Assembly (NCBI GenBank): GCA_017645785.1
Contig: JAGCNW010000030.1
Span: forward strand, 27,045 to 91,044
Source: Treponema sp.
Lineage (GTDB): Bacteria > Spirochaetota > Spirochaetia > Treponematales > Treponemataceae
DNA: 64,000 nucleotides
Direction of reading: 5' to 3'
Shown: positions 1 through 64,000 of the stretch, piece by piece
Layout of the letters: each line of letters starts with the position of its first letter
How positions within the stretch are numbered: position 1 is the stretch's first letter
Program-made: the position numbers and the translations under genes
The notes under the pieces: generated by a model
What the model saw: only the letters and a program-made list of their open reading frames with translations
Database searches by the model: none
Told to the model about the DNA's origin: nothing

Positions 1-275
1 TTCGGAGTGTTTATGTTAATTTGAAATATGCCCGTATTTCTGTTTCTTCCCGAAGTTCCCAACTCGGATTGGAACGGAACGCCAGGCATAAAGAAAACTT
101 CAAAGAACAGCTCGTTTGACGGAACCTCGAACGCCTCGTTCGGAAGGGCGACGTTAGGATAAGTCTTCCAAACGTTTCCCTCGCTGTCCGTCTCTTCAAG
201 CGGCTTTGTTATGTAAGGTTCCCCGATGTCAAGGAACCTTTCAGTTATCTTCTGCTCTATGTAAGTGTCTGTCAT
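1..275 (-). CDS. Partial CDS (first 91 codons, continues past window start): DUF4128/gpU-like tail terminator or tail completion protein (tentative)
   Basis: My own minus-strand translation from ATG 275-273 (ATGA overlap with the stop of the 336-aa ORF) stays open to base 1: MTDTYIEQKITERFLDIGEPYITKPLEE...ELFFEVFFMPGVPFQSELGTSGRNRNTGIFQINI. The pattern recalls DUF4128-type proteins (memory). Not in the supplied ORF track. Confidence 0.4.
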   Translation of the reverse strand, partial: MTDTYIEQKITERFLDIGEPYITKPLEETDSEGNVWKTYPNVALPNEAFEVPSNELFFEVFFMPGVPFQSELGTSGRNRNTGIFQININTP

Positions 276-1282
276 GCGAACCCGTCCAAGAACTCCTCAA
301 CCTCTTGGGAGTTCAACTTAAAATTGAACTTAAACTTATTGCCCTGCAATTTTTGGGCAAGTTTCTGCATTTGCGACCTCGTTATTTTTTTTGAAAAATG
401 CGCGTTCTTCGCGTATTTGGCGGGGTTCTTCATTCCCTGCATATACTCGAACTCCGCGTTCGTGACTCGCAACATTCCTTGTGGCGCCTGAAGCGTGTAT
501 CCGTCAGTTGTCGTTCCGTGCCAATATTTATTGCCGGAATCCTTGTTCTTTCCGTGGTTTTTGACTTCGTATTCTCCGTATTCCAAAAGGCTGAACCTTG
601 GGTTGACGTTCTTGACTTTGACACTTGAAAGCATTTTGCCGTTGGACTTGAGCCATCGGTCATACATAACCCCTGAGACCATATTCGTGGATGATTTGTC
701 GCCGAACTTGTCGAAGCAGCCGGACAAAGCGATGTCGTCGGCCTTTATCACTCCAAGCGAACCGCCTCCCGCACTGAACCCCTCTATGACCCAATCCTTT
801 TTTATTACGTCCTTATCCTTGGTATGGTGCCTTGTGACATTAGAACGGAGCAATTTGCCTTTTTTGCTTATTATGTCAACCTTGTAAGTGTAATTCTCAT
901 CTTCGGGAGTCCTTGAAACCAAGTGCTGAAAATACACTCCGAAGTAGTCGCACTGCGCCCTTCGCTGTTTCATCGCCGCTCCGTAAAGAGCGGGTATCAT
1001 TTGCTCAATGACACTATCCTCAATTTGCTGGCGAAAATGCTTTCTGACCCTTTCAACAGCTTCTCTTGCCGACATATCTTTTTGAACGAACTTGCCAGTC
1101 CTTTCGTCCTTCTCAAAACCTCTATGGGGGCTTACGTTGTGGCCGTATCGCCAATCTTTAATCGTGTTTCCAAAGTCCTTTAATGTGCCGCGCAAATCGG
1201 CTTGGTAATAAAAATACTCTTTTGTTTGTCCCCTTATGGGCGAGCGGGTTGTTATTGTGACTTTTAAACTGTTCTTCACCAT
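272..1282 (-). CDS. Hypothetical virion-module protein (336 aa)
   Basis: Long ORF in the minus-strand structural module, ATGA-coupled to the downstream gene. No family recognised. Confidence 0.6.
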   Translation of the reverse strand: MVKNSLKVTITTRSPIRGQTKEYFYYQADLRGTLKDFGNTIKDWRYGHNVSPHRGFEKDERTGKFVQKDMSAREAVERVRKHFRQQIEDSVIEQMIPALYGAAMKQRRAQCDYFGVYFQHLVSRTPEDENYTYKVDIISKKGKLLRSNVTRHHTKDKDVIKKDWVIEGFSAGGGSLGVIKADDIALSGCFDKFGDKSSTNMVSGVMYDRWLKSNGKMLSSVKVKNVNPRFSLLEYGEYEVKNHGKNKDSGNKYWHGTTTDGYTLQAPQGMLRVTNAEFEYMQGMKNPAKYAKNAHFSKKITRSQMQKLAQKLQGNKFKFNFKLNSQEVEEFLDGFA

Positions 1283-1346
1283 AAGAGACCTCTTTCAATG
1301 AGAGTAAAATGAAAAAAAAGCATTGTTAAATTAAGGTTTGTGAATA

Positions 1347-1375
1347 TTGACGATGTTGTGGTTTGCGGATATACT
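1347..1375 (+). promoter_or_regulatory. sigma70-like promoter TTGACG-17-TATACT
   Basis: Read directly. It lies in an AT-rich 500-nt gap between two minus-strand virion genes, about 30 nt upstream of ATG 1406. Confidence 0.45.
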
Positions 1376-1405
1376 TTTTCACAATAGGGAATTTGCGGAA
1401 TCTTT

Positions 1406-1783
1406 ATGTCTGTTCATTTATGGGGCGGAAAACCATATACATACGCTGAATACGGGAAAAGTAAAAAATCAAAAAAAATCAAAAGGCCCCACGCAAACAA
1501 GGACACCAAATGGCGACTTTTCTGTAGATACGTAAAACAAATGGACGACACAAGGTTAAGGCGGTTTTTATCAAGGCTTTTTAACCACCTTTATAGATTT
1601 CACAAAAAGGGAAGAAAATTACAAGATTTTATCGAAGAGTATAGACCTCTGTTAAGGGAGAGTAAACTTCAAAAAACTGACTACAGGGTTAAAAGGGCGT
1701 ATTTGTTTTTTTTAGATATTGACTCGAAGGTTTTCTTGAAAAAGAAGCAAAATTCAAATTCTACCGCAAAAAAAGGAGAGTGA
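1406..1783 (+). CDS. Hypothetical very basic protein (125 aa), opposite strand to the virion genes (moron-like)
   Basis: ORF track. K/R-rich (RRFLSRLFNHLYRFHKKGRK), in an AT-rich island with a promoter upstream but a weak SD. The region could instead be non-coding. Confidence 0.35.
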   Translation: MSVHLWGGKPYTYAEYGKSKKSKKIKRPHANKDTKWRLFCRYVKQMDDTRLRRFLSRLFNHLYRFHKKGRKLQDFIEEYRPLLRESKLQKTDYRVKRAYLFFLDIDSKVFLKKKQNSNSTAKKGE

Positions 1784-1788
1784 TTCGC

Positions 1789-2169
1789 TCAATTTCCCGC
1801 CCTTCTGCCTTGAACGATGTAACAGATAGTGTCGCTTCCGTTCGGCTGTATCGTGTCCACTTGCAGACAGTCGTAAATGATTCCGCCGAACTCTATCTCG
1901 TCCTTCATCTCCGTAGGAACGTCAAAGTCGAATTTGCAGACAATCCTAGCGTCTCCGACCTTAATCAAGCCGCCGCTCTCGCCGATGGCCTGCGCGGAGT
2001 ATTTCGTCTTTACGGCGATTCCCTCAATCTCAATCCACTTTTGGACTACCTTCTTCAAGTTCTCGTCGAAACGCGGCTTTCCGTCGGGCTTGCGAAGGGT
2101 CGCCTTCGCTCCGAACTTGTCGAGAAGGTTTTGGGCGAGATTTTGGAACACTCCGTAGTTCATTCCCAT
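1789..2169 (-). CDS. Hypothetical head-tail joining/neck protein (126 aa)
   Basis: ORF abuts the adaptor gene. Call is by position only; no motif recognised. Confidence 0.55.
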   Translation of the reverse strand: MGMNYGVFQNLAQNLLDKFGAKATLRKPDGKPRFDENLKKVVQKWIEIEGIAVKTKYSAQAIGESGGLIKVGDARIVCKFDFDVPTEMKDEIEFGGIIYDCLQVDTIQPNGSDTICYIVQGRRAGN

Positions 2170-2700
2170 TTAAACCCACCTTACGGGAACGCAAATGCTT
2201 CTGGGAGCGTCCTTTTTGTGATACAAACCCTTCAATAGCGTGTCCAAGACTTGATAGACGGAAGTCCATTCCGCCTTCGTCTCGCCGCTGTTGAAATACT
2301 CAATCTCCGTGGCGTCCTCAATCGCCATTTTTTTGACAGCTCCGTTGGAGTCGCTTGTTATGAACAAGTCTTGGGTGAGCGCTATGAAAGCGGCCTCGCA
2401 AACCGCCTTCTGCAAGTTCTTGGGGATTCCCAAAACCTCGTAGCCGTCGTAATCGACTATGCCTTCCCTTGGAAAGCACAAGTCTTGGTAAGGCGTCTTC
2501 TTCACGCCCTTCCAGTTGTAAAGGCTGTCGATGTATTCCGTGGCGGCTATCAACTTGGATTTTCTAGTCTCCTCGTCGTTCTCTGCCCAAGACGCCTTTC
2601 CGTGGACAGCCATATATTCGTCGGCGAACTCAAGCGAAACGTATGTGTTCGCCCCTTCGACAAGAGAACCGTCCTCAACATTCAACTTGATTTCCGCCAT
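2170..2700 (-). CDS. Head-tail adaptor (gp6-like / DnaT-like connector family)
   Basis: The N-terminus ANTYVSLEFADEYMAVHGKASWAENDEETRKSKLIAATEYIDSLY matches the conserved start of head-tail adaptor proteins (memory). It sits downstream of the capsid gene. Confidence 0.6.
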   Translation of the reverse strand: MAEIKLNVEDGSLVEGANTYVSLEFADEYMAVHGKASWAENDEETRKSKLIAATEYIDSLYNWKGVKKTPYQDLCFPREGIVDYDGYEVLGIPKNLQKAVCEAAFIALTQDLFITSDSNGAVKKMAIEDATEIEYFNSGETKAEWTSVYQVLDTLLKGLYHKKDAPRSICVPVRWV

Positions 2701-2706
2701 AATTTC

Positions 2707-2877
2707 CTACCGTCTTTTCTTGCCTTTCTTAAAAGGCCTTTCCTTTTGCGGCTCCGCGCTCGGAACTGATTTCAAGACCCAGCCCTGCGCTTCAAGAGCC
2801 TTCACGTCCTTCTCATCGACACGAATTTCCCTAACTCCCGTCTTTGTCGGAACGCTTCTAGCCATAACGACTACCAT
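2707..2877 (-). CDS. Small hypothetical protein (56 aa)
   Basis: Own translation: MVVVMARSVPTKTGVREIRVDEKDVKALEAQGWVLKSVPSAEPQKERPFKKGKKRR. AAGGAG lies about 6 nt upstream. Below the track size cutoff. Confidence 0.4.
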   Translation of the reverse strand: MVVVMARSVPTKTGVREIRVDEKDVKALEAQGWVLKSVPSAEPQKERPFKKGKKRR

Positions 2878-2886
2878 AAGGACTCC

Positions 2887-3090
2887 TTAGAGTTCTTCGC
2901 TCTTTTCTTCGCCGTCTTTCTCAAAGAAACCTTTAGGCTCTTCGGCTTTCTTGGCGGGCTTCAGCGGCTTCGGAGCCTCTGCCTTCTTGTCCTTAACTAC
3001 CGTCCAACCGCGGCGGCGCATAAACTCAACCATACCCGCGTTGATGGTCATTTTCTGTCCTTTCTTTTCAATGTCAACTGTGTTTTCCAT
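2887..3090 (-). CDS. Small Lys/Glu-rich hypothetical protein (67 aa)
   Basis: ORF track. Lies between the capsid terminator and the adaptor genes. Weak SD. Confidence 0.45.
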   Translation of the reverse strand: MENTVDIEKKGQKMTINAGMVEFMRRRGWTVVKDKKAEAPKPLKPAKKAEEPKGFFEKDGEEKSEEL

Positions 3091-3127
3091 AATGAAATCC
3101 CGTAATGAAAATGTGAAAAGAGAGGGG

Positions 3128-3157
3128 AGCGAAATCTCCCCTCTCTTCCGTCAACCT
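3128..3157 (-). terminator. Rho-independent terminator after the capsid gene
   Basis: Minus strand reads AGAGAGGGGAG-atttcg-CTCCCCTCTCT (11-bp stem) followed by TTTTCACATTTT, a few nt after the capsid stop. Confidence 0.6.
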
Positions 3158-3161
3158 AGGC

Positions 3162-4124
3162 TCACACCTTGGCAATCAACTCAGCGATAGCCACGTTCTT
3201 GCGGTTGTCGACAAGTGACCAGTTGGCGGCTGTGGCCAATTCGGCGTTTGTCGGGGCAAGACCGGCGGCTGAGCCAACCCACTTGACTCCGCGCGGGTGC
3301 ATCGTGAAGGTGCGGCGCGTAATCAAATAGTCGTTGCCAGACTTCTTGTTGCGGTCGATTTCGACCTCGGCAAGGCCGGGGAGTTCGTTGAACGCGAAAG
3401 CTCCCTGTCCGAACAAGTAAATCGGGTAGTTGTCGTTGGCATCCGGCACAAGAGCGTCGTCAACGATAATTGAGCGGCCCAAGAATGTTCTGAACGGATA
3501 AGCCTTCTCGATAGGAGTGGGGTTATCCAAGAGCCTCAACTTTGTGAGCTTGGCGAATACAGCTGAGTGCATAGCCAAAGCTGAAACATTCTCAGCGTGG
3601 TCGCCGAGCAAGTAAAGAGCGTCGACCAAAGAGTCGTAGCTGATTACGGCGGCGGCTCCTGTGCCTCCAGAGATGTCCAAAACGCTGTCCTTCAAAGCGC
3701 CCGTTGAGGCTGTGAAAAGTCCCTTGAGCGAGTTAATGGCGACGTTCTGCAAGGCGAAAGCCCAGTCGAGGGCGTTCTTGTCGCCGATGGCCTTCATCGG
3801 GTCGTCGCCCGAAAGGAGGCGGGCATAGTCGTTCGAACCGTAAGAAATGTTACGGATGTGGCGAACGGCGATGTCCTTGTCGGCGGTAATCTTGTTGATT
3901 GTCGCGTCGGCGTCTTCAACAGGAACTTCATCGGGAGTTCTGCTGTTAACCCACATAGGAAGGTTGACTGTCTGTCCGCCGGCGGCAAGGCGCTCGGCGA
4001 TGCGTTCGCCGTCGCCTGTGGCGATTCCAGACTTGATGAAGTTGCAGAGTTCAACTGACTTCTGCAACACATAAGGGCTATAAACTTCGGGGACAATTAC
4101 ATCCGCTAGTTTAGTGTTTGCCAT
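3162..4124 (-). CDS. Major capsid protein (HK97-fold type)
   Basis: 320 aa, directly downstream of the scaffold-like gene. The N-terminus MANTKLADVIVPEVYSPYV and the length are typical. Followed by a strong terminator. Confidence 0.8.
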   Translation of the reverse strand: MANTKLADVIVPEVYSPYVLQKSVELCNFIKSGIATGDGERIAERLAAGGQTVNLPMWVNSRTPDEVPVEDADATINKITADKDIAVRHIRNISYGSNDYARLLSGDDPMKAIGDKNALDWAFALQNVAINSLKGLFTASTGALKDSVLDISGGTGAAAVISYDSLVDALYLLGDHAENVSALAMHSAVFAKLTKLRLLDNPTPIEKAYPFRTFLGRSIIVDDALVPDANDNYPIYLFGQGAFAFNELPGLAEVEIDRNKKSGNDYLITRRTFTMHPRGVKWVGSAAGLAPTNAELATAANWSLVDNRKNVAIAELIAKV

Positions 4125-4141
4125 TTTCTGTTACCTCTTTG

Positions 4142-4900
4142 TTATACCCCCGCTTCCTGCTTGTAGCGCTGGTATAGAGCGGGGTTTGTTCGATACAATT
4201 CGGCCTGCTTGGTCAGGTTTTCGTGTCCCTTCAAGAAAGGATTGCCGCTAAGCGCTCCGCTTCCCGATGAGCCGCTTCCCGTGGCCCCGCCGCCCGAATT
4301 TCCGTTTCGCAAGAACTTTTTGCCGAGGTCGGACGAACAGAAGTCGTCGACTTCGCCGCCAATGCTCTTGCCCGATTGATTTATAAGCTGGTTTCCGTTT
4401 CCGAGGTCTCGCTCGAAGAACTTCTCTCCCTTGGAGCCAATAATGGTGTCCATAAGGAAATTGCGTCCCGACGGCTCAATGTCAAACTTGGCGACGGCTT
4501 CGTTGAACTCCTGCACGCACTTCAGGTGGTGCTCGGACTGCTTCACTTCGGCCAACTGCGACTCGAATGACTTGATTTTTTCGTCGCGTTCTGCGATGGC
4601 GCCTTTGTATGCCTTTTCAGCCTCAAGCCGCTGGGTCTCATACGCCTTGCGTATCTCCTCAGGACTGTTGGCCTCCAACTGGGCCTTGAGCGTCTTCAGG
4701 TCTTCCGCTCCCTTTGCGTTCAAAGTCTCCAATTCCTCATACTTGGCTTTAAGGGCTTCCTTCTCTTTCTTGATGTCGTCGCGGTTCATTTTCAAACCGT
4801 TGACGTTATCGTTGTAAAGATTGAGAAGCGTCTTTGCCTTCTCCGCGACTTCTCCTTCCCCAGAAAGGATTTTTGTGAGTTCCTCTTCATTGAATTCCAT
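4142..4900 (-). CDS. Scaffolding protein
   Basis: 252 aa, charged and coiled-coil-like (KKEKEALKAKYEELETLNAKGAEDLKTLKAQLEA) with a Gly/Ser-rich tail. Immediately upstream of the capsid gene. Confidence 0.65.
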   Translation of the reverse strand: MEFNEEELTKILSGEGEVAEKAKTLLNLYNDNVNGLKMNRDDIKKEKEALKAKYEELETLNAKGAEDLKTLKAQLEANSPEEIRKAYETQRLEAEKAYKGAIAERDEKIKSFESQLAEVKQSEHHLKCVQEFNEAVAKFDIEPSGRNFLMDTIIGSKGEKFFERDLGNGNQLINQSGKSIGGEVDDFCSSDLGKKFLRNGNSGGGATGSGSSGSGALSGNPFLKGHENLTKQAELYRTNPALYQRYKQEAGV

Positions 4901-5052
4901 GCTTTACTCCTGTAACACATACCGCCGAATCTCACGGCTCAAAGAAAAAGTGGGCTTTCTTCTGAATGCCTCTTTTTCTCCGATTTTGGGAAAAATGTTA
5001 CAGTGAAAAAAAAATGCGATTAAATTGAGTTTTTTAACTTTTTGGAGATTCT

Positions 5053-5958
5053 TTAATAATCGAGTTCGTCAAGGCGGAGTTTCCGCCCATTCTTGACGAA
5101 TTGGCTGAGCTTGATTTGCCCGCTCTTGTAAAGCCCGTATCTTGTCTTTCCGAGTATCTCCCTTTGCTCTTCGTCCGAAAGGCTGTCAACGAACTCTTGG
5201 TAGGTTGGCAACTCGACGTCAGGCTCTCCGTCCACTTCGGCTATCAAAACGCAGCGGCAGCGGTTATGGAGAGGGTAGTTGGGAGCCTTCGCCCTGTCGG
5301 AGAAGAACAAGCCGTGGTAGTCTCCGCAGACAACGCAAGTGTGCCCGTCAAGCGTGGCGCAACAGCGGTAGCCCCTTATTTGCTCGGAGTTCGCCTCGTA
5401 AGTCCGCAAGTCGGCGAACTTGGCGAAAGACGGTATCGAAGTCTCGAAGTCCGACATAACGGAGTTCTCGAAGGATTTCTTCTGCCTTCCGGCGGTCTCA
5501 ACGGCTCCCTCGCTTGAGCCGCCGAAAGCCCAAGCGGAGCGGACGGCGGAAGAGTAGGCCGTTCTCACGCTTCTAGCCAAGCGGTCGGAGGCCGACTGTA
5601 TGGTGTCCTTGCCGTTGTAAGGGGTGAACTTCACGAAAGAGCTGAAGTCGTCGGGAGTTTTGTCGAAGCCGTATAGTTTGGAAAGCCACTTCGCTTGCTT
5701 GGCCGCCACTCCGACGGCGGCTCCTATGGCCAAGGCGGAAAGGGCGGTCGAAAGGGCGGAAGTCCTTTTTTTAATCTCGGACTCCGCCTCGGAAACGGCG
5801 GCCTTCGTGTGGTAGTCAGGCACGGAAAGGATTATGTCGTCAAGGTCGCCCTCGCACTCCTCTAAGAGTTCAAGGGCTTTCTCCGCCTCTCCGTCCGCGT
5901 AAGCCTCAATGTCGATGTATCTTTTGAGAAAATCGTCGGCTTTCAAACTTCGCTCCAC
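5053..5958 (-). CDS. Minor head / head morphogenesis protein (Phage_Mu_F, SPP1 gp7 family)
   Basis: C-terminal CCATLDGHTCVVCGDYHG...NYPLHNRCRCVLI is the family signature. The track start (6141) would overlap the upstream gene by about 200 nt. In-frame GTG 5958 or TTG 5946 (GGAG upstream) are more plausible starts. Confidence 0.75.
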   Translation of the reverse strand: MERSLKADDFLKRYIDIEAYADGEAEKALELLEECEGDLDDIILSVPDYHTKAAVSEAESEIKKRTSALSTALSALAIGAAVGVAAKQAKWLSKLYGFDKTPDDFSSFVKFTPYNGKDTIQSASDRLARSVRTAYSSAVRSAWAFGGSSEGAVETAGRQKKSFENSVMSDFETSIPSFAKFADLRTYEANSEQIRGYRCCATLDGHTCVVCGDYHGLFFSDRAKAPNYPLHNRCRCVLIAEVDGEPDVELPTYQEFVDSLSDEEQREILGKTRYGLYKSGQIKLSQFVKNGRKLRLDELDY

Positions 5959-7283
5959 GGCCTCAAGTATCCGATTACGGTCTTGTAGTCCCACTTGGCT
6001 ATCTTCGCCCCGTCCTGCTTGAAGCCGTCCTGCTCGAAGACGACAAGGTATGTGGGAAAGGTCTCGATGACGATTGCCACGTGTCCGTATTTGTTCTTTT
6101 CGGTCGCTCCGAAAACAACGACGTCCTCCTGCTGTCCGCAAAAGCGGTCGGTGATGAGATTAAGGTATTTTTTTTCAATGGGAAACTCGTTGTATCGCAG
6201 AACCAAGTCCTTCGCCCCGCCGTCCGCTCCGAGAGACTCCGTGCGGGGAATGTTCCAGCCTTCGTCGCACCATTGGCGATACAAGTCCATACAATTATGG
6301 ACTTTGTAATTATTGCAAATGTAAGTGTGCGTTCCGTCTGTTTCAAGGTTGTAAACTTCTTGTTCAGATTCCTCCAAATATTCCAAATAGCGTTTATGAG
6401 TTTTGGTGTTGTTGAAACAAACTGTCAGCATATAAAGAGGTTTGATGGATTTCACCAATTTGCCTTTTATTCTGATATAATCAGAACTCCTTTTTGAAAG
6501 ACGAAGGCTCTTTGTTGCGCATCCTAATTTTATGCACATGGCTTGAAAAGCCATCAAAAGCGGCAAATTAGTGTTTGTTATTCTGTAAGAATTGTGATGG
6601 GGCGACCCATCCGCATTTATAAAACCTTCCAAAATCAAAGAGTATTCGCGGTTGGAGAATGTAAGGGGCAACTTCTTTTCCGCTCCGCATACATTCAGAA
6701 TGAAATCAGTGAGTTTTTTATGCTCCCTCTTCAACAAACCAGCCACATACGCATTTTCACTTTCTTGATGAACCCTCTCGTCTCCCGTCAAACCTAACGA
6801 ATGGACAAAGGCTCTTTTTTTAACGCCATAAGTAATTCTGATTTCGTCGGTGCGGTTGTCTTTGTGATAGCCGATATTGCCATCTCCAAGCCAAAATCCG
6901 AGAAACTTCAACTCGTTGTCAGTCAAACCGCTGGGCGCATAAATTTCTCTGTCAAAAAGAGCGGGAGTCTCTTTTTCAAGATGTTGGGCAGGCACAAACC
7001 TTCCGCTTTGGCAATAAAACGGGTGGTCGGGAGTTACATAGAAATCGCCAAGTTCCGTTCTGAGGTGAACAACCTTTCGCTTGGTGTTAAAAAGCTTGAC
7101 TACTGTGTTAACTTGGTTGTCATAGCCTATGACTTTATCGCCAACCTTAATGTCCTCAATCGGCTTATAAGTCCAATCCGACATCAAGACACAATGCCCT
7201 TTCGTGAAACATTGAGGCCCCGCGTATCCGTCGTAATCCACCTTTGTCTTGATGTGTTTCTGAATGAAATCCCAAATGTCCAC
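5943..7283 (-). CDS. CHAP-domain peptidoglycan hydrolase precursor interrupted by an intein
   Basis: Exteins MDIW...DYDGYAGPQ + CMDLYRQWCDEGW...KYGHVAIV...FEQDG reconstitute a LysK-like CHAP motif (compare DADGYYHAQCQDLITDY and GHIGIV in phage K LysK, from memory). See the intein feature. Confidence 0.8.
   Translation of the reverse strand: MDIWDFIQKHIKTKVDYDGYAGPQCFTKGHCVLMSDWTYKPIEDIKVGDKVIGYDNQVNTVVKLFNTKRKVVHLRTELGDFYVTPDHPFYCQSGRFVPAQHLEKETPALFDREIYAPSGLTDNELKFLGFWLGDGNIGYHKDNRTDEIRITYGVKKRAFVHSLGLTGDERVHQESENAYVAGLLKREHKKLTDFILNVCGAEKKLPLTFSNREYSLILEGFINADGSPHHNSYRITNTNLPLLMAFQAMCIKLGCATKSLRLSKRSSDYIRIKGKLVKSIKPLYMLTVCFNNTKTHKRYLEYLEESEQEVYNLETDGTHTYICNNYKVHNCMDLYRQWCDEGWNIPRTESLGADGGAKDLVLRYNEFPIEKKYLNLITDRFCGQQEDVVVFGATEKNKYGHVAIVIETFPTYLVVFEQDGFKQDGAKIAKWDYKTVIGYLRPWSEV
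6294..7211 (-). mobile_element. Intein (306 aa) with LAGLIDADG homing endonuclease domain
   Basis: Residues 25-330 of the 446-aa ORF. It starts CFTKGHCVLMSDW..VGDKV and ends THTYICNNYKVHN followed by +1 Cys. LAGLIDADG motifs are LKFLGFWLGDGNI and LILEGFINADGS. Confidence 0.8.
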
Positions 7284-7293
7284 AAAAGCCCCC

Positions 7294-8814
7294 TTACGCC
7301 TTGACAGCGCGGTGTTCCTGCGCCCGCTTGCTCTTGAAGGCGTCGTAGATTTCCTTGTTCGTGAGTCCCGACAACTGCTCCATATCGATTAGGTATATGA
7401 AGTCGTCGTATGTCATATCGGGTTCGACCAACTCCTGCTGCTGCAAAATCCAGAACACGCTGTAGAGCGGGAACTTTCCTTGTCCCGAAATGTTGGCGAT
7501 TGAGTTGATGATGTTCGGGTCAAGGCTCATAGTCTCGTAGTCGTAGTTCAACTGCAACGAAATGTTGCCTTCGTAACCCTTCCACTCCATGAACCACTGC
7601 AAGATTTGAGTGACCTTGACGCTGATGTTCCTTGCGAGCGTGGCGAGGCGGGCATTCTCTCCCGCGCGGTGGACGTAAGCGGACTCCGCCGTTTCCGATG
7701 TTTTCTTGTCGGGCGCTATGTCCTTCAAGAACAAGCCCGCCATTTGGCTTTCGATTTTGTCTATGTCCTTCTCGGAGTGGGCGAGTCCCTCTCCCGCAAA
7801 CTCAATCTTTCCGACCTTGGCTTCAGGCTCCGGAATCATAAGGAAAGCGTCGTCGCCCAAGGTTATCGACTCGTTCTGCTCCTTGTGCTCTTCGTCTTCC
7901 TTGGCCTCGTGTCCTGTAATCCAGCCCGTGCCGAGAGTGGAGATGTGGACTCCGTTCTTGAAGTCGGCGGTAGATTGGTAGTGGGCTATGTTGAGAACCG
8001 CCAAGTTGTAGAGCGGCGGCTGCTCAGGCTCCCCGAAAGGAAGCATGACGAAAGGAATGTATTCAATCGGATTTCCGTTAACCGTAATCGGAATGACGGT
8101 CTCTGTGTATTCAACGACCTTGCCGTTCGCGTCCTTAACGGGGTCGTAGACGGTCTGGTAATACTCTCCTTTTTCGTTTATCGCCAAAACTCTGTATCGG
8201 GTCTCGTATGAGTGGACGAACATAGAGCCTCTGTCAACGCGCTCCTTCAGCTTCACGAGCGAAAGCCTTTCCACTCCGTTGAAGTTGTCGAAACGCCAAA
8301 AGTCTATGTCCTCCGCCTTGTAATACTTCAAGTGCGGCCTGATTCCCATTTTCTCGGCCTCTTCCACGGTCAAACCTTCGGGCGCGGCGGGCATATCCAA
8401 TAGGATTCCGCCGAATCCCGTGGCCATAACGTCCCTTACGCTGTCGGAAAGGAACTGATACAAGCCGTTGCCCCTGTTGTCGATGTTGCCCAACGCTCCG
8501 CTGTCGATGAAGTTGTCGGGGGCTTGTATCGCGGGGCTTCTTCTGAAAATCATGCCGTGCATAATGTCCAAAGCCTGCCCCGTGAAGTTGACGTAGACGG
8601 CGCGCTTCAAGAAGGCGGCGTATCTTCGCTCGGTCTCAATTTTTGACTTGCCCGGAGCCTTGGGGAGATACTCTGGCCCCGCGGCCTTAACCGCGTCGCT
8701 TCCCTCAATGCAGTCGCGCATAACCTTCCATTGGGCTTCCCTTGTCAGATACAAGGGGCATTTGTTCTCCACGCTCAAGTCGGGAGTCTTGACTGGTTCG
8801 CTGGGTATATACAT
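7294..8814 (-). CDS. Portal protein
   Basis: 506 aa between the terminase large subunit and the head-morphogenesis genes. The N-terminal WKVMRDCIEGSDAVKAAGPEYLP recalls DUF4055-type portals (memory). Confidence 0.75.
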   Translation of the reverse strand: MYIPSEPVKTPDLSVENKCPLYLTREAQWKVMRDCIEGSDAVKAAGPEYLPKAPGKSKIETERRYAAFLKRAVYVNFTGQALDIMHGMIFRRSPAIQAPDNFIDSGALGNIDNRGNGLYQFLSDSVRDVMATGFGGILLDMPAAPEGLTVEEAEKMGIRPHLKYYKAEDIDFWRFDNFNGVERLSLVKLKERVDRGSMFVHSYETRYRVLAINEKGEYYQTVYDPVKDANGKVVEYTETVIPITVNGNPIEYIPFVMLPFGEPEQPPLYNLAVLNIAHYQSTADFKNGVHISTLGTGWITGHEAKEDEEHKEQNESITLGDDAFLMIPEPEAKVGKIEFAGEGLAHSEKDIDKIESQMAGLFLKDIAPDKKTSETAESAYVHRAGENARLATLARNISVKVTQILQWFMEWKGYEGNISLQLNYDYETMSLDPNIINSIANISGQGKFPLYSVFWILQQQELVEPDMTYDDFIYLIDMEQLSGLTNKEIYDAFKSKRAQEHRAVKA

Positions 8815-8874
8815 TTTTCACCGCCTTCTAGTTTTATAGGTAGCCATTCTAGCCTTGAAAAAAACTCGCCTTAA

Positions 8875-10134
8875 CTAAACGCCGTATACGCTCGGTCTTA
8901 TGATTCCGACGTTCTTCTTGAAGGGCATAACGTAGGCGACAAGGTAGGCCATAGCGTCGGTGATGTGGTCGTGCCCGCCCGACTTGTCGGTGTCGCCGCC
9001 TTCCTCTTTGTATGTGTATCCTTCCAAAGCCGTCTTCAACTTGCGGCAGGTTCCGTCGGCGATGAACACCCTAGGCTCTCCCGCCGCGTTCAAGAAAGCC
9101 GCGTTGCAGGCGTTGAACTTGTCGCGCGAGGCGTAAGGGGCGTGGGGGACGCAGACGTGGAACTTGTTCCGCTTCAGAATCTCGAAGTCCGTGACTCCGA
9201 CGGCGGCCGAGGTCTGCCTCTTTCGGCAGGTTGGGTCGGGGTAAACCCAAACGTCGCACTTCGGGAACCTCCTTCGTATAAGGTCGCAGGTGTGCTGGGT
9301 GTTGGTGTTCTGCTCGACGATTTCGTCGAAGAAAACCCAGTTGTCGCCGCTCTTCCCCTTGACCTTGACGGCTATGGCGGCGGTCATCGGGTTAACGTTG
9401 AAGTCCATTCCAACGTGAATGTCGCCCGCCTTTCCCCACATCGGGTCGAGTTCGCAGCGGTTCCTGTTCCTGTTGAAATTGTCGTAGACGCGTAGGTTCA
9501 TAGTCTCGAAGCTCGCCAAATACTCCTGCGCGAACTGCTTCTCGGTCATATCCCTTCGCGCGTCCTCAATTTCCTCGGCGGGGACGTTTCCGCCTTCGAT
9601 GGTCGTGAATTGGTAGACTCCCCAAGACTTAGGGTTCTCCTCGCCCTTCCTATACATCTCGTAGAACCAGTTGTAGCCCTTGGGGGTGGAGATGAAGATT
9701 CCCCTTCCCATCTTGTCCGAAAGGGAAGGTCGCAATACAGTCCAAACTTCGGGCTTCATCATCGCGGCCTCGTCCAAAACGAGCATATCCAAGCCGCTTC
9801 CGCGAAGGTTGTCGGGCTTGTCCGCTCCCAAAACGGAAATCTCCGAGCCGTTCAAAAGCTCGACGCACATTTCCACTTCGTTCCTAGACTTGACGTATTC
9901 CTTGGGGAGATGGTCTTTGAGCCACCCCTTCCACATAATTCGCTTGGCGTCGGCGTAGGTTGGGGCTACATACCAGACAATGCTCTTGGGCTTGTTTATC
10001 GCCAAGGAGAGCATTTCCAAGCCGGAGAGCCAAGACTTTCCGAAGCGCCGCCCCGCGTTTATGACCTTGAAGCGCCTTGGGTCTTCAAAGACCTTTCTCT
10101 GCGGCTCGGTGAGCCTGTAGACAATCTTGCTCAC
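8875..10134 (-). CDS. terL: Terminase large subunit
   Basis: 419 aa with Walker A-like NAGRRFGKSW and Walker B-like LDMLVLDEAA. Located upstream of the portal. Confidence 0.85.
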   Translation of the reverse strand: MSKIVYRLTEPQRKVFEDPRRFKVINAGRRFGKSWLSGLEMLSLAINKPKSIVWYVAPTYADAKRIMWKGWLKDHLPKEYVKSRNEVEMCVELLNGSEISVLGADKPDNLRGSGLDMLVLDEAAMMKPEVWTVLRPSLSDKMGRGIFISTPKGYNWFYEMYRKGEENPKSWGVYQFTTIEGGNVPAEEIEDARRDMTEKQFAQEYLASFETMNLRVYDNFNRNRNRCELDPMWGKAGDIHVGMDFNVNPMTAAIAVKVKGKSGDNWVFFDEIVEQNTNTQHTCDLIRRRFPKCDVWVYPDPTCRKRQTSAAVGVTDFEILKRNKFHVCVPHAPYASRDKFNACNAAFLNAAGEPRVFIADGTCRKLKTALEGYTYKEEGGDTDKSGGHDHITDAMAYLVAYVMPFKKNVGIIRPSVYGV

Positions 10135-10526
10135 AGAAGGAACTCCTCGCCGCTGTCGGTTTTCACGCCAATCAAGGCCTCTCCGTCGCCTTCGGCGGAC
10201 AGCTTCTCGTTCAGCTTGTCAATCTCCGATTCCCGCAAGGCGATTACCATTTGCGGCATCTCGACCTTATGCTCGTCCTTCTGAATCGGAGCCTTGCCGA
10301 GAGTTCGGTCGAAGACGACCTTCATCGCCGAAACGGCGTCCTTGTCGTCCCCAAAAAGGCCTATGTGTATGAGCCTTTCGGCAAGCCCTTGCGCGACAGT
10401 CCTTACGGTTCCTTCGTCGTCCTCGAAAGTCTCGTTGAGCCTCACCGCCAACGCTGAAGCCAGAGCGGCCTTGTCGGCCTTGGCTTTCGGGGCGGGAAGC
10501 GGATTGTTAGGAGATATCAAGCCCAT
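10131..10526 (-). CDS. Putative terminase small subunit
   Basis: ATGA-overlaps terL. Start chosen at ATG 10526 (AAAGGAG 7 nt upstream) rather than 10565. Assigned by position and size only. Confidence 0.4.
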   Translation of the reverse strand: MGLISPNNPLPAPKAKADKAALASALAVRLNETFEDDEGTVRTVAQGLAERLIHIGLFGDDKDAVSAMKVVFDRTLGKAPIQKDEHKVEMPQMVIALRESEIDKLNEKLSAEGDGEALIGVKTDSGEEFLL

Positions 10527-10566
10527 AAAAAAACTCCTTTTTTTGCTGTAACAGTATGTATACATA

Positions 10567-10595
10567 TTGACTACAAAATGTAACTATGGTATAAT
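10567..10595 (+). promoter_or_regulatory. Near-consensus sigma70 promoter TTGACT-17-TATAAT (start of the plus-strand early region)
   Basis: Read directly. The spacer contains AAATGTAAC and GTAACAgtATGTATACA lies just upstream (recurring motif). Confidence 0.65.
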
Positions 10596-10637
10596 AAGGG
10601 CATAAAACAAAGACATTAAATGTCTAGGGAGGTTCCA

Positions 10638-10883
10638 ATGGTTTTGGACACAACAAAAAGCAAGGACATCGCCAAATGGCTCAACAGAGCCGCCTTGTCC
10701 TATGAGAAGGATTTCGCCAAGGCGCTGAAATTGTTCCAGTCGGCCAAGCCGAAGAGCGAAGCCGTGAAGGCCGCGCTTGAGGGCTTGAAGGCAAAAATCG
10801 CCGAGGACTTGAAGGCCTTGGCCAAGTTCGAGAAGGAAGCCGAAAAGAAGGCTCCCGCCAAAAAAGCCGGGAAGAAGGCCTAA
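10638..10883 (+). CDS. Small Lys/Ala-rich hypothetical protein
   Basis: ORF track frame. ATG 10638 has GGGAGG upstream, whereas ATG 10620 has no SD. Confidence 0.55.
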   Translation: MVLDTTKSKDIAKWLNRAALSYEKDFAKALKLFQSAKPKSEAVKAALEGLKAKIAEDLKALAKFEKEAEKKAPAKKAGKKA

Positions 10884-11120
10884 ATGGGAAGGCGGGCGAG
10901 AGTCCGCCCCAGCCAAAGCGAACCCATCTCCCATAAAAAGAAGATGGACGCTTTGGCGCGGGAGCTGGAAAAAGGGGAAATGAACATAGCCGACGCGAAG
11001 CGGATTGTCGGGCTTGACAAGAACTCGTTCGCCGCCTTCATATCGTCGATGACCTACGTGTATCCGATTTACCAATACGGAACGGCGAAGGACACGTTTT
11101 TCGGGATTTTGAAAAAATGA
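10884..11120 (+). CDS. Hypothetical protein, possible HTH
   Basis: ORF track. Contains NIADAKRIVGLDKNSFAAFIS. An internal start at Met21 is possible. Confidence 0.45.
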   Translation: MGRRARVRPSQSEPISHKKKMDALARELEKGEMNIADAKRIVGLDKNSFAAFISSMTYVYPIYQYGTAKDTFFGILKK

Positions 11121-11224
11121 AAGACAGTTTGTTTGACTTTCCGCAGCCAAAGATTGACAAGAAAAGGTGGAACGAGATGACCGAGAAGGAAAGGGAGCCT
11201 TTATGGAACTTGAGGGGAAAATGA
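11117..11224 (+). CDS. Small hypothetical protein (35 aa)
   Basis: Own translation. ATGA-coupled on both sides in a chain of overlapping small ORFs. Confidence 0.3.
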   Translation: MKDSLFDFPQPKIDKKRWNEMTEKEREPLWNLRGK

Positions 11225-11400
11225 AAAGAAAGAGTGAACGCGAGAAAGAACGCATTGAGGCGTTGTATGAACTTGTGGAAAAAAAACCGGACGCATTTTT
11301 CTTTTTATTTCTGCTTCATTGCTTGCTTTTGCCGCAAGATAAATTCGAGCAACTTATAAAAAGTATGGAATCAGATTTGAAGGTAGGAGAGAATATATGA
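11221..11400 (+). CDS. Small hypothetical protein (59 aa)
   Basis: In the frame of track ORF 11167..11400. Start taken at the ATGA overlap. ATGA-coupled to the nadR-like gene. Confidence 0.4.
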   Translation: MKRKSEREKERIEALYELVEKKPDAFFFLFLLHCLLLPQDKFEQLIKSMESDLKVGENI

Positions 11401-12506
11401 ATATTGGAATTTGTTTCGGCGGGTATTCACCGATGCACCAAGGCCACTTAGACTTAATTATGAAAAGCAAAAAGTTGAATGACTTTACACATGTCATTGT
11501 GTGCGGTTATGGCGGAGACCCGAGAGGAGAACTTCTTCCATTGGAAAAGCGTTATAACATTATTCGCAACTTCTTGCAGGAAGAAACCGTCGCAGTTCAT
11601 ATGATAAATGACACTAAACTCGGCCTTGATGAGTCTATGAGCCAAAATAATTGGCGTGTTTGGCTTGGAGAAGTGGAAAAATTTGTTTGGCAGACACCTC
11701 TTTTGAAAAATGAAGATTCTTGGATTGATACAGTAAATTTTTACGTTGCGGAAGAAAGGTATGTTAGCGATATTAACAACGCCATAAAAAATTTTGGAGC
11801 GTTCCCTTCTTATCGAGTCCGTGTTAATTTTTCAGACCGTAATGAAAATCTGATTTCTGGAACTATGTGCCGCTCAAACCCTATTAAAAGCTGGTTTAAA
11901 ATCACGCAGCCATTCAGAGCTTACTATTCTCACAATATTCTCATCACAGGAACCGCTTCTGAAGGAAAGACAACTCTCACGCGCGATATTGGCAAATACT
12001 TCGGCATCCCATACTCATACGAAAAGGGCCGCGACATCTGCCACTTAAAGAAAGACACGGAATTTAATTTTAAAGATTTTTTGTATAACATCACGGAGCA
12101 GAATAGATATAACGAAGAGTTAATTTGTTCCCCGCAAAACCCTGGCGTGTTCATTTCCGACACAGACAATATGGTAACTCTGATGTATGCGGCGGCATAT
12201 AAAGAGCGCGAAGGCTTTTCTATTGGCAAAGAGGAATACAAAGTCCTTTATGAAGTTGCAGAGCAGTATGCAAAAACAATAAAATGGAACAAAATCTTTC
12301 TTATCAAGCCCCATAAAAAACCCATCGTTGATGACGGCGAAAGATACATGCCGGATTCTGCCTACAACATTCGGGTTAAATTCTACAACAACCTAAAAAA
12401 ACTTTACGAGGCGTTTGGGTATGAGTTTGAAGAACTTGATGGCAACTATTATGAAAATTTTTGCTCTGTAAGGGATTATATCCGCAGCATTGGTTTTCAG
12501 AATTAA
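11397..12506 (+). CDS. nadR: NadR-type bifunctional NMN adenylyltransferase / ribosylnicotinamide kinase (no HTH domain)
   Basis: GGYSPMHQGHLDLI matches the GxFxPxHxGH nucleotidyltransferase motif. The central P-loop ITGTASEGKTTL matches the RNK domain. The region looks AT-richer than its flanks. Confidence 0.8.
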   Translation: MNIGICFGGYSPMHQGHLDLIMKSKKLNDFTHVIVCGYGGDPRGELLPLEKRYNIIRNFLQEETVAVHMINDTKLGLDESMSQNNWRVWLGEVEKFVWQTPLLKNEDSWIDTVNFYVAEERYVSDINNAIKNFGAFPSYRVRVNFSDRNENLISGTMCRSNPIKSWFKITQPFRAYYSHNILITGTASEGKTTLTRDIGKYFGIPYSYEKGRDICHLKKDTEFNFKDFLYNITEQNRYNEELICSPQNPGVFISDTDNMVTLMYAAAYKEREGFSIGKEEYKVLYEVAEQYAKTIKWNKIFLIKPHKKPIVDDGERYMPDSAYNIRVKFYNNLKKLYEAFGYEFEELDGNYYENFCSVRDYIRSIGFQN

Positions 12507-12535
12507 AATAAAAATCCAAATACGCAGGAGGAATT

Positions 12536-13273
12536 ATGAAATTTGGAGAGTTTTTTAAAGAGGAATTTGTCAACGGCAAAAATGCCGTTGATTGGGCTAT
12601 GTTTGCGGTAGGCCTTGCGTTGCAGTCGCTCGCGATTATACTTGGCTTCGTTTCCGGGACGCCGGACAGCGCGGGACTGGTTGTCTCTGGCATCGCTGGC
12701 GTTATTTCCGTCGTGCTTTGCTCGCAGGGAAAGATTTCATTTTACATCTTCGGCTACATTCAATTATTTACTTATGTGTTTTGTTTCGCCTTGCCGCAAC
12801 GACTTTGGGGCGAATTCATTGAGAACATTATGTATGCGGTTACAATGGTTATAGGCTTGATTGTTTGGGCCAAGAATTACCGCAGGCGTGAAAACGCGAA
12901 AGCAATCGAAATTAAGGCGAAGAAACTTGGCTGGAAAGGAAATCTTGTCACCGCATTGATTTTTGTTGCGGGCACAATCGGTTACTGGATGTTCTTAAAA
13001 AACGTTCCAATGTTAGGCTCCCTTGACAGTCAGCCATTTGTGGACAGCGTAACTTCGGTTCCAGCTTATATCGCTCAGTTCTTTATGGTTTTCGGTTTTC
13101 GAGAACAATGGATTTATTGGCTTATTCTTGACATAGGTTCAGTGGTTCTCGCTTTCCGCGCGGGGTCTTGGGTTATGACGGCGCAATTTATGTTCTGGTG
13201 CGTCAATTGTATATACGGATTCATTCTTTGGCACAAATCAGCGGTTTACGACAATTACTCAAAAATATGTTGA
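12536..13273 (+). CDS. pnuC: PnuC-type nicotinamide riboside transporter
   Basis: 245 aa with multiple TM segments. Trp-rich C-terminal half (EQWIYWLILD, FMFWCVNCIYGFILW). Lies 30 nt downstream of the nadR-like gene. Confidence 0.75.
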   Translation: MKFGEFFKEEFVNGKNAVDWAMFAVGLALQSLAIILGFVSGTPDSAGLVVSGIAGVISVVLCSQGKISFYIFGYIQLFTYVFCFALPQRLWGEFIENIMYAVTMVIGLIVWAKNYRRRENAKAIEIKAKKLGWKGNLVTALIFVAGTIGYWMFLKNVPMLGSLDSQPFVDSVTSVPAYIAQFFMVFGFREQWIYWLILDIGSVVLAFRAGSWVMTAQFMFWCVNCIYGFILWHKSAVYDNYSKIC

Positions 13274-13280
13274 TAAGAGC

Positions 13281-13538
13281 GTGAGTATGAAAATTATATT
13301 CAACATAGCAATAGGGATATGGACTGCCTTCGGGCTTTTGGGGGGCTGGCTGTTCCTCCACTATGAAGGCAAGAAAAGGGAGCTTTACAACTCGGACATA
13401 CTGATAGCGCTGCTGTTCGTCTTTTTCGGCCCTGCGGTTCCGCTAACCCTTGCGGGCGCAAGCCTCGGCCATTGGCTCCTTAACTGGCTCGAAGACGAGA
13501 ACGAGGCTTTGACGAAACTGTTCGGAGGGAAGAGATGA
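13281..13538 (+). CDS. Small membrane protein (85 aa)
   Basis: ORF track. Two hydrophobic segments. Confidence 0.5.
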   Translation: MSMKIIFNIAIGIWTAFGLLGGWLFLHYEGKKRELYNSDILIALLFVFFGPAVPLTLAGASLGHWLLNWLEDENEALTKLFGGKR

Positions 13539-13798
13539 CGGGCGAAGAATTGGCGAATCCGCTAGGAGCGGGCGGCGAGGGGCAAGGTTCGCTTGGAAGG
13601 GCGCTCGAAGCCTGCGAGAGGAACGCGTTCAAAAAGGAACTGACGTCCTTGCTCAACCGCTATGGCTGGGACAACTTCTGCGAGTGCCCCGACCATATTC
13701 TCGCGGACTACGCGGAGAGATGCCTGCTTGGATTCCAAGCGGCCATGAACGACAACATCATCTGGCACACGTCTTGGAAAAGGCTTGGGGAGAAATAA
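13535..13798 (+). CDS. Hypothetical protein (87 aa)
   Basis: ORF track. ATGA-coupled to the upstream ORF. Confidence 0.5.
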   Translation: MTGEELANPLGAGGEGQGSLGRALEACERNAFKKELTSLLNRYGWDNFCECPDHILADYAERCLLGFQAAMNDNIIWHTSWKRLGEK

Positions 13799-13875
13799 TG
13801 GACAAGACCTTGCTGAAAATTGCCTTGTCCACCCTCATAATCGGACTCATCCTTCTCTACGGCTACCACCCCTAG
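13798..13875 (+). CDS. Possible 25-aa membrane peptide
   Basis: MDKTLLKIALSTLIIGLILLYGYHP. Its start overlaps the previous stop by 1 nt. Confidence 0.25.
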   Translation: MDKTLLKIALSTLIIGLILLYGYHP

Positions 13876-14260
13876 AAAAATCCGCCTTTTCATCCCCCCC
13901 TTCGGAACCCTAAAACACTCCCAGAAACGCCCCTAGGAAGCCCCACAGCGCGTTCTTAGCCCCTTCTTGGATTTATAGCCAAAACCCCCTAAAATAGCCC
14001 TTTTCTATGCCCTTAACCCCCCCTTTCCGCATAAATATACGGCCTTTCCCGATACATCCCCGCCTTTTTCCCACACCTTTCGCATAAACTTGCGCAAAAA
14101 GCCCCTAAAAACCGCATATTCTTGCATAACCAGCCCCTTGCAATCCCCATTCGCCCCCTAAATGTATGAAAAAGTATACATCTCTTCAATTTATGCCCTA
14201 CATCCCCTTATATTATATGCACTTACATATCTCTTAATCCCCTTTTATCCCCAGCGATGG
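13869..14260. repeat. C-run-rich non-coding region with dispersed CCC(C)TAAAA repeats
   Basis: CCCTAAAA-type copies at 13908, 13985, 14101 and 14154, with CCCCTAG(A/G)AA variants at 13869 and 13930. Many C4-C7 runs and no credible ORF. Confidence 0.55.
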
Positions 14261-14394
14261 ATACTCCTTTGAAAAAACTTGGCTTGTTTCTGTGTGGGAT
14301 AAGTCTCTGAAAAATAAATTTCAACAACTCCCCTGGGGATATAGGGCTGTATAGGGCTTGTAATTCCTTATAATATAAAGAGTTAGAGAAAGGC

Positions 14395-14417
14395 GGGGCA
14401 AGGGGAAGGGTAAGGGG
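14395..14417 (+). other. Canonical G-quadruplex-forming motif
   Basis: GGGGcaaGGGGaaGGGtaaGGGG read directly. It mirrors the upstream C-run block. Confidence 0.5.
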
Positions 14418-14593
14418 AAAAAGAATAATTGCATGTCGATGGGCAAAGGGTGGCATAGTGATGCTATATTGCAATTGTTCGCGCATAAAGCGGACGAGGC
14501 AAACCAAAAAGCAAGGCAAAAAGACTTGTAAAGAGGCTTGAATAAAAACTAAAGACGCAAGCCGATAGCGTGAAAATGGCAAGGTAGGTAAGT

Positions 14594-15055
14594 ATGAAAA
14601 GCAATGTTTATGCGGTAATTGGTAAAAAGCAACTAGACGAAAAGACGAAAAGAGCGCAAGCGCTAATTGAGTTTATACGCTTAAATTTTAATGACAAGTC
14701 GAAGCGTTTAGGGTTCAAGTCTTTTGTAAAAGAGTTTGGCAAGTTCAACGAGGATAAAAAGACTTTGTTAGCGTCTAGCGTGGTATCTGTAAATGACATT
14801 CAAGCGGCTTGCCGATATATTGCGGATAAGGCAATAGAAAATAACGAGCCTTTAATTCCCGCTCTTGAATGTGAAAACAATTCTTTTACTATTGCGGTAA
14901 AGTCTAGCGCTGATTATGCGCAATACTACCAAACAATCAAACCGCAAGTCAAAAAAGAAACTGATTACACAAAGTTAATAATAGACATGATAAACAAACA
15001 TAGCGAGGCGATACAACTTGACGCTATACAAGTTGCTATTGACGCTCTTAAATAG
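14594..15055 (+). CDS. Hypothetical protein (153 aa) isolated between two large non-coding regions
   Basis: ORF track. AAGGTAGG lies upstream of the ATG. Confidence 0.55.
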   Translation: MKSNVYAVIGKKQLDEKTKRAQALIEFIRLNFNDKSKRLGFKSFVKEFGKFNEDKKTLLASSVVSVNDIQAACRYIADKAIENNEPLIPALECENNSFTIAVKSSADYAQYYQTIKPQVKKETDYTKLIIDMINKHSEAIQLDAIQVAIDALK

Positions 15056-15063
15056 TGTATCGA

Positions 15064-15710
15064 TATTGCGCGCAAGTCAAAATGCTTGCGCGCGGTTATG
15101 GATACATTATAGCGGTTTATTCCCTTTGCGGTAATTCCGCTTTAAGAGCCTTTGACAAAATAGCATTGATTGCGCTTTGCTTGCTTGCCATTGGTAAAGG
15201 ATTTTTTGACAAAGAAAAAAGCGCGCTTGCGCTTTAGTATCGGCCTTTTAAGTGTTGCTTGCTTTGCTTTGCTACATACTCACAGAATGGCTAGTTATGG
15301 ACGGCTTGCGCGCTTTAGTTTGCGCCAAAAACAGAGCACTGCGCAAACTGTCTATAACTCGAAAAGTCCTAAAAAATGGGAGGCTTTGCCCATAGCCAAA
15401 AAAAAAGCCTTGCGTCCGCTAGTCAAGTTACGGAAAAATCGGCGCGCACATAGAGCGCTAGGCGGTTTTGCGTTTGACGCTTGCCCTTTGTCAATATTCC
15501 CTATTGGCATATATCGCAAGTTTACACAATGCGAAAAGCCCTAGCGCTTGCGGTTTAAGTCGGTTTTAGCCTTTGGCTTGGCGCTTTTCGTATGTGGAAT
15601 TACAAAAGGCGGACGCATAAAGACGCCTAGCGCGGTAACGATGGAAAGTGAATTGCGCTAGGCGGTAAAACGCTAAGAATTGCGCGGACTTGCTATAAAT
15701 CCGCGCTTAA
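15064..15710. repeat. Cluster of GC-rich palindromic hairpins built on (A/T)TTGCGC / GCGCAA(A/T)
   Basis: Examples: GCGCGCAAG-n8-CTTGCGCGC (15068-15098), AAAGCGC-gctt-GCGCTTT (15216-15234), TTTGCGC-n15-GCGCAAA (15319-15348), GCGCGGA-n11-TCCGCGC (15682-15708). GCGCTAGGCGG occurs twice (about 15455 and 15655). Confidence 0.45.
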
Positions 15711-15718
15711 TTGTATAA
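15691..15718 (+). promoter_or_regulatory. sigma70-like promoter TTGCTA-(16-17 nt)-TATAAT
   Basis: Read directly; spacer length not recounted. About 20 nt upstream of the TTG start at 15740. Confidence 0.4.
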
Positions 15719-15739
15719 TGGCTTTTTAAGGGGGCCATT

Positions 15740-15934
15740 TTGAATTATAAAATTGAAGTCATAAGGGCTAAAGACAACGGCTATAGACTTTGCGACGGAC
15801 GGACGGACGGAACGGAAGCGGACTATAAAAAAATGTTCAATTCTTGGAATTTATTCCTAAAAGCCGGCCTTTTCAAAGCTATTAAAATAACCGACGAAAG
15901 CGGGAAAGTCACTTATCAAAAAGGCGACTTTTAG
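15740..15934 (+). CDS. Small hypothetical protein (64 aa, TTG start)
   Basis: ORF track. AAGGGGG upstream and a terminator downstream. Confidence 0.45.
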   Translation: MNYKIEVIRAKDNGYRLCDGRTDGTEADYKKMFNSWNLFLKAGLFKAIKITDESGKVTYQKGDF

Positions 15935-15954
15935 CGCTAGCCCTTTTTTCACTA

Positions 15955-15984
15955 GGCGGACTTGAAAAAGTCCGCCTTTTTTAT
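15955..15984 (+). terminator. Rho-independent terminator
   Basis: GGCGGAC-ttgaaaaa-GTCCGCC followed by TTTTTTATTGCC. Confidence 0.7.
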
Positions 15985-16139
15985 TGCCTAAAAAGTTTTA
16001 AGGCCGCGCAGGCGCGCCATAAACCGCGAAAAATGCGCTTTATGGAGTCCGCTTCAATGCGGAGCGGTCTTATAGAGGGACAATCCCTCAAAAAAAATTT
16101 TTGGAAATCGCCCTAAGTTTTAAGGGCAAGGAGGCTGTT

Positions 16140-16670
16140 ATGGCTAGAGTTTTGGACAATGTTCGCAAGTTTTTCGAGGAAACTTACGAGGAATCGGGCT
16201 TTTATGTCTACAACGTGACTAAAAGCAAAATCTGCTTCGCCAAGGTGGGCAACAAATTCGCCGACCATTGGGAGAATTTGGACGACACGGACGCGGAACT
16301 TTCCGCTTTCGTGAAGGCGTCTTTCGCCGCCGAGGACAAGGCCGAAAAGGTCGAAAAAGCCAAGGCGAATGTCGTCAAGATGGGCTTGAAAAAGCCCGCC
16401 CGCCTCGTGAGAAAAGGCGAGGTTTTGAAGGCCGCCGAGCCTAAGAAGGCCGAAAAAGCCAAGGCCGAAAAGCCCAAGAAGGCGGAAAAGCCCGATATGA
16501 CGGGAGCGAAAGAGGCCGGCCTTTGGAAAGTCAAGGGCGAGTGGGCGCAAAGCAACAAGGGCCGTTTTTGGAAAGTCACGAAAAAGCTTGACGACGGCTG
16601 GGAGATTGTGTCCCACAGCGGCTGCAAGGGACGCCTTACCTCGAAAGGCAAATGGCTTTCTGTCGCCTAG
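16140..16670 (+). CDS. Hypothetical Lys-rich protein
   Basis: Track frame. Start at ATG 16140 (AAGGAGG upstream). Contains KAEKAKAEKPKKAEKP low-complexity sequence. Confidence 0.55.
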   Translation: MARVLDNVRKFFEETYEESGFYVYNVTKSKICFAKVGNKFADHWENLDDTDAELSAFVKASFAAEDKAEKVEKAKANVVKMGLKKPARLVRKGEVLKAAEPKKAEKAKAEKPKKAEKPDMTGAKEAGLWKVKGEWAQSNKGRFWKVTKKLDDGWEIVSHSGCKGRLTSKGKWLSVA

Positions 16671-16839
16671 TTTTAAGGGCGTGCCCGCCGCCTTTAAGGA
16701 CGGGCAAGGAGCGAGGGCGAGCGGTATTCAAGCCGCCGCCTAGGTGCGAGGCCTAGGCGCTCTCATAGCCCTTTAAGGGCAAAACAATTTCAAAACGCGG
16801 CCTCCGCGCCGCGACAACAAACGCGGAAAGGAGGCCGTT

Positions 16840-17022
16840 ATGGCTGAAATCATCGCTCAGGCGTTCTTGGACGAGCCTAGTCCGAGAGCGGTCGAGAATT
16901 TAGGCGGCAAGACTGTCGCCGAAGTCGTAGGGTTGCTGAAAGGCAAGGATTACCAAGCCGCGATACAGTTCGCGGAGTTCGCCCGCTATTACAGAATTAC
17001 GGGCCGCGCTATGTCTTGCTAG
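16840..17022 (+). CDS. Small hypothetical protein (60 aa)
   Basis: ORF track. AAAGGAGG upstream. Confidence 0.5.
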   Translation: MAEIIAQAFLDEPSPRAVENLGGKTVAEVVGLLKGKDYQAAIQFAEFARYYRITGRAMSC

Positions 17023-17031
17023 GAGGCAGAT

Positions 17032-17157
17032 ATGTTCAAGATTTGCCTTTTCGGAGCGAGATTGGCTAGGCGATTGGGCCTTTGGAAGTTGGACATTCGC
17101 CTTACAAGAGTTTGCGTGGATATGGCTATGGACGCCATTAGGAGGGCTAAGGTATGA
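17032..17157 (+). CDS. Small hypothetical protein (41 aa)
   Basis: Own translation. AGGAGG upstream. ATGA-coupled to the next ORF. Confidence 0.3.
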   Translation: MFKICLFGARLARRLGLWKLDIRLTRVCVDMAMDAIRRAKV

Positions 17158-17354
17158 GCGAGCTTGACATAGCCGTTTTGAAGCTTCGCTTGGCGATTGA
17201 CAAGGGCTTCACCTACGGCAAAATCGCCACCGCCGCCGAGCCTAAGAAGGGCGAGGCTAGAATGTATGTCGCGCTGAAGTCGGCCGACATTCGCAAGCAA
17301 AAACGAGAGCGCGACCTCGTGAGCCGCGCAAGGGGAAACCTATGGGAAAAATAA
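17154..17354 (+). CDS. Small hypothetical protein (66 aa)
   Basis: ORF track. Confidence 0.45.
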   Translation: MSELDIAVLKLRLAIDKGFTYGKIATAAEPKKGEARMYVALKSADIRKQKRERDLVSRARGNLWEK

Positions 17355-17524
17355 TCGACTTTCTTATGGCCCGCGACGGACTTTCCTACGAGGAGGCCGA
17401 GCGCGAGGCTAAGAGCGGATTGGCTTACATTGAGTGCGCCATTATGGACGGCGACTACACAGTCGCCGAGGAAGCGCTTGACGACGTTTTCGGTATGGAG
17501 CCGGAAAGCTTGAGCGCTTGGTAG
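17342..17524 (+). CDS. Small acidic hypothetical protein (60 aa)
   Basis: ORF track. Confidence 0.45.
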   Translation: MGKIIDFLMARDGLSYEEAEREAKSGLAYIECAIMDGDYTVAEEALDDVFGMEPESLSAW

Positions 17525-17559
17525 TTTTGGCCGCCTTGTTACAAAATGTATGCAATATG

Positions 17560-17589
17560 TTGACAAAATGTAACAAGACGCGCTAAGAT
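17560..17589 (+). promoter_or_regulatory. sigma70-like promoter TTGACA-18-TAAGAT
   Basis: Read directly. The spacer starts AAATGTAACA, and GTTACAaaATGTATGCA lies at 17538-17554. Confidence 0.5.
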
Positions 17590-17607
17590 GTTCACGGAAC
17601 AAGGGAA

Positions 17608-17922
17608 ATGACTATGGAAAAACAAACCACTTATCTTGAAGCCGTAAATTGGCTTCACAACGACCGCATTTTATGCAACGACATAGCGGAGAAGGACGCG
17701 AGCGTGTATGAAAATATGCGCTTTTCGCTTGACTGGGAAAAGGGCGAGGATATCTTTCAGTGGTATCTGACGGACTGCTCTACTAGCGATGTCGAGTATC
17801 TTGAAAGGCGCTTCGGCCTGCTTTTCACTTACTCGGACTTGCTCGGCTTGTATGTCCTATGCGTAGACCATTGGGGAACTTCTTGGGACTACGTGCCGTG
17901 CGTTGACAACGGCTCTAACTAA
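17608..17922 (+). CDS. Hypothetical protein (104 aa)
   Basis: ORF track. Confidence 0.55.
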   Translation: MTMEKQTTYLEAVNWLHNDRILCNDIAEKDASVYENMRFSLDWEKGEDIFQWYLTDCSTSDVEYLERRFGLLFTYSDLLGLYVLCVDHWGTSWDYVPCVDNGSN

Positions 17923-17961
17923 GGCGGCGGGGGCCTCTAAGCCCCGCAAGGAGAAACACTT

Positions 17962-18360
17962 ATGGAATTTGACAAAAGCAGAGTTTACACGGCGGCAAAC
18001 GCCGATGAGCTGAAAGAACGAAGCACCGTAATAGTGGCGGACTCTTTGTTTTCCCTCAAACTAAAAGTTGAAAAGGGCGCGTATTTTTCTAAACTTGAAA
18101 GAGTTTTGTCGGAAAACGAGGAATACAGGTTTCAGGTTGCAAGCGGAGAATGGCTTCTTGCCTATCTAGTTGAGCCGCCTAAAGAAAAAGTTCTTAAATG
18201 GACTGACTTGAATGTGGGCGACATCATAAGGACAAAAGACGGCTCCGAGACAGCTTTGGTTATCCGCATTAACAATGATTCCCCGGACGGACACATCAAC
18301 ATCGGCTATTGGCTGAAAGACAAAGACCTTGAAAAGTATTGGGAAAAGAAGGAGAACTAA
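17962..18360 (+). CDS. Hypothetical protein (132 aa)
   Basis: ORF track. A GC hairpin plus AAGGAGAAAC lies upstream. Confidence 0.55.
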   Translation: MEFDKSRVYTAANADELKERSTVIVADSLFSLKLKVEKGAYFSKLERVLSENEEYRFQVASGEWLLAYLVEPPKEKVLKWTDLNVGDIIRTKDGSETALVIRINNDSPDGHINIGYWLKDKDLEKYWEKKEN

Positions 18361-18362
18361 CT

Positions 18363-18620
18363 ATGGACTTTAGACTGTGGAAAGAAAAAATCAATGTCCT
18401 AGGACATTCGGTGAGCATAGATTTCTACTGCTCCAAACGATACGCCGTCGATGTGGATTGCTTGGATATTTACAAGGAGTTTATGTTCAAGCGGAACGCC
18501 GTGCGCTACGCCGTAAAATTGCTTTCTGAGCGCAAGGTGAAGCGCTCTGTATGCGTTAATGATTTGTGCTTGGAAAAGCACCAAAATCCAATTTTTAACG
18601 CCTATGTAGGCAATTTGTAA
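18363..18620 (+). CDS. Hypothetical protein (85 aa)
   Basis: Track frame. Start at the internal ATG after the upstream stop. Confidence 0.5.
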   Translation: MDFRLWKEKINVLGHSVSIDFYCSKRYAVDVDCLDIYKEFMFKRNAVRYAVKLLSERKVKRSVCVNDLCLEKHQNPIFNAYVGNL

Positions 18621-18636
18621 GCGAGGAGGACTAACT

Positions 18637-18996
18637 ATGGCGGTTAAATTCAATTTATTGCCAACCAAAGACGGCTCTTGCCAAGTGGAGCGCAAGGACG
18701 GCAGAAAGAAGGGCACTGTGTTAAAGTCGCTTCACGACTTAACCGAATTGGAATTGCCGGAATTGGAGCGCCTAAGAGATTTTCTTTGGGAGCATATTCG
18801 CACTTTTTCGACATACGGAAATTCACTAAAAGACAAGAAGATGAGACAAGCCACGCTTGTCATTTACAACAACGTAAGGGAGTTTCGTTTTGCCGTCAAT
18901 TTGGTGATTATGTTCAAGGAAAAGGAAGCCGAGCAGGATACGGTTGTCGTAAATGGCATAACTTACAAGCGCAAAACAATTTGGGTGGAGGCGTAA
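18637..18996 (+). CDS. Hypothetical protein (119 aa)
   Basis: ORF track. GAGGAGG upstream. Confidence 0.55.
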   Translation: MAVKFNLLPTKDGSCQVERKDGRKKGTVLKSLHDLTELELPELERLRDFLWEHIRTFSTYGNSLKDKKMRQATLVIYNNVREFRFAVNLVIMFKEKEAEQDTVVVNGITYKRKTIWVEA

Positions 18997-19167
18997 ATGC
19001 TAGTCGAGTTTTGGCATAGGGCGGGCGAGTTCGAGGAGTTTCCCAACTCGTTCTGGCATCGGGTGGCTATGATTGCTGACAAAGATGTGAAGTCAATCAT
19101 TGACACGGGGGACGGAGTTTGGCTCAAGAAGGACGGAGTGGCAGTCCAAAACGGCTTAATGGTCTGA
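18997..19167 (+). CDS. Small hypothetical protein (56 aa)
   Basis: Own translation: MLVEFWHRAGEFEEFPNSFWHRVAMIADKDV... Confidence 0.3.
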   Translation: MLVEFWHRAGEFEEFPNSFWHRVAMIADKDVKSIIDTGDGVWLKKDGVAVQNGLMV

Positions 19168-19268
19168 AATTTTTTTGGCGGCTATGTAACGGAATGTATG
19201 CAAAACGCAAACAAACGGTTACAAGCCGAAAGCGAAACCGCCCTAGCAAGGGCAAGGAGAAACCGGTT

Positions 19269-20849
19269 ATGCGTATAACCACATCAGATTGGTCGGTGTT
19301 CATCGACCATACTTTCACAAGCAACATTGGAAACTCGTTCCGTTTGGTAGGAACGGCCTATGTGTCGCCCGACGGCGATGTCGACGCAAGCGAAGTCCAC
19401 GCCTTGAAGGTGTCGGACGAGTTGGTGCCCGACTATCCGTTGGACACTAAGTTCCGCCTGCCCCACGGCGACGGAGTTATGCTCCCGCTCAAGGACATAG
19501 CGGAGCGCGAGGCGATGTTTATGTCGGGCCGCTTCCCCGATATGCGCCGTTGCGAAGTCACGGGCATAGCCTGCGAGGAAGGCGACACGGTTGTTCTTGA
19601 CAACGGAGCCGAAGTAATCGACTTGATAGCCGTTGACGCCTACGACGAGGACTCAATAACTCGCACGGTTCTTAAGGACGAGGCTTACGAGTGCGAGAAC
19701 TGCGGAACCGTCTACCTTCGCGGCGTCCACTGCGACGACTGCGAGTGCGTGGACATTCACGGAGATTGGCAGATGGAGGACGACTGCGAATGGCACGAAG
19801 ACCTTCGTGGTTACGACGACGGCTATGTTCTCTGCCGCGAATTTGAGCGCGAATGGCATTGGTGCGACAGGTGCGATGAATATGTCCACAACGACGATTG
19901 GAACTTCGACCAACACTGTTGCTGCGATTGTAGTTGCGACGGAGTGATTTTGAACTACCACGCCCACCATAGAACAACTCCGCGTTTCTTCGGCAAAAAA
20001 GGCGCCAAAGACTACATAGGCATTGAGCTGGAAATATCGGGTAATCCTAGCAGCGATTATCCGACCTGCCGTTACAACCAAGAGTTCGCAGAGGGGCTTG
20101 CCTCCAAAGCGGGCCTTGATGAGGACGAGATTTGGTTCGAGGAAGATTGCTCGATAGGCGACGGCTTCGAGATTATCTCCGCTCCGCACACGGTGGAGGA
20201 CTTCTTCGCCAAGTCCGACAAATGGGCGGCTATGCTCAAGGCTTGCTCCGACGCGGGCTTCAAGAGCCACGACGTTGGTTGTTGCGGCCTCCACGTCCAC
20301 GTCAACAGATTGATGTTTGGCAAGGACAAGAAGGCGCAGGATTTGGCGATAGGCAAAATCGTCAAGTTCTTCGACTTGCGTTGGGGCGAACTCGTGAAGG
20401 CCTCAAGGCGCCGCAGTTTCGGCTTCTGCGACAAGCCTAGCCTTTACGGAAGAAAATCCAAGGAAGGAACCCCCGCCTACAGCCGCGAAGATAGGACGAA
20501 GTGCAAGGCTGGCGACCCGCTCCGCAAGTGGGTTGACGCCGCCAAGCACGTTAGCGGACACGACTACGCCCTCAACAACGGCAACAGCGCCACGTTTGAG
20601 TTCCGCCTAGGTCGCGGAACGCTCAATCCGCTCTCATTCTTCGCTTGGATTGACTTGGTGGTGAACATCGCCAAGAACGCCAAGAAGGGCGACAAGAAGT
20701 TGGACGACGCGAAGGAATGGCTCAAGGGCATTAAGTTGACGACCGCCATCTACCTGTGGAAGCGCGGCTCATTTAAGAACGAGGTCGAGGCTTTGTTCCC
20801 CGAAGCCTCTTGGGTGGAGGACGCGACCGACCAATCGGACGCCGCGTAA
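19269..20849 (+). CDS. Amidoligase_2-family (glutamine-synthetase-fold COOH-NH2 ligase) protein with Cys-rich N-terminal region, paralog 1
   Basis: IGIELEISG, WFEEDCSIGDGFEIISAPHT, CGLHVHVNR, RRRSFGFC and ATFEFRLGRGTLN. The N-terminal half carries CENCG..CDDCEC..CDRCDEY..CCCDCSCDG. Start at ATG 19269 (AAGGAGAAAC upstream). Confidence 0.7.
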   Translation: MRITTSDWSVFIDHTFTSNIGNSFRLVGTAYVSPDGDVDASEVHALKVSDELVPDYPLDTKFRLPHGDGVMLPLKDIAEREAMFMSGRFPDMRRCEVTGIACEEGDTVVLDNGAEVIDLIAVDAYDEDSITRTVLKDEAYECENCGTVYLRGVHCDDCECVDIHGDWQMEDDCEWHEDLRGYDDGYVLCREFEREWHWCDRCDEYVHNDDWNFDQHCCCDCSCDGVILNYHAHHRTTPRFFGKKGAKDYIGIELEISGNPSSDYPTCRYNQEFAEGLASKAGLDEDEIWFEEDCSIGDGFEIISAPHTVEDFFAKSDKWAAMLKACSDAGFKSHDVGCCGLHVHVNRLMFGKDKKAQDLAIGKIVKFFDLRWGELVKASRRRSFGFCDKPSLYGRKSKEGTPAYSREDRTKCKAGDPLRKWVDAAKHVSGHDYALNNGNSATFEFRLGRGTLNPLSFFAWIDLVVNIAKNAKKGDKKLDDAKEWLKGIKLTTAIYLWKRGSFKNEVEALFPEASWVEDATDQSDAA

Positions 20850-20887
20850 CTGAAAACAGGGGCGGAAGCCTCTAAGGAGAATCAACT

Positions 20888-21313
20888 ATGGCAAAGCAGT
20901 TGTGGCATACGCGATTGAATAACATATATCGCAATATGAAAATGCGTTGCTACAATCCCAAAAACCCTGCGTATGAAAATTACGGCGGGCGAGGAATTGT
21001 TGTTTGCGACGAATGGAAAGAGAGGTATGCGGGTTACAAGCGCTTCAAAGAATGGGCGCTGTCTAACGGCTACCAAGAAGATTTGACCATTGACCGCATA
21101 AACAACGACAAAGGTTATTCTCCTGACAATTGTAAGTGGGTTTCAATGAAGGTTCAGCAAAGAAATAAGCGGAACACCTTCTTTGTAATATATAAAGGAA
21201 AAACTAAACCACTCATTCTGTGGTGTGAAGAACTTGGGCTGTCCTATAACAGAATTAGGGCTAGGCTTGAAGTATTAAAGTGGAGCGTAAAAAAAGCGCT
21301 CGAAACAAGATAA
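20888..21313 (+). CDS. Free-standing HNH-type homing endonuclease-like protein
   Basis: RLNNIYRNMKMRCYNPKNPAYENYGGRGIVVCDEW...IDRINNDKGYSPDNCKWV..QQRNKR, a pattern common in phage HNH endonucleases (memory). Confidence 0.65.
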   Translation: MAKQLWHTRLNNIYRNMKMRCYNPKNPAYENYGGRGIVVCDEWKERYAGYKRFKEWALSNGYQEDLTIDRINNDKGYSPDNCKWVSMKVQQRNKRNTFFVIYKGKTKPLILWCEELGLSYNRIRARLEVLKWSVKKALETR

Positions 21314-21332
21314 CACATAAGGAGGTATTATA

Positions 21333-22400
21333 ATGTGTGTTTTGTGCTACAAACCAAAAAACGTCGCTTTCCCTGAGGAAAGAATCTTGCAGAATTGTTT
21401 TGACAACAACCCCGACGGAGCGGGATTTATGTGGCCCGAAAACGGAAAGGTTCATATCCGCAAGGGTTTTGAAACCTACAAGGCGTTCAAGGACGCGCTT
21501 GATAGGGTTGTCAAGAGAGTCGGCGACAAGTTGCCGTATGTTATGCACTTCCGCATAGCGACGCAGGGATTTGAAACGGGTATGACCCACCCGTTCCCTC
21601 TCACTACGAGTATGGACACTATGAAGAAGCTGCGCAGCAAATGCTCAATCGGCATAGCCCATAACGGAGTGCTTAGCCTTACAAGCGATGGCGCTAAGGA
21701 CTACTCGGACACGATGAAATTCATCGCCGACTATCTTACGAACATAATCCGCAACTATTCTTGGCACAAGGACGAGCGGACTGTGAAACTCATCGAGAAC
21801 CTTATAAGCGGCTCGCGCTTGGCGATTATGGACAAGAACGGCTTTGTCAAGTTGCTAGGCAAGACTTGGACTGAGGACAAGGACTGCAAGTGTTGGTTCT
21901 CGAACAAAAGTTATTCCTACAAGAAGACCACCTACTATTGGGGGAGGTCCAGTAGCCTCTACGACGACGACTACTACGACGACGGCTATTACCTCAAGCC
22001 GACTGGGAAGGGTTCGCAGGGGTCTTCGCAGATTGGGTTCCAATCGCAGGCGACCGTAGCCGACGATTGGGCGATGTTCAAAAAGGCTGACGGCACTTAC
22101 GACTTCAACGAGTATTCCAACTGTCCGTTCGCGGAAGAGGACGACGACTCTTACTGCGCCAAGTGCGCCAACAAAGGGCAGTGCTCCTACTACCAAGCGG
22201 CTTTGGGAGAACTAGACGAGCAGGAAAGCAAGGCTGAAGGCAAGGTCGCCACAGCCGCCTCTCCAAAACTTCCTACGCCTAACGAGTGGTTGGCCAACCA
22301 TAAAACAATGTTCGGCAAAGAGCCAACATTTGAACAGTGGAAGAACGCAATCTTAGCTTACAAATGGACTCAAGCGGACATTAAGGCTTGCTTTCAATAA
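21333..22400 (+). CDS. Class-II (Ntn) glutamine amidotransferase-like protein / thiol peptidase-like
   Basis: Met-Cys N-terminus MCVLCYK, then NPDGAGFMW, HFRIATQG, HPFPL and GIAHNGVL. Carries a Tyr/Asp-rich, Cys-containing C-terminal extension. Confidence 0.7.
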   Translation: MCVLCYKPKNVAFPEERILQNCFDNNPDGAGFMWPENGKVHIRKGFETYKAFKDALDRVVKRVGDKLPYVMHFRIATQGFETGMTHPFPLTTSMDTMKKLRSKCSIGIAHNGVLSLTSDGAKDYSDTMKFIADYLTNIIRNYSWHKDERTVKLIENLISGSRLAIMDKNGFVKLLGKTWTEDKDCKCWFSNKSYSYKKTTYYWGRSSSLYDDDYYDDGYYLKPTGKGSQGSSQIGFQSQATVADDWAMFKKADGTYDFNEYSNCPFAEEDDDSYCAKCANKGQCSYYQAALGELDEQESKAEGKVATAASPKLPTPNEWLANHKTMFGKEPTFEQWKNAILAYKWTQADIKACFQ

Positions 22401-22433
22401 CAAACAGCCCCACAAGGGGCAAGGAGAAACTTT

Positions 22434-24071
22434 ATGCAAATAAGCATTAACTTCGCTGACAAGGACGGCAAGGATTGGAACATCGGCGGCGACGCCAAGG
22501 CGGAGCGCACCGACGGAGGCTATTGGGACATAGACCTTACGGGCGTGTCGATTAACGGCGAAAATTGGTCTGACGAGTTGGGCGAAACAATAGTTCCGCT
22601 CGGCAACAGTTCATTCCGCTTGGCTGACATAATTCTCTGCGAGGCAATCCACCTGTCCGAGCCAGACTTCGATATGACAGGCCGTTGCTCCTTGACGGGC
22701 TTATGCTTCCCCAAGAGCGACTTCGTTGAGTTGTTCAACGGCGCTAAGGCTTGGAGAGGCGCGGCGTTCCGCGACAGCGATGACGACCTTTACTACCCGT
22801 TGCCCGAGCGCGTGGAGTGCACCGACTACTCTGAGCACCACATCTCAAACGTCGAGAAGTGCGACGTGTGCGGCGGCTACTATCTCAAGGGCAGAAAATG
22901 CGAGAACTGCTACATCAAGATTTACGACGGGGAATGGATTAAGAAGTCCGAGGCTATCTCCGTGTCGATTGGCGCTATGAGAACCTACGACAAGGCGGAG
23001 AACAAGCCGAACTACCGCTACTGCGCATGTTGCGGACGCTTGGTTCCCGTGAGCGAGTGGCACGAGGACTTCCATACCTGCGACTACTGCGAAGGGGAGC
23101 AGATTTACCCCGAACACTCTGACGAAGACTACGACGACGAAGAAGGCGAGCGCGACGAGGACGCGGTTATTGCGGGCTACCACAACAATCCGTTGGGACG
23201 CAACCCCCACTTCTTCGGAACTTACGAGCGCGGCAAGTTCAAGGGAATCGGCGTTGAGTTGGAAGTCGGCGGAAATCCCCGCTCCCACGGAGAGCAGTGC
23301 CGCTACAACAACATTGTCGCCAAGAACATCTACAAGGAAAGCGGCTTGGTTTCCAACCAAGTTTGGTTCGAGCGCGACGGCTCGCTTGACGACGTTAACG
23401 GCTTTGAAATCATCACCGCTCCCCATACGGTCAAGGCCTTCTGGGACAACACTGAGAAGTGGGCGAGGATGTTGGATTGGCTCGCCAAGAACGGCTTCAA
23501 TAGCCACAACAACGGTCGTTGCGGATTGCACGTCCACGTCAGCCGCTTGATGTTCGGCGACAATGAAATCAAGCAGAACAACACGATTGCCAAACTGTTC
23601 GCCTTCTACGAGAAGAATTGGGAGGACTTGAAGTTGGCCTCGCGCCGCAAGAGCTTCAACTACTGCGAGTTGAACCGCAACAGGGGCGAGGGCTACGAAT
23701 ACAAGACTTCGCTCAAGGAATGGCGCGAACTCGCAAAGCGCAAGAGAAACGGCATAAGGGTGGACGGAAGTTCCTACACCCACGGCTTCGCCCTTAACAA
23801 CACGAACTACGCCACGGTCGAGTTCCGATTGGGACGAGGAACCTTGAACAAGGCTTCGTTCTTCGCTTGGATTGACCTTTGCGTAGTCCTTTCAAAGAAC
23901 GCCGTCCGCATAACCAACAAGGGCGCGGACGAGAACGATGTTTTGAACTGGCTCAAAGGTATTAAAAAAGAGTCCGCCAGATACTTGTATCGGCGCGGAG
24001 CGTTCAAGACTGCCTTGGAGTCTATGTTCCCCGACTTGTCGTGGGAGTATGACACACGCGACCAAGCGTAA
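22434..24071 (+). CDS. Amidoligase_2-family protein with Cys-rich N-terminal region, paralog 2
   Basis: IGVELEVGG, WFERDGSLDDVNGFEIITAPHT, CGLHVHVSR, RRKSFNYC and ATVEFRLGRGTLN. The N-terminal half carries CDVCGG..CENC..CACCG..CDYCEGE. Confidence 0.7.
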   Translation: MQISINFADKDGKDWNIGGDAKAERTDGGYWDIDLTGVSINGENWSDELGETIVPLGNSSFRLADIILCEAIHLSEPDFDMTGRCSLTGLCFPKSDFVELFNGAKAWRGAAFRDSDDDLYYPLPERVECTDYSEHHISNVEKCDVCGGYYLKGRKCENCYIKIYDGEWIKKSEAISVSIGAMRTYDKAENKPNYRYCACCGRLVPVSEWHEDFHTCDYCEGEQIYPEHSDEDYDDEEGERDEDAVIAGYHNNPLGRNPHFFGTYERGKFKGIGVELEVGGNPRSHGEQCRYNNIVAKNIYKESGLVSNQVWFERDGSLDDVNGFEIITAPHTVKAFWDNTEKWARMLDWLAKNGFNSHNNGRCGLHVHVSRLMFGDNEIKQNNTIAKLFAFYEKNWEDLKLASRRKSFNYCELNRNRGEGYEYKTSLKEWRELAKRKRNGIRVDGSSYTHGFALNNTNYATVEFRLGRGTLNKASFFAWIDLCVVLSKNAVRITNKGADENDVLNWLKGIKKESARYLYRRGAFKTALESMFPDLSWEYDTRDQA

Positions 24072-24128
24072 GTCTAGGAAACTAAAGCGGTTGGACGGCT
24101 CCGCCCAAAAGCCGTCAAGGAGAAAACT

Positions 24129-24722
24129 ATGGGTATGAATTTGGACGAGTTGAAGGCTGTCTGCGAAGCGCAGGTTGACATTGCCAAGCAGACGCAAAAG
24201 GAAATTGACGAGGCGAAGTCTTTGATTGCCAAGCGCGTAAGAGCGAACTTTGACAGTTACGTCAAGCCGTTGGCCAATCTTTACACATCGGTTTACTTAA
24301 TGGTGGATAAAGTTGCTTGCTTAAAGAGTTTTGACATTGTGGCGTTGGATGATACAGGGTGTTTTTTGGGTCGGAGTCAGAAACTCGGTTTTACAAGTAG
24401 CGGCTGTAGCACCTACGAATTGGCCACCGGTTTTTGCAACGACATTTTAAGTCACTCCGACGATACTGTTTGCCAACGTTTCAAATGCTATTCCGCCGCG
24501 GACGAAACGATGAAGTTGGCTGACAAACTCAGGTCGGAGATTACAAAAAGATTTGAGAAAATGGCTGATATCCTGAAAGAGGAAAACGAAAAATTGTCCG
24601 CCACGCTAAGCGAGTTGAAAGCTAGCCTTGAGCAATCGTCAACTGTCGAGCAGGTGTCGGAGAACACAGTAAGGGTTCAGATAGGCGGAAAGACCTACAT
24701 CGGAACGCTTGAAGAAAACTAG
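24129..24722 (+). CDS. Hypothetical coiled-coil protein (197 aa)
   Basis: ORF track. AAGGAGAAAAC upstream. Confidence 0.55.
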   Translation: MGMNLDELKAVCEAQVDIAKQTQKEIDEAKSLIAKRVRANFDSYVKPLANLYTSVYLMVDKVACLKSFDIVALDDTGCFLGRSQKLGFTSSGCSTYELATGFCNDILSHSDDTVCQRFKCYSAADETMKLADKLRSEITKRFEKMADILKEENEKLSATLSELKASLEQSSTVEQVSENTVRVQIGGKTYIGTLEEN

Positions 24723-24731
24723 GAGGCGCTT

Positions 24732-25043
24732 ATGTTCGTGGGTAAGGTGTGTTCCTACAGCGTGTCGCAATATGGCGGCCTGATATCCGTGAAGTTCACA
24801 ATGTTGGGCCGCGAGAACTGCTGCGAATCGCCACGCTTTGAGACATTCGAGAGTGTTTGCAGTCCTTCGCTAATCGAGTTGCTTGAGTCGGCGGACAACA
24901 ATAAATACTGCTATGTGTATAACAGGTTCGGCGACGGCGCTTAGGAGAACTTCGAGTGGTCGTCCTTAAAGGAGGAGTGGCGTCACTTCGGATACTGCGC
25001 TTCGTTCAAAAACGGAAAGGCTAGAGTGGCTTTCCCCCTCTAA
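24732..25043 (+). pseudogene. Member of the tandem ~110-aa paralog family carrying an in-frame TAG (24942-24944)
   Basis: The 70-aa track ORF is followed in frame by 32 codons ending CASFKNGKARVAFPL. This matches the C-terminus of the next paralog (AKFENGKAKVKF). The N-termini are also similar. Confidence 0.5.
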
Positions 25044-25052
25044 GGAGGTTAT

Positions 25053-25388
25053 ATGGAATCTTTCTTCGGATTATGCGTCGAGAGCAGTTACCGCACCTCC
25101 GCGGACGGCTTGTCTCGACTTGAGTTCAAGTTGTTCGGGCGGGAGTTTGTGGAAACTTGGACAATCTTCCACAAGTTTATGGTTTTGGGCGACCTAGCCG
25201 ACCTTTACGCCGACGAACTAATGGAAGCGCGCGAGAATGGTTGGTATGTTGGCTTTAACTTGAAATCCAACTTCATTTACACAGCGGACAAACAGTGCGT
25301 TAACACTTTTTGGTGGGTTCCTGAATTGGAGTCCGCTAAACAAAGTATCGCCAAGTTTGAAAACGGCAAGGCAAAGGTTAAGTTCTAA
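25053..25388 (+). CDS. Paralog-family protein (111 aa)
   Basis: ORF track. AAGGAGG upstream. Similar to 24732 and 26091 (GLSRLEFKLFGRE, ENGKAKVKF). Confidence 0.55.
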   Translation: MESFFGLCVESSYRTSADGLSRLEFKLFGREFVETWTIFHKFMVLGDLADLYADELMEARENGWYVGFNLKSNFIYTADKQCVNTFWWVPELESAKQSIAKFENGKAKVKF

Positions 25389-25397
25389 GGGGGTCGT

Positions 25398-25754
25398 ATG
25401 GGATTAATAGGAAAGCCCTCAAGGGTGTTCAAGAACTCTAACGGCGATTGGTGCTTCGAGGTGCTCTACAAGAATTGCGGCGAGAAAAAAATCAAAAGTA
25501 TGTTCTTCTCAGGCGACGCGTCAGCCACAAGCGTCATCGAGTCCGCTATGAAGCGTGGTTTGTATGTCAATGTGAACGCGTTTCGTTTTGACTTAATACA
25601 TATTGACGGAAAGAAAATATATAGCGTTAGTGGGATAAAGCAACTGCGCAAAATAGAAGTTGACAAGGATTTATGGGTTGACGGAATGACGGCGACGCAC
25701 GTGGGAAAAGGCGTCTATCAAGTGAGATTGCAAGGAGGAAGCGTATGTCGATAG
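25398..25754 (+). CDS. Paralog-family protein (118 aa)
   Basis: MGLIGKPSRVF...VDKDLWVDGMTATHVGKGVYQVRL, similar to the 25745 ORF. Confidence 0.55.
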   Translation: MGLIGKPSRVFKNSNGDWCFEVLYKNCGEKKIKSMFFSGDASATSVIESAMKRGLYVNVNAFRFDLIHIDGKKIYSVSGIKQLRKIEVDKDLWVDGMTATHVGKGVYQVRLQGGSVCR

Positions 25755-26080
25755 TCGGAAAGCCGGCGAGGCTTTATGTCAAACACGGAGAGTTGATGTT
25801 GGACTTGCTCTTCAAGTGGTTTGGCGACAACAAGGTTTATTGCCAACGATACGAAGTGCCGACAAACAACATCGCCTCGCAAATCGAGCGGGCGATTAAG
25901 TCGGGCGATTACTTGGAAGTATGGGAGTCTATTGATGAGGATGTGAAAGAAGATTGCTCAACCGTTCTCACGGCTAGGCAAGTCGTCGAGCGACCCTTGA
26001 AAACCGTTGACAAAGATTTGAGGATTTCGGGAATTTCCGCGCTTAAAGAAAAGGGCGGAGTTTACAAGGTTTACTTGTAA
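25745..26080 (+). CDS. Paralog-family protein (111 aa)
   Basis: MSIVGKPARLY...VDKDLRISGISALKEKGGVYKVYL. Confidence 0.55.
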   Translation: MSIVGKPARLYVKHGELMLDLLFKWFGDNKVYCQRYEVPTNNIASQIERAIKSGDYLEVWESIDEDVKEDCSTVLTARQVVERPLKTVDKDLRISGISALKEKGGVYKVYL

Positions 26081-26090
26081 GGGGTGTGTT

Positions 26091-26411
26091 GTGATGTATG
26101 TAGGAGTGTGCTTGAAGCATAAAATAGAAGGCGACGGCTTGGCGAGTTTTGATTTTCTGAGCAAGGCTTCGAGAAGCGAAACTCCAGAAATACGGCACTT
26201 GACGTTCGTGAGAGGGGTCGGCGACCTTTCCTTGGCTGACTTCATTAAATGGTGCGAGAAGTCGGAGCAGAATGGAGACTACCTTCAAATATTCACGGAT
26301 TTAGGCAGGGTCGTCTCACTTAGGTTTCACTACAAATATGATGTTGACAAAGATTGGAGAGTGACGCCTTTCGTCACTCTCAGCAACGGCAAGGGAAAAT
26401 TCTTTATCTAG
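26091..26411 (+). CDS. Paralog-family protein (106 aa)
   Basis: VGVCLKHKIEGDGLASFDF...SNGKGKFFI. Followed by an 11-codon remnant MLGNPTPACIK at 26421-26456. Confidence 0.55.
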   Translation: MMYVGVCLKHKIEGDGLASFDFLSKASRSETPEIRHLTFVRGVGDLSLADFIKWCEKSEQNGDYLQIFTDLGRVVSLRFHYKYDVDKDWRVTPFVTLSNGKGKFFI

Positions 26412-26474
26412 GAGAAAGGTATGTTAGGAAATCCAACGCCGGCGTGTATAAAGTAAGTTTCTAAGGAGGTTGTT

Positions 26475-27386
26475 ATGTTGGTGAAAATTACAGAGCAAGA
26501 GCTTATGAGAGCGGGAACGAACAAACTGTCGTTCGACATTGGACGCACCGTTATGGCGGCGGCTGCGGGAAGGCTGAACGCGCTTTTTTGGGGAGCGATA
26601 GGAACGCCAAAGTATTACTTGGCGAACTTAATCCACGAACTACAGCCGCCTTTGGGCGCTTGCCAACCCCGCTTTGACGAGGGTTCCTACGAAGGCGTTC
26701 CGATTAGGAATCCGCACGCGTCGATAACGCTTGAGGGAATGTTCGGCGGAGGCGAGAACCTTTGTTACGGAGAAGTGACAAGGGCGCACAACGGAGTCCT
26801 ATTGTTAAGCGAAGCCCCTGAGTTCAAGTCGAGCGTTCTTCAAATGCTCTCCGTAGTTATGAACGGCCACAATGTCACTTTAAGCAGAGCGGGACGCGAC
26901 GCGACATACCCCGCCGACTTTCAGTTGGTTATGACCGCGAACAGTTGTCCGTGCGGAGGCTACGGAAACAAGGAGAGAGTGTGTTTATGCTCGGCCCGCT
27001 CAATCAAACAGTATTGGAAGAAGATGAAGAATGTGGCTCAGAAATGCCAATTCGTCATAGACTGCGACATCTTCGGCCAAGACCAAGCGTTCAACTTCGA
27101 CATTGAGCAGATGATGCACGAGATTGACAATGCTATAGCGTTCGACACCGAAAACTCAAGGGAAGAAACTTCTGATTGGGACAGTTTCGAGAACGCGGAG
27201 AACAGAGACTGCTTGGACAAGTTGCAAAGGGAGAAAAACTGGAGCGACAAACGACTGCATTGCGTATGGAAAGCCGCTAGGTGGCTCGCGAACCTTGACC
27301 GCTCCGTGTTTGTCAAACTCCGCCACATTGAGGAGGCGGCTATGTATCAGCCGCCTGTGGTGAACGAGGATTTATTGGAGGCGTGA
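26475..27386 (+). CDS. Mg-chelatase / YifB / ComM-like AAA+ protein with degenerate Walker motifs
   Basis: GEVTRAHNGVLLLSEAPEF and VTLSRAGRDATYPADFQLVMTANSCPCGGYG align by eye to the ComM core. Walker A reads GAIGTPKY and Walker B reads LLLSE. Confidence 0.55.
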   Translation: MLVKITEQELMRAGTNKLSFDIGRTVMAAAAGRLNALFWGAIGTPKYYLANLIHELQPPLGACQPRFDEGSYEGVPIRNPHASITLEGMFGGGENLCYGEVTRAHNGVLLLSEAPEFKSSVLQMLSVVMNGHNVTLSRAGRDATYPADFQLVMTANSCPCGGYGNKERVCLCSARSIKQYWKKMKNVAQKCQFVIDCDIFGQDQAFNFDIEQMMHEIDNAIAFDTENSREETSDWDSFENAENRDCLDKLQREKNWSDKRLHCVWKAARWLANLDRSVFVKLRHIEEAAMYQPPVVNEDLLEA

Positions 27387-27559
27387 TGAAAGTCAAGATA
27401 ACGGAGCGCGGCATTGAGCGTGTTGACGAAAACCGTTTCCCCAAAAAAGTGACGGTTACTCACACGGACTCATTTGGAACAAAAGTGACTTATAGTTGGA
27501 ATTTGCCGGAAGACATTCAAAGTTATCTGGCGGATTGTGCATTTCGTTACATAAATTAA
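27386..27559 (+). CDS. Small hypothetical protein (57 aa)
   Basis: Own translation: MKVKITERGIERVDENRF... Overlaps the upstream stop. Confidence 0.35.
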   Translation: MKVKITERGIERVDENRFPKKVTVTHTDSFGTKVTYSWNLPEDIQSYLADCAFRYIN

Positions 27560-27571
27560 GGAGGTGTTTTT

Positions 27572-27997
27572 ATGTTGAACGAAGAGATTTTCAAGGTTGC
27601 GGCGGCTGAATACGCCGCGAAGAAGTCGGGCGACGCGAAAATCCGCAAGATGTTGGAGGACGCGTATATGGAGGGTGTGGGCACGATGTCGCGCCTCAAG
27701 ACCTGCTACAAAAAAAGAACTCCCGAAGAGCTGGACAAGCGCGTTAAGCTGCCCAAGGCGAAAAGGGAAGAATTGGTGAGCCTTCGCAAAAAAATGGGCT
27801 ACACTTACGAAACCTTGGCCCAAATGTTCGGGATATCAAACACCTACGCCCAAGCGCTGTGCAAGCCCGACCTGATGAGGCTTATAAAGCACAACGCCGC
27901 GTTGAAACATAAGAGCGAAAGCAAAGAATACAAAAAGGCAATAAAACAGCGCTTTTTAGCTCGAAGGGCGGAGTATGCCATCAAAGGGTTGATATAA
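27572..27997 (+). CDS. Hypothetical protein with HTH-like segment
   Basis: ORF track. AAGGAGG upstream. Contains YTYETLAQMFGISNTYAQAL. Confidence 0.55.
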   Translation: MLNEEIFKVAAAEYAAKKSGDAKIRKMLEDAYMEGVGTMSRLKTCYKKRTPEELDKRVKLPKAKREELVSLRKKMGYTYETLAQMFGISNTYAQALCKPDLMRLIKHNAALKHKSESKEYKKAIKQRFLARRAEYAIKGLI

Positions 27998-28007
27998 GGG
28001 GGTGTTA

Positions 28008-28286
28008 ATGAATTGTATGAACAGCGTTGTGGTCGAGGGCAAAGTCACAAGGGGCTTTGACGAGGACGGAGTTTTTGAGTTCCAAGCGACTTGCTTGGTC
28101 AAGGACTCCACGGGAGATTTGGTGAGTGAGGAAGTCACGAACATTCAGTGCTTCGTGCCGAACAACTTGCGCTCCAACGCGGAGAAGGAGTTGAAGTTGT
28201 GGCGCGTGGTTAGGGTGGTCGGTCGGCTCGCCACGCTCAATGGCAAGTTGGGCTTAACGGCAGAGATGATAGAGTTCGCCCGCTAA
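28008..28286 (+). CDS. Short OB-fold SSB-like protein (tentative)
   Basis: NSVVVEGKVTRG...WRVVRVVGRLA pattern. Start at ATG 28008 after AAGGGGG. Confidence 0.4.
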   Translation: MNCMNSVVVEGKVTRGFDEDGVFEFQATCLVKDSTGDLVSEEVTNIQCFVPNNLRSNAEKELKLWRVVRVVGRLATLNGKLGLTAEMIEFAR

Positions 28287-28306
28287 GGGCAAGGAGAAGT
28301 AGGAAT

Positions 28307-28417
28307 ATGAGCGGTTTAATTTTATGTCCTGTTTGCGGCAGATGTTTGGCTGGAAGTTACTGTCCGTGGTGTCACAATCAGTATTTCAAAATTGGAATTA
28401 AGAAGTCTGCTAACTGA
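28307..28417 (+). CDS. 36-aa zinc-ribbon-like peptide
   Basis: MSGLILCPVCGRCLAGSYCPWCHNQYF. Its initiation region is nearly identical to that at 29160-29185. Confidence 0.35.
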   Translation: MSGLILCPVCGRCLAGSYCPWCHNQYFKIGIKKSAN

Positions 28418-28512
28418 GGCGGGGCTTAGGTATGTGAACGGTTTCTGCGGAGCAAGCAGATAAAGAAACAAAGGCGCGCCCGCCCGCTTAAAGGCGAGGC
28501 AAGGAGAAAACT

Positions 28513-28899
28513 ATGGAAGTCGTTTATAAAATAGGAAGTAAAACTTTTTACGACAAAGAGGAAGCTAAAATCTACGAGGGCCTTCCTTGGGAGAAAACCG
28601 AAATACTCGTCAAGGAAGAAGTGAAGTTGATTCCGCCGTCAAAGTTGAAGGACGTTTTTGATTGCGACAAAAGCGTGACAAATATGTTTTTCTACATCCG
28701 CGATAAAGAATACGGAAGCGTCGAAGAAGACGGCGGTTATGAAACAAACGGCCTTGACGAGACAGGGCATTTGCATTGCACAGACTTGAGCCACGGCTTG
28801 CTGGAATGGAGCGAAAAGGAACAGACATACTACAGGATTGTTCACGGCCGCTCGTGGAAAGTTGAGCTGCTCGGGATTTCCGATGTGTCGTATTGGTAA
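28513..28899 (+). CDS. Hypothetical protein (128 aa)
   Basis: ORF track. AAGGAGAAAAC upstream. Confidence 0.55.
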   Translation: MEVVYKIGSKTFYDKEEAKIYEGLPWEKTEILVKEEVKLIPPSKLKDVFDCDKSVTNMFFYIRDKEYGSVEEDGGYETNGLDETGHLHCTDLSHGLLEWSEKEQTYYRIVHGRSWKVELLGISDVSYW

Positions 28900-28970
28900 T
28901 TGGGAACTGTCAAAGAAGAAGTGTCGGAAGATTAGTTTAATTAAAGAAGGCTTATGCCAAGGAGGTTGTT

Positions 28971-29159
28971 ATGTCAGAGAAATCATCAATCGTGTTTGTC
29001 GGGGCGTTTTCTGAGGAAGATTGCGCCAAAGGCAAAGACAAAAAGGCGGTGGCGAAGGCTCAGAAAAAAACTGGCCTTAAATACGTGATGTCCAAGTATA
29101 TGCTCAAGCGGCTTTATGTTTGGGTGTGCGAGACTTACGAAGATACTTTGTCGTTGTAA
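28971..29159 (+). CDS. Small hypothetical protein (62 aa)
   Basis: ORF track. AAGGAGG upstream. Confidence 0.45.
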   Translation: MSEKSSIVFVGAFSEEDCAKGKDKKAVAKAQKKTGLKYVMSKYMLKRLYVWVCETYEDTLSL

Positions 29160-29178
29160 GTTAAGGAGGAGTAGGAAT

Positions 29179-29367
29179 ATGAGTGGTATGACTATCGAGT
29201 TGGTTGCGAAACGGCTTTGGGACGGGCTTGACTGCGACGAAGCCAAGTTGAAGCGGACGGTCGAACGGCTTGACGAGATTATGAAGCGGGAAGGCTGGAC
29301 GATTGAGCAATTAGACGACTTTTGTTGGGAAGATTCCAATAAGGTTTTTGGAATGATATTCGGTTAG
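29179..29367 (+). CDS. Small hypothetical protein (62 aa)
   Basis: Track frame. Start at MSGMT after AAGGAGGAGTAGGAAT. Confidence 0.45.
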   Translation: MSGMTIELVAKRLWDGLDCDEAKLKRTVERLDEIMKREGWTIEQLDDFCWEDSNKVFGMIFG

Positions 29368-29571
29368 GGGGCGTGATATGACGGCGAATGACATCATCAA
29401 CGATTTTGAGCGGAAGGAACTCATCGAATGGGCTGTGGAGCAGTTCGAGATAATGAAACACTGCGACTACACTTAAAAGAAGGAAGGCGACAAGGACAAG
29501 TGCCGCGAAATGATAGCCTTGCTTAAAAGCCTTGACAACTGAACGGAAGAGCGTGAAAATAGGGGGTAAGT

Positions 29572-29763
29572 ATGGATTTCACGAGTTGGGAAAATGACGA
29601 GGAGCGGTTCACGGCTTACTTTTGGAGGCACTACGCTCCAATTCTGAACAAGTTGGCCGATTGCCCTTACGACAAGGTGGAGTTGACCGCCAAGGACAAG
29701 ATGTTGATTCCGAAAATGCGGGACGACTTGTTGACTATCTTTAGGGAGGCGAAGTGCAAATAA
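29572..29763 (+). CDS. Small hypothetical protein (63 aa)
   Basis: ORF track. Confidence 0.45.
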   Translation: MDFTSWENDEERFTAYFWRHYAPILNKLADCPYDKVELTAKDKMLIPKMRDDLLTIFREAKCK

Positions 29764-30167
29764 ACAAGACGGCTGACTTGGCCATCCTTCTGTTCGACAG
29801 ATACGCGAAGGCTAGGTCGGAGTATATGCGGGCGGTGTTCCTAGATGAAGAGCGGAACGTCATTTGCAAAAGGATACTTGGTCACGGAGACAAGGAAACT
29901 GTGAACTTCTATCCGAGCCAAGCGGTAGCGGCGGCGTTAAAAGCGAAAGCGTCTTACGCTGTGCTGACGCACAACCACCCAAGCGGGATTATGGCTCCGA
30001 GCGACTTGGACATCAAGCTTACGAAGATAATGGACAGGGAGTTCAGGAGCGCAGGGGTCGAGCTTTACGACCATATAATTATGATGCCTTACGGCGGCTG
30101 GTTCTCGTTCAAGGACGAGGGCGTTATGCCGAAGCGCGTAAGGTTGAGAAAAAAGGGGGCGAAATGA
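29754..30167 (+). CDS. RadC-like JAB/MPN domain protein
   Basis: VLTHNHPSGIMAPSDLDIKLT is a JAMM-like HxHPxG...S..D motif. GTG start after AGGGAGG. Confidence 0.65.
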   Translation: MQINKTADLAILLFDRYAKARSEYMRAVFLDEERNVICKRILGHGDKETVNFYPSQAVAAALKAKASYAVLTHNHPSGIMAPSDLDIKLTKIMDREFRSAGVELYDHIIMMPYGGWFSFKDEGVMPKRVRLRKKGAK

Positions 30168-30253
30168 AGGTTGTTAAAATTATTGCCATAGCGCTAGTTG
30201 TTCTGCTCGCGTTGTGGCTCGCAAGGTTGGGTTTGTCGTATTTGATATTGTGA
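30164..30253 (+). CDS. 29-aa membrane peptide
   Basis: MKVVKIIAIALVVLLALWLARLGLSYLIL. ATGA-coupled, with a terminator following. Confidence 0.3.
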   Translation: MKVVKIIAIALVVLLALWLARLGLSYLIL

Positions 30254-30258
30254 CGGAT

Positions 30259-30287
30259 GGCGTTGGATAATTCCAACGCCTTTTTTA
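30259..30287 (+). terminator. Rho-independent terminator
   Basis: GGCGTTGGA-taat-TCCAACGCC followed by TTTTTTATTGCC. Confidence 0.7.
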
Positions 30288-30303
30288 TTGCCAAGGAGGA
30301 GTT

Positions 30304-30516
30304 ATGTTCTTGACGAGCAGAAGGGACGCCGACGGCGAGACTGAGATTATGGCCTTTCATGGAAGGTGCGATATATTTCCCGTGGAAATCAAGGCTGATT
30401 GGGACGACGCCAACGCGGTTTGCGACCGCTACGGAGCGCCGAAAGGAATGTCGCTTACGGGCCGAATAACTTGGCTTCTTACGGGAAGAAAAGTATTGAC
30501 CAAAGGGGCGAATTGA
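30304..30516 (+). CDS. Small hypothetical protein (70 aa)
   Basis: ORF track. AAGGAGGAG upstream. Confidence 0.45.
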   Translation: MFLTSRRDADGETEIMAFHGRCDIFPVEIKADWDDANAVCDRYGAPKGMSLTGRITWLLTGRKVLTKGAN

Positions 30517-30562
30517 AGCATTATTGTAGAGCCGCCGAAGGGAAAGGCGGCAAGGAGCGTTT

Positions 30563-30913
30563 ATGATTAGAGAGTTCAAAAAAGGCGGCTTGGACGAGCC
30601 GAGAGACATCAATTCAGTTATTATCAGCGGAAGGGTTATGTATGAGCCGACTCCCGCCGACTATACGGTGACGGAGAAGAACGGAGCGCGCTTCAACCTG
30701 AAGATTAGGACTGACGGAGTTTCTAAGACCCCGCAGGTGTTCAGAATCGTGGTTTGGGGCAAGCGGGCGACCGAATACTATCCCGTTTGCAAGAAAGGCG
30801 ACTACATTCTAGTCCAAGGCAGCCTAAGAAAGAACAACTGGGTTGACGACAAAGACATCATTCACGACGAGGCGGAGATTGACGCCTCGAAGGTCTCTAT
30901 GCTGGGGGTGTGA
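30563..30913 (+). CDS. SSB-like OB-fold protein lacking the acidic C-terminal tip
   Basis: INSVIISGRV, FRIVVWGKRA and GDYILVQGSLRKNNW. Confidence 0.5.
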   Translation: MIREFKKGGLDEPRDINSVIISGRVMYEPTPADYTVTEKNGARFNLKIRTDGVSKTPQVFRIVVWGKRATEYYPVCKKGDYILVQGSLRKNNWVDDKDIIHDEAEIDASKVSMLGV

Positions 30914-30914
30914 T

Positions 30915-31742
30915 ATGAGCGAGAAAGAAAAAAGCGTTCCGTTTACGGACGCGCAGAAAATGCTTATGGAGGCTCCCGCTGACGATTGGTTCACTCGTTG
31001 CAAGAAAGATTTCTTTCTTAAAGTCGGGCGGGATATGGTTTGCTCGGAACATCAAGAGTTGCATAAAAGGTTGTTGTCGCTAGACCCGCAGGATTGGCAC
31101 GAGTTGAACGCGGTGAAAGCCATATTCAACAATGGTCAATGGCTGGACAAAGACGCTACAGAGGCGATGATTATGCTATTGACCACGATGTATAACAATC
31201 CAAACTCTATTTCAAAGAAAACAAGGGATGGTGTGCAAAGTGAAGCTCACGCAACACTTTTTTTCGTAGTGTTAGGAGTGTTCTTTTCTATTGTAGCTCT
31301 ATGTTGCTTAAATAGAGATATAAGGATTGTTTTTGGAGTGTGTTATCTCACTGCATTTCCTGTTATGTTAGCCGTCCACGGAGGAGTGTCTTTTTTTCTC
31401 GGTTTATTGATTTATAATGCGTTTTTTGACCAAGATATAGTAAAGGAGCGTGGTTTCAATGATAGCGCGTATAACGACAAAATATTGTTTGAGTATAAAC
31501 ACGGGTTTAAATTCAAAGAAAATGTCTGTAAAAACATTCTCTTCCCCTTTTTTGATATCGAAGATTATGTGTCAAAAAACAAGGAAAAATTCTTTAATAA
31601 AAAAGACTCTATAAAAAAACTAGAAGATAAAAGTTTTAGGAAAAAAACAGGAAAATACATAAAATGGGGCGTTATAAGTATTGTTATTGTCACCATCTTA
31701 TTACTTCTTGGGCTTATAAACGCAGAAAAACCTTTACTATAA
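30915..31742 (+). CDS. Membrane protein (275 aa)
   Basis: Track frame, start at ATG 30915. Several TM segments. The C-terminal half looks markedly AT-rich and Lys-rich. Confidence 0.55.
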   Translation: MSEKEKSVPFTDAQKMLMEAPADDWFTRCKKDFFLKVGRDMVCSEHQELHKRLLSLDPQDWHELNAVKAIFNNGQWLDKDATEAMIMLLTTMYNNPNSISKKTRDGVQSEAHATLFFVVLGVFFSIVALCCLNRDIRIVFGVCYLTAFPVMLAVHGGVSFFLGLLIYNAFFDQDIVKERGFNDSAYNDKILFEYKHGFKFKENVCKNILFPFFDIEDYVSKNKEKFFNKKDSIKKLEDKSFRKKTGKYIKWGVISIVIVTILLLLGLINAEKPLL

Positions 31743-31765
31743 CAATAACACAACAAATGTATAGA

Positions 31766-31793
31766 AGCGGAGCGTAAAAAACTCCGCTTTTTC
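31766..31793 (+). terminator. Rho-independent terminator
   Basis: AGCGGAG-cgtaaaaaa-CTCCGCT followed by TTTTC. Confidence 0.6.
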
Positions 31794-31805
31794 TATGCTT
31801 TTTAA

Positions 31806-31834
31806 TTGACAGAATGTAACAGAATGTATACAAT
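31806..31834 (+). promoter_or_regulatory. sigma70-like promoter TTGACA-17-TACAAT
   Basis: Read directly. GTAACAgaATGTATACA overlaps the spacer and the -10 element. Confidence 0.6.
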
Positions 31835-31867
31835 ATGAATACAATGTGTTACAGAAAGGAGAAAATT

Positions 31868-32437
31868 ATGGAAGCGTTGAAAAACATTCAGGCAAAGCTG
31901 AAAGTTCCGAAGAATCTTATCAACTCATTCGGAAATTACAAATACCGAAACGCGGAGGCGATTTTGGAGGCGGTTAAGCCCTTGTTGACGGAGAACGGCG
32001 CCGAGTTGTTCTTGACTGACGACATTGTTGCGGTCGGCGACAGGGTTTACGTCAAGGCTACGGCAACGCTAAGAACTGACACGGAAAGCGTGTCAGCGGT
32101 CGGCTTTGCAAGGGAGCCTTTAGAAAAGAAGGGTTCGGACGCCTCGCAAATCACGGGAGCGGCCAGTTCTTACGCTAGAAAATACGCCTTGAACGGCTTG
32201 TTCCTTATCGATGACGCGAAGGACGCCGATTCGGACGAAAACCGAACTGAAGCCGACGCCCGTGAGAAGGCCGCGGCTGACGGCGAGTTGAAGGAACTTG
32301 CCTTGACGATTGAAGGCTACGAAACAAACGGGCTTATTCCTAAAGAATGGAAGCCCAAGGTTGACCTTTACATCAAGAACAAGGACATCAAAGGCTTGAA
32401 AGGGGTAATCGACTACTGCAAGAAGCAGTCGGCTTAG
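31868..32437 (+). CDS. erf: ERF-family single-strand annealing recombinase
   Basis: FGNYKYRNAEAILEAVKPLL and GAASSYARKYALNGLFLIDD. Start at ATG 31868 (AAAGGAG upstream). Confidence 0.7.
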   Translation: MEALKNIQAKLKVPKNLINSFGNYKYRNAEAILEAVKPLLTENGAELFLTDDIVAVGDRVYVKATATLRTDTESVSAVGFAREPLEKKGSDASQITGAASSYARKYALNGLFLIDDAKDADSDENRTEADAREKAAADGELKELALTIEGYETNGLIPKEWKPKVDLYIKNKDIKGLKGVIDYCKKQSA

Positions 32438-32476
32438 TCATAGCGGCGGGCTAGTCCCGCCAAAAGGGAGGTTTAT

Positions 32477-33364
32477 ATGCAGATAACAAACAAAATGGGG
32501 TTGCCGCAGACGCTTGTGAACGCCTGCGAGACGGAAAAGCACAACAAGCCGGGCGAGATTTCGGCGACGACTTTGCTGAAAGGAGCCAAAGCGGTGGTTT
32601 TGACCGACAGGCATTGGGAAGACTTGACGGCGGACGTCACGGAATTGGCGTATTCAATCGAGGGCACGGCTTTCCATAAGTTCTTGGAGATGAAAAACCC
32701 AGACGCTTTCACGGAAGAGCGGTTCTCCGTTCAAATCCAAGACAAGGTTGTGACGGGCCAAGTTGACCTTTACGATATGGAGAACGGAATCATATTTGAT
32801 TACAAACGAACGAGCGTGTGGAAAAGCGTCTACAAGAACTACGAGGATTGGCGCAAACAAGGCCTTATCTATGCCTACTTGATGAGGCAAAACGGCTTGA
32901 CCGTGAACAAGTGCGTGTTCGTAATGTTGTTCCGAGATTGGTCTAAAACAGAATCCTTAAAGAACGCGGACTATCCGAAGGCTCCAATTCAAACAGTGGA
33001 GTTTGACGTCACCGACGAAGCTTTGGAGGAAATTGAGGCCTACATTCGCCAAAAGGTCGCTGAAATCTCAAAGGCGGAGACAATGGCCGACGACGAGATT
33101 GAACCTTGCTCAGAAGAAGAAAGATGGGCGCGGCCCACAATCTACGCGGTTATGAAAAAGGGTCGCAAGACCGCCGTGAACGCCAAGTTGACGAACAAGG
33201 CGGAAGCCGAGGCTATGGCGGCGACCATAGACGGCGGATATGTGGAGGAACGAAAAGGAGTGAGCGCTAAGTGCGAAGGCTACTGTAGTTGCTGCGACTT
33301 CTGCAAGTTCTATAAGGAAAATTGTCAAAATGGAGGGGAAGACAATGGAGAAAACGCGGCTTAA
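32477..33364 (+). CDS. PD-(D/E)XK (Cas4/AddB-like) exonuclease
   Basis: GQVDLYDMENGIIFDYKRTS core and a C-terminal Cys cluster CEGYCSCCDFC. Follows erf. Confidence 0.6.
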   Translation: MQITNKMGLPQTLVNACETEKHNKPGEISATTLLKGAKAVVLTDRHWEDLTADVTELAYSIEGTAFHKFLEMKNPDAFTEERFSVQIQDKVVTGQVDLYDMENGIIFDYKRTSVWKSVYKNYEDWRKQGLIYAYLMRQNGLTVNKCVFVMLFRDWSKTESLKNADYPKAPIQTVEFDVTDEALEEIEAYIRQKVAEISKAETMADDEIEPCSEEERWARPTIYAVMKKGRKTAVNAKLTNKAEAEAMAATIDGGYVEERKGVSAKCEGYCSCCDFCKFYKENCQNGGEDNGENAA

Positions 33365-33593
33365 CGAAAAGTCTATGTCACAGGAAGATTTGGTGCTCAA
33401 CTATTTGAAGGAGCACAAAAGCGGAATCACGAGTTTGCAGGCGTTGGAACGCTTTGGAATTATGCAAATGCCGAAGAGGGCCTTTACCTTGCGGAAGCGC
33501 GGCTACAACATTAAGTCCACTCCGAAAGTGGTGAAGAACCGATACGGCAAGAAGGTGAACATTGTGGTCTACACCTTGGAGGGCGCGGCTTGA
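33345..33593 (+). CDS. Winged-helix DNA-binding protein
   Basis: LVLNYLKEHKSGITSLQALERFGIMQMPKRAFTLRKRGYNI...YTL, an HTH_39-like pattern (memory). Confidence 0.5.
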   Translation: MEKTRLNEKSMSQEDLVLNYLKEHKSGITSLQALERFGIMQMPKRAFTLRKRGYNIKSTPKVVKNRYGKKVNIVVYTLEGAA

Positions 33594-33808
33594 AAGACGG
33601 TATGGACTTCAGCCGCTTGGACGTTTGCGCGTCGTGCGGAAAGAAGTGCATGACGCGCGAGCAGGCGGACGGAGTTATAAGAATGTATAAGAAGAAGTCT
33701 AGGTTCGGGGTTTGGGGGAAGATACCGACTAGGGCTTACAAATGCGGATATTGCGGCGCTTGGCACGTGACCAGCCGCAAGCGGGACGGAAAGAACAGGG
33801 GGTATTGA
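33590..33808 (+). CDS. Zinc-ribbon protein (72 aa)
   Basis: CASCGKKC...CGYCGAWH. Confidence 0.45.
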   Translation: MKDGMDFSRLDVCASCGKKCMTREQADGVIRMYKKKSRFGVWGKIPTRAYKCGYCGAWHVTSRKRDGKNRGY

Positions 33809-33809
33809 T

Positions 33810-34025
33810 ATGGACGACAAGAAGGCTATGAGATTGGTGAGAAAAATCGCCAAGTTGCAGGAAGAGTTGCTTGCAGGGCGTAAGAGCAAGGACAAATACA
33901 TAAACCTTTGCGCGTTTTACAACGAAGACGGAGAGTTGTCGGTAAGCGCGACTGTGGAAGACGGCGGAAGATTGAAAGGCGTCACCTGCGTAAACGGGGA
34001 ACTTTTGGTCAACGAATTGTTTTAA
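33810..34025 (+). CDS. Small hypothetical protein (71 aa)
   Basis: ORF track. Confidence 0.45.
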   Translation: MDDKKAMRLVRKIAKLQEELLAGRKSKDKYINLCAFYNEDGELSVSATVEDGGRLKGVTCVNGELLVNELF

Positions 34026-34035
34026 GGGGGAAATT

Positions 34036-34308
34036 ATGGAACAGAAATTAGCGGAGCAAGTTTCGACAAAAGAGATTGTTGAAAGATTGAGAGGAATGTC
34101 AATCGACGACTTAGAGACGAATATGAAGGCTTACACACAATGCTTAAAGAAAATGGTCGAAGACTTCAACGAAAGGTTGGCGCAAATAAGGGCTTCATTC
34201 AAGGACTTGTTCTCTTTTATGGATACGGGCGTCGTTATGGGCGTTTCGCTTAGCGGACACAGTATCGCCGCCACCCTAAGCGGCGACGCTGACTCAATCA
34301 AGGATTGA
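34036..34308 (+). CDS. Hypothetical protein (90 aa)
   Basis: ORF track. Confidence 0.5.
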   Translation: MEQKLAEQVSTKEIVERLRGMSIDDLETNMKAYTQCLKKMVEDFNERLAQIRASFKDLFSFMDTGVVMGVSLSGHSIAATLSGDADSIKD

Positions 34309-34339
34309 GTCAAGCAACTCCAAGAGTCTTTGAAGGAGT

Positions 34340-34528
34340 GTGAGAATGCTTGAGTTTACGGAAGACAATGTAAGATACACAGCCGACAAAGGCTGGGCTA
34401 GAGCCGACGACTTGAATAAAAAAGGCGTTTGCCGATGGGAGGCGCAAAGGGTGTTCGTCAAAGAGCGTCCGACAAAGGAAAAGGTCGTGGCCTTGCATAA
34501 GGCGTTCTTAAAAGGTTTGGAGGACTAA
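34340..34528 (+). CDS. Small hypothetical protein (62 aa)
   Basis: ORF track. Confidence 0.45.
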   Translation: MRMLEFTEDNVRYTADKGWARADDLNKKGVCRWEAQRVFVKERPTKEKVVALHKAFLKGLED

Positions 34529-34530
34529 AA

Positions 34531-34776
34531 ATGAAACAGGTTGGGTGGGCTTTGTTTTTTGCCATTATGATATTGGGCCAAGTGTTCATAGTGATTACCT
34601 TGGCGGAAAGGAAGAACAGGGAAGACCGGTTGGCGGATATTGAGGAGCAGACCGCTCTTATGAACAACCAAGCGGCGGCCTTGAACTTGGAGACGGAGAA
34701 ACTAAGGAACCATTATTACAATGTTCTGCAACATTCTGACTTGTTTCCCAGCGATAGTTACGGAAAGGAGAAATAG
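34531..34776 (+). CDS. Small membrane protein (81 aa)
   Basis: ORF track. N-terminal TM segment plus coiled coil. Confidence 0.5.
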   Translation: MKQVGWALFFAIMILGQVFIVITLAERKNREDRLADIEEQTALMNNQAAALNLETEKLRNHYYNVLQHSDLFPSDSYGKEK

Positions 34777-34778
34777 TT

Positions 34779-35558
34779 ATGGAAATTGAATTGGAAAAAC
34801 TAAAGAAATTGGAACACGCCCTGTGCGACGCGATAGATATTTTGTGTGATTGGCAGGTTGAGGAAGCGAAGCCGAAAGAAGCAAAGTGGATTGCCTATCT
34901 TGCCAGAAAGCCGCTCGAGGGCAAGAGCTGTTATTTGACAGCATGCAAAGAATACGCTTGGGAGACGGCACAAGAATTATTTGCCGCCAAGACTAAATTG
35001 TTTGTCGGCTCTGAAAGCGAAGTTGTAGAGTGGTATAGAGCAAGGCGAAAGTTTGCCCAAGTTATCAAGGATTGGGAAGACGGGAAAGAACTTCAATTTA
35101 GACCTAACGACAACTATTTGAGTTGGCAAGAATGCGCAAATCCAAGTTGGGACCCAGCCTTTCAATACCGCGTCAAGCCTGAATGCCCTTGCGCTGACGG
35201 CATAGACTCTAAGGCCTGCGTCGGTTGCGAGCACAGCGAGGACGGTAAGCCGAGAATAAACAAAAATTACGCGAAAGGCGCTTGCAAGGATTGCTTGGAA
35301 AGAAAGAAATACCGCCCATACATCAACTCTGCTGAGATGATAGCGGACTTTATTGATAGATTCAAGGTCAACTGTCCGTCATACTGCAAGCCGTTGATTT
35401 GGGTAAGGTTGAAGGTTGACAAAAGGGAACGGCTTATTGTCGCTTTTGGAACTAACTTTGTTGAAGTCGGCAACAAGGCAAAGGCTGTTTCTTTGCAAAA
35501 GTTGTTTGAGGATTACGAGTTTTTGGACGGCAGAACAGTAGGGGTTAAAAATGAATGA
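34779..35558 (+). CDS. Hypothetical Cys-containing protein (259 aa)
   Basis: ORF track. Confidence 0.55.
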   Translation: MEIELEKLKKLEHALCDAIDILCDWQVEEAKPKEAKWIAYLARKPLEGKSCYLTACKEYAWETAQELFAAKTKLFVGSESEVVEWYRARRKFAQVIKDWEDGKELQFRPNDNYLSWQECANPSWDPAFQYRVKPECPCADGIDSKACVGCEHSEDGKPRINKNYAKGACKDCLERKKYRPYINSAEMIADFIDRFKVNCPSYCKPLIWVRLKVDKRERLIVAFGTNFVEVGNKAKAVSLQKLFEDYEFLDGRTVGVKNE

Positions 35559-35901
35559 GAGGGAGAAGTGCGAACTGCTCGGAATCATTCAAGGCAAGGA
35601 CAAGGCGATTTCCGACTTGAAAAAAGAAAATGCGGAACTAAAAGAACAGAACGCCAACCTTATCGCTATGTTAAAATCCGAGCGTGAAGTTAGGGTAAAC
35701 GACGACTACTTAAAAGGCATTTGCGAATTGGAAGGCAAGGTTGAAGATTGGACGAGCGAGTATTACGAGCTTGAAAACTTTATGAACAACAAACTTTCCG
35801 AGGCAAAGAAAATTATCAAAGAATTACTAGACTTTGATTTTTTACCAGAGAATGAGATTAAGAAACAAGCAGAGCAATTTTTAAGCGAGGTGAAGGAATG
35901 A
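35551..35901 (+). CDS. Hypothetical coiled-coil protein (116 aa)
   Basis: ORF track. Confidence 0.55.
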   Translation: MNEREKCELLGIIQGKDKAISDLKKENAELKEQNANLIAMLKSEREVRVNDDYLKGICELEGKVEDWTSEYYELENFMNNKLSEAKKIIKELLDFDFLPENEIKKQAEQFLSEVKE

Positions 35902-36068
35902 CAAAAGGTAGGGTAAGTGAAAATACTATGTGTTCAGACACCTGTGAACACGCGCGCTATATCGAAGAAGGGGATTTCATTTGCGCCATCACCGAGAATG
36001 TCACAATCGTTAGGTTTTGTCCTATGGAATGCCAGTGTCCTAATAAGCGTAAGGAGGTGAAGGAATGA
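35898..36068 (+). CDS. Small Cys-rich protein (56 aa)
   Basis: Own translation: CSDTCEHARYIEEGDFICAI...FCPMECQCP. ATGA-coupled on both sides. Confidence 0.35.
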   Translation: MTKGRVSENTMCSDTCEHARYIEEGDFICAITENVTIVRFCPMECQCPNKRKEVKE

Positions 36069-36382
36069 CAGACGAAGAAATGGCAGAAGAATACGCTCAT
36101 AATCATCTTTATTATGAAGTTGCAAAAAGAGAAGATGGAACAGAGTATGCCAAAGAAGTAAGCAACGTGACTATTAAACATGCCTTTCTTGCAGGGCTTG
36201 AAGCGGGCAGACCGAAGTGGCACAAGGTCGATGACGGAGATTTGCCGGGGGAGGACACCGAAGTTCTTGCGGCATTGGCAGATAAAGAAATCTATATGTC
36301 GCATTTTTACAGAAGAAATGTGTGGGATAAAATAGGGCCAGTTGTCGCTTGGTGCGAAATCCCGCAATACACGGAGGAGTGA
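36065..36382 (+). CDS. DUF551-like protein
   Basis: C-terminal KWHKVDDGDLPGEDTEVLA...VVAWCEIPQY. N-terminal EEMAEEYA...FLAGLEAG module shared with 36614 and 37395. Confidence 0.5.
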   Translation: MTDEEMAEEYAHNHLYYEVAKREDGTEYAKEVSNVTIKHAFLAGLEAGRPKWHKVDDGDLPGEDTEVLAALADKEIYMSHFYRRNVWDKIGPVVAWCEIPQYTEE

Positions 36383-36385
36383 ATT

Positions 36386-36610
36386 ATGACAGGAAATACA
36401 AGATATGTAGGCTTGCACAGTTGCGGAGCTAAGTTGAAATCCTATTACATAGACGGAAAGGAACTTGTTGATTATAAAGGCAAGACTTATGAAGTTGGAT
36501 GTGAAACTTGTGATAACCACGATGCAGACAGTTGCTGTTCTTGTGGATTAGGTATGGAAAGCTACTCGTTGAACACAAGTAGTGACGCACTCTCTATAAG
36601 TAAGGAGTGA
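36386..36610 (+). CDS. Small Cys-rich protein (74 aa)
   Basis: ORF track. Confidence 0.45.
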   Translation: MTGNTRYVGLHSCGAKLKSYYIDGKELVDYKGKTYEVGCETCDNHDADSCCSCGLGMESYSLNTSSDALSISKE

Positions 36611-36613
36611 ATT

Positions 36614-36889
36614 ATGTTTAAGAAAGAAGCAGAAGTATACGCAACACAATTTAATTTTTACAAGCAGATATTCGCCAAAAAGAACTTTCTTGCAGGCGCG
36701 GAGTTCGGCTATAACAAAGGCTATCACGATGCAGAAGAACACTATATGGATGTGATAGACAATCAACATAAACTTGTAGACGAAAGCAAGAAAAAACACC
36801 TTGAGTATGCCAAGACAATCATTCAAGACTTGCTGGACAACTCTGACGAATACGCGAGGCAAAGGGCCATGGACTTTTTGGATGAGTAA
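36614..36889 (+). CDS. Hypothetical protein sharing the N-terminal module with the DUF551-like genes
   Basis: MFKKEAEVYA...FLAGAEFGYNKGY. Confidence 0.5.
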   Translation: MFKKEAEVYATQFNFYKQIFAKKNFLAGAEFGYNKGYHDAEEHYMDVIDNQHKLVDESKKKHLEYAKTIIQDLLDNSDEYARQRAMDFLDE

Positions 36890-36891
36890 AT

Positions 36892-37092
36892 ATGACAGAC
36901 AATGAAAAACTGCAAACAATCAAACAATGGATTGATGAAGCAATTAGTCAAGGAAATAAAACAATATTAGTTATGGCTATAAAATCAATCCTTCTTGAAA
37001 AAGGAGAAGATGAAATAGAAATCGGGTATGGTGCAAAATTAAAACTTACAGAAAAAAGCAAGAAAATATTAAAGGATAAGGAGTCAATATGA
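36892..37092 (+). CDS. Small hypothetical protein (66 aa)
   Basis: ORF track. Confidence 0.45.
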   Translation: MTDNEKLQTIKQWIDEAISQGNKTILVMAIKSILLEKGEDEIEIGYGAKLKLTEKSKKILKDKESI

Positions 37093-37373
37093 CAGACGCA
37101 GACAAGAAGCTATACGACAAGGCGGTTGACGATTTGCGGAGCATAGCGAGCGGAACGCCGGAAGAAATTGACGCTATGACTACGCCGTGGATTGCGGGTT
37201 ACCGAAAGGGAATAGAGGAAATGAAAAAGGAGGCTTGCGAGTTCGCTATCTTGAAAACGACAATCTTGAAACTTCGCAACTGTATGAATTGCAAGTATAG
37301 GGATACAAGGGGCTATTCTAGTTGCAAGGATAAGGGCATTGTTTTATGTAGTCATTGGGAGATGAAGGAATGA
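37089..37373 (+). CDS. Hypothetical protein (94 aa), Cys-rich C-terminus
   Basis: ORF track. Contains LRNCMNCKY...SCKDKGIVLCSHWE. Confidence 0.5.
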   Translation: MTDADKKLYDKAVDDLRSIASGTPEEIDAMTTPWIAGYRKGIEEMKKEACEFAILKTTILKLRNCMNCKYRDTRGYSSCKDKGIVLCSHWEMKE

Positions 37374-37394
37374 CAGGGCTTCAAGGAGTGAATT

Positions 37395-37751
37395 ATGTTT
37401 GAGACGGAAGCAGAAGAATATGCGTCTACAGGTAGATTATCTAAATCTACTCATTTTTTTGGTGTCAAGGCTATATCTTTCAAAGACGGCGCGGAGTTCG
37501 GCTACCAAGAAGGCTTGAAGGCCAAGATAAACGCTACGACCATATCCGACTGTCCGATTAAGGATGAGTGGCATAGGCTGGGTAAGAACCCAAACGACTT
37601 GCCCGATGAGGATGTTCCTGTTTTATGCGTGAGGGGCAGCAATATTTATGTCGCTTGGTATAGCAATAACGAATGGCGAGGGACAAGGTGGGAGCAAGTG
37701 AAGAAGCCTTACGCTTGGAAGGAAATTGAATTGCCAAAGGAGAAAGAATGA
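37395..37751 (+). CDS. DUF551-like protein
   Basis: MFETEAEEYA...DGAEFGYQEG, then EWHRLGKNPNDLPDEDVPVLC...YAWKEIELP. Confidence 0.5.
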   Translation: MFETEAEEYASTGRLSKSTHFFGVKAISFKDGAEFGYQEGLKAKINATTISDCPIKDEWHRLGKNPNDLPDEDVPVLCVRGSNIYVAWYSNNEWRGTRWEQVKKPYAWKEIELPKEKE

Positions 37752-37921
37752 ATACATCAAGTGCAATAGATTTTGACAAAATTCAAAAGCAGTATTTTCA
37801 ATTATGCGAAGCAAGAGAAATCATCGCTTTGATAATAGGCGAATACAGGGATAAAGGTAGGGTTGAGTGTTCAACAATAGAGCGTGGCGAATTGTTGTTA
37901 AAAAATGATGTCACTGTGTAA
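37748..37921 (+). CDS. Small hypothetical protein (57 aa)
   Basis: Own translation. ATGA-coupled. Confidence 0.3.
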   Translation: MNTSSAIDFDKIQKQYFQLCEAREIIALIIGEYRDKGRVECSTIERGELLLKNDVTV

Positions 37922-37933
37922 CGAGAGGAGTGA

Positions 37934-38128
37934 ATGAAGAACAAAACGAAAAGAACTTGCGGTAATTGCATTTGCTACCTTGACGATACCGACGAAAACG
38001 GCAACGTGACAAATTATCATCATGACAGGAACAAGCCCACTGGGTTTTGCGCCATTCAACCGTTGTTCACGGAAAGAAAACAAGACGCAAAACCTTGCAA
38101 GGAATATGTATACGACAAGGAGGATTGA
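37934..38128 (+). CDS. Small Cys-rich protein (64 aa)
   Basis: ORF track. Contains CGNCICYLDD...FCAIQP...PCKEY. Confidence 0.45.
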   Translation: MKNKTKRTCGNCICYLDDTDENGNVTNYHHDRNKPTGFCAIQPLFTERKQDAKPCKEYVYDKED

Positions 38129-38172
38129 AATTATGTTGACATTTCCGTTGAAGAAACAGCGGAATTGGATTT

Positions 38173-38346
38173 GTGGGAGCGCTGACAATAGCGTTCATAG
38201 TCTTGAAACTCACCAAAGTAATCGATTGGTCTTGGGGATGGGTTCTGCCTCCGATATGGATTACCGCGGGGGTTGTTGTGCTGATTTTATTAGCATTGGG
38301 AATCTTAACATTTTTAGAGGAGAAGAAAAATGAAAAGAAACGTTAA
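38173..38346 (+). CDS. Small membrane protein (57 aa, GTG start)
   Basis: Own translation: VGALTIAFIVLKLTKVIDWSWGWVLPPIWITAGVVVLILLALGILTF. This W-rich TM pattern is common in small phage membrane proteins. The competing track ORF 38022..38333 looks non-protein-like. Confidence 0.4.
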   Translation: MGALTIAFIVLKLTKVIDWSWGWVLPPIWITAGVVVLILLALGILTFLEEKKNEKKR

Positions 38347-38527
38347 GGAAGTCATTGAGGATTTGCTGAAAATCCAAAAGAGAAATGTCGGGGACGACTA
38401 TATGGCCGGTATGTATAACGGAATGGTTGTCGTTTACAACAGTTTGAAGGAACTGAACTTGATTGACGCCAAAAGGGTTAAATCTCTGTTGGTGAAAGAC
38501 TTGAAAACAAAGAAATGGGGGCGTTAA
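38330..38527 (+). CDS. Small hypothetical protein (65 aa)
   Basis: ORF track. Confidence 0.45.
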   Translation: MKRNVKEVIEDLLKIQKRNVGDDYMAGMYNGMVVVYNSLKELNLIDAKRVKSLLVKDLKTKKWGR

Positions 38528-38528
38528 A

Positions 38529-39002
38529 GTGAAAGTCAAAGTTAAGTTGTTTGAAGGCGGAGTAATGCCCGAAAAGATGCATATCGACGACGCGGCGTTT
38601 GACTGCTACGCAAGATTGGACGAAGATGTGGAAATTGAAGTTGGGACTAGAACGAAAATTCCTCTTGGATTCGCTTTGGAGTTGCCTAAAGGGTGGGAGG
38701 CTGTGATTCGCCCTAGAAGCGGGCTTACGCTGAAATGTATTGATAACGGAATAGGGACTATCGACGCCAATTTTCGTGGCGAAGTATGCGCGGTTGTTAT
38801 CAACAATAATTTTCACGCGCCAAACGTTGTAAATAATGAGTATAAAGGTCTTTTGCAACAAGAACGTTTTATCGTCCATAACGGCGACCGCATTTGCCAA
38901 ATGGTCATTAAGAAACTTGACGAAGTTGAGTTGGTTGAAGCGGAAGAACTTACCGAGACTGAGCGAGGAGAAGACGGTTTCGGCAGTTCGGGCATAAGAT
39001 AA
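38529..39002 (+). CDS. dut: dUTPase (trimeric type)
   Basis: IRPRSGL, GTIDANFRGEV, GDRICQMVI and TERGEDGFGSSG motifs. Confidence 0.85.
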   Translation: MKVKVKLFEGGVMPEKMHIDDAAFDCYARLDEDVEIEVGTRTKIPLGFALELPKGWEAVIRPRSGLTLKCIDNGIGTIDANFRGEVCAVVINNNFHAPNVVNNEYKGLLQQERFIVHNGDRICQMVIKKLDEVELVEAEELTETERGEDGFGSSGIR

Positions 39003-39008
39003 AATACA

Positions 39009-39044
39009 CTCAATGGACTGAGATTTTTCACTCAGTCCATTGAG
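39009..39044 (+). other. Perfect 14-bp-stem hairpin after dut (no T-run)
   Basis: CTCAATGGACTGAG-atttttca-CTCAGTCCATTGAG read directly. Confidence 0.5.
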
Positions 39045-39056
39045 CAAGGAGCGGAT

Positions 39057-39308
39057 ATGACTTACGAAGAATTGTTAGAATTACACCCTTATTTAAAAGA
39101 AATGAGAATTGGGTTATCAGATGACGACGAAACGCTGGCAAGGTGTGTTTTTGAGAGTTGCAATAAGCAAGTTGAGTCGCAGAAAGCCGTAATCAATTTT
39201 CTCAAAAAGGAACTGCAAAAGAAAACTTACTGCCGCCAAGTTATGAAGCGACAGTATAGGGAATTGAAGCAGAAATACGAAGCGTTGAAAAACAAGGAGA
39301 AGGTATGA
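39057..39308 (+). CDS. Hypothetical protein (83 aa)
   Basis: ORF track. Confidence 0.5.
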   Translation: MTYEELLELHPYLKEMRIGLSDDDETLARCVFESCNKQVESQKAVINFLKKELQKKTYCRQVMKRQYRELKQKYEALKNKEKV

Positions 39309-39832
39309 GACATTTTATTATCGTCGATATGCAGAAGGATTTCGTGACAGGGCCGTTGGGAACGCCCGAAGCGAAAAAGATTGTTCCCAAAATCAAGAAG
39401 CGCTTGGAGAAAGCAAGGGAAGACGGCTCAAGGATTTACTTCACGCAAGACGCCCACACTTTAAACTACCTTAAAACGCTTGAAGGAAAGAAACTGCCTG
39501 TTCCGCACTGCGTCGTGGGAACGAAAGGCTTCGACATTGTGGACGAGCTTCCGCCGTTGAAACGAAAGGAAACTTTGATACTTAAGAACCAATTCGGCTA
39601 CGCTGATTGGTATAGAAAAATAAATCCGGGCGACACGGTTACAATATGCGGCGTGTGCACGGACATTTGCGTAGTGTCGAACGCCTTGCTCATCAAGGCT
39701 ATTGGCGAAGTGAACGTCAAGATTTTGGCTGACTGTTGCGCGGGAACTACGCCCGAAGCGCACGAAGCGGCTCTTACGGTAATGCAAAATTGCCAATGCG
39801 AGATAGTGGGGTGGAAAAAAGAGGGGAAATGA
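39305..39832 (+). CDS. pncA: Isochorismatase-fold nicotinamidase (PncA-like)
   Basis: VDMQKDF, TQDAHT...PVPHCVVGTKG and TICGVCTDICVVSNA match the nicotinamidase Asp, metal-site and Cys signatures (memory). Confidence 0.65.
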   Translation: MRHFIIVDMQKDFVTGPLGTPEAKKIVPKIKKRLEKAREDGSRIYFTQDAHTLNYLKTLEGKKLPVPHCVVGTKGFDIVDELPPLKRKETLILKNQFGYADWYRKINPGDTVTICGVCTDICVVSNALLIKAIGEVNVKILADCCAGTTPEAHEAALTVMQNCQCEIVGWKKEGK

Positions 39833-40035
39833 TGAAAAAGAATTGTAATTGCATAGTGTGCCGTTTTGAAAGAAAAGAACTCGACACATTAGAGTATGTT
39901 CAAGGGCTTGGCAAACTTATGTTTGTAGCCGTAAAAGACAGATGTCTTACCAATGTTGAAGAAGGTAAAATGCAGGCGGCAACGGCGAAAGCAATAATTG
40001 ATTACCTTGAAAAAACTTGCGGAGAAGAGAAATGA
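39829..40035 (+). CDS. Small hypothetical protein (68 aa)
   Basis: Track frame. Start at MMKKNC overlapping the upstream stop. Confidence 0.45.
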   Translation: MMKKNCNCIVCRFERKELDTLEYVQGLGKLMFVAVKDRCLTNVEEGKMQAATAKAIIDYLEKTCGEEK

Positions 40036-40280
40036 AAATACGGCAGGAAGATTCCACTCCGATTGGAGACTGGTTTCACAACAACGGAGTTCAAAGTGTG
40101 TTTGAAAGCGTCAAAAATCAAGTTGACGAGTTCGACGTGGACACGGAACGGCTCGCCAACGAGTGCGACATTCTCATAAACCTTTTGAAAGGTTTGAAAG
40201 GGCAGGTTAAGAAAGTTGAGGCGGCTTGGCAGAAAAGCCAAACGCAAAAAAAGATTATGGAGGCTTTTTGTGAGAGTTGA
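40032..40280 (+). CDS. Small hypothetical protein (82 aa)
   Basis: Track frame. ATGA-coupled. Confidence 0.45.
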   Translation: MKIRQEDSTPIGDWFHNNGVQSVFESVKNQVDEFDVDTERLANECDILINLLKGLKGQVKKVEAAWQKSQTQKKIMEAFCES

Positions 40281-40284
40281 GGTT

Positions 40285-40815
40285 ATGCATAGTCCAGAAG
40301 AAAGAGACTGGTTCGGAGTTCGTAGAAGAGCATTGGTTACTGTCGGAAAATTGCCAAATCCAGACAAAAAGACTGACTTTGAATGGCAGAAGAAAATGCT
40401 TAGGTGCAGACATTCGCCAATCCGTTACTTGAGGTTTTCATTTTTGTTGAAAGACATTCCGTATTGGGTGCACGCTGAATTATGTAGACATCATATAGGA
40501 ATTGAAAAATATGTGAAAAGTCAAAGGGACGACAGAAATAACAACGACATTCCGCGCTCTGAAAAACCGCAAGGTGCGTTGGTTGATATGATTGTCGATG
40601 TAAATGCGGAAGCTCTTATGACTTTAATGAATAAAAGGTTGTGCGGGTGCGCGACAAAAGAAATGCAGGAACTTATGTTGTTGATACGAAAAGAAGTAAT
40701 CTGGAAGAATCCAGAGTTTACGGATTTTCTCGTTCCTATGTGTGAATATCAACACGAATGTAAAGAGTGTTGTCCGTGCAATCATAAAGCATTGTATTTT
40801 TGTGAGGCTAAATGA
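40285..40815 (+). CDS. Divergent, short ThyX-like (flavin-dependent thymidylate synthase-like) protein
   Basis: HSPIRYLRFSFLLKDIPYWVHAELCRHHIGIEKYVKSQR resembles the ThyX core but has RHH instead of RHR. NKRLCGCATKEMQELM resembles the later R.C..AQ.EI segment. Confidence 0.5.
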   Translation: MHSPEERDWFGVRRRALVTVGKLPNPDKKTDFEWQKKMLRCRHSPIRYLRFSFLLKDIPYWVHAELCRHHIGIEKYVKSQRDDRNNNDIPRSEKPQGALVDMIVDVNAEALMTLMNKRLCGCATKEMQELMLLIRKEVIWKNPEFTDFLVPMCEYQHECKECCPCNHKALYFCEAK

Positions 40816-41624
40816 AAACTTATAAAATTTATATTCATATAAATAAAAAAAATGGCAAGGTTTACGTTGGACAAACAAATAGAAGTAATATAAACAATCG
40901 CTTTGGGAAAAATGGAACTCACTATTACGATTGTCCAAGGTTCGGTAATGCTATAAAAAAATATGGCTGGAATAATTTTTGTCATTTAATTCTTGAAGAC
41001 AACATTTCGGAATCAGAAGTTGATTATAAAGAGCGCTTTTATATAAAGCTATATCATTCAACTGACAAAAAATATGGATATAATATTTCTGATGGAGGTT
41101 GTTTCTTTAAGGTAATTCCGATTGAAACGAGACAAAAAATAAGCAAAACATTAAAGGGGAGGCCATCTAAAAATTTGGGAAGACATCACACCGAAGAAAC
41201 AAAAAGAAAAATATCTGAGAAGAAAAAAGGTGTTAGCGTTCCAAACAATATTGTGTGGACAAAAGAAATGAGAGAGAGACAAAGCAAAAAATTAAAAGGA
41301 CACAAAATGCCAATGTCTGCAATCGAAAAACTTAAAAAATATTCTGGAAAAAATGCGGTGTGGTATGGCAGGCATCATACGAAAGAAACAAAGGAAAAGT
41401 TACGTCAGTATTGCGGCGAAAAAAGTTCGTTTTATGGGAAAAAGCATACTCAAGAATACAAGGATTATATGAGTAAAAAGGTTTCCGGTGTGAACAACCA
41501 AGCCTACGGGAAACATTGGTATACAAACGGGGAAGTAAACGCATTTACTTATGTATGTCCTATGGGTTATTGGAAAGGAATAACAAAGAAAAATAGCGAA
41601 AAAAAGAAAATTTTTTCTAATTAA
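40812..41624 (+). mobile_element. Free-standing GIY-YIG homing endonuclease with NUMOD3-like repeats
   Basis: YKIYIHINKKNGKVYVGQT, plus repeated GRHHTEETKRKIS, GRHHTKETKEKL and GKKHTQEYKDYM. Looks AT-rich versus its flanks. ATGA-overlaps the thyX-like stop. Confidence 0.75.
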
Positions 41625-44600
41625 AAAACAATCTGTTGTTCAACGCAGTCCTTGACTTCTTGGGACTGCGTGATTATGACGGTCTTTGTCGCTCCGCTCA
41701 ACTCGGAAATCTTTTGAAGCAACTTGATGAACTCTCCGCGCTGTCCGGCAAACAAAGTTCCGTCAGCCTCATCTACAAATCTCACTTTATGGGTCAATCC
41801 CGTCTGCCTTGAAAGGACGATTGAGAACGCTCCGTAAAGAGCCTGCTTAATCCAAACCTTCTCCCCGCTAGAAACCAACTCCAAAGATTTCTCCCACTTG
41901 CTTCGGCTATCCCTTACAATAACAGAAAAATCCACAATCTGCTTTTCAGCCCCTTGTCTTGTGGGCTGTATCTCTATCGTGAACCTGCCGTCAAAAATCT
42001 CACTAAGTATCGAGTTCGCCGTCGCCTGTATCTCCGGCGCGGTGTTCTCCAACTCCAAGGCGGGAACGCCCTTCTGTCCGAAAGCGGTCTCCAAGAACCT
42101 GCAAGCGTCGGACTTCTCCTTTCCTTCCGCCCGCTTCTTCTCCCATTCCTTAATCTTCTTGGCGTTCTCTTCGGCGCCCTTTTTAAGGGCTTCCGAAGCC
42201 TTCAACTCCGCCTTCAACTCCGTTGCTTCCGCCTTCAAGTCGGAGCATACAGACTTCAGTTCAGCCAAGTCTTCCGAAACGTCTTCCGTCACTTCGACAA
42301 TCTTTATTTCCTTTAACTCTTTCTCGGAGCGGGCAATCTCGGCTTTAAGTTCCTTGATAGATTTCTCCAATGCGTCCCTTTCATACTCCGTGTGCTCGCG
42401 CTTAGGCTTGTAGATTTCCAAAGCCCGCATTTTAGACTCGGTTTCTTTTTTCTTTTCAGCCAAGCCTTTGACGGTTTTCTCGTCCTCGGCTATTTTTTTC
42501 GTCAACTCAAGTTGTTCGTCCCGCAGTTCCCTAATGGCGTTGTCAAGTTTCGTTTTCTTTGACTTCATAACCTTAAGGTTCGCTTTAAGGGCGTCCGCTC
42601 CGCGCTTCGCCTCGAAGTTGTGCAGAATCAAGTCAGACCTAACTTTCTCGTCAATGGCGGCTCCGCAAACGGGGCACCTGTCTCCGACTTCAAGTTCCGT
42701 TTCTTCCAATGTCGCTATCTTGGCGTTAAGAACTCCAATCTGCCTTTCCGTTTCGTTAAGCGGCTTTTCCTTTTCGCTTATCTCCGAAACTAAGGCGTTG
42801 TTTCTCGTGTAGAGTTCGTTCAGCGCTCCCGAAGCCTTAACCCAAGCGTCCTTTGCGGCCTCGCATTTTACCACGGACTGCTTGTATCTAAGAATGTTTC
42901 CTTCGTTCTTGAAGTAGGCCGTGACGTCCTTCAATTCGACGGTCTTTTCGGCAATCTCTTGCCCGTCCTTTGTTATGCGCCGTTTTAAGTCGTCCGCCAT
43001 TTTCTGCTTCAGAGCCATCTCCGCTTTTTGCGCCTTTATCTTTGCGTCCAGTTCCACAAGTTCGTCGCGCTTCGCTTCCTTTTCCGCCAAATCGTCTTCG
43101 GCTTTCTTTAAGTCGCGCCTTAACTTGATAATCATGACGTCAAGCAATTCCGTGTCGGCTGACTCTTGCAGAGCCTTTATCGCCGTGTCGGACTCTTTTA
43201 CGGCTTCTTCCGCTTCCTTGGCTTTTTCCCTAGCCGCCAAAGAAACGTCGCGCATTTGGCTTATGCCGGCAAGCGCGGAGAACAACTCAATTCTTTCTCC
43301 CCTAGTGGCTTCCGCTATGTCGGGAACTCTATCGGACTTTTCCTTCGCTTGGAACGCAGTCCGCATATACAAATCGACCGGCCCGAAAACGGAGTTGACC
43401 CATTCGGTGTAAGTCGCTATCGTTCCGTCAACGCCCAAGGCGGGGCGCCAATCTTCCCTGTCGGTCGAAGTCCAAGCCTCGCAAATCGTTTTCGCTCGGA
43501 CTCCCGTTCCTTTTATCGAAATCCTTAACTTGTAGTATTTTCCGTTCTCGTCTCTCCAAACGGTCTCTCTGTAAGACCTTTCGGAATAGAAGTGCTCTCT
43601 GAGAGCGCCGCCCCTAGTGAGCATAAACGGGTAGGGGGTGCAGTTCTCCAAGAAAGTAGTCTTTCCCCTTCCGTTCTCTCCCATAATGACGGTAAGGCCG
43701 TTCTCCAGCTTCTCGAAATCGACAAAGATTTCGTCCTTTCCGCAACCGTCTTTTATTCCCTTCGCTCCGCGCAGTTCCACGCTTAAAAGCTCGAAGGCGT
43801 GGTTCGGCGTCGGCTTTCTAATCAACTCAAAAGCCTCTATTTCCTCCAACGCGTCCTTCGCGCCTTTCGGAACATTCAGTTTCATAACCTTGGCATATTC
43901 GTCAAGTTTCTCCGAAAGGGTCTCTATTTTCCTTATCTCTTCGCTTCTCGCCTTGACTTCTTCAGTAGGCTCGAATTGCAATCTCACTTCGCAAGCGGCT
44001 GTCACGCCTTGGATTTGCGGGCCAAGCCTTCGCCTGAAATCCGCCTCAATCTCCTGCCGTTCGCTTTCCTTTCCAAAAATCCTTATCCTTAAATGCCAAT
44101 TCGCGCCAAAATACTTTGACTCCAACTTTAAGTATTCTTGATAAGCCAACGTCTTGTATCTAGGCATATTTGTAGGGACTTCCGTGACTTTGACTGTCTT
44201 GCCAATCTCGACAAGGTTGTAGTGCCCTTCGTGCTCTTCGCCGAAGTTCAGCGGTATGGGCGTTCCGGCGTAAAAGGCGTTCTTGAAAACTTCCTGCGGC
44301 TTGTGGATATGGCCGAAGGCGCAGTAGTCGCACTGCAAAGTCTCGAATATTCTTTTCGGAAGGGCGTGGGGGCAGGCGGCCTCAACTCCGTTTTGGTAAG
44401 TGGCTTCTCTGACTTCTCCGTGGTAGACGCACACTCTCGGCTTCGTTTTTTCGGCGGGAACGGACTTGGCGAAATCCGTGTATGACTTCAGCACGTCCTT
44501 GGAGTCCTTGTAGTCCATAAGCCTTGGCTCAGGAAGGAAAATCAAGTCGCATTTGTCAGTTGAAACAAACGCCTTTCCTCGGAACACTTGGCAACCGACA

Positions 44601-44875
44601 GCCTTAAAAATGTCAAGGCAGCCGCTAGGCTCGTGGGTCGGCGTTCCGTAGACCATATAAACTTTAGTTTTCTTTGCGATTCGCTCCATAGCGGAAACCA
44701 AGGCGGTGAAGCCGCTCGCCTCCGTGTTGGTGATAAGAGAGTCGAAGAAATCGCCCGCGAACGCGACGAAATCCACACCCCCAGCGGCTGACTCGACCTT
44801 CCCCAAAACTTCCAAGTCTTTTTTCAGCCGCTCCCTAGACGCGTGCAAGTCCGCTATGTGAATGAATCTAAGCAT
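41621..44875 (-). CDS. Single-polypeptide Mre11/SbcD nuclease - Rad50/SbcC ATPase fusion (1084 aa)
   Basis: N-terminal phosphoesterase motifs IHIADLHA, AGDFFD, YGTPTHE and FGHIHKP. Then Walker A GENGRGKTT, a long coiled coil with a CPVCGA zinc hook, signature SSGEKV and Walker B VRFVDEAD. Confidence 0.8.
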   Translation of the reverse strand: MLRFIHIADLHASRERLKKDLEVLGKVESAAGGVDFVAFAGDFFDSLITNTEASGFTALVSAMERIAKKTKVYMVYGTPTHEPSGCLDIFKAVGCQVFRGKAFVSTDKCDLIFLPEPRLMDYKDSKDVLKSYTDFAKSVPAEKTKPRVCVYHGEVREATYQNGVEAACPHALPKRIFETLQCDYCAFGHIHKPQEVFKNAFYAGTPIPLNFGEEHEGHYNLVEIGKTVKVTEVPTNMPRYKTLAYQEYLKLESKYFGANWHLRIRIFGKESERQEIEADFRRRLGPQIQGVTAACEVRLQFEPTEEVKARSEEIRKIETLSEKLDEYAKVMKLNVPKGAKDALEEIEAFELIRKPTPNHAFELLSVELRGAKGIKDGCGKDEIFVDFEKLENGLTVIMGENGRGKTTFLENCTPYPFMLTRGGALREHFYSERSYRETVWRDENGKYYKLRISIKGTGVRAKTICEAWTSTDREDWRPALGVDGTIATYTEWVNSVFGPVDLYMRTAFQAKEKSDRVPDIAEATRGERIELFSALAGISQMRDVSLAAREKAKEAEEAVKESDTAIKALQESADTELLDVMIIKLRRDLKKAEDDLAEKEAKRDELVELDAKIKAQKAEMALKQKMADDLKRRITKDGQEIAEKTVELKDVTAYFKNEGNILRYKQSVVKCEAAKDAWVKASGALNELYTRNNALVSEISEKEKPLNETERQIGVLNAKIATLEETELEVGDRCPVCGAAIDEKVRSDLILHNFEAKRGADALKANLKVMKSKKTKLDNAIRELRDEQLELTKKIAEDEKTVKGLAEKKKETESKMRALEIYKPKREHTEYERDALEKSIKELKAEIARSEKELKEIKIVEVTEDVSEDLAELKSVCSDLKAEATELKAELKASEALKKGAEENAKKIKEWEKKRAEGKEKSDACRFLETAFGQKGVPALELENTAPEIQATANSILSEIFDGRFTIEIQPTRQGAEKQIVDFSVIVRDSRSKWEKSLELVSSGEKVWIKQALYGAFSIVLSRQTGLTHKVRFVDEADGTLFAGQRGEFIKLLQKISELSGATKTVIITQSQEVKDCVEQQIVF

Positions 44876-45174
44876 TATTTCTTTTTGCCGCCTTTGTCGT
44901 CCATTAGGTTCAATTTGCTCAATGCGTTCACCAAAAGGCCAAGCGCCGTTTCGTTGGACAACTCAATCTTTTTCATAGATTCCTCGATGGCGGGTATCCT
45001 ATCAACAAGCCCTTTTCCTACAGAGTGGTTGACATATTCTCTCACCGCGTCTTCAATGAAAGCCGTGACAGACCTATGGCCTTTGTTCTCTTTGATAAGA
45101 AGCATTGTTTCGTTGTAAACGCGGACTACTTGCGTGGAGCTTTTCGTCAGCTCCATTTCTTCCTTGCTTTTCAC
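44875..45174 (-). CDS. Small protein, possible ribbon-helix-helix, translationally coupled to the nuclease-ATPase gene
   Basis: GTG start after AAAGGAGG. Stop and start share base 44875. VVRVYNETMLLIKENKGHRSVTAFIEDAVREYV is compatible with an RHH fold (weak). Confidence 0.45.
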   Translation of the reverse strand: MKSKEEMELTKSSTQVVRVYNETMLLIKENKGHRSVTAFIEDAVREYVNHSVGKGLVDRIPAIEESMKKIELSNETALGLLVNALSKLNLMDDKGGKKK

Positions 45175-45196
45175 AGTCAGCCTCCTTTGTCGTTAA

Positions 45197-45225
45197 AATG
45201 TATACTTTTTGTAACAAATTGTCAA
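45197..45225 (-). promoter_or_regulatory. sigma70-like promoter TTGACA-17-TACATT (minus strand)
   Basis: Reverse complement read directly. The spacer contains TGTTACAAAAAGTATACAT (recurring motif). Confidence 0.5.
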
Positions 45226-45265
45226 GTAAAATGTAACGAAAAGTATTCAAAATGTATTCAAAGTG

Positions 45266-45294
45266 TTGCAAAAAAAAAGAAAAGGCGCTACAAT
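45266..45294 (+). promoter_or_regulatory. sigma70-like promoter TTGCAA-17-TACAAT feeding a probably leaderless mRNA
   Basis: The -10 element ends 6 nt before ATG 45301 and there is no SD. Confidence 0.5.
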
Positions 45295-45300
45295 GGAATT

Positions 45301-46203
45301 ATGAAAGAAATGACGATAAGGGCGGTCGCAAGAAAGTTCGACGCGGGGTATTTGTTTGTCCCCGCCACGAAAGCGGACAAGCAGGTTATGCAGATGTTCT
45401 GCGAGGAGTCCAAGGGCGAGTATGTGACTATGGACGTGACGACCTCCCGCAAGAACAAGTCATACGACCAAGTTAAGACGGTGTGGGCTTTGATAGAATT
45501 GATATACGAAGTGTCGCAAAAAGTCCGACCAACGACGCAACAAGCCGCCAGCCTTTATATGGAACTCATAATGCTTTACGCGGACAGAGTTCCGTCGCTC
45601 ATTAACATAGGCGAAAAAATTCCCGTCACCCTTTCCCAAATGGACAAGGAGCAGGCAGTCCGTTTCATACAATGCCTTATAAACCATCTTTGCGAAATGG
45701 GCAAACTGTCCGACTTGCAGGCGAGCAGTTTGACAGAGATATTCCAGTCCTTCGAGGAGATGAAGGGCGGACTGGACAGCGACCCTGTGGACAAAGATTC
45801 GGACGGAAATTGGCTGACCGTGGCGGAGTGGAAAAAGCGCAACAACCATTCGTTCGCAAGCGGTCGGGTGGGAGATTTGGAAGTCGCCCATATCGTCACA
45901 AGAGGCTCCTCTCCGCAGAACATTGAGTCTGTTTGGAACCTTATACTTTTGACCCACGAAGAGCATATTGAGATACAGCACGGAAAAGGCTGGGACGTCT
46001 TTCTTGGCATTTATCCGCATTTGAAGGCAAGAGTGAACAGGGCAAGGCGTATGGCGGAAAAAGAAGAGTTCCAAGACAACGGAAAAAAATCAGCCTTCGA
46101 GACGAAGCCGGAAGTTGTCTCCCTTGTCGAGCAAGCCTTTGGCGGAGAAGCCGTCAAAGAGTCGGATTGGGCGGAGAAAGAGCCTGTTTCCGACATTTTT
46201 TAA
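45301..46203 (+). CDS. Protein with C-terminal HNH-like nuclease motif (DUF968/NinB-like flavour, tentative)
   Basis: DLEVAHIVTRGSS...VWNLILLTHEEHIEIQHGKGW has H-N-H spacing without Cys. The N-terminal SRKNKSYDQVKTVWALIELIY is NinB-like (weak memory match). Confidence 0.45.
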   Translation: MKEMTIRAVARKFDAGYLFVPATKADKQVMQMFCEESKGEYVTMDVTTSRKNKSYDQVKTVWALIELIYEVSQKVRPTTQQAASLYMELIMLYADRVPSLINIGEKIPVTLSQMDKEQAVRFIQCLINHLCEMGKLSDLQASSLTEIFQSFEEMKGGLDSDPVDKDSDGNWLTVAEWKKRNNHSFASGRVGDLEVAHIVTRGSSPQNIESVWNLILLTHEEHIEIQHGKGWDVFLGIYPHLKARVNRARRMAEKEEFQDNGKKSAFETKPEVVSLVEQAFGGEAVKESDWAEKEPVSDIF

Positions 46204-46239
46204 CTTAATGTTCCTATTTTTCTCCCATACACTTCTGTT

Positions 46240-46392
46240 ATGAAATACTTAGCGGAAACCAAGAATGGCCAAACCATTCAAGGGGTGTCTGTCCAAGACG
46301 TCCACACGAAAGCAAGGGCTATGGACGCGGCGATTGTGAGAATAACCGCCATCAAGGACGACGGAAGAAAATTTGTCATTCAAAACAAATAG
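46240..46392 (+). CDS. Possible small ORF (50 aa)
   Basis: Own translation: MKYLAETKNGQTIQGVSVQDV... No SD. Confidence 0.2.
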   Translation: MKYLAETKNGQTIQGVSVQDVHTKARAMDAAIVRITAIKDDGRKFVIQNK

Positions 46393-46401
46393 GAGAAATA
46401 T

Positions 46402-46815
46402 ATGGCCTCGTTCATAATCGGAACCACACCGACATTTTCTGTCACATTGGACACAAAGGAAACCTTCGATGGGCTTGGAAGCGTCTTTTTCAGATTGAAG
46501 CAGGGCGACAAAATCCTTGACATCGAGCCGGAATTGTCGGAGGATAAATTGACCGCCATTATGAAACTGACGCAGGAGCAAACGCTTGAATTCAAGGCGG
46601 GCAACATTCAATGTCAGTTGATGGGCGTCAGCGACTACAACGAGAATGAAGTCGTGAGAAAATCAGAGATATTCAACATCTTGGCGAAACCTTCCTTGAT
46701 TGAAGAGGCGAGACACAACGAGCCGCCTGAAGAGCCGACAGAGCCGACCGAACCAACAGAGCCTACAGAACCGCAGAACGGAGACAACAATGACGATACA
46801 AATGGCGGAGAATGA
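46402..46815 (+). CDS. Hypothetical protein with C-terminal (EPT)n tandem repeat
   Basis: ORF track. PPEEPTEPTEPTEPTEPQ is encoded by a 9-nt periodic repeat at about 46725-46775. AGGAG upstream. Confidence 0.55.
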   Translation: MASFIIGTTPTFSVTLDTKETFDGLGSVFFRLKQGDKILDIEPELSEDKLTAIMKLTQEQTLEFKAGNIQCQLMGVSDYNENEVVRKSEIFNILAKPSLIEEARHNEPPEEPTEPTEPTEPTEPQNGDNNDDTNGGE

Positions 46816-46985
46816 GCAATCCGTGGAGATAGCGGCCTTGTCTGAAAACGGCGAGGAAACCATTACAATTATGGACGACACGGTTGGAATTGAGATAATT
46901 CCGCTTCCTACAAGGCAATAAACATTTAACTTAAGAGTTTTCGTTCCCTATAATCCTTCTTATACAAAATACAAGGCGGATTATT

Positions 46986-47801
46986 ATGGATTTCATAACT
47001 AAACTTAGTTCGGCAAACCTAATCATATTCGGGGTTATATTTTTAGGCGCTTTGCTTATCGTGGTGAAGCACATTCAGTCTGTGAAAGTAGGCAAGGCTG
47101 AAATCACAAGCAAGGCAAAACAAGAAAGCGAGGCCAAAGAAGACAGAAAGATTTTCGTCGAGATGATGAATTTCTCTTGGCGGCTCAACCAAGAATTGTC
47201 GGACGGAGAGCACTTCTACAAAAAGCAAGCCCGCCGAGAAATCAAAGACCACCTTTACTCTTATTCAATCCTTATCAAATCAGCCTACCGAAAAGTTCTT
47301 GTCGAGAAAAACCCAGACGATTACAAACTTACATACGCCGCCTTCACTTCAACCCTTGACGGGCAATTCTATATGAAAGTAATGCAGTTCCTTATGGACT
47401 GCTACGAGCACAACCACATAACGAACATTTCCGAAATGGAACTTAGAAAAAAGTCTGACGAAATTTACGGACAAATCGTTTGCATTTTCCAAGACTTCTT
47501 TATGGAGCCTTGGCTTGAGGAAATGTGCGACTACAAGGATTTGCAGAACGCCTGCCTTAACATCGAGGCGGAAGTCCGCAATATGCTGTTCGCCGCTATG
47601 AAGGAAATACAAACGACGCTTATCCAACTTTACAATATGCGAACCGCAATCCAAAACATCAAAAATTGCACTTCCGCTTGGATTATTGAGAAAGGCTTGC
47701 TGCCCGTCCAAGCGGAGGCTATGGTCGACACATTCTTCGAGCCAGTTAAAGGGCTGAATGTGGACAGAGTTCAAGAATACCTTGAGTTGATAAAAATATG
47801 A
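46986..47801 (+). CDS. Membrane-anchored hypothetical protein (271 aa)
   Basis: ORF track. N-terminal TM segment LIIFGVIFLGALLIVV. Confidence 0.55.
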   Translation: MDFITKLSSANLIIFGVIFLGALLIVVKHIQSVKVGKAEITSKAKQESEAKEDRKIFVEMMNFSWRLNQELSDGEHFYKKQARREIKDHLYSYSILIKSAYRKVLVEKNPDDYKLTYAAFTSTLDGQFYMKVMQFLMDCYEHNHITNISEMELRKKSDEIYGQIVCIFQDFFMEPWLEEMCDYKDLQNACLNIEAEVRNMLFAAMKEIQTTLIQLYNMRTAIQNIKNCTSAWIIEKGLLPVQAEAMVDTFFEPVKGLNVDRVQEYLELIKI

Positions 47802-47965
47802 CGTCTGATTTTGAGTTGGTCGTTGAGGCGAAAGAATACGCCTTTGCGAAATTGGACAAACTGATTGTTTCAAAGGAACTTTACAGCGACATCTTCAAGG
47901 TTGTTTACAAGGCCTACATAGATGGAGTTGACAAAGGGAGAAAGAAAGGAGGAAAGGAGGAATGA
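47798..47965 (+). CDS. Small hypothetical protein (55 aa)
   Basis: Own translation. ATGA-coupled on both sides. Confidence 0.35.
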   Translation: MTSDFELVVEAKEYAFAKLDKLIVSKELYSDIFKVVYKAYIDGVDKGRKKGGKEE

Positions 47966-48369
47966 GAAAAAATGGGAAAGATTATGACGACGGTTATTCG
48001 TTTTTGCGGTCGGTTGCAGGGGCTATTATTGCTTTTGTTGTGCTTTGCCTTGTGTCCGCGTTCTGTTTATGCATTGGAGGATGTGCCACAACCAAGTCCC
48101 ACTCTGGAGGAGTTAGGGAATCAAGTTCATTCATCGTTGGCAAACTTGAAGGCTCAGTCGAAGATTTTGACAGAGGAATTGCAAGAGCGGTCGAAAGAAG
48201 TCGAAGCATTGAAGACGAACTTGAACGACTTGACTATCTGTTTGGACAATACGAACAAACTGCTCTCAGACTACGAGACCAAGTTGATAGTCTACGAGCA
48301 GAAATTGAAAGGTTGGAAAAAATTCGCGACGATAGTGGCTTTGCTAGCGCTTCTGTTCATAGCGACTAG
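47962..48369 (+). CDS. Frame A: N-terminal TM or lipoprotein-like signal plus charged coiled coil (i-spanin-like, tentative)
   Basis: ATGA-coupled to the upstream ORF. AGAIIAFVVLCLVSAFCLCIGGCATTK, then EDELERLDYLFGQYEQTALRLRDQVDSLRAEIERLEK. Confidence 0.45.
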   Translation: MRKNGKDYDDGYSFLRSVAGAIIAFVVLCLVSAFCLCIGGCATTKSHSGGVRESSSFIVGKLEGSVEDFDRGIARAVERSRSIEDELERLDYLFGQYEQTALRLRDQVDSLRAEIERLEKIRDDSGFASASVHSD

Positions 48370-48436
48370 GGTGGTAACTTTAATTCTAAGAGTGAAGGGC
48401 ATAAAACTACCCGAAATCGTGAACATCTTATTGTGA
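47972..48436 (+). CDS. Frame B (+1 relative to A): signal-like N-terminus, coiled coil, C-terminal TM
   Basis: GGAGG 12 nt upstream. LLLLLLCFALCPRSVYA, a PQPSPT stretch, LKAQSKILTEELQERSKEVEALKTNL, and a C-terminal FATIVALLALLFIATRVVTLIL. Confidence 0.45.
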   Translation: MGKIMTTVIRFCGRLQGLLLLLLCFALCPRSVYALEDVPQPSPTLEELGNQVHSSLANLKAQSKILTEELQERSKEVEALKTNLNDLTICLDNTNKLLSDYETKLIVYEQKLKGWKKFATIVALLALLFIATRVVTLILRVKGIKLPEIVNILL

Positions 48437-48443
48437 GGCGTTT

Positions 48444-49079
48444 ATGAAACCTTGGGAATTATACGAACACCAAAAATCCTTGAATTACAACAAGAACTCC
48501 GTTGACTACAACTGGAAGGTAGAAGTTGTGAACGAAGAGAAGACTATTTATGTCTTCACGCAATACTCAACCTCTCCGCTTGATTGGATTGTCAACTTCC
48601 TTTTCTTTTTCATACCGCAGATAAGGAATTGGTATTTGTATTTCACCTGCTTTGGTTGGCAAACGGCGTTCAACTCTTGCAAGCAATTAGTGATGAATCA
48701 AGCGCTTGCGGCGATAAATGTCTTCCCTGACTACAAGATTGTTTGTTGCGGACATTCTTACGGCGGAGCGTCTTCCGTCCTTACAGGAATAGAGATTTTC
48801 TTCGCCACGGCGGTAAAGCCGGACTTGATTACTTTTGGAGCGCCCAAGCCTTTGTTCCTTCTGCTCACGAAACTGTTCTCAAGGCTTTTCTTCGGAAAGG
48901 TCAAGCAATACGCGCATAGGGCAGACATTGTGACCTATATGCCGCCGTTGCCGGGCTATTGGAACGTTAAGGTAATCCGCATAGGAAAGTTCTCTTTCAA
49001 GGCCTTATTCAACGGCGACACGCACCAATCATACGGAGACCCAAGCTTATACGAAGGAGTGAGCGATGATAACGATTAG
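48444..49079 (+). CDS. Class-3 lipase-like alpha/beta hydrolase
   Basis: CCGHSYGGASS (GxSxG), TFGAPKP, HRADIVTYMPPLP (Asp) and GDTHQSY (His) match the Lipase_3 triad layout (memory). Confidence 0.65.
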   Translation: MKPWELYEHQKSLNYNKNSVDYNWKVEVVNEEKTIYVFTQYSTSPLDWIVNFLFFFIPQIRNWYLYFTCFGWQTAFNSCKQLVMNQALAAINVFPDYKIVCCGHSYGGASSVLTGIEIFFATAVKPDLITFGAPKPLFLLLTKLFSRLFFGKVKQYAHRADIVTYMPPLPGYWNVKVIRIGKFSFKALFNGDTHQSYGDPSLYEGVSDDND

Positions 49080-49341
49080 GGAAATAGCGGACAACAACAC
49101 GGCCATCAGTTCAACAAGGTGGGCGTTCGCCGCCGTGATAAAGGCCGACTTGACTATTGTGTTCATAACCTTGGCGGCGGGCCTTGTGGGGCATTTCATC
49201 GGAAAACCTTTGGACGAGCGGATTTACGACTACGTTAAGTCCGCCCTCGGAATAATAACGGGAATACTCGCCGTGGTCAAAGCCGCCCAAGGCTTCGAGC
49301 CTAGGCACACGAAGAAAGAGCCGAAGGAGGAAGAACAATGA
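49066..49341 (+). CDS. Small two-TM membrane protein (holin-like candidate)
   Basis: ORF track. Two hydrophobic segments and a charged C-tail. Confidence 0.45.
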   Translation: MITIREIADNNTAISSTRWAFAAVIKADLTIVFITLAAGLVGHFIGKPLDERIYDYVKSALGIITGILAVVKAAQGFEPRHTKKEPKEEEQ

Positions 49342-49910
49342 TTTGGGCTTTCATTCTTTTCGCTCCGATTTGCGCGGCTTACATTTTTTGGGAGTGCAAT
49401 ATAATCAAGAACAACGCCGTCAGGGTCATCTTGAAGGATTTTGTTGACATAAGCCCTGCCGTAATACTTTTAGCGTTCAACAGACCTTGGGCGGCTATAT
49501 TTCTTATGGCTTGTCTTATGGCGAATATGTTTATTTACGACAACTTGGTTTTAGGCGGAATCCTATTCGCCGCCGCATACGCCTCGGCTTCCGTTCTCGC
49601 GTCTTGGTTCCACCCGTTCGACATCACCTGCGCCGCGATGAGTGTGGGATTCGTCGTCGCCTCGTTGGTTCCAATCATTTTGCTGTATAAGGGCGAAAAA
49701 AAATTCAAAGTCGGCATTTGCGTTTACGCTTTAATCGCCGTAGTCCCACTTGCTTACGCCTTGTCAAAAACATTGAATTTCGGATTTTTGTGTTTGGCGT
49801 TAGGCGACATCGGTCTTGGTGGTTACGAAGCGACAAATAAGAAAGTGGTGAAAATAATAGCGAACATTTTGTATTTCGCGGGAACCTGCTTGGTTCCTCT
49901 TTCATTGTGA
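49338..49910 (+). CDS. Polytopic membrane protein (190 aa)
   Basis: ORF track. ATGA-coupled. Confidence 0.55.
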   Translation: MIWAFILFAPICAAYIFWECNIIKNNAVRVILKDFVDISPAVILLAFNRPWAAIFLMACLMANMFIYDNLVLGGILFAAAYASASVLASWFHPFDITCAAMSVGFVVASLVPIILLYKGEKKFKVGICVYALIAVVPLAYALSKTLNFGFLCLALGDIGLGGYEATNKKVVKIIANILYFAGTCLVPLSL

Positions 49911-49912
49911 AT

Positions 49913-49959
49913 CTTCTTGGGAAACCAAGAAAGAAAATATTAAGGAGGCTCAAAAATGA
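49913..49959 (+). repeat. 47-nt direct repeat copy A (GNRA hairpin + SD + ATGA)
   Basis: CTTCTTGGGAAACCAAGAAAGAAAATATTAAGGAGGCTCAAAAATGA, identical to 50174-50220. Confidence 0.85.
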
Positions 49960-50135
49960 CAATGAGCAATTTGATTGACGATGTGAACTCAGGCAAGTGC
50001 TTGTATAAATTCGCAAGGAACGGAGCTGCGTTTTCGGGGCTTCGCAAGCAAAGTTTCACTCCAAAAGAGTTGAAGTCGCCGGCGTTCGGCTTTGTGAAGA
50101 ACAAAGGCTCGAAGTCTTTTGTCAAAGTTCGTTAA
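49956..50135 (+). CDS. Small basic protein (59 aa)
   Basis: Own translation: MTMSNLIDDVNSGKCLYKFARNGAAFSGLRKQSF... Its start lies inside repeat copy A. Confidence 0.4.
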   Translation: MTMSNLIDDVNSGKCLYKFARNGAAFSGLRKQSFTPKELKSPAFGFVKNKGSKSFVKVR

Positions 50136-50173
50136 AGACGCTGGAACTTGCTTTATTCCGCTCGCGTTGTAAC

Positions 50174-50220
50174 CTTCTTGGGAAACCAAGAAAGAAAATA
50201 TTAAGGAGGCTCAAAAATGA
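50174..50220 (+). repeat. 47-nt direct repeat copy B
   Basis: Identical to 49913-49959. Confidence 0.85.
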
Positions 50221-50414
50221 GCGAAAAATTGTATGTTTTGTTGGTGGCATTGACAGGTGCGTTGGCCACTACGGTCAACGAAATCTTCAAGTTCCTTGAC
50301 GTTCCGTGGCTTAGCGTTGGCATTGGAATCACAGGCGCCGTCGCAACTTGCATTACAACTGTTTTGGCGATTGTCAAGGAATACCAAAACAAGAAAGCCA
50401 ATAAAAGCGCCTAA
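50217..50414 (+). CDS. Small two-TM membrane protein (65 aa, holin-like candidate)
   Basis: ORF track. Its start lies inside repeat copy B. Confidence 0.5.
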   Translation: MSEKLYVLLVALTGALATTVNEIFKFLDVPWLSVGIGITGAVATCITTVLAIVKEYQNKKANKSA

Positions 50415-50759
50415 ATGAAACGTCTTTTGAAACGGGGGTTAGGCTACAGCGTGAGCGGTTTTTCCAATCATTTTATGGAAAGACTGAAACAAAGGCGGCT
50501 TAAGCTGTCCGACGTGAAAGAATCGCTAAGAAATCCGAACCTCTCGTTTCAAAACGGCGGCGCCCTTGTTTTTGTAGGGCCGAAACTCACCGTTGTCGTA
50601 GGCGAGAACGGAAAGTTGATAACGGCCTACAAAAACAGGGAGAGCGTTTACAAAGGCTCTAAGAAAAAAGACATTAGGAACAGGAGGGAAAAAACTGATG
50701 ATAGACAAGACAAGAGAATACCCCGAACTGGGTTCGGATTTGATGGAGAAGAGGGCTGA
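50415..50759 (+). CDS. Hypothetical basic protein (114 aa)
   Basis: ORF track. Its 62-nt overlap with the next ORF makes the 3' end uncertain. Confidence 0.4.
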   Translation: MKRLLKRGLGYSVSGFSNHFMERLKQRRLKLSDVKESLRNPNLSFQNGGALVFVGPKLTVVVGENGKLITAYKNRESVYKGSKKKDIRNRREKTDDRQDKRIPRTGFGFDGEEG

Positions 50760-50979
50760 GCTTTACGACCAGCTTCGATACATAACAAACGAGTTGGAGA
50801 AACTTGACCACATCTTCGGAATGGGCGTCTATTATATGACGGAGGAAGAGGCGAGGGCGTATATGAAAATATCCGAAGGCCGCAAAATCCCCACGGACAT
50901 TCTTTCGACAAGATTCGGATTGGAAAAAGTTTATCTAAAAAAAGACATAGACGAATATATGCTGTCACGAAAGCGATAG
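50698..50979 (+). CDS. Excisionase/MerR-like HTH protein (93 aa)
   Basis: YYMTEEEARAYMKIS...YLKKDIDEYM. AGGAGGG upstream. Confidence 0.45.
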   Translation: MIDKTREYPELGSDLMEKRAELYDQLRYITNELEKLDHIFGMGVYYMTEEEARAYMKISEGRKIPTDILSTRFGLEKVYLKKDIDEYMLSRKR

Positions 50980-51426
50980 CGCGAAGTCTTTTCCAATCTC
51001 AGCCGCCTCAATGAAGGCGGCTTTATTTTTCTCTTTTTGCTTGTTGAATACGTTTATGTGCTGAAGAATGTCCTTTTCAGTCGAGTTGCTTGTGTAAGTC
51101 CTTCTCTCCGATTGGACAACCTTGGCGGCGCAGTTGAACACGTTCTTGAAAACCCTTTGGCAGAATTTGTCCCAAGTGTCGTCGTCCATATCAGCGCAGT
51201 CGACGCACTCGGCGACATCGTTTGTTATGTCGGCCTCCGTTTCGCCGACGAGGGTGGAGTAGCGGTGCATTGTGGCTTCCTTCGCCCGCTCGAATGAGTA
51301 GTCAAGGTTGGCCCACCGCAAAGCCACTTCTTCGGGAATGTTATATTTGGCGGCTACAGCCGCCGCGTTCATTCCGTTTTGAATGTCCTCAACTACCGCC
51401 ATTTGCAGTTCTTTAGTGTATCTCAT
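50965..51426 (-). CDS. HTH-containing hypothetical protein (153 aa)
   Basis: N-terminal KELQMAVVEDIQNGMNAAAVAAKYNIPEEVALRW. Confidence 0.5.
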   Translation of the reverse strand: MRYTKELQMAVVEDIQNGMNAAAVAAKYNIPEEVALRWANLDYSFERAKEATMHRYSTLVGETEADITNDVAECVDCADMDDDTWDKFCQRVFKNVFNCAAKVVQSERRTYTSNSTEKDILQHINVFNKQKEKNKAAFIEAAEIGKDFALSLS

Positions 51427-51643
51427 TGTTCACTTCCTTGTCGATGTCGTCCAAAGCGTCCGAAAGACGCTTGTATTTGACGTATCGGTGTTTTTTATGA
51501 GACCATACCCAGTATGTCCCGTTTCGGTCATACAACGTGCAGTCGGTAGCGAGCCTCCCGCCCTCCTCGTGCTTGAAAATATACACGCCCTTGTCAACCA
51601 AATCGAAAAAGACGCGTATTATTTTTTCACTTGTCCTAAGCAA
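51413..51643 (-). CDS. Small hypothetical protein (76 aa)
   Basis: ORF track. Packed in an operon. Confidence 0.45.
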   Translation of the reverse strand: MLRTSEKIIRVFFDLVDKGVYIFKHEEGGRLATDCTLYDRNGTYWVWSHKKHRYVKYKRLSDALDDIDKEVNNEIH

Positions 51644-51909
51644 AAGTCTTTTCTTTCCAAAATGTTTTTCTTGTAAATCACGTGGCCGCCGCGAATCTGT
51701 CCGTATGTGTCTTCAATGGTTGTCGCAAGTATCAGCCAGTCTTCGTTTTCATCAACCACAAAGCCTGTCGTATAGGTGGACTTTATGTTGTCTCTCGCAG
51801 CCTTTACATCGTCCAACTCTTGCCACTGGTCGGCGATAAGCGACATTCCAGAATCAAGCCAAACAAGATAGCAAAGTTTCAATTTTTTGATGTTCAATTT
51901 TTCGCTCAT
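51619..51909 (-). CDS. Hypothetical protein (96 aa)
   Basis: ORF track. Confidence 0.45.
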   Translation of the reverse strand: MSEKLNIKKLKLCYLVWLDSGMSLIADQWQELDDVKAARDNIKSTYTTGFVVDENEDWLILATTIEDTYGQIRGGHVIYKKNILERKDFCLGQVKK

Positions 51910-51960
51910 ATATAATCTCCTTTTTATACAGACGGCGTTTTACCGTCTGTGTATTTTATC

Positions 51961-52386
51961 TTAGAAAGGAATGTCTTCAGGGAACCCGTCGGCGTTGGCG
52001 GGAGCGGGCTGGCCATAAGACTGTCCCTGCGGCTGTCCGCCTTGTCCTTCAGGCTTTCCGCCAAGAAGACGCACTTCGTTAGCCACAATGACAACCTTAC
52101 TCATCTTCCTGCCTTCTTTTTCCCAACGGTCTTGCTTTAGGTATCCTTGGACGCTGATTTGGGTTCCCTTCTTGATGTAAGGCTTCAGGTTTTCGGCAGT
52201 CTTGCCCCAAATCGTAATGTCAAAGTAACTTACCTCGTCAGTCCACGAGTCGCCCTTTTTCACGGAGCGGTTCACGGCGATTGAGGTGTTCATTCTCGCA
52301 GTTCCGTTCGGCAAGTAGCCAAAGTCATTCTCGCCAATGTCGCGCGTAACGCGGCCAATTAAAACCGATACATTCAAGTCCGTCAT
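51961..52386 (-). CDS. ssb: Single-stranded DNA-binding protein
   Basis: OB-fold motifs LIGRVTRD, DITIWGKTAE and GTQISVQGYLKQDRW. Gly/Gln/Pro-rich linker and an acidic tip ending EDIPF. Confidence 0.85.
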   Translation of the reverse strand: MTDLNVSVLIGRVTRDIGENDFGYLPNGTARMNTSIAVNRSVKKGDSWTDEVSYFDITIWGKTAENLKPYIKKGTQISVQGYLKQDRWEKEGRKMSKVVIVANEVRLLGGKPEGQGGQPQGQSYGQPAPANADGFPEDIPF

Positions 52387-52414
52387 ATAATTCCTCCTTT
52401 TCGCTTCTCAGCGC

Positions 52415-53545
52415 TTAATCCAATCTCATAGGCATCAAAACCGCCATTCCGCAGCCTTGTTTTTTTAACTGCTCTTCGGAAGAGCAATCCAACCCCGGTT
52501 GTTCCACAACGAAAGCCTTGTCTCCGTCCATATAGTTGAAAAACACCAAGTCGCTTGCGTTCTGATTCAACGAGTCCTTCAAGTGGCCAAGGTTCAATTT
52601 CATTTTGAAGTCAGGCGACGGCTGGCCTTCGTTTTTGACAAGCTCAATGTCTTCGCTTGACTCGCCAATGTCGCTGTTGCTAGCGCTCACGGAAACTACA
52701 GAGCCTTTCTTCTCCAAGATTACAAACTCATTGATTACCGCCGCCCTTTCCAAAGCCCCAAGCAAATCCTCTCGGTTGAAAGAGATAATGTTGGGGTTGT
52801 CTTTGGGTATGACTCTCTCATAGTTTGGGTATTGAAGGTTGACGTAAGGAGTGGCGAAAAGACCGCTTGATGTCTTGACCCTAAACTCGCGCTCGCCGAC
52901 CAAGAACTCCAAGTCTCCGCCTTTCACGGCGGCGCAAAGGGAATCCACGAAGCCACTAGGCAAAAGAACAGCCGCTTTTTCAGTTCCGTCCAAAAAGAAA
53001 TCCTCCACGGTATATTCGTGCAGACGCTTTCCGTCCGTGGCGACCATCTTCAAGCCTTCCTTGTCAAACTCCAAGCGGACGGAGCACATCATCTCTCTTG
53101 TCACGTCGTTGGCGGAAGCCCTTCTCACATACGAAAGCCCTTTCAAGAACCACTCGCCGCCGCCTTTAACTGTCTTTCCTTCGATATTCGGGAAGTCGGG
53201 GAAACGACCTGAATCCATAGCCTTCATCGTGTAGCGGACTTTTTTCTTGGACGAAGTTACCTTGATGTCAGAGCCTTCAACCTCAAAAAACAAGTCGCCG
53301 TCGGGAGCCTTCGAGATAATCTGCTTCAACTTGGCGGCGTAAACCAAGAACGAGCCGTCAGAGTCGGACTCGCAGTTCAAGTTGATTATGGCAGTCATTC
53401 CGCTTCTTGAAGCCCTTAATGTTGACTCTCCGCCTTTCGCGTCGAACATAAAATAGCCGTCAATTCCCAATGGGTTCCCGCTAGAGAACTTATCTGCGGC
53501 GGCTACCGCCCTTGCCAACTCACTTTTGCTTATCGTCAGTTTCAT
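52415..53545 (-). CDS. dnaN: DNA polymerase III beta sliding clamp-like protein
   Basis: 376 aa. The start MKLTISKSELARAVAAADKF and the C-terminal AVLMPMRLD are typical of DnaN. Confidence 0.75.
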   Translation of the reverse strand: MKLTISKSELARAVAAADKFSSGNPLGIDGYFMFDAKGGESTLRASRSGMTAIINLNCESDSDGSFLVYAAKLKQIISKAPDGDLFFEVEGSDIKVTSSKKKVRYTMKAMDSGRFPDFPNIEGKTVKGGGEWFLKGLSYVRRASANDVTREMMCSVRLEFDKEGLKMVATDGKRLHEYTVEDFFLDGTEKAAVLLPSGFVDSLCAAVKGGDLEFLVGEREFRVKTSSGLFATPYVNLQYPNYERVIPKDNPNIISFNREDLLGALERAAVINEFVILEKKGSVVSVSASNSDIGESSEDIELVKNEGQPSPDFKMKLNLGHLKDSLNQNASDLVFFNYMDGDKAFVVEQPGLDCSSEEQLKKQGCGMAVLMPMRLD

Positions 53546-53951
53546 TCTTCGCTCCTTCCTTATTCAATCCTTCGACATAACTTTGGCTCCAAAAGAACAT
53601 ATTGATAAAGTTCTTCTGAACCTTTTCCGCTTCGCTTCCGATAGGCGGAAGAACAATCATCGGCTGAACGCCTTTCGGAAGGAACAGTTTGCAAACCAAG
53701 TCAATGTCCTTCCATTCGGGCTTTCTCGACTTTCGCATAATGGACACGTGGACGGCCTTTCCCTCCTCAAGCGTCATAAACACGGACAACCCGCTTCCGT
53801 TCTTGTAGAACGCCTGTCCATTCGTCGTAAATTCCTTGAACCCAGCGGGGGCCTCCTTCATTCTCAAGCCCCTAATGTCCAACTTCTGCGCCGCCTTGCC
53901 TTGCTCTGCGGCTTTCTCTTGAACCTTTTCGTCCAACGACTTCTCTTCCAC
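53520..53951 (-). CDS. Hypothetical protein (143 aa)
   Basis: ORF track. Confidence 0.5.
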   Translation of the reverse strand: MEEKSLDEKVQEKAAEQGKAAQKLDIRGLRMKEAPAGFKEFTTNGQAFYKNGSGLSVFMTLEEGKAVHVSIMRKSRKPEWKDIDLVCKLFLPKGVQPMIVLPPIGSEAEKVQKNFINMFFWSQSYVEGLNKEGAKNETDDKQK

Positions 53952-53952
53952 C

Positions 53953-54387
53953 TTAAATCTCCTTGACTTCGATTCCGTATTTGAAAAGCATAAGTTTCCG
54001 CTTAATCACGAACACATTGTAGGCGGGGCCAACCTTCATCCCCTTCACGTCCTCGACAACCTTCTTGCCGGTCTTTTTGTCGAAATAAACGAAGTCGGCT
54101 ATATACGAGCACTCGCGCTCAATTTTGCCGTCTGATTTTGTTTGCTTGGGAATTAACTCGAACTTGACTTGCCTTTGAAGGTTGGAAATTTCTCCCGCTC
54201 TTTCAAGCAGGGAGAGTTCCAGCCAATGCGAATGTTCCTTCCTTGAGTCGAAAGTAAGTCCGCCGTCAACTATTTTCCTAGCGTTGAACTTATTCGCCTT
54301 TTTTGCCGTCCATTGGAACAATGTCGCCACCCCCCATAATCCGCTCCGCGCTCTTGATTGCCTCAAGAACTGCGTCAACGGCTCCAC
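53953..54387 (-). CDS. DUF1064-family (PD-(D/E)XK-like) protein
   Basis: KFNARKIVDGGLTFDSRKEHSHWLELSLLERAGEISNLQRQVKFEL...YIADFVY...VVEDVKG. The true start is probably an internal GTG/TTG near 54326, because the track start overlaps the upstream gene. Confidence 0.6.
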   Translation of the reverse strand: MEPLTQFLRQSRARSGLWGVATLFQWTAKKANKFNARKIVDGGLTFDSRKEHSHWLELSLLERAGEISNLQRQVKFELIPKQTKSDGKIERECSYIADFVYFDKKTGKKVVEDVKGMKVGPAYNVFVIKRKLMLFKYGIEVKEI

Positions 54388-54604
54388 CCTTCAAACTGCC
54401 GATGAGATTGCCTAACTCGCCAAGAGCCTTGGCCAACTCCGCGTTTCTTTCCAAGGCGTCCCGCATATAAGCGTCGTTTCGAGCCGCCATCTCGCAATAC
54501 AGCGACGCCATCCTTTTCGACCATTTCCATTCGCTCGCCAGAACGGAAACGGCAACCAAGAGAACCATCGCAACTACCGCAAGAATAAGAACGGCGTAAA
54601 ACAT
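54290..54604 (-). CDS. Membrane-anchored hypothetical protein (104 aa)
   Basis: ORF track. N-terminal TM segment. Confidence 0.5.
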   Translation of the reverse strand: MFYAVLILAVVAMVLLVAVSVLASEWKWSKRMASLYCEMAARNDAYMRDALERNAELAKALGELGNLIGSLKGGAVDAVLEAIKSAERIMGGGDIVPMDGKKGE

Positions 54605-54778
54605 AATTAACTACAAAAAGTATACATACTGTATACAATATGTTACATAATAAGGCAAAAAATTTTTTTTGTCAAGGAAAAACTGTAAATTTTGAGAAAA
54701 AAAATAACGCCCGACAACCTTTTTAATTCTTATTAGGAGATAATTGGCAAAAGCGGTTGAAGGGCGTTTGGAACGGCT

Positions 54779-55216
54779 TTAGTATGGAGAGTCTTCGGAT
54801 TCCTTGTATTTATGGTCGGTTCCCGAAGGGTAGAAGTTGTCTGGATAACGGAAGTCCTTGTCCAGAACAAGCGAAAGCATATTGTTGCGCCAAGCCTTTA
54901 TCCTGTAACAGCCGTCGAACCTTCCGCATCTTTTATACACGACGAACAAGGGCAATTTATAGTCGGAGGTATTAAACGTCAACGTGTAATGGGCGTTGTA
55001 TTCCCCTTGAAGCGTCAACTCCAAGTTTCCGTTAGGAGCTTCGTAAATCCGCTCGACGGTAAGATATTTCGGCTCAAGCCAAAACTCCATCTTTACGTTA
55101 ACCAAATCCCCCGTGTAAACGGTCAACGAAGGCTCGGCTTTAAGGGGCGACGAGCCGCCCGCGAAAACGAGGGAAAGCGACAACAGGCAAACAAACAAGG
55201 CTATGAACTTTTTCAA
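54779..55216 (-). CDS. Secreted protein with signal peptide, co-transcribed with the repressor
   Basis: MKKFIALFVCLLSLSLVFAGGSSP. ATGA-coupled to the XRE gene. Confidence 0.55.
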   Translation of the reverse strand: MKKFIALFVCLLSLSLVFAGGSSPLKAEPSLTVYTGDLVNVKMEFWLEPKYLTVERIYEAPNGNLELTLQGEYNAHYTLTFNTSDYKLPLFVVYKRCGRFDGCYRIKAWRNNMLSLVLDKDFRYPDNFYPSGTDHKYKESEDSPY

Positions 55217-55551
55217 ACTGAATCTCCTTGACTTAAATTATAATTATTCAAAACGCCGTTCGTCAAGTCTTTTTTCTGCTTTTTCTCATCCTTCTCGGCG
55301 TATTTGTTGATAATGTCTTGAAGGTCTCTAGGGATTTTCTCGACAATAGGCGGCTCAACCCCAGTGATTAAATACTCCACCGTAGTTCCTAAAGTTTGAG
55401 CCAATTTTACGGCGGTGTCGGCACTAGGGACTGCGCCTTTTTTCTTCCAGTCGTAGAAGGTTTGCGTTGTTATTTCCGCAATTTTTGCCACTTCCGCCTT
55501 TGTCTTGCCTTTTTCTTTAAGCAGTTTTTCAAGCCGTTCAGAGAAATTCAT
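55213..55551 (-). CDS. XRE-family HTH repressor (CI/Cro-like)
   Basis: FSERLEKLLKEKGKTKAEVAKIAEITTQTFYDWKKKGAVPSADTAVKLAQTLGTTVEYLITG. Confidence 0.75.
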   Translation of the reverse strand: MNFSERLEKLLKEKGKTKAEVAKIAEITTQTFYDWKKKGAVPSADTAVKLAQTLGTTVEYLITGVEPPIVEKIPRDLQDIINKYAEKDEKKQKKDLTNGVLNNYNLSQGDSV

Positions 55552-55557
55552 ACTTAT

Positions 55558-55586
55558 ATTATCGTGTTTTTTCTTAAAAAACTCAA
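55558..55586 (-). promoter_or_regulatory. sigma70-like promoter TTGAGT-17-GATAAT, probably giving a leaderless repressor mRNA
   Basis: The -10 element ends 6 nt before ATG 55551 and there is no SD. Confidence 0.5.
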
Positions 55587-55594
55587 GTAAAAAA

Positions 55595-55608
55595 TAAGAA
55601 ATTTCTTA
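55595..55608. promoter_or_regulatory. Perfect 14-bp palindrome TAAGAAATTTCTTA (operator candidate)
   Basis: Lies between the divergent -35 boxes. Its half-site also occurs in TTTCTTAAAAAAC (55570-55582 and 55602-55614) and TTTTCTTAG (55664-55672). Confidence 0.45.
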
Positions 55609-55616
55609 AAAAACAC

Positions 55617-55645
55617 TTGACAGCAAAAGAAAAATCTTTTATATT
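55617..55645 (+). promoter_or_regulatory. sigma70-like promoter TTGACA-17-TATATT
   Basis: Read directly. Divergent from the repressor promoter. Confidence 0.6.
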
Positions 55646-55651
55646 TTAATT

Positions 55652-56404
55652 AAGGATTAAGTTTTTTCTTAGTCTTTATGGCTTTAGGGATGGGGAAACC
55701 CAAACCTACTTTGCCTGATTTAATCTTTTTGATTTCTTCGGATAAAGTGGCCACAGTTGGTTGAGTGCATAACCAACATTCAGCCTTTGGTTATGCGCTC
55801 AAAGTTAAAAGAGACCGTTTGTGAGAAAGCCAGGCTGAAAGCCCTTGAAAAAGGGTTGGCTTTTGAACGAGCGGTCTTTTTTATTGCACTTGGGACGAAT
55901 TGGCAGAATGCCGCAAAAAAACGGACTAAGGGCGGAGTTAAAAATCAATTCCTTGGGAACAAGGTCGGACTTCGGTTTACAGCGAAGCCTAAGAAAACGA
56001 TTCCTTGCGGTTGTCCAAGGCCTTTGAGCCTTGCGGATGATAGGCGGTATTACGAGGCTCTTGAAAGACAGAGACCCAGCGGCCGCCGAGCAAGGTTGCC
56101 AACCCACGCGGGGTGTCTGCTAAAACGGTTGGTGCGGGACGAAACTTGAAGTAAGTCTAACGCGGGCAGAGGAGGGGCGCACTCCCTTTACAAGACTTTA
56201 CGCCAAAGCAGAGAGCGTTAGGCTTTGGTGCCCTTGAAGCGAGCGATGCGACGGATGATGTAACGGAGCGGCTGCGGAGCGAAAGGTGCGGGGTTTCGCC
56301 TTAAACGGCTTGGTCAAAAAAGTGACTAGGCCTGCGGGGATTGGGAAACTCTGCCCTATCGCTTCACTCCGCTCTGGATGATAGAGACCAAGAGGAGAAA
56401 GAGA
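55652..56404 (+). ncRNA. Candidate structured leader / non-coding RNA region (about 750 nt)
   Basis: No credible ORF or SD. Many hairpins, including mutually exclusive ones (GAGTGCATAACCAA/TTGGTTATGCGCTC versus GTTGGTT/AACCAAC). GNRA and UUCG-type loops. Looks GC-richer than the flanking AT-rich promoter region. Confidence 0.3.
55811..55885 (+). terminator. Long compound hairpin + T-run (intrinsic terminator) whose tip resembles lambda boxB
   Basis: GAGACCG...CGGTCT followed by TTTTTTATTGC (same tail as the terminators at 15955 and 30259). Inner AAAGCCA/TGGCTTT. Apical CCCTT-GAAA-AAGGG at 55842-55855. Confidence 0.55.
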
Positions 56405-57187
56405 ATGAGAAGAAGAAAGGGAAAGGGGAAACGAAGAAGATTGGAATCGGACAGAGAGCTGCTTGACCGAATGGAAAAGACGGCTGGAACGACAAGGTTG
56501 TATGGAGTGGTTGACTACGGAATCAGAAAGGAGTTTTACAGAACGATGTGCGGCTACTCTCCCAAGGAGCAGTTCGAGAACTTCTTCCCGATAGGACAAG
56601 TTCTCTCTGCCACGATGATGAGAGCGCAATACGCGGTGACTGAGAAGCTTTACAAGGATTGCTTGAAGTCGCTAGACGGAAGGCTTAGGGAACGGCTTGG
56701 GAAGCTGTCCTTTGAGTTCACGAAGGAAGGTTTGGCGGAGTGTTTGAAAAACACAAGAGCTTTGAGAAGTTTTACAAAAGGCGACCACTCGAAGATAGTG
56801 GCCGTGTTTAAGGGTGAGCGGGAGCCGGAGACCAACGAAGAGAGACAGAAGGTTGAAGCCTGCCGCGAAAACATCGAGTTCCAAAGCCACAGAACGGTTC
56901 TGTTCAAGGCGGTTGAGAAACTTTGCGGGGAGGCTGAATACGACAAGATATTCCAAAAGGGCGACAAGGTGAAATACGCCGTGGCCACCGTGAAGAGCAT
57001 AAAGACGGTGTTCGATTCGGGCAGGGAATCGGAGATTCTTTCATCGGAGCGGAAGGCCTTCTTCGAGAGCTTCGGCTACGCTTATTTTCCCGTGAGGAAA
57101 TGCGACATAAGGAAAGGGCTTGCGGAAAGGATTGTGGCCGACTACTTAATGTGGAAAGGCATAACTAAACTGGCTGAAACGGCGTAA
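56405..57187 (+). CDS. Hypothetical protein with N-terminal arginine-rich motif
   Basis: Start at ATG 56405 (GAGGAG upstream): MRRRKGKGKRRRLESDRELL... No family recognised. Confidence 0.55.
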   Translation: MRRRKGKGKRRRLESDRELLDRMEKTAGTTRLYGVVDYGIRKEFYRTMCGYSPKEQFENFFPIGQVLSATMMRAQYAVTEKLYKDCLKSLDGRLRERLGKLSFEFTKEGLAECLKNTRALRSFTKGDHSKIVAVFKGEREPETNEERQKVEACRENIEFQSHRTVLFKAVEKLCGEAEYDKIFQKGDKVKYAVATVKSIKTVFDSGRESEILSSERKAFFESFGYAYFPVRKCDIRKGLAERIVADYLMWKGITKLAETA

Positions 57188-57198
57188 GGGGGGTAAAT

Positions 57199-57330
57199 AT
57201 GAGCGCTAAGGAATTGGAGAAGTGGAACAAGGTCGCCAAGGAAGCCTTGAAGGGCTTGGACTTGTCGAAATATAGGAAGATTGGAAAGGCCTACTTGAAA
57301 GCCTTGGGGGGGGCGAATGGTCGCCGTTGA
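57199..57330 (+). CDS. Small hypothetical protein (43 aa) ending just after a G8 tract
   Basis: Own translation: MSAKELEKWNKVAKEALKGLDLSKYRKIGKAYLKALGGANGRR. Confidence 0.35.
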   Translation: MSAKELEKWNKVAKEALKGLDLSKYRKIGKAYLKALGGANGRR

Positions 57331-57544
57331 CGAGGACAAAATGCTTGACGCGCTGGACAAGCTCAGTGACACGGTTGAGTGCGCCATAGGCTATTTGGAA
57401 TCCGGCCACAACTACGACCCGGCTCCAGCGGAGACCGTCCTTTTGACGACCAGAATGTATCTTAGCGCGGCGAAGGAACTGATTGAAGACGCTGAAATTG
57501 AAGTCGTAGAGGGCGAGCCGCCCGAAAAAGACGAGGAGGAATGA
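57317..57544 (+). CDS. Small acidic protein (75 aa)
   Basis: ORF track. Confidence 0.45.
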   Translation: MVAVDEDKMLDALDKLSDTVECAIGYLESGHNYDPAPAETVLLTTRMYLSAAKELIEDAEIEVVEGEPPEKDEEE

Positions 57545-57762
57545 CTATGGAGTTTTTGGACGAGTTTTTCAACGAGACCGAGGAGAAATTGGCCGACTGG
57601 AACGACGTTGACGCGGTGCTGAAAAAAGAAGGCGCTCCCGACGGATTGACGCTTTCCGGAAAACTGACTTGGGTTTTGTCGGATTTGAAATCTAAACTGG
57701 CCATCGCGGAGAAGAAGGCTTCAGTCAATGAAGACTTTAGAAAGGTTGGGGGCGCGGCGTGA
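57541..57762 (+). CDS. Small hypothetical protein (73 aa)
   Basis: ORF track. ATGA-coupled. Confidence 0.45.
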   Translation: MTMEFLDEFFNETEEKLADWNDVDAVLKKEGAPDGLTLSGKLTWVLSDLKSKLAIAEKKASVNEDFRKVGGAA

Positions 57763-57986
57763 GAAAGATAGTGACGCATAATCTGAACACTGATTTGATG
57801 TTGGTTTCAATGAAACACGGCGATTATTACTTAAACTTTACGGAATCGGGCGAATTCATAGAGCGGCTGAAAGCATTGGGGTTCGAGCCAAAGACTTTCA
57901 TAATCGACGACCCCAATAAATCCGACCGCGTTTGGTGGAAACAGTCGATTTATTACACGGAATGGCGGAAGGACGCACGGAAATAG
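57759..57986 (+). CDS. Small hypothetical protein (75 aa)
   Basis: ORF track. Confidence 0.45.
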   Translation: MRKIVTHNLNTDLMLVSMKHGDYYLNFTESGEFIERLKALGFEPKTFIIDDPNKSDRVWWKQSIYYTEWRKDARK

Positions 57987-57997
57987 GAGAGTCAAAA

Positions 57998-58144
57998 ATG
58001 AGCGAGAGAGAAATGAAAAAATGGGCTAAGGTTGGGCGGGATTTCATAAAGAACAACCCGATTTACGCGGCCATAGGCTTGGAGTTTTTGAACAAATTGA
58101 AAAAAGGCTTGGTTTCTGTGAATGGAGGCTCTTATGGACGATAG
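57998..58144 (+). CDS. Small hypothetical protein (48 aa)
   Basis: Track frame. Start at MSEREMKKW after TAGGAGAG. Confidence 0.35.
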   Translation: MSEREMKKWAKVGRDFIKNNPIYAAIGLEFLNKLKKGLVSVNGGSYGR

Positions 58145-58313
58145 GCTCTCGGAAGCGTTTGAAAGGTTTTCCATAATGACGATAGAAGGCAGGGTTTCGG
58201 ACGAAGTGGCGTTGAACTGCGTAAGAATAAAATACGGAAACGAGATAGGCGACAAATTGAGCAAACGCCTCCTTGAAACCGGACGGATAAGCGAAATGAA
58301 AGAAATGAAGTAG
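58134..58313 (+). CDS. Small hypothetical protein (59 aa)
   Basis: Track frame. Start at the ATG after GGAGG. Confidence 0.4.
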   Translation: MDDRLSEAFERFSIMTIEGRVSDEVALNCVRIKYGNEIGDKLSKRLLETGRISEMKEMK

Positions 58314-58510
58314 CCAATCGCTTTAAAAAGGCGCTGCAACAAACCGCTTGGAAACTATTCATCGGAACACAATCCCTCCGTTCCGACCATAATTTCCCTT
58401 TTTCTGTTTTCAGGCGGTTTATTGGAGCGCTTTCAACGGCGTTCAAACTAAGAATTTGTCGGCGAAGGAGATAGACCAAAGCGTGAAAGCGGACGCTTAA
58501 GAGGGGAAAT

Positions 58511-58798
58511 ATGCGAAAAGGAACTTGGAAGGACAGCCTTTGGGAACGGTTCGACATAGGGGACAGAAAGAAGAAGTATGACCTTGTGTTCGAGGGAAAC
58601 AACAAGCAAGGGGCTGTGGCTATAGTCAACGAATTGGTCTTGAAGCGGTTCGGAGCGGCGGACGAAATGAACGTCTTTGTGAGCGAGAAGGAAATGGCGA
58701 TTGTGGTTTGCGGCTGTTTGGTCGGATACGCTGGGCCTAATCCGAAAGGAAAACGGCGCGGCTTAATTGGATTGGTTAGAAAAACAAAGGGGGAATAA
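58511..58798 (+). CDS. Hypothetical protein (95 aa)
   Basis: ORF track. Confidence 0.5.
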   Translation: MRKGTWKDSLWERFDIGDRKKKYDLVFEGNNKQGAVAIVNELVLKRFGAADEMNVFVSEKEMAIVVCGCLVGYAGPNPKGKRRGLIGLVRKTKGE

Positions 58799-58803
58799 AA
58801 AAA

Positions 58804-59253
58804 ATGGAAAGGTTGAGTTGGCACGATTGGTGCGACAAGGTTGTGTCGGAGGGCTTCGGCTCTATGGTATTCTTAAAGGATTTGCTTGAGAGCGGAAAAG
58901 TCACAATTGACGATTGGAAGTCGAGCGTGGCGAAGAATTTGGAGGCTCACGGACATATAGGCAAGTTTGACTTGGATAGATTGAACACCGAGACCTTGAA
59001 CGAGTGCGTGAACAGGTCTGGCTGGTATGCGATTGACAGACGGCTCAAGGAAAAGGAACTCCACGACCAAAAGATTGAGAGAAAGGCCGAGAATATCTTG
59101 AAGCCAATCGAAGCCGCCATCGAAAAGCGCGAGAAGGAGAAGCGGGAGGTCGCCGATTTGGTCGCCAAAAGAAAGGCTCTGCTTGAAGCAAAGGCTAGGG
59201 GAGAGGAGCCTTTTAAGAAACCAAAGGTTGTTGTCGTAAGGAAAAAGGTTTGA
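58804..59253 (+). CDS. Hypothetical protein (149 aa)
   Basis: ORF track. Confidence 0.5.
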   Translation: MERLSWHDWCDKVVSEGFGSMVFLKDLLESGKVTIDDWKSSVAKNLEAHGHIGKFDLDRLNTETLNECVNRSGWYAIDRRLKEKELHDQKIERKAENILKPIEAAIEKREKEKREVADLVAKRKALLEAKARGEEPFKKPKVVVVRKKV

Positions 59254-59254
59254 T

Positions 59255-59467
59255 ATGTGCGGTTGCGTAATATGCCGATACCGTAGGGGCGAAATTAAGA
59301 AATGGAAATGCAAGTTAACGCTGAGACTCCAACTTTTGAAATACAAACTGCTGTCGCTTGTTGACGCCGTGTATTGGAGATTCGCCCATAAAGAGCCTTT
59401 TATGGCGTCCGTCACAGCGGACGAAATCTATTGCTTTTTGGCGGATATGGACTTGGACAAGGAATAA
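59255..59467 (+). CDS. Small hypothetical protein (70 aa)
   Basis: ORF track. Confidence 0.4.
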   Translation: MCGCVICRYRRGEIKKWKCKLTLRLQLLKYKLLSLVDAVYWRFAHKEPFMASVTADEIYCFLADMDLDKE

Positions 59468-59487
59468 AATCTGCCGATAAATGAATT

Positions 59488-60132
59488 ATGAAGTGGTTGC
59501 GAAATCGAATTGACTTATTGAGAAACGACAAGGAATTGTCGCTGATTATGTTCCTGCACATTCTTTTAATCGGGCTTCACGTCTACGAAAACTATGTCGG
59601 CAACATAGAATACCATTGGCACTTGCGGGCGGGAGGTTGCGGACTGATAGCCCTTTGTATTTTCCTTTTCGGAAGAAAAGGGCTGTCGTTCGCCTTGGTC
59701 GTGTTTTCGTGCGCGTTGGTCTACATAAACAACTTCTACAACTACGCCACGATATTCTTTATGCTCGTGGCTATGGGAGCGAACCCGAAGATAAGGAAAG
59801 CCGCCCCTTGGATTTACTTGGCTAACGTTTTCGTCGCCTATTCCTTGAAGCGGCTGGGCATAACGCCGTTCATAATCCATATCGTCTACTGCGTTATGTT
59901 CTACACGAAGGTCAACTATGTTTTCGCTGTCCACAAGCCGGAAAAACTGAACCTTACTGACAGCGAAAGACAGATAATGGACTTGAAGTTGCAGGGCAAA
60001 CAGCAGAAAGAAATAGACCTGTATTCTCAACAGACTATCTCCGCAAAGATGAAGTCGGCAAGGGAACGAAATCTCTGCGAAACGACAGAGGAACTTATGG
60101 CTAAATACGCCAAGGAGAAAGAAAATGTCTGA
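59488..60132 (+). CDS. Membrane-embedded protein with C-terminal LuxR/GerE-type HTH
   Basis: Four to five hydrophobic segments, then LTDSERQIMDLKLQGKQQKEIDLYSQQTISAKMKSARERN. Confidence 0.55.
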   Translation: MKWLRNRIDLLRNDKELSLIMFLHILLIGLHVYENYVGNIEYHWHLRAGGCGLIALCIFLFGRKGLSFALVVFSCALVYINNFYNYATIFFMLVAMGANPKIRKAAPWIYLANVFVAYSLKRLGITPFIIHIVYCVMFYTKVNYVFAVHKPEKLNLTDSERQIMDLKLQGKQQKEIDLYSQQTISAKMKSARERNLCETTEELMAKYAKEKENV

Positions 60133-60412
60133 CGAACTTTATAAATCATTTGTTACTATGCTTTGGTATCAAAACTACGAAGAAGTAATACTGAATATGT
60201 TGTCTAAACAAGAAAAGGATGGGATAATTCCATACGATGATAAAAACGGATTCTCAGAAGAAGTATGGTCTGTATTAGTTTTAATGTTTGGAGAATATGG
60301 AGTTGCACCAAGATACGGTTGGATAGAAAAGGTGACAGAGTTTAAGACGTTCTTACAAAAAGTATACACAGATATGACAAAAGATGATTATTCAGGGGAG
60401 AAAGAAGAATGA
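60125..60412 (+). CDS. Hypothetical protein (95 aa)
   Basis: ORF track. Looks AT-rich. Confidence 0.45.
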   Translation: MSDELYKSFVTMLWYQNYEEVILNMLSKQEKDGIIPYDDKNGFSEEVWSVLVLMFGEYGVAPRYGWIEKVTEFKTFLQKVYTDMTKDDYSGEKEE

Positions 60413-60876
60413 GGAATGATGGACGCTATCAAGGAAAAAGAGCAATGAGCGAAGTTAAGCATAAATTATTCAATGAGGGTTTTGTATACTTTATGTGGAA
60501 CCCCATTCTAAAAGGTCGCAAGTGTTTTTGTTCTGAGAAAATCTCTGATTTAATTCAGCAAATTGAGAATAACAATGTCTCAAAATTATGCGAGATTGAC
60601 GGATTTAACAAAGAAGGCTTTGATTGCTGCGATTCCAACAAAGAGAAGCATAAAAATAATTTTGTGTATTTTGACCCGTTGTATGACATAAAGGTTGGCG
60701 TTCTTAATGGCGAGCAAATACAAGTTCGTTATAAAGATAACGATTACTGGGTAGACACAGATACACCAGAGAATTATTTAGATTATTACGATGACGACTT
60801 TGAATTAAGGGTAAAACCAAAAAAAAACGATTCAAGCGACGATTCAAGGCCAATTCAAGCCGGTTCAAGTTGCTAA
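60409..60876 (+). CDS. Hypothetical protein (155 aa)
   Basis: ORF track. Looks AT-rich. ATGA-coupled. Confidence 0.45.
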   Translation: MRNDGRYQGKRAMSEVKHKLFNEGFVYFMWNPILKGRKCFCSEKISDLIQQIENNNVSKLCEIDGFNKEGFDCCDSNKEKHKNNFVYFDPLYDIKVGVLNGEQIQVRYKDNDYWVDTDTPENYLDYYDDDFELRVKPKKNDSSDDSRPIQAGSSC

Positions 60877-60924
60877 ATAACTGAACCCAAGCGATAATAC
60901 GCCTAGAAACCAAGGAGGTGTATT

Positions 60925-61059
60925 ATGACTAAGCAAGAGTTCAACGCCCTATGGGAATACGCTATGGAGTTGGAGCGGACTGAGAAAGGCTCAAAGCTCT
61001 ACAACGAAGTCAAGGAACTTCTCCTTAAAGAAGCAAAGGAGATTTGCCGTGCTGACTAA
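60925..61059 (+). CDS. Small hypothetical protein (44 aa)
   Basis: Own translation. AAGGAGG upstream. Confidence 0.35.
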   Translation: MTKQEFNALWEYAMELERTEKGSKLYNEVKELLLKEAKEICRAD

Positions 61060-61306
61060 AAGAAACCTGCTGAACAAGGCTATGCCTTTGTTCTCCTTGT
61101 CCAACTCGCAATGGGAGGCTGTGAGCCGCCATTTGGAGAAAATAGAGAGTTCCGACGGAGCGGATATGGAGCTTTACAACGCCTTGCGGACTCTCCAAAC
61201 CAACCAAGCCAAAATTGAGATTATGGACGAGTATTGCGACTATTACGGCAGGAATTTGGACGACCCTGTAAGGGAGGAAGGCATAAGCGGATTGGTTATA
61301 TCGTAG
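61049..61306 (+). CDS. Hypothetical protein (85 aa, GTG start)
   Basis: ORF track. Confidence 0.4.
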   Translation: MLTKRNLLNKAMPLFSLSNSQWEAVSRHLEKIESSDGADMELYNALRTLQTNQAKIEIMDEYCDYYGRNLDDPVREEGISGLVIS

Positions 61307-61371
61307 CCCCAATTAAAGACGGCTTTTTTTGGGGTTACAATCGCCTTACTTTAGATACGAGAGGTTTTCTT

Positions 61372-62025
61372 ATGCCCGCTAAAATCAAGCCGCTTTGCGC
61401 GAACTGCTTTTACTGCGTCCACGACGTCGAAAGGCCTGTCCCTAGGTTCTTCCGCAAGCCCATTTTCTATCCCGGACTTTTTTGCGGAAACAAGATTTAC
61501 GAAAAGGTTGACTATGTTTTCGGCAATACCGCTATGCCTTGGTGCGAGGAAATCAACGACAAAGGACAATGCCCCTCGTTTGAGATAAGACCCGCCATTC
61601 CGCCCGAAACTATCGCTTGGGACAAGGACGCGGAAACCGTCGAGATTGAAAGCACGGACAAGCCCTATTACTCCGTTGACGGAGAGAACTTCGTCGAATA
61701 CACAGGGCCGTTCCACGCGTCGGAAGGAACCCAAGTTTCGGCTTACTGCGTGTTCGGAACAAAAATAGTCGACGGCGAGGAAGTGGAGAACAAATCCGAC
61801 ACAATAGTTTTTGTTTGCGAGGACTACAATGATGACGACGGAAACAACGGCGGAGAGCCTGCTGGCGATGGAGAGGCTGGCGAAAACAACGGAACCGACC
61901 AAGGCGGCGAAAGTGGTGATGGAGACACTTCTTCAACTGGCTCTGGAACAGAAGGAGAAGGCTCTGAAAACGCTCAAGGCGGCGGAGAGGGCGGAGAAGG
62001 CGGTCAAGGAGTTCCTGAGCCGTAA
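61372..62025 (+). CDS. Hypothetical protein with Cys-rich N-terminus and Gly/Glu/Asp-rich low-complexity tail
   Basis: Track frame, start at ATG 61372. CANCFYCVHD...FCGNK...WCEE...CPSFE, then GGEPAGDGEAGENNG...GGGEGGEGGQG. Confidence 0.5.
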   Translation: MPAKIKPLCANCFYCVHDVERPVPRFFRKPIFYPGLFCGNKIYEKVDYVFGNTAMPWCEEINDKGQCPSFEIRPAIPPETIAWDKDAETVEIESTDKPYYSVDGENFVEYTGPFHASEGTQVSAYCVFGTKIVDGEEVENKSDTIVFVCEDYNDDDGNNGGEPAGDGEAGENNGTDQGGESGDGDTSSTGSGTEGEGSENAQGGGEGGEGGQGVPEP

Positions 62026-62576
62026 TGACTAAAAGCGAGTTCGCGAAAGCCCTTGGATTCACAAAGCAAGGGACATACAAGTGTTTTGTCAGAGCCGAGA
62101 AAATAATGCCTTCCTTGGCGGAAAAAAGAAACTTCGGCCATAAATATTGGGTTGACTACACAAGGGAAGAGATAAACGCCGTCCTTTCCGTTATGAACAA
62201 AGGCAAGGGAGCGACCCTTGAGCAAAGGGAAAAAATCGACAATGTGTTCAAGGTTCGGAAAGAGGGCAAAGTCCACGCTTTCGCTAAAAGCGGAAGGTAT
62301 GAATACTACAACGGCGACATTGTTCTAAAAGGGACGAACAAGTTCCTTGAGAATCCAGACAGAAAATGCTGCTCAACCTGCGCTTATTGCAAGGAAGTCG
62401 AGCGGGTTGTCAAAGTCAATAAAATCGTGTCGCCTTTCTGCTCAATCTACAATAGGTTCTGCGAGTATATGGGAAACGTTTACGAGGACTACTGCGCCCA
62501 ATGGGAGCAAGGAAAAGTCCGCTATTGGAAGAAGAACAACGGCTCGCTCACGGACTTGCCTTGGTCTCACGCCTAA
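62025..62576 (+). CDS. Hypothetical protein with N-terminal HTH-like segment and Cys-rich C-terminus
   Basis: MTKSEFAKALGFTKQGTYKCF, then CCSTCAYCKE...FCSIYNRFCEY...YCAQWE. Confidence 0.5.
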   Translation: MTKSEFAKALGFTKQGTYKCFVRAEKIMPSLAEKRNFGHKYWVDYTREEINAVLSVMNKGKGATLEQREKIDNVFKVRKEGKVHAFAKSGRYEYYNGDIVLKGTNKFLENPDRKCCSTCAYCKEVERVVKVNKIVSPFCSIYNRFCEYMGNVYEDYCAQWEQGKVRYWKKNNGSLTDLPWSHA

Positions 62577-64000
62577 AAGAAAAACATGCAGTCTCCGCAA
62601 CTTTCAACTTTTTGACCATAAAAATTTTCCAAAGAGTAAGAGTTTTTTGCCATGCAGCATGGAGACACAGTGTTGTTGTAACAGTTGAAGTTCCAAACCG
62701 TCTTGTATTTTTTACAACACGCTTGGCAATATTCCAATCCCTTTTCTCGATATGTTTCATACCAATTAAGGTTTATTCTATTCTCTAACGGAAACAGTTT
62801 TCGCCATTCCCATTCAATATTCGCCAATGTTTTTATGTCGTCAATGTCCAAGTCATATTCTTTTCCAGCTCCGTGGCAACTTAAAAGAATTATGTTGTTG
62901 CTTAAATCGCTGTTCGCGCTTAAAAAACTGTCCAATAAGTGTATGTCTTTTTTTGTCACGACAAGTTTTATTATGGCTGTTTCTGGCAGACCGCTTATTC
63001 TTTCACAATTAGTCCAATCTGTTATATGGCAATGCAAGACTGCTTTGTGGTCATTCCAAAGCAAGGAGTTTTTGTTAAAGCCATTGGTGAACACGTGATA
63101 ATCGTCATATTGCGCCAATCTTTTTTGTATCTTGGAAACCAAACCGTCAGACCAAAGCGTAGGCTCGCCCCCCAACAGTTGAACTTGCGGGTGATGACCA
63201 ATTAAACTCTCACATTTTGTAAGGGCTTTGTCGAAATTAAAGAACATTTCGTCCTCTGTTAAAAACCGGACTCCTTCGCGTTCTTTTTTTTGACAGCAAT
63301 ACTCGCAATTTTTATTACACTTCAAGTCCAAAACAAAGCTCGCCACGACTTTACGCGAGTTCCTGTTTATCAAATCCCCCATTATATAATAAGGAATTGA
63401 GCCTCCTTTCAAAGAGTTTATCTCCAATCCAGCGAGACCATTAAAAAAACTATGCAGGCTTTCCTTTTTTACGGGAACCTCCAACGACATCATAAAATCA
63501 CCCACTTCTTTGTCGATGAAAAAGGGGGTTTCTTTGTATTTTTTTTGGATTACAGGAAGCCACTCGTTCAAAGCCTCAAACATAGAATCGAAGAACGGCT
63601 GTTTTTTTGTCAATCCATTCGGACATTCTTTATAAAGGGATTTAGTGTCGAGCGTGGTCGAGATTTTGTATTTTTGTTGGTCAAGAAGCCTTAACATAAT
63701 GTCCGTGTCTTCAAAACCGTCCTTATACCTTTCGTTGAATCCGCCAAGCTCTTTGAAAGCCGTTTTGTGAAAAAGGCAGGTGAAATTTTGGTTGATGAAA
63801 AAGTTTTCTTTTCTTTCTTCTCGGCTGAAATTAGCGTCGCCGTCTAAAAACTCTTTTCTTTCCAAAGCTTCCTTTGTAAAGACTTGGGCGGGAAACACTA
63901 CGCTCGCTTCTTCGTTATAACAGACTTCAAGAAAATTGTCCGCCAACTCGTCGTCTGCGTCCAAGAACACAAAGTATTCTGTTGGGCAGAGTTCAGCCAA
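62573..64000 (-). CDS. Partial CDS (N-terminus beyond the window): family-2 glycosyltransferase fused to a radical SAM / SPASM-like domain
   Basis: FVFLDADDEL (DxD) and GGFNERYKDGFEDTDIMLRL (GT2). Then LKCNKNCEYCC (CxxxCxxC) and LLGGEPTLW (radical SAM). The C-terminal Cys cluster is CQACCKK..NCYNN..SPCC..CGDC. Looks AT-rich versus the rest of the window. Confidence 0.65.
   Translation of the reverse strand: MAELCPTEYFVFLDADDELADNFLEVCYNEEASVVFPAQVFTKEALERKEFLDGDANFSREERKENFFINQNFTCLFHKTAFKELGGFNERYKDGFEDTDIMLRLLDQQKYKISTTLDTKSLYKECPNGLTKKQPFFDSMFEALNEWLPVIQKKYKETPFFIDKEVGDFMMSLEVPVKKESLHSFFNGLAGLEINSLKGGSIPYYIMGDLINRNSRKVVASFVLDLKCNKNCEYCCQKKEREGVRFLTEDEMFFNFDKALTKCESLIGHHPQVQLLGGEPTLWSDGLVSKIQKRLAQYDDYHVFTNGFNKNSLLWNDHKAVLHCHITDWTNCERISGLPETAIIKLVVTKKDIHLLDSFLSANSDLSNNIILLSCHGAGKEYDLDIDDIKTLANIEWEWRKLFPLENRINLNWYETYREKGLEYCQACCKKYKTVWNFNCYNNTVSPCCMAKNSYSLENFYGQKVESCGDCMFFF

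What the first reader, a model, noticed from the sequence alone, without database searches (positions are those of the whole stretch)
6294..7211. Intein with a LAGLIDADG endonuclease inserted exactly at the catalytic cysteine of a CHAP lysin in the head module
**Evidence for the intein**
- The 446-aa ORF reads ...DYDGYAGPQ | CFTKGHCVLMSDW...(306 aa)...THTYICNNYKVHN | CMDLYRQWCDEGW...
- Removing residues 25-330 gives DYDGYAGPQCMDLYRQW. This matches the CHAP nucleophile region (phage K LysK: DADGYYHAQCQDLITDY, from memory). It is followed by GHVAIV and FEQD.
- The insert has Cys1, terminal HN plus a +1 Cys, and two LAGLIDADG motifs.

**Consequence**
- The +1 splicing nucleophile is also the lysin's catalytic Cys, so the enzyme should be inactive until splicing.

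**Why it is unusual**
- Phage inteins usually sit in terminase, polymerase, helicase or RNR genes, so a lysin host is uncommon.
- The gene lies between the portal and the Mu-F-like head protein. This suggests a virion-packaged or ejected lysin rather than a lysis-cassette endolysin.
- I recognised no other peptidoglycan hydrolase in the window.
Basis: partly seen in the sequence, partly recalled or inferred. Interest (0 to 1): 0.66.

Follow-up and report, generated by a model that had tools for sequence, protein, structure and literature searches.

The report
Mobile intein splitting a phage lysin
A phage cell-wall-cutting enzyme gene is interrupted, exactly at its catalytic cysteine, by a self-splicing mobile protein element (an intein with its own DNA-cutting enzyme); the element is textbook, but I found no earlier report of one in this kind of host gene.

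Summary
The ORF at window 5943..7283 (minus strand, 446 aa) is a 140-aa CHAP peptidoglycan hydrolase. It is interrupted by a 306-aa intein (6294..7211) of the canonical class 1 type, which carries a two-motif LAGLIDADG homing endonuclease.

- **Empty site:** A natural protein (P0317) is 100% identical to the predicted spliced product. Contigs 97-99% identical in DNA lack exactly these 918 bp.
- **Catalytic cysteine:** The +1 Cys aligns with the mutagenesis-proven nucleophile of LysK CHAPk (Cys54). The intein also splits the D-x-D...Q-C-x-D calcium loop.
- **Fold:** The spliced product models at pLDDT 95.7 and best matches phage endolysin CHAP domains.
- **Distribution:** The same insertion site recurs in about 25 close alleles and about 35 more distant protein clusters. 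Some are modular lysins (CHAP with GH25, Amidase_2 or SH3) next to holin genes. It occurs in no deposited phage genome.
- **Mobility:** Inteins are more alike than their host genes, are AT-rich, and are under purifying selection.

Homologs sit among holin- and spanin-like genes, so an endolysin role is more likely.

I found no published intein in a lysin. It is a new member of a known kind, of moderate interest.

The parts
5943..7283 (-). Precursor gene: CHAP hydrolase interrupted by an intein (446 aa, GTG start, GGGGG ribosome-binding site 5-6 nt upstream, stop at 5943-5945)
   Evidence: The identical protein P0121 is seen on 6 contigs.
7212..7283 (-). N-extein, residues 1-24 (MDIWDFIQKHIKTKVDYDGYAGPQ). 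It carries D16 and D18 of the CHAPk-type Ca2+ loop.
   Evidence: D16 and D18 invariant in 80 homologs; CHAPk Asp45 and Asp47.
6294..7211 (-). Intein, residues 25-330 (306 aa, 918 bp). GC is 41% against 52% in the exteins; GC3 is 45% against 69.5%.
6939..7211 (-). N-terminal Hint splicing segment (residues 25-115): block A Cys25 (CFTKGHCVLM) and block B T84-P-D-H87
   Evidence: Hom_end_hint profile positions 1-50; PI-SceI alignment; omega 0.04 against L059.
6384..6938 (-). LAGLIDADG homing-endonuclease domain (about residues 116-300). Motif 1 is at 6879..6911 (L125-G135, catalytic D134). Motif 2 is at 6606..6638 (L216-G226, catalytic D225).
   Evidence: LAGLIDADG_3 above cutoff; GFWLGDG and ADG invariant in 26 alleles; the profile matches I-DmoI and the PI-SceI endonuclease region.
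6294..6383 (-). C-terminal Hint segment (blocks F and G, residues 301-330), ending in H329-N330
   Evidence: V310, N312, D316, T320, H329 and N330 invariant; aligns to PI-SceI ...VVHN|C.
6291..6293 (-). Cys331 codon: the +1 splicing nucleophile and also the CHAP catalytic cysteine (Cys25 of the spliced enzyme)
   Evidence: Invariant in all alignments. It aligns with PlyGRCS Cys29. The match to CHAPk starts at profile position 14 and chain residue 43, which with no gap puts it on Cys54. Cys54 is catalytic by mutagenesis.
5946..6293 (-). C-extein, residues 331-446. It carries D333 (Ca2+ ligand equivalent), His401 (6081..6083), Glu417 (6033..6035) and Asp419.
   Evidence: H401, E417, Q418 and D419 invariant; CHAP profile; structure.
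7294..8814 (-). Portal gene (DUF4055, 506 aa) immediately upstream, 10 nt before the CHAP start
5053..5958 (-). MuF/SPP1 gp7-like head-morphogenesis gene (301 aa), overlapping the CHAP 3' end by 16 nt
   Evidence: gene call on L004, which is 100% identical to the window; PHROG 241, E = 9e-31.
47972..50414 (+). Candidate lysis-accessory cluster without a hydrolase: a spanin-like 154-aa gene (47972..48436), Lipase_3 (48444..49079), and membrane proteins at 49066..49341, 49338..49910 and 50217..50414. It may be the partner of the CHAP endolysin; this is an inference.
   Evidence: 39% identity, E = 1e-20, to the protein that follows CHAP and a holin-like gene in L002.

Best explanation
**What it is.** The gene encodes a small (140-aa) single-domain CHAP peptidoglycan hydrolase, most likely the phage's endolysin. 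A selfish mobile intein has invaded it.

**How it works.**
- The gene is translated as a 446-aa precursor from the late head operon (portal-CHAP-MuF).
- The 306-aa intein removes itself by canonical class 1 protein splicing:
  1. Cys25 makes a thioester with Gln24.
  2. Cys331 (+1) takes over the N-extein.
  3. Asn330 cyclises and releases the intein.
  4. An S-to-N shift forms the Gln24-Cys331 peptide bond.
- Splicing reconstitutes the motif D-x-D-G-Y-x-x-x-Q-C-x-D, which is both the Ca2+-binding loop and the catalytic Cys. So the precursor should be inactive and the spliced product active.
- The freed intein is a two-motif LAGLIDADG endonuclease. It is predicted to cut the intein-less allele (...GGGCCTCAA|TGTATGGACTTG...) when an intein-less relative shares a cell, and repair copies the intein in (homing).

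**Shown:** the insertion, the empty-site alleles, the motifs, the fold, the family-wide site conservation, and the signatures of horizontal spread and selection.

**Inferred:** splicing, endonuclease activity, precursor inactivity, and the endolysin role.
For: **It is an insertion.**
- The joined exteins equal the natural protein P0317.
- There is a clean 918-bp presence/absence between genomes 97-99% identical. No mismatch lies within 31 bp (L008) or 73 bp (L009, L010) upstream, or within 94-111 bp downstream, of the junction.
- 608 intein-less homologs were found, and all 120 listed are 132-185 aa.

**Intein features.**
- Hom_end_hint and LAGLIDADG_3 score above their cutoffs.
- PI-SceI matches at block A, the LAGLIDADG region and the VHN|C block, and I-DmoI also matches.
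- C1, TxxH, HN, C+1 and both catalytic Asp residues are conserved in 26 alleles.

**CHAP features.**
- The Pfam score passes its cutoff only after the insert is removed.
- C25, H95, E111 and D113 of the spliced product correspond to CHAPk C54, H117, E134 and N136.
- The AF2 model has pLDDT 95.7. The top PDB matches are PlyGRCS (TM 0.74), Ly7917, LysGH15, LysK CHAPk, PlyPy and LysIME-EF1.

**Mobility.**
- Inteins are 61-70% identical while their exteins are 37-50% identical. The nearest extein relatives (65-85%) lack the intein.
- GC3 is 45% in the intein and 69.5% in the exteins.
- Intein omega is 0.11, and 0.04 in the splicing segment.

**Lysin context.**
- The same site is occupied in modular lysins with GH25, Amidase_2, Glucosaminidase, SH3, ChW or dockerin domains.
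- Some of these follow holin-like genes.
- Intein-less homologs sit among holin- and spanin-like genes.
- Pfam found no other hydrolase in the window ORFs I scanned.
Against: - Nothing here demonstrates splicing or DNA cleavage.
- The endonuclease core has too few substitutions against the closest allele for a firm selection estimate (17 changes, omega 0.38).
- In this phage the CHAP gene is not next to a holin or spanin. It sits tightly between portal and MuF. The candidate holin/spanin cluster is about 41 kb away and has no PHROG lysis annotation.
- The genome is incomplete. The region beyond the 2144-aa tail protein was not retrievable, so a second, conventional endolysin cannot be excluded.
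- The model of the precursor is poor for the intein part (mean pLDDT 57.6), so there is no structural support for precursor inactivity.
Confidence: 0.85

Rival explanations
1. The CHAP protein is a virion-packaged or ejected lysin. It would be made with the head proteins, loaded into the capsid near portal and MuF, and used at infection to pierce the cell wall. The intein would still be a selfish passenger.
For: - The order portal-CHAP-MuF, with tight or overlapping junctions, is conserved in L001, L004, L006, L008, L009 and L061.
- Homologs also lie near the portal in phages with unrelated terminase and portal families (L014, L011, L007).
- MuF/gp7-type proteins are known capsid-internal, portal-associated proteins (from my own knowledge).
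Against: - In L014, L011 and L007 the CHAP gene near the portal is accompanied by holin- and spanin-like genes. So a whole lysis cassette, not a structural gene, sits there.
- In L002 and L013 it lies outside the structural module.
- It is a bare 140-aa catalytic domain with no structural or anchoring domain.
- The closest solved relatives are endolysins.
- Pfam recognised no other endolysin for this phage in the 30 larger window ORFs I scanned, which included all likely genes of 150 aa or more outside the head module.
Confidence: 0.12
2. The intein has been co-opted as a switch. Splicing would be conditional (on redox state, metal or temperature), so the lysin is made as a zymogen and lysis timing depends on splicing.
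For: - The insertion splits both the nucleophile and the Ca2+ loop, so activity must wait for splicing.
- Cys1 and Cys+1 could form a redox-sensitive disulfide, as in some characterised inteins (from my own knowledge).
- The site is occupied across many diverged lysins.
Against: - Near-identical phages do without the intein, so it is dispensable.
- The endonuclease motifs are conserved, the composition is foreign, and intein and extein histories disagree. These all fit a selfish element.
- Active-site insertion is the general habit of inteins (PMC5050341).
Confidence: 0.08
3. The insert is a decayed, non-splicing relic, or a normal accessory domain. The gene would then be dead or would work with the insert in place.
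For: - No biochemical data exist.
- At least one allele (P0142) has lost the C-terminal half of the CHAP domain.
Against: - All splicing residues are intact and conserved.
- omega is 0.04-0.11.
- The exteins are 100% identical to a free-standing allele.
- Hundreds of homologs lack the segment.
Confidence: 0.03
4. The CHAP domain is not a cell-wall enzyme here. It could be another amidase or protease, for example one acting on head proteins.
For: - CHAP and papain-like folds include non-lytic amidases. Gsp amidase and trypanothione synthetase-amidase appear lower in the fold search.
- This head module has no recognised protease.
Against: - The best sequence and structure matches are all phage or bacterial lysins.
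- The Ca2+ loop motif is that of CHAPk.
- Homologs sit in lysis cassettes.
- SPP1-type head modules normally lack a protease (from my own knowledge).
Confidence: 0.03

Closest known systems
PI-SceI (yeast VMA1 intein) and other class 1 inteins with LAGLIDADG homing endonucleases
   Same: - Cys1, block B TxxH, and C-terminal HN followed by Cys+1.
- A Hint domain split by a two-motif LAGLIDADG endonuclease.
- Block A is closely similar (CFTKGHCVLMSDW... against CFAKGTNVLMADG...).
- The profile matches PI-SceI at all three regions.
   Different: - It is 306 aa rather than 454 aa, so it probably lacks PI-SceI's extra DNA-recognition region.
- The host is a peptidoglycan hydrolase, not an ATPase.
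- Overall identity outside the conserved blocks is low.
Phage inteins in TerL, helicase/primase, RNR, DNA polymerase and DNA methyltransferase genes
   Same: - A selfish intein sits in a conserved active-site motif of a phage gene, with sporadic presence among close relatives.
- The nearest inteins in deposited phages are in C5-methyltransferase (Mannheimia phage 587AP2, P1 Dmt) and NrdD (Lactococcus 949 group), at 22-27% identity.
   Different: - Those hosts all act on nucleic acids or nucleotides. Kelley et al. 2016 (PMC5050341) state that all phage intein hosts analysed bind nucleic acid.
- This host acts on the cell wall.
- No deposited phage genome (50,697 records) has this arrangement.
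CHAP endolysins LysK/CHAPk, LysGH15, PlyGRCS, LysIME-EF1
   Same: - Papain-like CHAP fold (TM 0.64-0.74).
- Q-C-x-D nucleophile motif with a D-x-D Ca2+ loop.
- His and Glu-x-Asn/Asp catalytic residues.
   Different: - Those are multi-domain (CHAP with amidase and/or SH3) enzymes from Gram-positive phages and are uninterrupted at protein level.
- This one is a bare 140-aa domain. It is probably from a phage of a diderm gut bacterium (spanin-like neighbours in homologs; Treponema MAG hits), and it carries an intein.
Group I introns in staphylococcal phage lysin genes (lysK of phage K, G1, ISP, A5W)
   Same: A self-splicing mobile element with a homing endonuclease interrupts a phage lysin gene (PMC5526547).
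   Different: Those splice at the RNA level, so the protein is never made as an interrupted precursor. Here splicing is at the protein level, at the catalytic residue.

Membership tests
Intein (canonical class 1) | In-frame insertion that is absent from otherwise orthologous alleles | tested here: met
   The joined exteins equal P0317. A 918-bp indel separates genomes 97-99% identical. 608 intein-less homologs were found.
Intein (canonical class 1) | Cys/Ser at intein position 1, block B TxxH, and C-terminal His-Asn followed by Cys/Ser/Thr at +1 | tested here: met
   C25, T84/H87 and H329-N330|C331 are conserved in 26 alleles. The HN|C junction occurs in about 35 further clusters.
Intein (canonical class 1) | Hint-fold profile match | tested here: met
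   PF05203 scores 36.3-37.2 bits against a cutoff of 32.1. PI-SceI, PRP8 and gp41-1 inteins are hit in PDB. The generic PF14890 and TIGR01445 models stay below cutoff.
Intein (canonical class 1) | Autocatalytic protein splicing that yields ligated exteins and free intein | not testable with these tools
   Only indirect support: omega 0.04 in the splicing segment, and exteins identical to a functional-looking free allele.
LAGLIDADG homing endonuclease (two-motif, intein-borne) | Two LAGLIDADG motifs, each ending in an acidic catalytic residue, with a profile match | tested here: met
   LGFWLGD134G and EGFINAD225G are invariant. PF14528 scores 23.0-24.4 bits against a cutoff of 22.5. I-DmoI matches at E = 0.005 by profile.
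LAGLIDADG homing endonuclease (two-motif, intein-borne) | Site-specific cleavage of the intein-less allele, followed by homing | not testable with these tools
   Indirect support: the presence/absence polymorphism, inteins more similar than exteins, and foreign composition.
CHAP domain peptidoglycan hydrolase (PF05257) | Profile match above the curated cutoff | tested here: met
   The spliced sequence scores 28.7 bits against a cutoff of 26. The precursor scores only 22.7.
CHAP domain peptidoglycan hydrolase (PF05257) | Conserved Cys and His (plus Glu/Asn) aligned with experimentally defined catalytic residues | tested here: met
   C331, H401, E417 and D419 are invariant. They align with PlyGRCS C29 and, by the ungapped +29 offset at the start of the match, with CHAPk C54. 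CHAPk mutagenesis is in PMC4126393.
CHAP domain peptidoglycan hydrolase (PF05257) | Papain-like alpha+beta fold | tested here: met
   The AF2 model has pLDDT 95.7 and pTM 0.91. Foldseek gives probability 1.00 to six phage CHAP lysins, with TM up to 0.74.
CHAP domain peptidoglycan hydrolase (PF05257) | Cleavage of peptidoglycan | not testable with these tools
   -
Endolysin of a holin-endolysin(-spanin) lysis cassette | Adjacent to holin and/or spanin genes | tested here: not met
   In the window the gene is flanked by portal and MuF. The feature is met in homolog loci L002, L007, L011, L013 and L014 and in distant intein-CHAP lysins L024, L025, L028, L030 and L034. A spanin-like/TM cluster lies at 47972..50414.
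Endolysin of a holin-endolysin(-spanin) lysis cassette | It is the phage's lytic hydrolase (no other endolysin in the genome) | tested here: inconclusive
   Pfam found none in the 30 larger window ORFs I scanned, which included all likely genes of 150 aa or more outside the head module. None appears in the Pfam hits precomputed for the genes of the 9.7-kb tail extension. The genome end was not retrievable.
Virion-associated (ejected) lysin | Part of, or fused to, a structural protein, or detected in virions | tested here: not met
   It is a free-standing 140-aa domain with no extra domain. Virion presence is not testable.

The most novel reading that the evidence does not exclude
The intein is more than a parasite: it makes the lysin a self-activating zymogen. 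Because Cys+1 is the nucleophile and the Ca2+ loop is split, the lysin is made harmless, and splicing (possibly gated by redox state or metal) sets when lytic activity appears. This could also let a head-operon-encoded, possibly capsid-delivered, lysin be produced safely. That would be a natural intein-controlled lysis switch, conserved at one site across many phage lysins.
Probability: 0.08. Interest if true: 0.8.

Novelty: new member of a known kind. Interest (0 to 1): 0.55.

Why it matters
- **A host outside the usual bias.** It extends the known range of intein hosts to a cell-wall hydrolase. Published surveys describe a strong bias towards nucleic-acid and nucleotide enzymes, and this lies outside it.
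- **A whole family, not a one-off.** The same site, the CHAP nucleophile, is occupied in dozens of diverged lysins in gut, animal and human-associated viromes. None of them is in the deposited phage collection I searched, and only the window's own protein appears in NCBI, without a name.
- **A natural experiment.** Phage genomes 97-99% identical exist with and without the 918-bp element. This gives a ready test of homing, splicing and fitness cost.
- **Practical uses.**
  - It offers new cis-splicing inteins with a native Gln(-1)/Cys(+1) junction.
  - It offers new LAGLIDADG endonucleases with a defined target site.
  - It is a natural template for lysins that stay inactive until spliced.
- **A warning for annotation.** Intein-bearing lysins fall below the CHAP cutoff (22.7 against 26 bits), and gene callers truncate them (P0122).

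Tried and rejected
1. blastn of the locus against 50,697 deposited phages found no match. tblastn found only distant inteins in methylase, NrdD and other genes, plus staphylococcal CHAP lysins. No record covers both parts.
2. NCBIfam gave nothing useful, only weak sub-threshold hits to intein-containing helicase and radical-SAM models.
3. I tried to reach the end of the tail module to look for a conventional lysis cassette. A genome-contig scan with the N-terminus of the 2144-aa tail protein found no relative, so whether a second endolysin exists stays open.
4. The precursor structure, built on an alignment with only one intein-bearing row, was poor for the intein (pLDDT 57.6). It was not used for fold comparison.
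5. tblastn of the holin- and spanin-like neighbours of homologs against the window found only one convincing homolog (47972..48436). The MPNAT-motif holin-like family was not found in the window.
6. PHROGs gave no lysis annotation for the candidate membrane cluster.
7. A 'normal domain rather than an intein' was rejected because of the empty-site alleles. A head-maturation protease was rejected because all close sequence and structure relatives are lysins.
8. dN/dS against L061 was uninformative (1 difference). One helper script printed nothing.
9. Seven literature searches, and targeted reading of two intein surveys and the mycobacteriophage endolysin survey, found no intein in any lysin. Subscription journals and InBase itself were not searchable.
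Full report
**1.
The window has a 446-aa ORF on the minus strand at 5943..7283. It has a GTG start and a GGGGG ribosome-binding site, 10 nt after the portal stop. Residues 25-330 map to 6294..7211, the coordinates given, and the following Cys331 codon is 6291..6293.

**2. Profile searches separate three parts.**
- The insert alone hits Hom_end_hint (37.2 bits, cutoff 32.1) and LAGLIDADG_3 (24.4 bits, cutoff 22.5).
- The whole protein hits CHAP only below its cutoff (22.7 against 26 bits).
- The joined flanks (140 aa) pass it (28.7 bits).
- PHROG endolysin and amidase families improve from E = 3e-11 to 3.7e-15 when the insert is removed.
- By plain sequence, the first 42 residues of the insert align closely with the yeast VMA1 intein PI-SceI.
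- A profile of 26 alleles matches PI-SceI at the N-terminal block, the LAGLIDADG region and the C-terminal VHN|C block. It also matches I-DmoI.

**3. It is an insertion, not a domain.**
- A search with the joined flanks found 608 homologs. All 120 listed are 132-185 aa single-domain CHAP proteins without the insert.
- The window protein's own 90% cluster contains 140-aa members. One of them, P0317, is 100% identical to the predicted spliced product.
- Three independent contigs carry the intein-less gene in the same portal-CHAP-MuF setting: L008, L009 and L010, the last from an NCBI assembly. They are 97-99% identical to the window in DNA.
- Their alignments stop at 7209 and resume at 6293, sharing one Cys codon. 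So the difference is exactly 918 bp.
- In L009 and L010 there is no mismatch within 73 bp upstream or 94-111 bp downstream of the junction. L008 has one mismatch 31 bp upstream.
- The empty site reads ...GGATACGCGGGGCCTCAA|TGTATGGACTTGTATCGCC....

**4. Intein anatomy.**
- An alignment of 26 intein-bearing alleles (34-89% identical to the window protein overall) shows one insertion site...Q-C | intein ...H-N | C-(V/M/T/W)-D.
- Conserved residues are Cys25 (position 1), T84 and H87 (block B), D316, H319 and T320 (block F), and H329-N330 with C331 at +1.
- The two LAGLIDADG motifs are GFWLGD134G and AD225G, and both acidic residues are invariant.
- This is a standard class 1 intein with a two-motif endonuclease.

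**5. The host enzyme and the catalytic cysteine.**
- In 80 intein-less homologs the invariant residues include D16, D18, C25, D27, H95, E111 and Q112, and D113 is nearly invariant, in spliced numbering.
- The family profile aligns its Cys with Cys29 of the solved endolysin PlyGRCS. Its match to LysK CHAPk begins at profile position 14 and chain residue 43. With no gap in between, that +29 offset puts C25 on Cys54.
- The CHAPk crystal-structure paper shows that Cys54 and His117 are essential by mutagenesis. Glu134 completes the triad and Asn136 helps form the oxyanion hole. Asp45, Asp47 and Asp56 bind a structural Ca2+ in the motif D-x-D-G-Y-x-H-x-Q-C-x-D (PMC4126393).
- The window protein has D16-Y-D18-G-Y-A-G-P-Q24 | C25-M-D27.
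- So the intein splits the Ca2+ loop, and its +1 nucleophile is the enzyme's nucleophile.
- The spliced product models at pLDDT 95.7 and pTM 0.91. Its best PDB matches are CHAP domains of phage lysins: PlyGRCS (TM 0.74, 27% identity), Ly7917, LysGH15, LysK CHAPk, PlyPy and LysIME-EF1.
- Precursor inactivity is an inference from this geometry. The precursor model was too poor in the intein part to add anything.

**6. A family of lysin inteins.**
- An exhaustive HMMER search of 1.84 billion representatives found the co-linear CHAP-intein-CHAP arrangement in many further clusters of 445-953 aa. About 35 of them show the junction HN|C(W/V/M/F/K)(D/S).
- Their other domains are classic lysin modules: GH25, Amidase_2, Glucosaminidase, SH3, ChW repeats and dockerin.
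- In IMG/VR, about 20 viral contigs carry such genes.
- In L024, L025, L028, L030 and L034 the gene lies directly after a small 2-TM holin-like ORF.
- None of the 50,697 deposited phage genomes has the arrangement. The nearest inteins there are in DNA methyltransferase and NrdD genes at 22-27% identity.
- Of the proteins whose sources I checked, only the window's own protein is listed in NCBI, and none carries an informative name.

**7. Evidence that the element moves and is maintained.**
- Among alleles, inteins are 61-70% identical to the window's while their exteins are only 37-50% identical. The closest extein relatives (65-85%) have no intein.
- Intein GC is 41% (GC3 45%), against 52% (GC3 69.5%) for the exteins.
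- Against the 94%-identical allele on L059, intein dN/dS is 0.11. That allele's gene call was truncated, but it is intact with the same GTG start.
- The N-terminal splicing segment has dS 1.36 and omega 0.04. The endonuclease core has dS 0.06. So the intein is itself a recombinant mosaic, and its splicing part is strongly constrained.
- The endonuclease core has too few changes for a firm omega.
- A more distant relative of the phage (L006, about 72-75% DNA identity) has an intein at the same site that is only 61% identical. This fits long residence, repeated invasion, or both.

**8. What the lysin is for.**
- The window is part of a large phage genome. It carries NadR/PnuC-like genes, ERF, a sliding clamp, an SbcD-like nuclease, ThyX and a free-standing GIY-YIG endonuclease. 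No tRNA gene was detected, and no integrase domain appeared in the ORFs I scanned.
- The late operon runs terminase-portal-CHAP-MuF-scaffold-capsid. It continues past the left edge into tail genes (L004, 100% identical).
- The portal-CHAP-MuF order is conserved in L001, L004, L006, L008, L009 and L061.
- Elsewhere the same small CHAP gene (47-55% identical) sits with lysis-type neighbours:
  - 1-2-TM proteins sharing an MPNA(T/E) motif (L007, L011, L014);
  - proteins with an N-terminal TM segment and a coiled coil, and small lipobox proteins (L011, L013, L014);
  - a 2-TM protein and a u-spanin-like protein after the tail genes (L002).
- So the family behaves as the endolysin of lysis cassettes that are sometimes lodged in the head region. 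Spanin-like genes point to diderm hosts.
- Intein-bearing alleles occur in an uncultured Treponema MAG. Intein-less ones are named from Treponema, Spirochaetia and Lachnospiraceae MAGs.
- In the window, a homolog of the L002 u-spanin-like protein lies at 47972..48436 (E = 1e-20). It is followed by Lipase_3 and several membrane proteins, with no hydrolase there.
- Pfam found no other hydrolase in the 30 larger window ORFs I scanned, which included all likely genes of 150 aa or more outside the head module.
- I therefore favour 'sole recognisable endolysin, encoded apart from its membrane partners' over 'virion-packaged lysin'. The genome end could not be retrieved, and only proteomics can exclude packaging.

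**9. Comparison with what is known, and novelty.**
- The element is a textbook intein, and insertion at an active-site residue is the norm for inteins.
- What I could not find reported is the host. Seven full-text searches found no intein in any lysin. Neither did targeted reading of the actinobacteriophage intein survey, Kelley et al. 2016 or the mycobacteriophage endolysin survey.
- The endolysin survey found that none of 224 LysA genes has an intron or intein.
- Kelley et al. state that all phage intein hosts they analysed bind nucleic acid.
- Lysin genes are known to carry group I introns, as in lysK, which is the RNA-level analogue.
- The search cannot see subscription journals or InBase, so 'unreported' is provisional.
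- I classify it as a new member of a known kind, with a new extein class and a large uncharacterised allele family.

**10. Verdict.**
- The core interpretation is supported, and the virion-lysin suggestion is not.
- Confidence is high (about 0.85) that this is a splicing-competent mobile intein at the CHAP nucleophile. It is moderate (about 0.65) that the host protein is the phage's endolysin.
- Interest is moderate. The case is robust, apparently undescribed and experimentally tractable, but mechanistically canonical.

Noticed in passing
window 40216..41624 (+): A free-standing GIY-YIG + NUMOD3 homing endonuclease (40812..41624) overlaps the end of a ThyX-like ORF (40216..40815) by 4 nt. It is a second mobile endonuclease in the window, and I did not check whether thyX is intron-split.
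   Followed up: no
window 47962..50414 (+): A membrane-protein cluster: a 154-aa homolog of the u-spanin-like protein of L002 (E = 1e-20), Lipase_3, a 91-aa TM protein, a 190-aa multi-TM protein and a 65-aa 2-TM protein. A second ORF in another frame (47962..48369) has a TM segment and a lipobox-like CIGGC, reminiscent of embedded Rz/Rz1 spanins. The L007 phage also has a Lipase_3 gene, about 2 kb from its CHAP gene.
   Followed up: partly
window 11397..13273 (+): A NadR-like gene (cytidylyltransferase + AAA_28) and a PnuC nicotinamide-mononucleotide transporter. With an isochorismatase/nicotinamidase-like gene at 39305..39832, this suggests a phage NAD-salvage set.
   Followed up: no
L007 9802..9891: A 29-aa ORF (MTLTTFMKTYKGQNVDYKDENF...) just upstream of the intein-CHAP gene looks like a leftover copy of the CHAP N-extein. 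It may be a scar of recombination at this locus.
   Followed up: no
L059 913..2253 (allele P0122): The gene caller truncated this allele to 410 aa. It is intact with the same GTG start as the window gene. It is mosaic against the window: intein N-part dS 1.36 against endonuclease core dS 0.06, and C-extein residues 331-389 at 59% against 390-446 at 91% identity. So recombination breakpoints lie inside both intein and extein.
   Followed up: yes
protein P0142 (393 aa): An intein-bearing allele whose C-extein is cut short before the catalytic His. It is probably a decayed lysin gene still carrying an intact-looking intein.
   Followed up: no
L014 9768..12021; L011 9388..11330; L013 8831..11046: Whole holin/spanin/CHAP cassettes sit inside or beside the head module, between portal and MuF or capsid, in phages with unrelated terminase and portal families. 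This is an unusual place for lysis genes.
   Followed up: partly
window 5943..7283 and homologs: Annotation pitfall: with the intein in place the CHAP Pfam score falls below the curated cutoff (22.7 against 26 bits). The precomputed Pfam hits on record for the window protein list no CHAP domain (P0121; the identical gene on L004), and for P0001 and P0135 the CHAP hit is only weak. Such lysins are easily missed in automated surveys.
   Followed up: yes

Follow-up and report, generated by a model that had tools for sequence, protein, structure and literature searches.

The NadR-like enzyme and its PnuC-family partner

The window analyzed here, a stretch of DNA of 64 kb, carries phage genes coding for major head, scaffold, portal, TerL, ERF, exonuclease, SbcCD, and clamp proteins. 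[quoted passage not shown] Both are exactly the open reading frames described in an earlier sequence-only reading of this DNA. They are located on the same strand, separated by 29 nt, and preceded by the SD sequences AGGAGAG and AGGAGG, respectively.

Table 1. Features of the NadR/PnuC locus and the unlinked nicotinamidase-like gene
Feature	Position	Strand	Remarks
Sigma-70-like promoter match	10567..10595	+	TTGACT, 17-nt spacer, TGgTATAAT; extended -10 TG
Two small genes, 87 aa and 78 aa	10620..11120	+	Between promoter and cassette; GC3 0.75 and 0.71, native high GC
orf65	11203..11400	+	Small AT-rich gene; member of the AT-rich island
NadR-like ORF	11397..12506	+	ATG start; 369 aa; HTH-less, predicted bifunctional
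PnuC-family (Pnu/SWEET-like) membrane transporter ORF	12536..13273	+	ATG start; 245 aa; predicted nicotinamide riboside importer
Two small co-directional genes, 83 aa (hydrophobic) and 87 aa	13287..13798	+	Downstream of cassette, native high GC
Isochorismatase-family protein, probable nicotinamidase (PncA-like)	39305..39832	+	175 aa; unlinked to cassette

The NadR-like protein comprises an NMN adenylyltransferase (NMNAT) domain at approximately residues 1-170 and a ribosylnicotinamide kinase (RNK) domain at approximately residues 178-369. Pfam places CTP_transf_like at residues 5-159 and AAA_28 at residues 181-351, both passing the domain cut-offs, and the protein also matches phrog_3462 (E 6e-47). 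The TIGR01526 model nadR_NMN_Atrans aligns over the full length (E 2e-44), its 152 bits being under the NCBIfam equivalog cut-off of 341. The NadR profile PRK08099 gives 76 bits, under the cut-off of 201, and aligns from profile position 65 on only. Hence, the HTH part is absent from this protein. Its N-terminus corresponds to the first beta-strand of the NMNAT domain, and domain searches for an HTH in the NadR-like protein and in the upstream orf65 found none. The NMNAT motif and the P-loop named in the sequence-only reading are both present, GGYSPMHQGHLDLI at residues 8-21 and GTASEGKTT at residues 185-193. The nucleotidyltransferase motifs H14QGH17 (H14-x-G-H17) and I153SGTMCR159 (S154-G-T156..R159), as well as the Walker A (G185TASEGKT192), Walker B (D255TD257), and lid (D312DGER316; D312-D-G-x-R316) motifs of the RNK domain, align with the NadR structures 6gye and 8x7f. 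Moreover, these catalytic motifs are invariant among 37 homologues, together with the retained nicotinamide-recognition residue W86.

The closest solved relative is Lactococcus lactis NadR (6gye; E 5e-40, approximately 30% identity), which likewise lacks an HTH, consists of the two catalytic domains, and shares the Walker A, Walker B, and lid motifs with our protein. An AF2 model of the NadR-like protein (pLDDT 89.2, pTM 0.83) superposes on NR/NAD-bound NadR structures, with full-length Foldseek TM scores of 0.81 to 6gye, 0.75 to 8x7f (E. coli), and 0.73 to 1lw7 (H. influenzae). The last two represent the canonical trifunctional NadR of Enterobacteria and Haemophilus, which shares the NMNAT and RNK catalytic core but, unlike our protein, carries an N-terminal HTH/repressor domain. 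Altogether, the profiles, motifs, and modelled fold confirm the proposed NadR architecture lacking the regulatory HTH, with predicted NMNAT and RNK activities.

The next gene was likewise correctly recognized as PnuC-like. Its product scores 115.8 bits against PF04973 (cut-off 27.3) and 104.3 bits against the PnuC equivalog model TIGR01528 (cut-off 42.45), with the profiles covering the 7-TM core, and it matches phrog_1880 and, near full length, PDB 4qtn (E 1e-20, residues 20-234). Profile searches therefore recovered all the families expected from the earlier reading, that is, both NadR domains and PnuC. The ligand-binding motif WxxW(x)3D/N of TM6 is present as the D variant (W192IYWLILD199), and D ends this motif in every NadR-linked relative of the same clade. 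N occupies this position in the NR-characterized N. mucosa PnuC and in the T5-like homologue Bas28_0091 (locus L007). In the literature, N is found in both NR-characterized PnuCs and D in the thiamine transporter PnuT, while the Pnu family motif by definition ends in D/N. In addition, N180, probably the counterpart of this position, has been named as an NR-binding residue of Bas30_87 (PMC13464706). The difference between D and N leaves the NR specificity of our transporter in some doubt. NR specificity is nevertheless predicted here, because of the equivalog score and the obligate linkage to an RNK-NMNAT enzyme.

It could be argued that a D-type PnuC and its NadR-like partner handle a related but different compound, for instance nicotinic acid riboside or some further nucleoside of the pyridine or thiazole type, in which case the product would not be directly NAD+. 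In line with this idea, D is shared by the cassette, its NadR-linked relatives, and PnuT, the NadR-like scores fall under the equivalog cut-offs, and the genome also codes for a probable nicotinamidase, an enzyme that would make nicotinic acid. However, TIGR01528 is passed by a wide interval, the family motif admits both residues, and the NadR-like protein keeps W86 and all its NMNAT and RNK motifs and fits the ligand-bound structures. Linkage to an RNK-NMNAT enzyme also makes thiamine implausible as a substrate. We therefore regard a different substrate as very improbable.

Genomic setting, mobility, and carrier phage

A sigma-70-like promoter match is located where the head/packaging module (minus strand) and the plus-strand genes diverge. 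It is a pattern match that agrees with the consensus at 11 of 12 positions and ranks first among the sigma-70-like matches of the window. The earlier claim that the strongest promoter is found upstream of the pair thus holds as a consensus match only. Since three small genes separate this promoter from the NadR-like ORF, it is not part of the cassette. The first two of these genes are also called in identical contigs, and their products had no match in Pfam or PHROG searches. The third, orf65, is called in contigs L001-L003, gave no match in a family search, and overlaps the NadR-like start with its stop codon (ATGA). On the plus strand, the only terminator-like site found between the promoter and position 13800 is a weak 5-bp stem inside pnuC. 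Taken together, the top-ranked promoter match, the SD sites, the ATGA overlap, and the lack of an intervening terminator are expression signals that support the proposed cassette, and the two small downstream genes are probably part of the same transcript. An Rfam search of the cassette surroundings and the whole window, covering all families including NAD+ riboswitches such as the pnuC motif, found nothing.

The composition of the cassette departs from that of its surroundings, as the sequence-only reading had noticed. GC and GC3 are 0.39 and 0.43 for the NadR-like gene, 0.44 and 0.50 for the PnuC-like gene, and 0.37 and 0.39 for orf65, whereas the flanking genes range from 0.52 to 0.57 and from 0.65 to 0.78, respectively. 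This island is not unique, because further AT-rich islands are present in the window. In AT-rich phages, unlike in the carrier phage, the GC content of the cassette matches that of the genome.

In all relatives that we inspected (the window, L004, L005/L006, L088, L089, L090, Lak-A1 [L093], and the T5-like L007), PnuC follows NadR. The adjacency of the two genes is kept in seven further genomic contexts, with different flanking genes in each. Two relatives from jumbo phages, L089 and L090, have further genes inserted between the pair; a domain search detected no recognizable domains in these. Regarding selection, dN is 0.11-0.15 with saturated synonymous sites, and dN/dS is 0.04 and 0.09 where computable. 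These data show that purifying selection on the pair is strong and that both genes move together among phages that are otherwise unrelated. All 80 TerL-related loci inspected, which are distant relatives, lack the cassette, and this absence argues against a place in the core genome of the TerL lineage. Neither orf65 nor the flanking small genes are travelling companions of the cassette, as they are not next to NadR in other phages. Its composition and its absence from the TerL-related loci mark the cassette as an accessory, acquired module that is compositionally foreign in its carrier. Foreign composition might also be expected of passenger genes that are decaying and serve no purpose in the phage. 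This possibility is negligible and effectively refuted by the invariant motifs of the 37 homologues and the dN/dS values far below 1; moreover, both ORFs are intact and the sequence is identical on 12 contigs.

The 12 contigs with an identical NadR-like protein come from several samples, and the identical contigs share the phage context. These contigs are 75-100 kb long, and the GC content of the phage is 47%. The carrier is an uncultivated tailed phage of approximately 100 kb or more, metagenomic and non-enterobacterial, and its lineage is probably gut-associated. A megablast search of the cassette region against 50,697 phage records returned no match, indicating that a close cultured relative is absent from them. 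The portal protein is at most 30% identical to those of isolated phages, with matches scattered over many Gram-negative hosts, and TerL relatives in IMG/VR reach at most 52% identity. A GTDB genome scan returned a single match, an 8.4-kb contig of a "Bacilli bacterium" MAG, and one 61%-identical homologue is located on a phage-like contig assigned to an "Oscillospiraceae" MAG. The strong SD sites and the extended -10 sigma-70 promoter argue weakly for a Bacillota-like, or at least non-Bacteroidota, host.

An insert of foreign composition close to a promoter of the sigma-70 consensus type, in a window that also codes for CI-type/HTH repressor-like proteins and an ERF recombinase, could also represent a lysogenic-conversion moron. 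The genes would then be expressed in the lysogen from the strong promoter and provide NR salvage to the bacterial host and not to lytic replication. We consider this very unlikely. A search for an integrase or other lysogeny module in the 64 kb found none, the promoter is not the cassette's own, and no terminator isolates the cassette. In addition, the sole match with a bacterial label in the genome scan is the short MAG contig mentioned above. Jumbo phages and megaphages are generally regarded as lytic, and close relatives of the cassette reside in their genomes.

Relationship to NARP3 and other NAD systems

The sequence-only reading named only NARP1 and NARP2 among the NAD reconstitution pathways described in phages. 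This is its sole outdated point, as the combination of NadR and PnuC has now been published as NARP3. A NadR plus PnuC operon had already been suggested as a probable third pathway in the study of NARP1 and NARP2 (Osterman et al., 2024). More recently, Bas30_86/87 was reported to import NR and make NAD+, to replenish the NAD+ that Sir2-HerA and DSR1 consume, and to restore phage growth in the face of these two defences (Yan et al., Sci Adv 2026, PMC13464706). This effect needs both genes, the pair otherwise has little effect on host fitness, and the tests relied on plasmid expression with T7 and lambda instead of the native phage (PMC13464706). As the mechanism had been put forward in 2024 and was shown experimentally in 2026, our cassette adds a distant member to a system that was already known. 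With both mechanism and anti-defence effect already published, it opens no new question.

The cassette and the NARP3 pair of T5-like Escherichia/Salmonella phages (PDB 9x6f/9x6h) are alike in being phage-encoded, in the gene order nadR then pnuC, and in combining an HTH-less NMNAT+RNK NadR with a PnuC-family partner for a predicted conversion of NR to NMN and NAD+. In contrast, identity is approximately 24% for the enzymes and 29-32% for the transporters, 9x6f matches the NadR-like protein at residues 137-298 only (E 2e-10), the PnuC motif ends in N in the T5-like homologue and in D in the cassette, and the non-enterobacterial carrier is unrelated to the T5-like phages. The residues of the NARP3 enzyme identified by docking and mutagenesis (K10, S37, E80, E230, and D275) are not conserved in the NadR-like protein, in an alignment that is uncertain. 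L. lactis NadR likewise differs at position K10 of Bas30_86. Because the canonical family motifs are intact, we judge this residue mapping to be uninformative at 24% identity. The low identity to Bas30_86/87 and the closeness to L. lactis NadR therefore suggest that the cassette is a functional analogue and distant homologue of Bas30_86/87, not the same orthologous cassette, and that it was probably captured independently of the T5-like pair.

The closest deposited phage homologues are the pairs of Prevotella Lak megaphages (MK250015-29), with 41-43% identity for NadR and 38-40% for PnuC. These pairs are adjacent, in the same order, and have the D-type PnuC motif. Relatives with 60-82% identity occur on viral contigs of 214-258 kb. 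However, Lak and jumbo genomes range from above 200 to 540 kb and have a very low GC content, whereas the carrier phage, at its higher GC, has a different head and packaging module. Jumbo-phage NAD clusters often include extra nadM, NAMPT, or Preiss-Handler genes (PMC11662467). Bacterial nadR-pnuC clusters exist as well, for instance in Clostridium thermocellum (PMC7221760). Unlike the L. lactis genes, which are cellular, chromosomal, and devoted to housekeeping vitamin salvage, our cassette is phage-borne, mobile, and compositionally foreign.

NARP1 (Adps and Namat) and NARP2 (Nampt and NMNAT/Nudix) lead to a similar outcome, that is, phage-driven NAD+ reconstitution (Osterman et al., 2024). 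Both differ from the cassette in their enzymes and also in their substrates, which are ADPR and nicotinamide for NARP1 and nicotinamide and PRPP for NARP2. Among the approximately 70 largest ORFs of the window, there was no match to the Pribosyl_synth, NAPRTase, Nampt, or NUDIX families, and tblastn searches of the window with the Prs-like and NAPRTase-like proteins of Phass-1 returned nothing. Within the 64 kb of the window, these searches thus turned up none of the Prs/Adps-like, NAPRTase/Nampt-family, or Nudix proteins, and on this basis the locus was not assigned to NARP1 or NARP2.

Proposed NAD-salvage pathway of the carrier phage

With intact genes, the domain architecture, catalytic motifs, and fold of NadR, a conserved adjacency, mobility as a unit, and purifying selection, the locus is probably a NARP3-type NR salvage cassette in an uncultivated tailed phage. 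We infer its substrates, activities, co-transcription, timing, and counter-defence role from its homologues. After infection, the genes would be transcribed polycistronically from the strong promoter. The PnuC-like protein would enter the host cytoplasmic membrane and let external NR diffuse into the cell, where the kinase domain of the NadR-like enzyme would convert it to NMN and thereby trap it. The adenylyltransferase domain would then join NMN and ATP to form NAD+. Such a route has a precedent in L. lactis, where an HTH-less NadR converts NR to NMN and NAD and PnuC transport relies on NadR for metabolic trapping (PMC7221760). Since the phage enzyme lacks an HTH repressor domain, the infected cell could maintain or rebuild its NAD+ pool with no dependence on host regulation. 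The pathway put forward in the sequence-only reading, from NR import to NAD+, is therefore well supported as a prediction by profile, motif, structure, and context. The likeliest benefit would be replication despite NAD+-depleting host defences, such as Sir2-, TIR-, or DSR-type NADases.

The same biochemistry could be maintained for another selective reason. As an auxiliary metabolic gene set, possibly acting with the PncA-like gene, the cassette would raise the NAD+ supply for phage replication if the host is NAD-limited or a pyridine-precursor auxotroph, irrespective of any defence system. We see this metabolic role as possible, although we lean against it. Deposited phage records include 387 NadR-like and 103 PnuC-like entries from phages of very different hosts, and both PHROGs families are categorized as "moron, auxiliary metabolic gene and host takeover". 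Moreover, whole NAD-synthesis clusters in gut jumbo phages have been interpreted as an independent NAD supply (PMC11662467). The probable nicotinamidase of the carrier fits general NAD provisioning as well as counter-defence. On the other hand, the homologous NARP3 pair has a demonstrated effect against Sir2-HerA/DSR1 and otherwise little influence on host fitness. Both roles are compatible with each other, and the sequence does not tell them apart.

A two-gene unit that is mobile among unrelated phages and under strong purifying selection supports NAD+ replenishment as a general phage need. Metagenomic homologues number 2,370 at E<=1e-10, and many lie on contigs of phages or jumbo phages. With the cassette, predicted NARP3-type NR salvage extends well past Enterobacteriaceae phages, to an uncultivated lineage and a large metagenomic clade. 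The cassette is also a source of divergent enzyme and transporter sequences for the determinants of NR specificity, for example D versus N in the PnuC motif.

Outside the cassette, the PncA-like gene may provide the carrier phage with a second NAD-salvage function. Its product matches PF00857 (E 6e-30), and P. horikoshii PncA (1ILW) ranks first among its PDB matches (E 9e-18). D8, K88, and C122 align with D10, K94, and C133 of that enzyme, which we take to be its catalytic triad, and D49, H51, and H68 align with D52, H54, and H71, presumably its metal ligands. The assignment as a nicotinamidase is probable and not certain, given the 28.8 bits obtained with the NCBIfam PncA model against a cut-off of 174. 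A speculative and rather unlikely reading is that the phage runs a two-pronged NAD strategy, in which a stand-alone nicotinamidase complements an NR-salvage cassette that is divergent, was captured independently, and includes a D-type PnuC, or else that the D-type PnuC/NadR clade, found commonly in gut phages (Lak megaphages among them), handles a pyridine nucleoside other than NR, for example nicotinic acid riboside. In the former case, nicotinamide freed by NADase defences would be converted to nicotinic acid for the Preiss-Handler route of the host, a strategy not described for NARP3 phages. Either case would represent a distinct gut-phage variant of NAD reconstitution beyond a simple NARP3 copy.

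PncA-like homologues in the gut phages Phass-1 and MT835544 adjoin Prs-like, NAPRTase-family, and NAD-synthase genes. Since an NAD synthase is among the neighbours in Phass-1, these genes, annotated as Prs and NAMPT, are at least as likely to form a Preiss-Handler-type cluster as a NARP1 operon.

A predicted nicotinamide riboside salvage pair

[quoted passage not shown] This protein had been described as joining an NMN adenylyltransferase (NMNAT) to a ribosylnicotinamide kinase (RNK) without the regulatory helix-turn-helix (HTH), an architecture borne out by profile matches. Pfam places CTP_transf_like at residues 5-159 and AAA_28 at residues 181-351, TIGR01526 (nadR_NMN_Atrans) spans the whole protein (E 2e-44), and PHROG 3462 ('nicotinamide-nucleotide adenylyltransferase') matches with E 6e-47. 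The enterobacterial NadR model PRK08099 could be aligned only from profile position 65 onward, and hence the HTH part is missing. Since the protein scores below the NCBIfam equivalog cut-offs (152 vs 341 bits), it is a divergent member of the NadR family.

Features of the window
Feature	Position	Strand	Details
Head/packaging module (major head protein, scaffold, head morphogenesis, portal, TerL)	up to ~10.56 kb	-	
Hint/intein-like ORF	5943-7283	-	446 aa
Sigma-70-like promoter candidate	10567-10595	divergent region	TTGACT-17 nt-TGgTATAAT; consensus match 11/12, extended -10
Genes including ERF, exonuclease, AAA+ protein, two amidoligase-like proteins	from ~10.6 kb	+	
orf65	11203-11400	+	
NadR-like enzyme	11397-12506	+	369 aa
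PnuC-like transporter	12536-13273	+	245 aa
phrog_16683 paralogue	19119-20849	+	576 aa
phrog_16683 paralogue	22434-24071	+	545 aa
Isochorismatase-family protein, PncA-like	39305-39832	+	175 aa; family match E 6e-30
ThyX-like locus	40216-41624	+	199-aa ORF
Fused SbcCD	41621-44875, farther along the window	-	1084 aa
Sliding clamp	farther along the window		

Among solved structures, the HTH-less NadR of Lactococcus lactis (6gye, E 5e-40) is nearest to the window enzyme. Weaker matches were obtained with 8x7f (E. coli NadR), 1lw7 (H. influenzae NadR) and 9x6f; the latter is labelled only 'Nicotinamide-nucleotide adenylyltransferase', and we take it to be Bas30_86, the enzyme of the phage pathway NARP3. 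The AlphaFold model, built on an input alignment of 37 homologues, is confident (pLDDT 89, pTM 0.83). Along its entire length it can be superposed on all the NadR structures, with TM values of 0.81 (L. lactis), 0.75 (E. coli) and 0.73 (H. influenzae). Moreover, the adenylyltransferase residues H14-x-G-H17 and S154-G-T156..R159, the nicotinamide-recognition residue W86, and the kinase Walker A (G185TASEGK191), Walker B (D255-T-D257) and lid (D312-D-G-x-R316) all align with the solved enzymes and are invariant in 37 of 37 homologues.

The adjacent gene was likewise recognized as PnuC: the 245-aa product scores 116 bits with Pfam NMN_transporter and 104 bits with TIGR01528, the curated equivalog model for PnuC, which is above the cut-off of 42, and aligns over residues 20-234 with the crystal structure of Neisseria mucosa PnuC (4qtn, E 1e-20). 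The Pnu-family ligand-binding motif WxxW(x)3D/N reads W192IYWLILD199. Its last residue is D in the window protein and in all NadR-linked relatives of its clade, including those of Lak megaphages; N occupies this position in N. mucosa PnuC, characterized with nicotinamide riboside (NR), and in the T5-like homologue, and D is found in the thiamine transporter PnuT. Because either residue fits the motif and the transporter is paired with an RNK-NMNAT, the most likely predicted substrate is NR. The substrate assignment of this D-type PnuC is the weakest link of the functional inference.

[quoted passage not shown] The proposal that the phage pair follows the same route to NAD+ is supported by profiles, motifs, structure and context, from which we infer the activity here. 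We consider it quite likely that the two proteins import NR and turn it into NAD+.

Relationship to NARP3

Systems of this kind are not new and have been established by experiment. PHROGs annotates phage NadR-like and PnuC-like families as auxiliary metabolic genes, and a tblastn search of deposited phage records gave 387 with NadR-like and 103 with PnuC-like genes. That NadR genes of phages are usually in the same operon as PnuC was pointed out by Osterman et al. (2024), who suggested one more pathway of NAD+ reconstitution, and gut jumbo phages with pnuC and nadR were also reported in 2024 in Microbiome (PMC11662467). Yan et al. (Sci Adv, August 2026; PMC13464706), who named the pathway NARP3 and solved the Bas30_86 structure, showed that the PnuC-like Bas30_87 imports NR and the NadR-like Bas30_86 turns it into NAD+. 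Co-expression of both, and neither alone, restored NAD+ and phage plating against Sir2-HerA and DSR1, results that the authors place outside the native phage context. As the selective value of the window cassette, we give defence evasion and a general supply of NAD roughly equal weight.

The cassette shares architecture, gene order and predicted chemistry with NARP3. However, its enzyme and transporter are only ~24% and ~30% identical to the T5-like pair, and the residues highlighted by docking and mutagenesis in the NARP3 paper mostly differ in the window enzyme. L. lactis NadR is nearer to it than the T5-like enzyme is, as are the Lak megaphage pairs (41-43% identical for the enzyme, 38-40% for the transporter). 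We regard the cassette as one that would work like NARP3 and as a new, distant representative of this type rather than an orthologue of Bas30_86/Bas30_87. Since pnuC and nadR are already clustered in some bacteria (PMC7221760), the most economical reading is that a nadR-pnuC operon of bacterial, probably Bacillota-type, origin was captured independently and now circulates among gut phages. What is new is a divergent member in a new phage lineage; the NARP3 paper makes no mention of gut, metagenomic or jumbo phages (PMC13464706).

Mobility and predicted expression of the cassette

The cassette is a mobile unit, probably acquired, and is under selection. As had been noticed from the sequence, it is AT-richer than its surroundings: GC3 is 0.39-0.50 in the small upstream gene orf65, NadR and PnuC vs 0.65-0.78 in the neighbours, with sharp edges at ~11.2 kb and 13.28 kb. 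It forms a compositional island only in the window, whereas in other phages with related cassettes its GC equals that of the genome (0.27-0.37). The NadR and PnuC genes are all that the window shares with the related loci L004, L005/L006, L088, L089 and L090 (NadR 59-82% identical), and PnuC lies downstream of NadR in each of these and in Lak-A1. Both genes are absent from all 80 IMG/VR loci that were chosen by their related TerL genes (<=52% identity). The 369-aa protein is found unchanged on 12 contigs, which come from several samples and share its gene neighbourhood. Against relatives 78-82% identical, dN is 0.11-0.15 with synonymous sites saturated; where computable, dN/dS is 0.04 for NadR and 0.09 for PnuC.

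In L088 (4051-5853; Bacilli MAG contig JAZNJG010000088.1), NadR is 59% identical to that of the window and the adjacent PnuC just 29%, which suggests that the transporter partner was replaced or exchanged between cassettes. The pair is not always strictly contiguous: in two jumbo-phage viral contigs, one 213-aa gene (L089, 258 kb; 5125-5766) or four small ORFs (L090, 214 kb; 5094-6416) are inserted between NadR and PnuC. Within the window, further AT-rich islands (GC3 0.21-0.42) lie at 14594-15055, 30843-31742, 36892-37092, 37748-37921 and 60125-60876, and core genes have GC3 of 0.6-0.78. The phage genome is a compositional mosaic, in which the NadR-PnuC island is one among several probable acquisitions.

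The window is a tailed-phage genome. The promoter regarded as its strongest is indeed the top sigma-70-like match in the 64 kb, as judged by consensus match only, and the single one combining 11/12 with an extended -10. Three small genes, orf65 last, separate it from NadR; orf65 and NadR overlap in ATGA, and strong Shine-Dalgarno sites precede both NadR and PnuC. Between the promoter and 13.8 kb, the only + strand terminator-like structure is a weak 5-bp stem within pnuC. These signals make co-transcription of the cassette from this promoter likely. No riboswitch or other Rfam family was found around the cassette or in the whole window. The stretch of ~0.8 kb that follows the operon (13800-14590) has no convincing + strand ORF and no Rfam match; all it contains is an ORF of low GC3 (14223-14582) and a terminator-like hairpin (13939-13918), both on the - strand. 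Shine-Dalgarno strength, promoter type and the labels of the MAGs to which two related contigs belong (Bacilli, Oscillospiraceae) weakly hint at a Bacillota-like host.

A nicotinamidase-like gene and other loci

The best solved match of the 175-aa isochorismatase-family protein is the nicotinamidase PncA of Pyrococcus horikoshii (E 9e-18). Taking the roles of the PncA residues as our reference, the catalytic D8/K88/C122 and the metal site D49/H51/H68 are conserved; the protein, whose family PHROGs labels 'unknown function', is probably a nicotinamidase. Homologues are confined to eight deposited phage records, all uncultured (seven human faecal; Phass-1, human gut), which suggests a human-gut origin of the phage. 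In two of the eight, Phass-1 (OQ749652.1; L094 8001-12439) and MT835544.1 (L096 3293-8531), the homologue adjoins genes for Prs-like (annotated 'ribose-phosphate pyrophosphokinase'), NAPRTase-family (annotated 'NAMPT') and NAD-synthase proteins. This cluster might represent a Preiss-Handler-type pathway or else an operon like NARP1 (Adps/Namat) to which deamidation and amidation steps have been added. Finding a phage nicotinamidase as well as a cassette for NR salvage is a hint of wider NAD provisioning, in which the part of the predicted enzyme is less certain because it would remove nicotinamide.

Several other loci are unusual. Flanked by the genes for portal and head morphogenesis, the 446-aa ORF matches Hint/intein-like (Hom_end_hint, Vint), LAGLIDADG and C-terminal CHAP/amidase-like domains, an uncommon combination for a head module, and has a GC of 0.45 vs 0.53-0.56 in its neighbours. 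The ThyX similarity of the 199-aa ORF is confined to the C-terminal part of that enzyme (positions 142-186 of the Thy1 profile), and the ORF is directly followed by a 270-aa homing-endonuclease-like gene (PHROG 'homing endonuclease' families; GC3 0.29); thyX may have been disrupted or remodelled by a mobile endonuclease. GIY-YIG and NUMOD3 Pfam matches also occur in the window, without a link to one specific ORF. Of the two phrog_16683 paralogues, the second carries an Amidoligase_2 domain. Finally, the 1084-aa ORF joins an N-terminal SbcD-like and a C-terminal SbcC-like part in a single fused nuclease.
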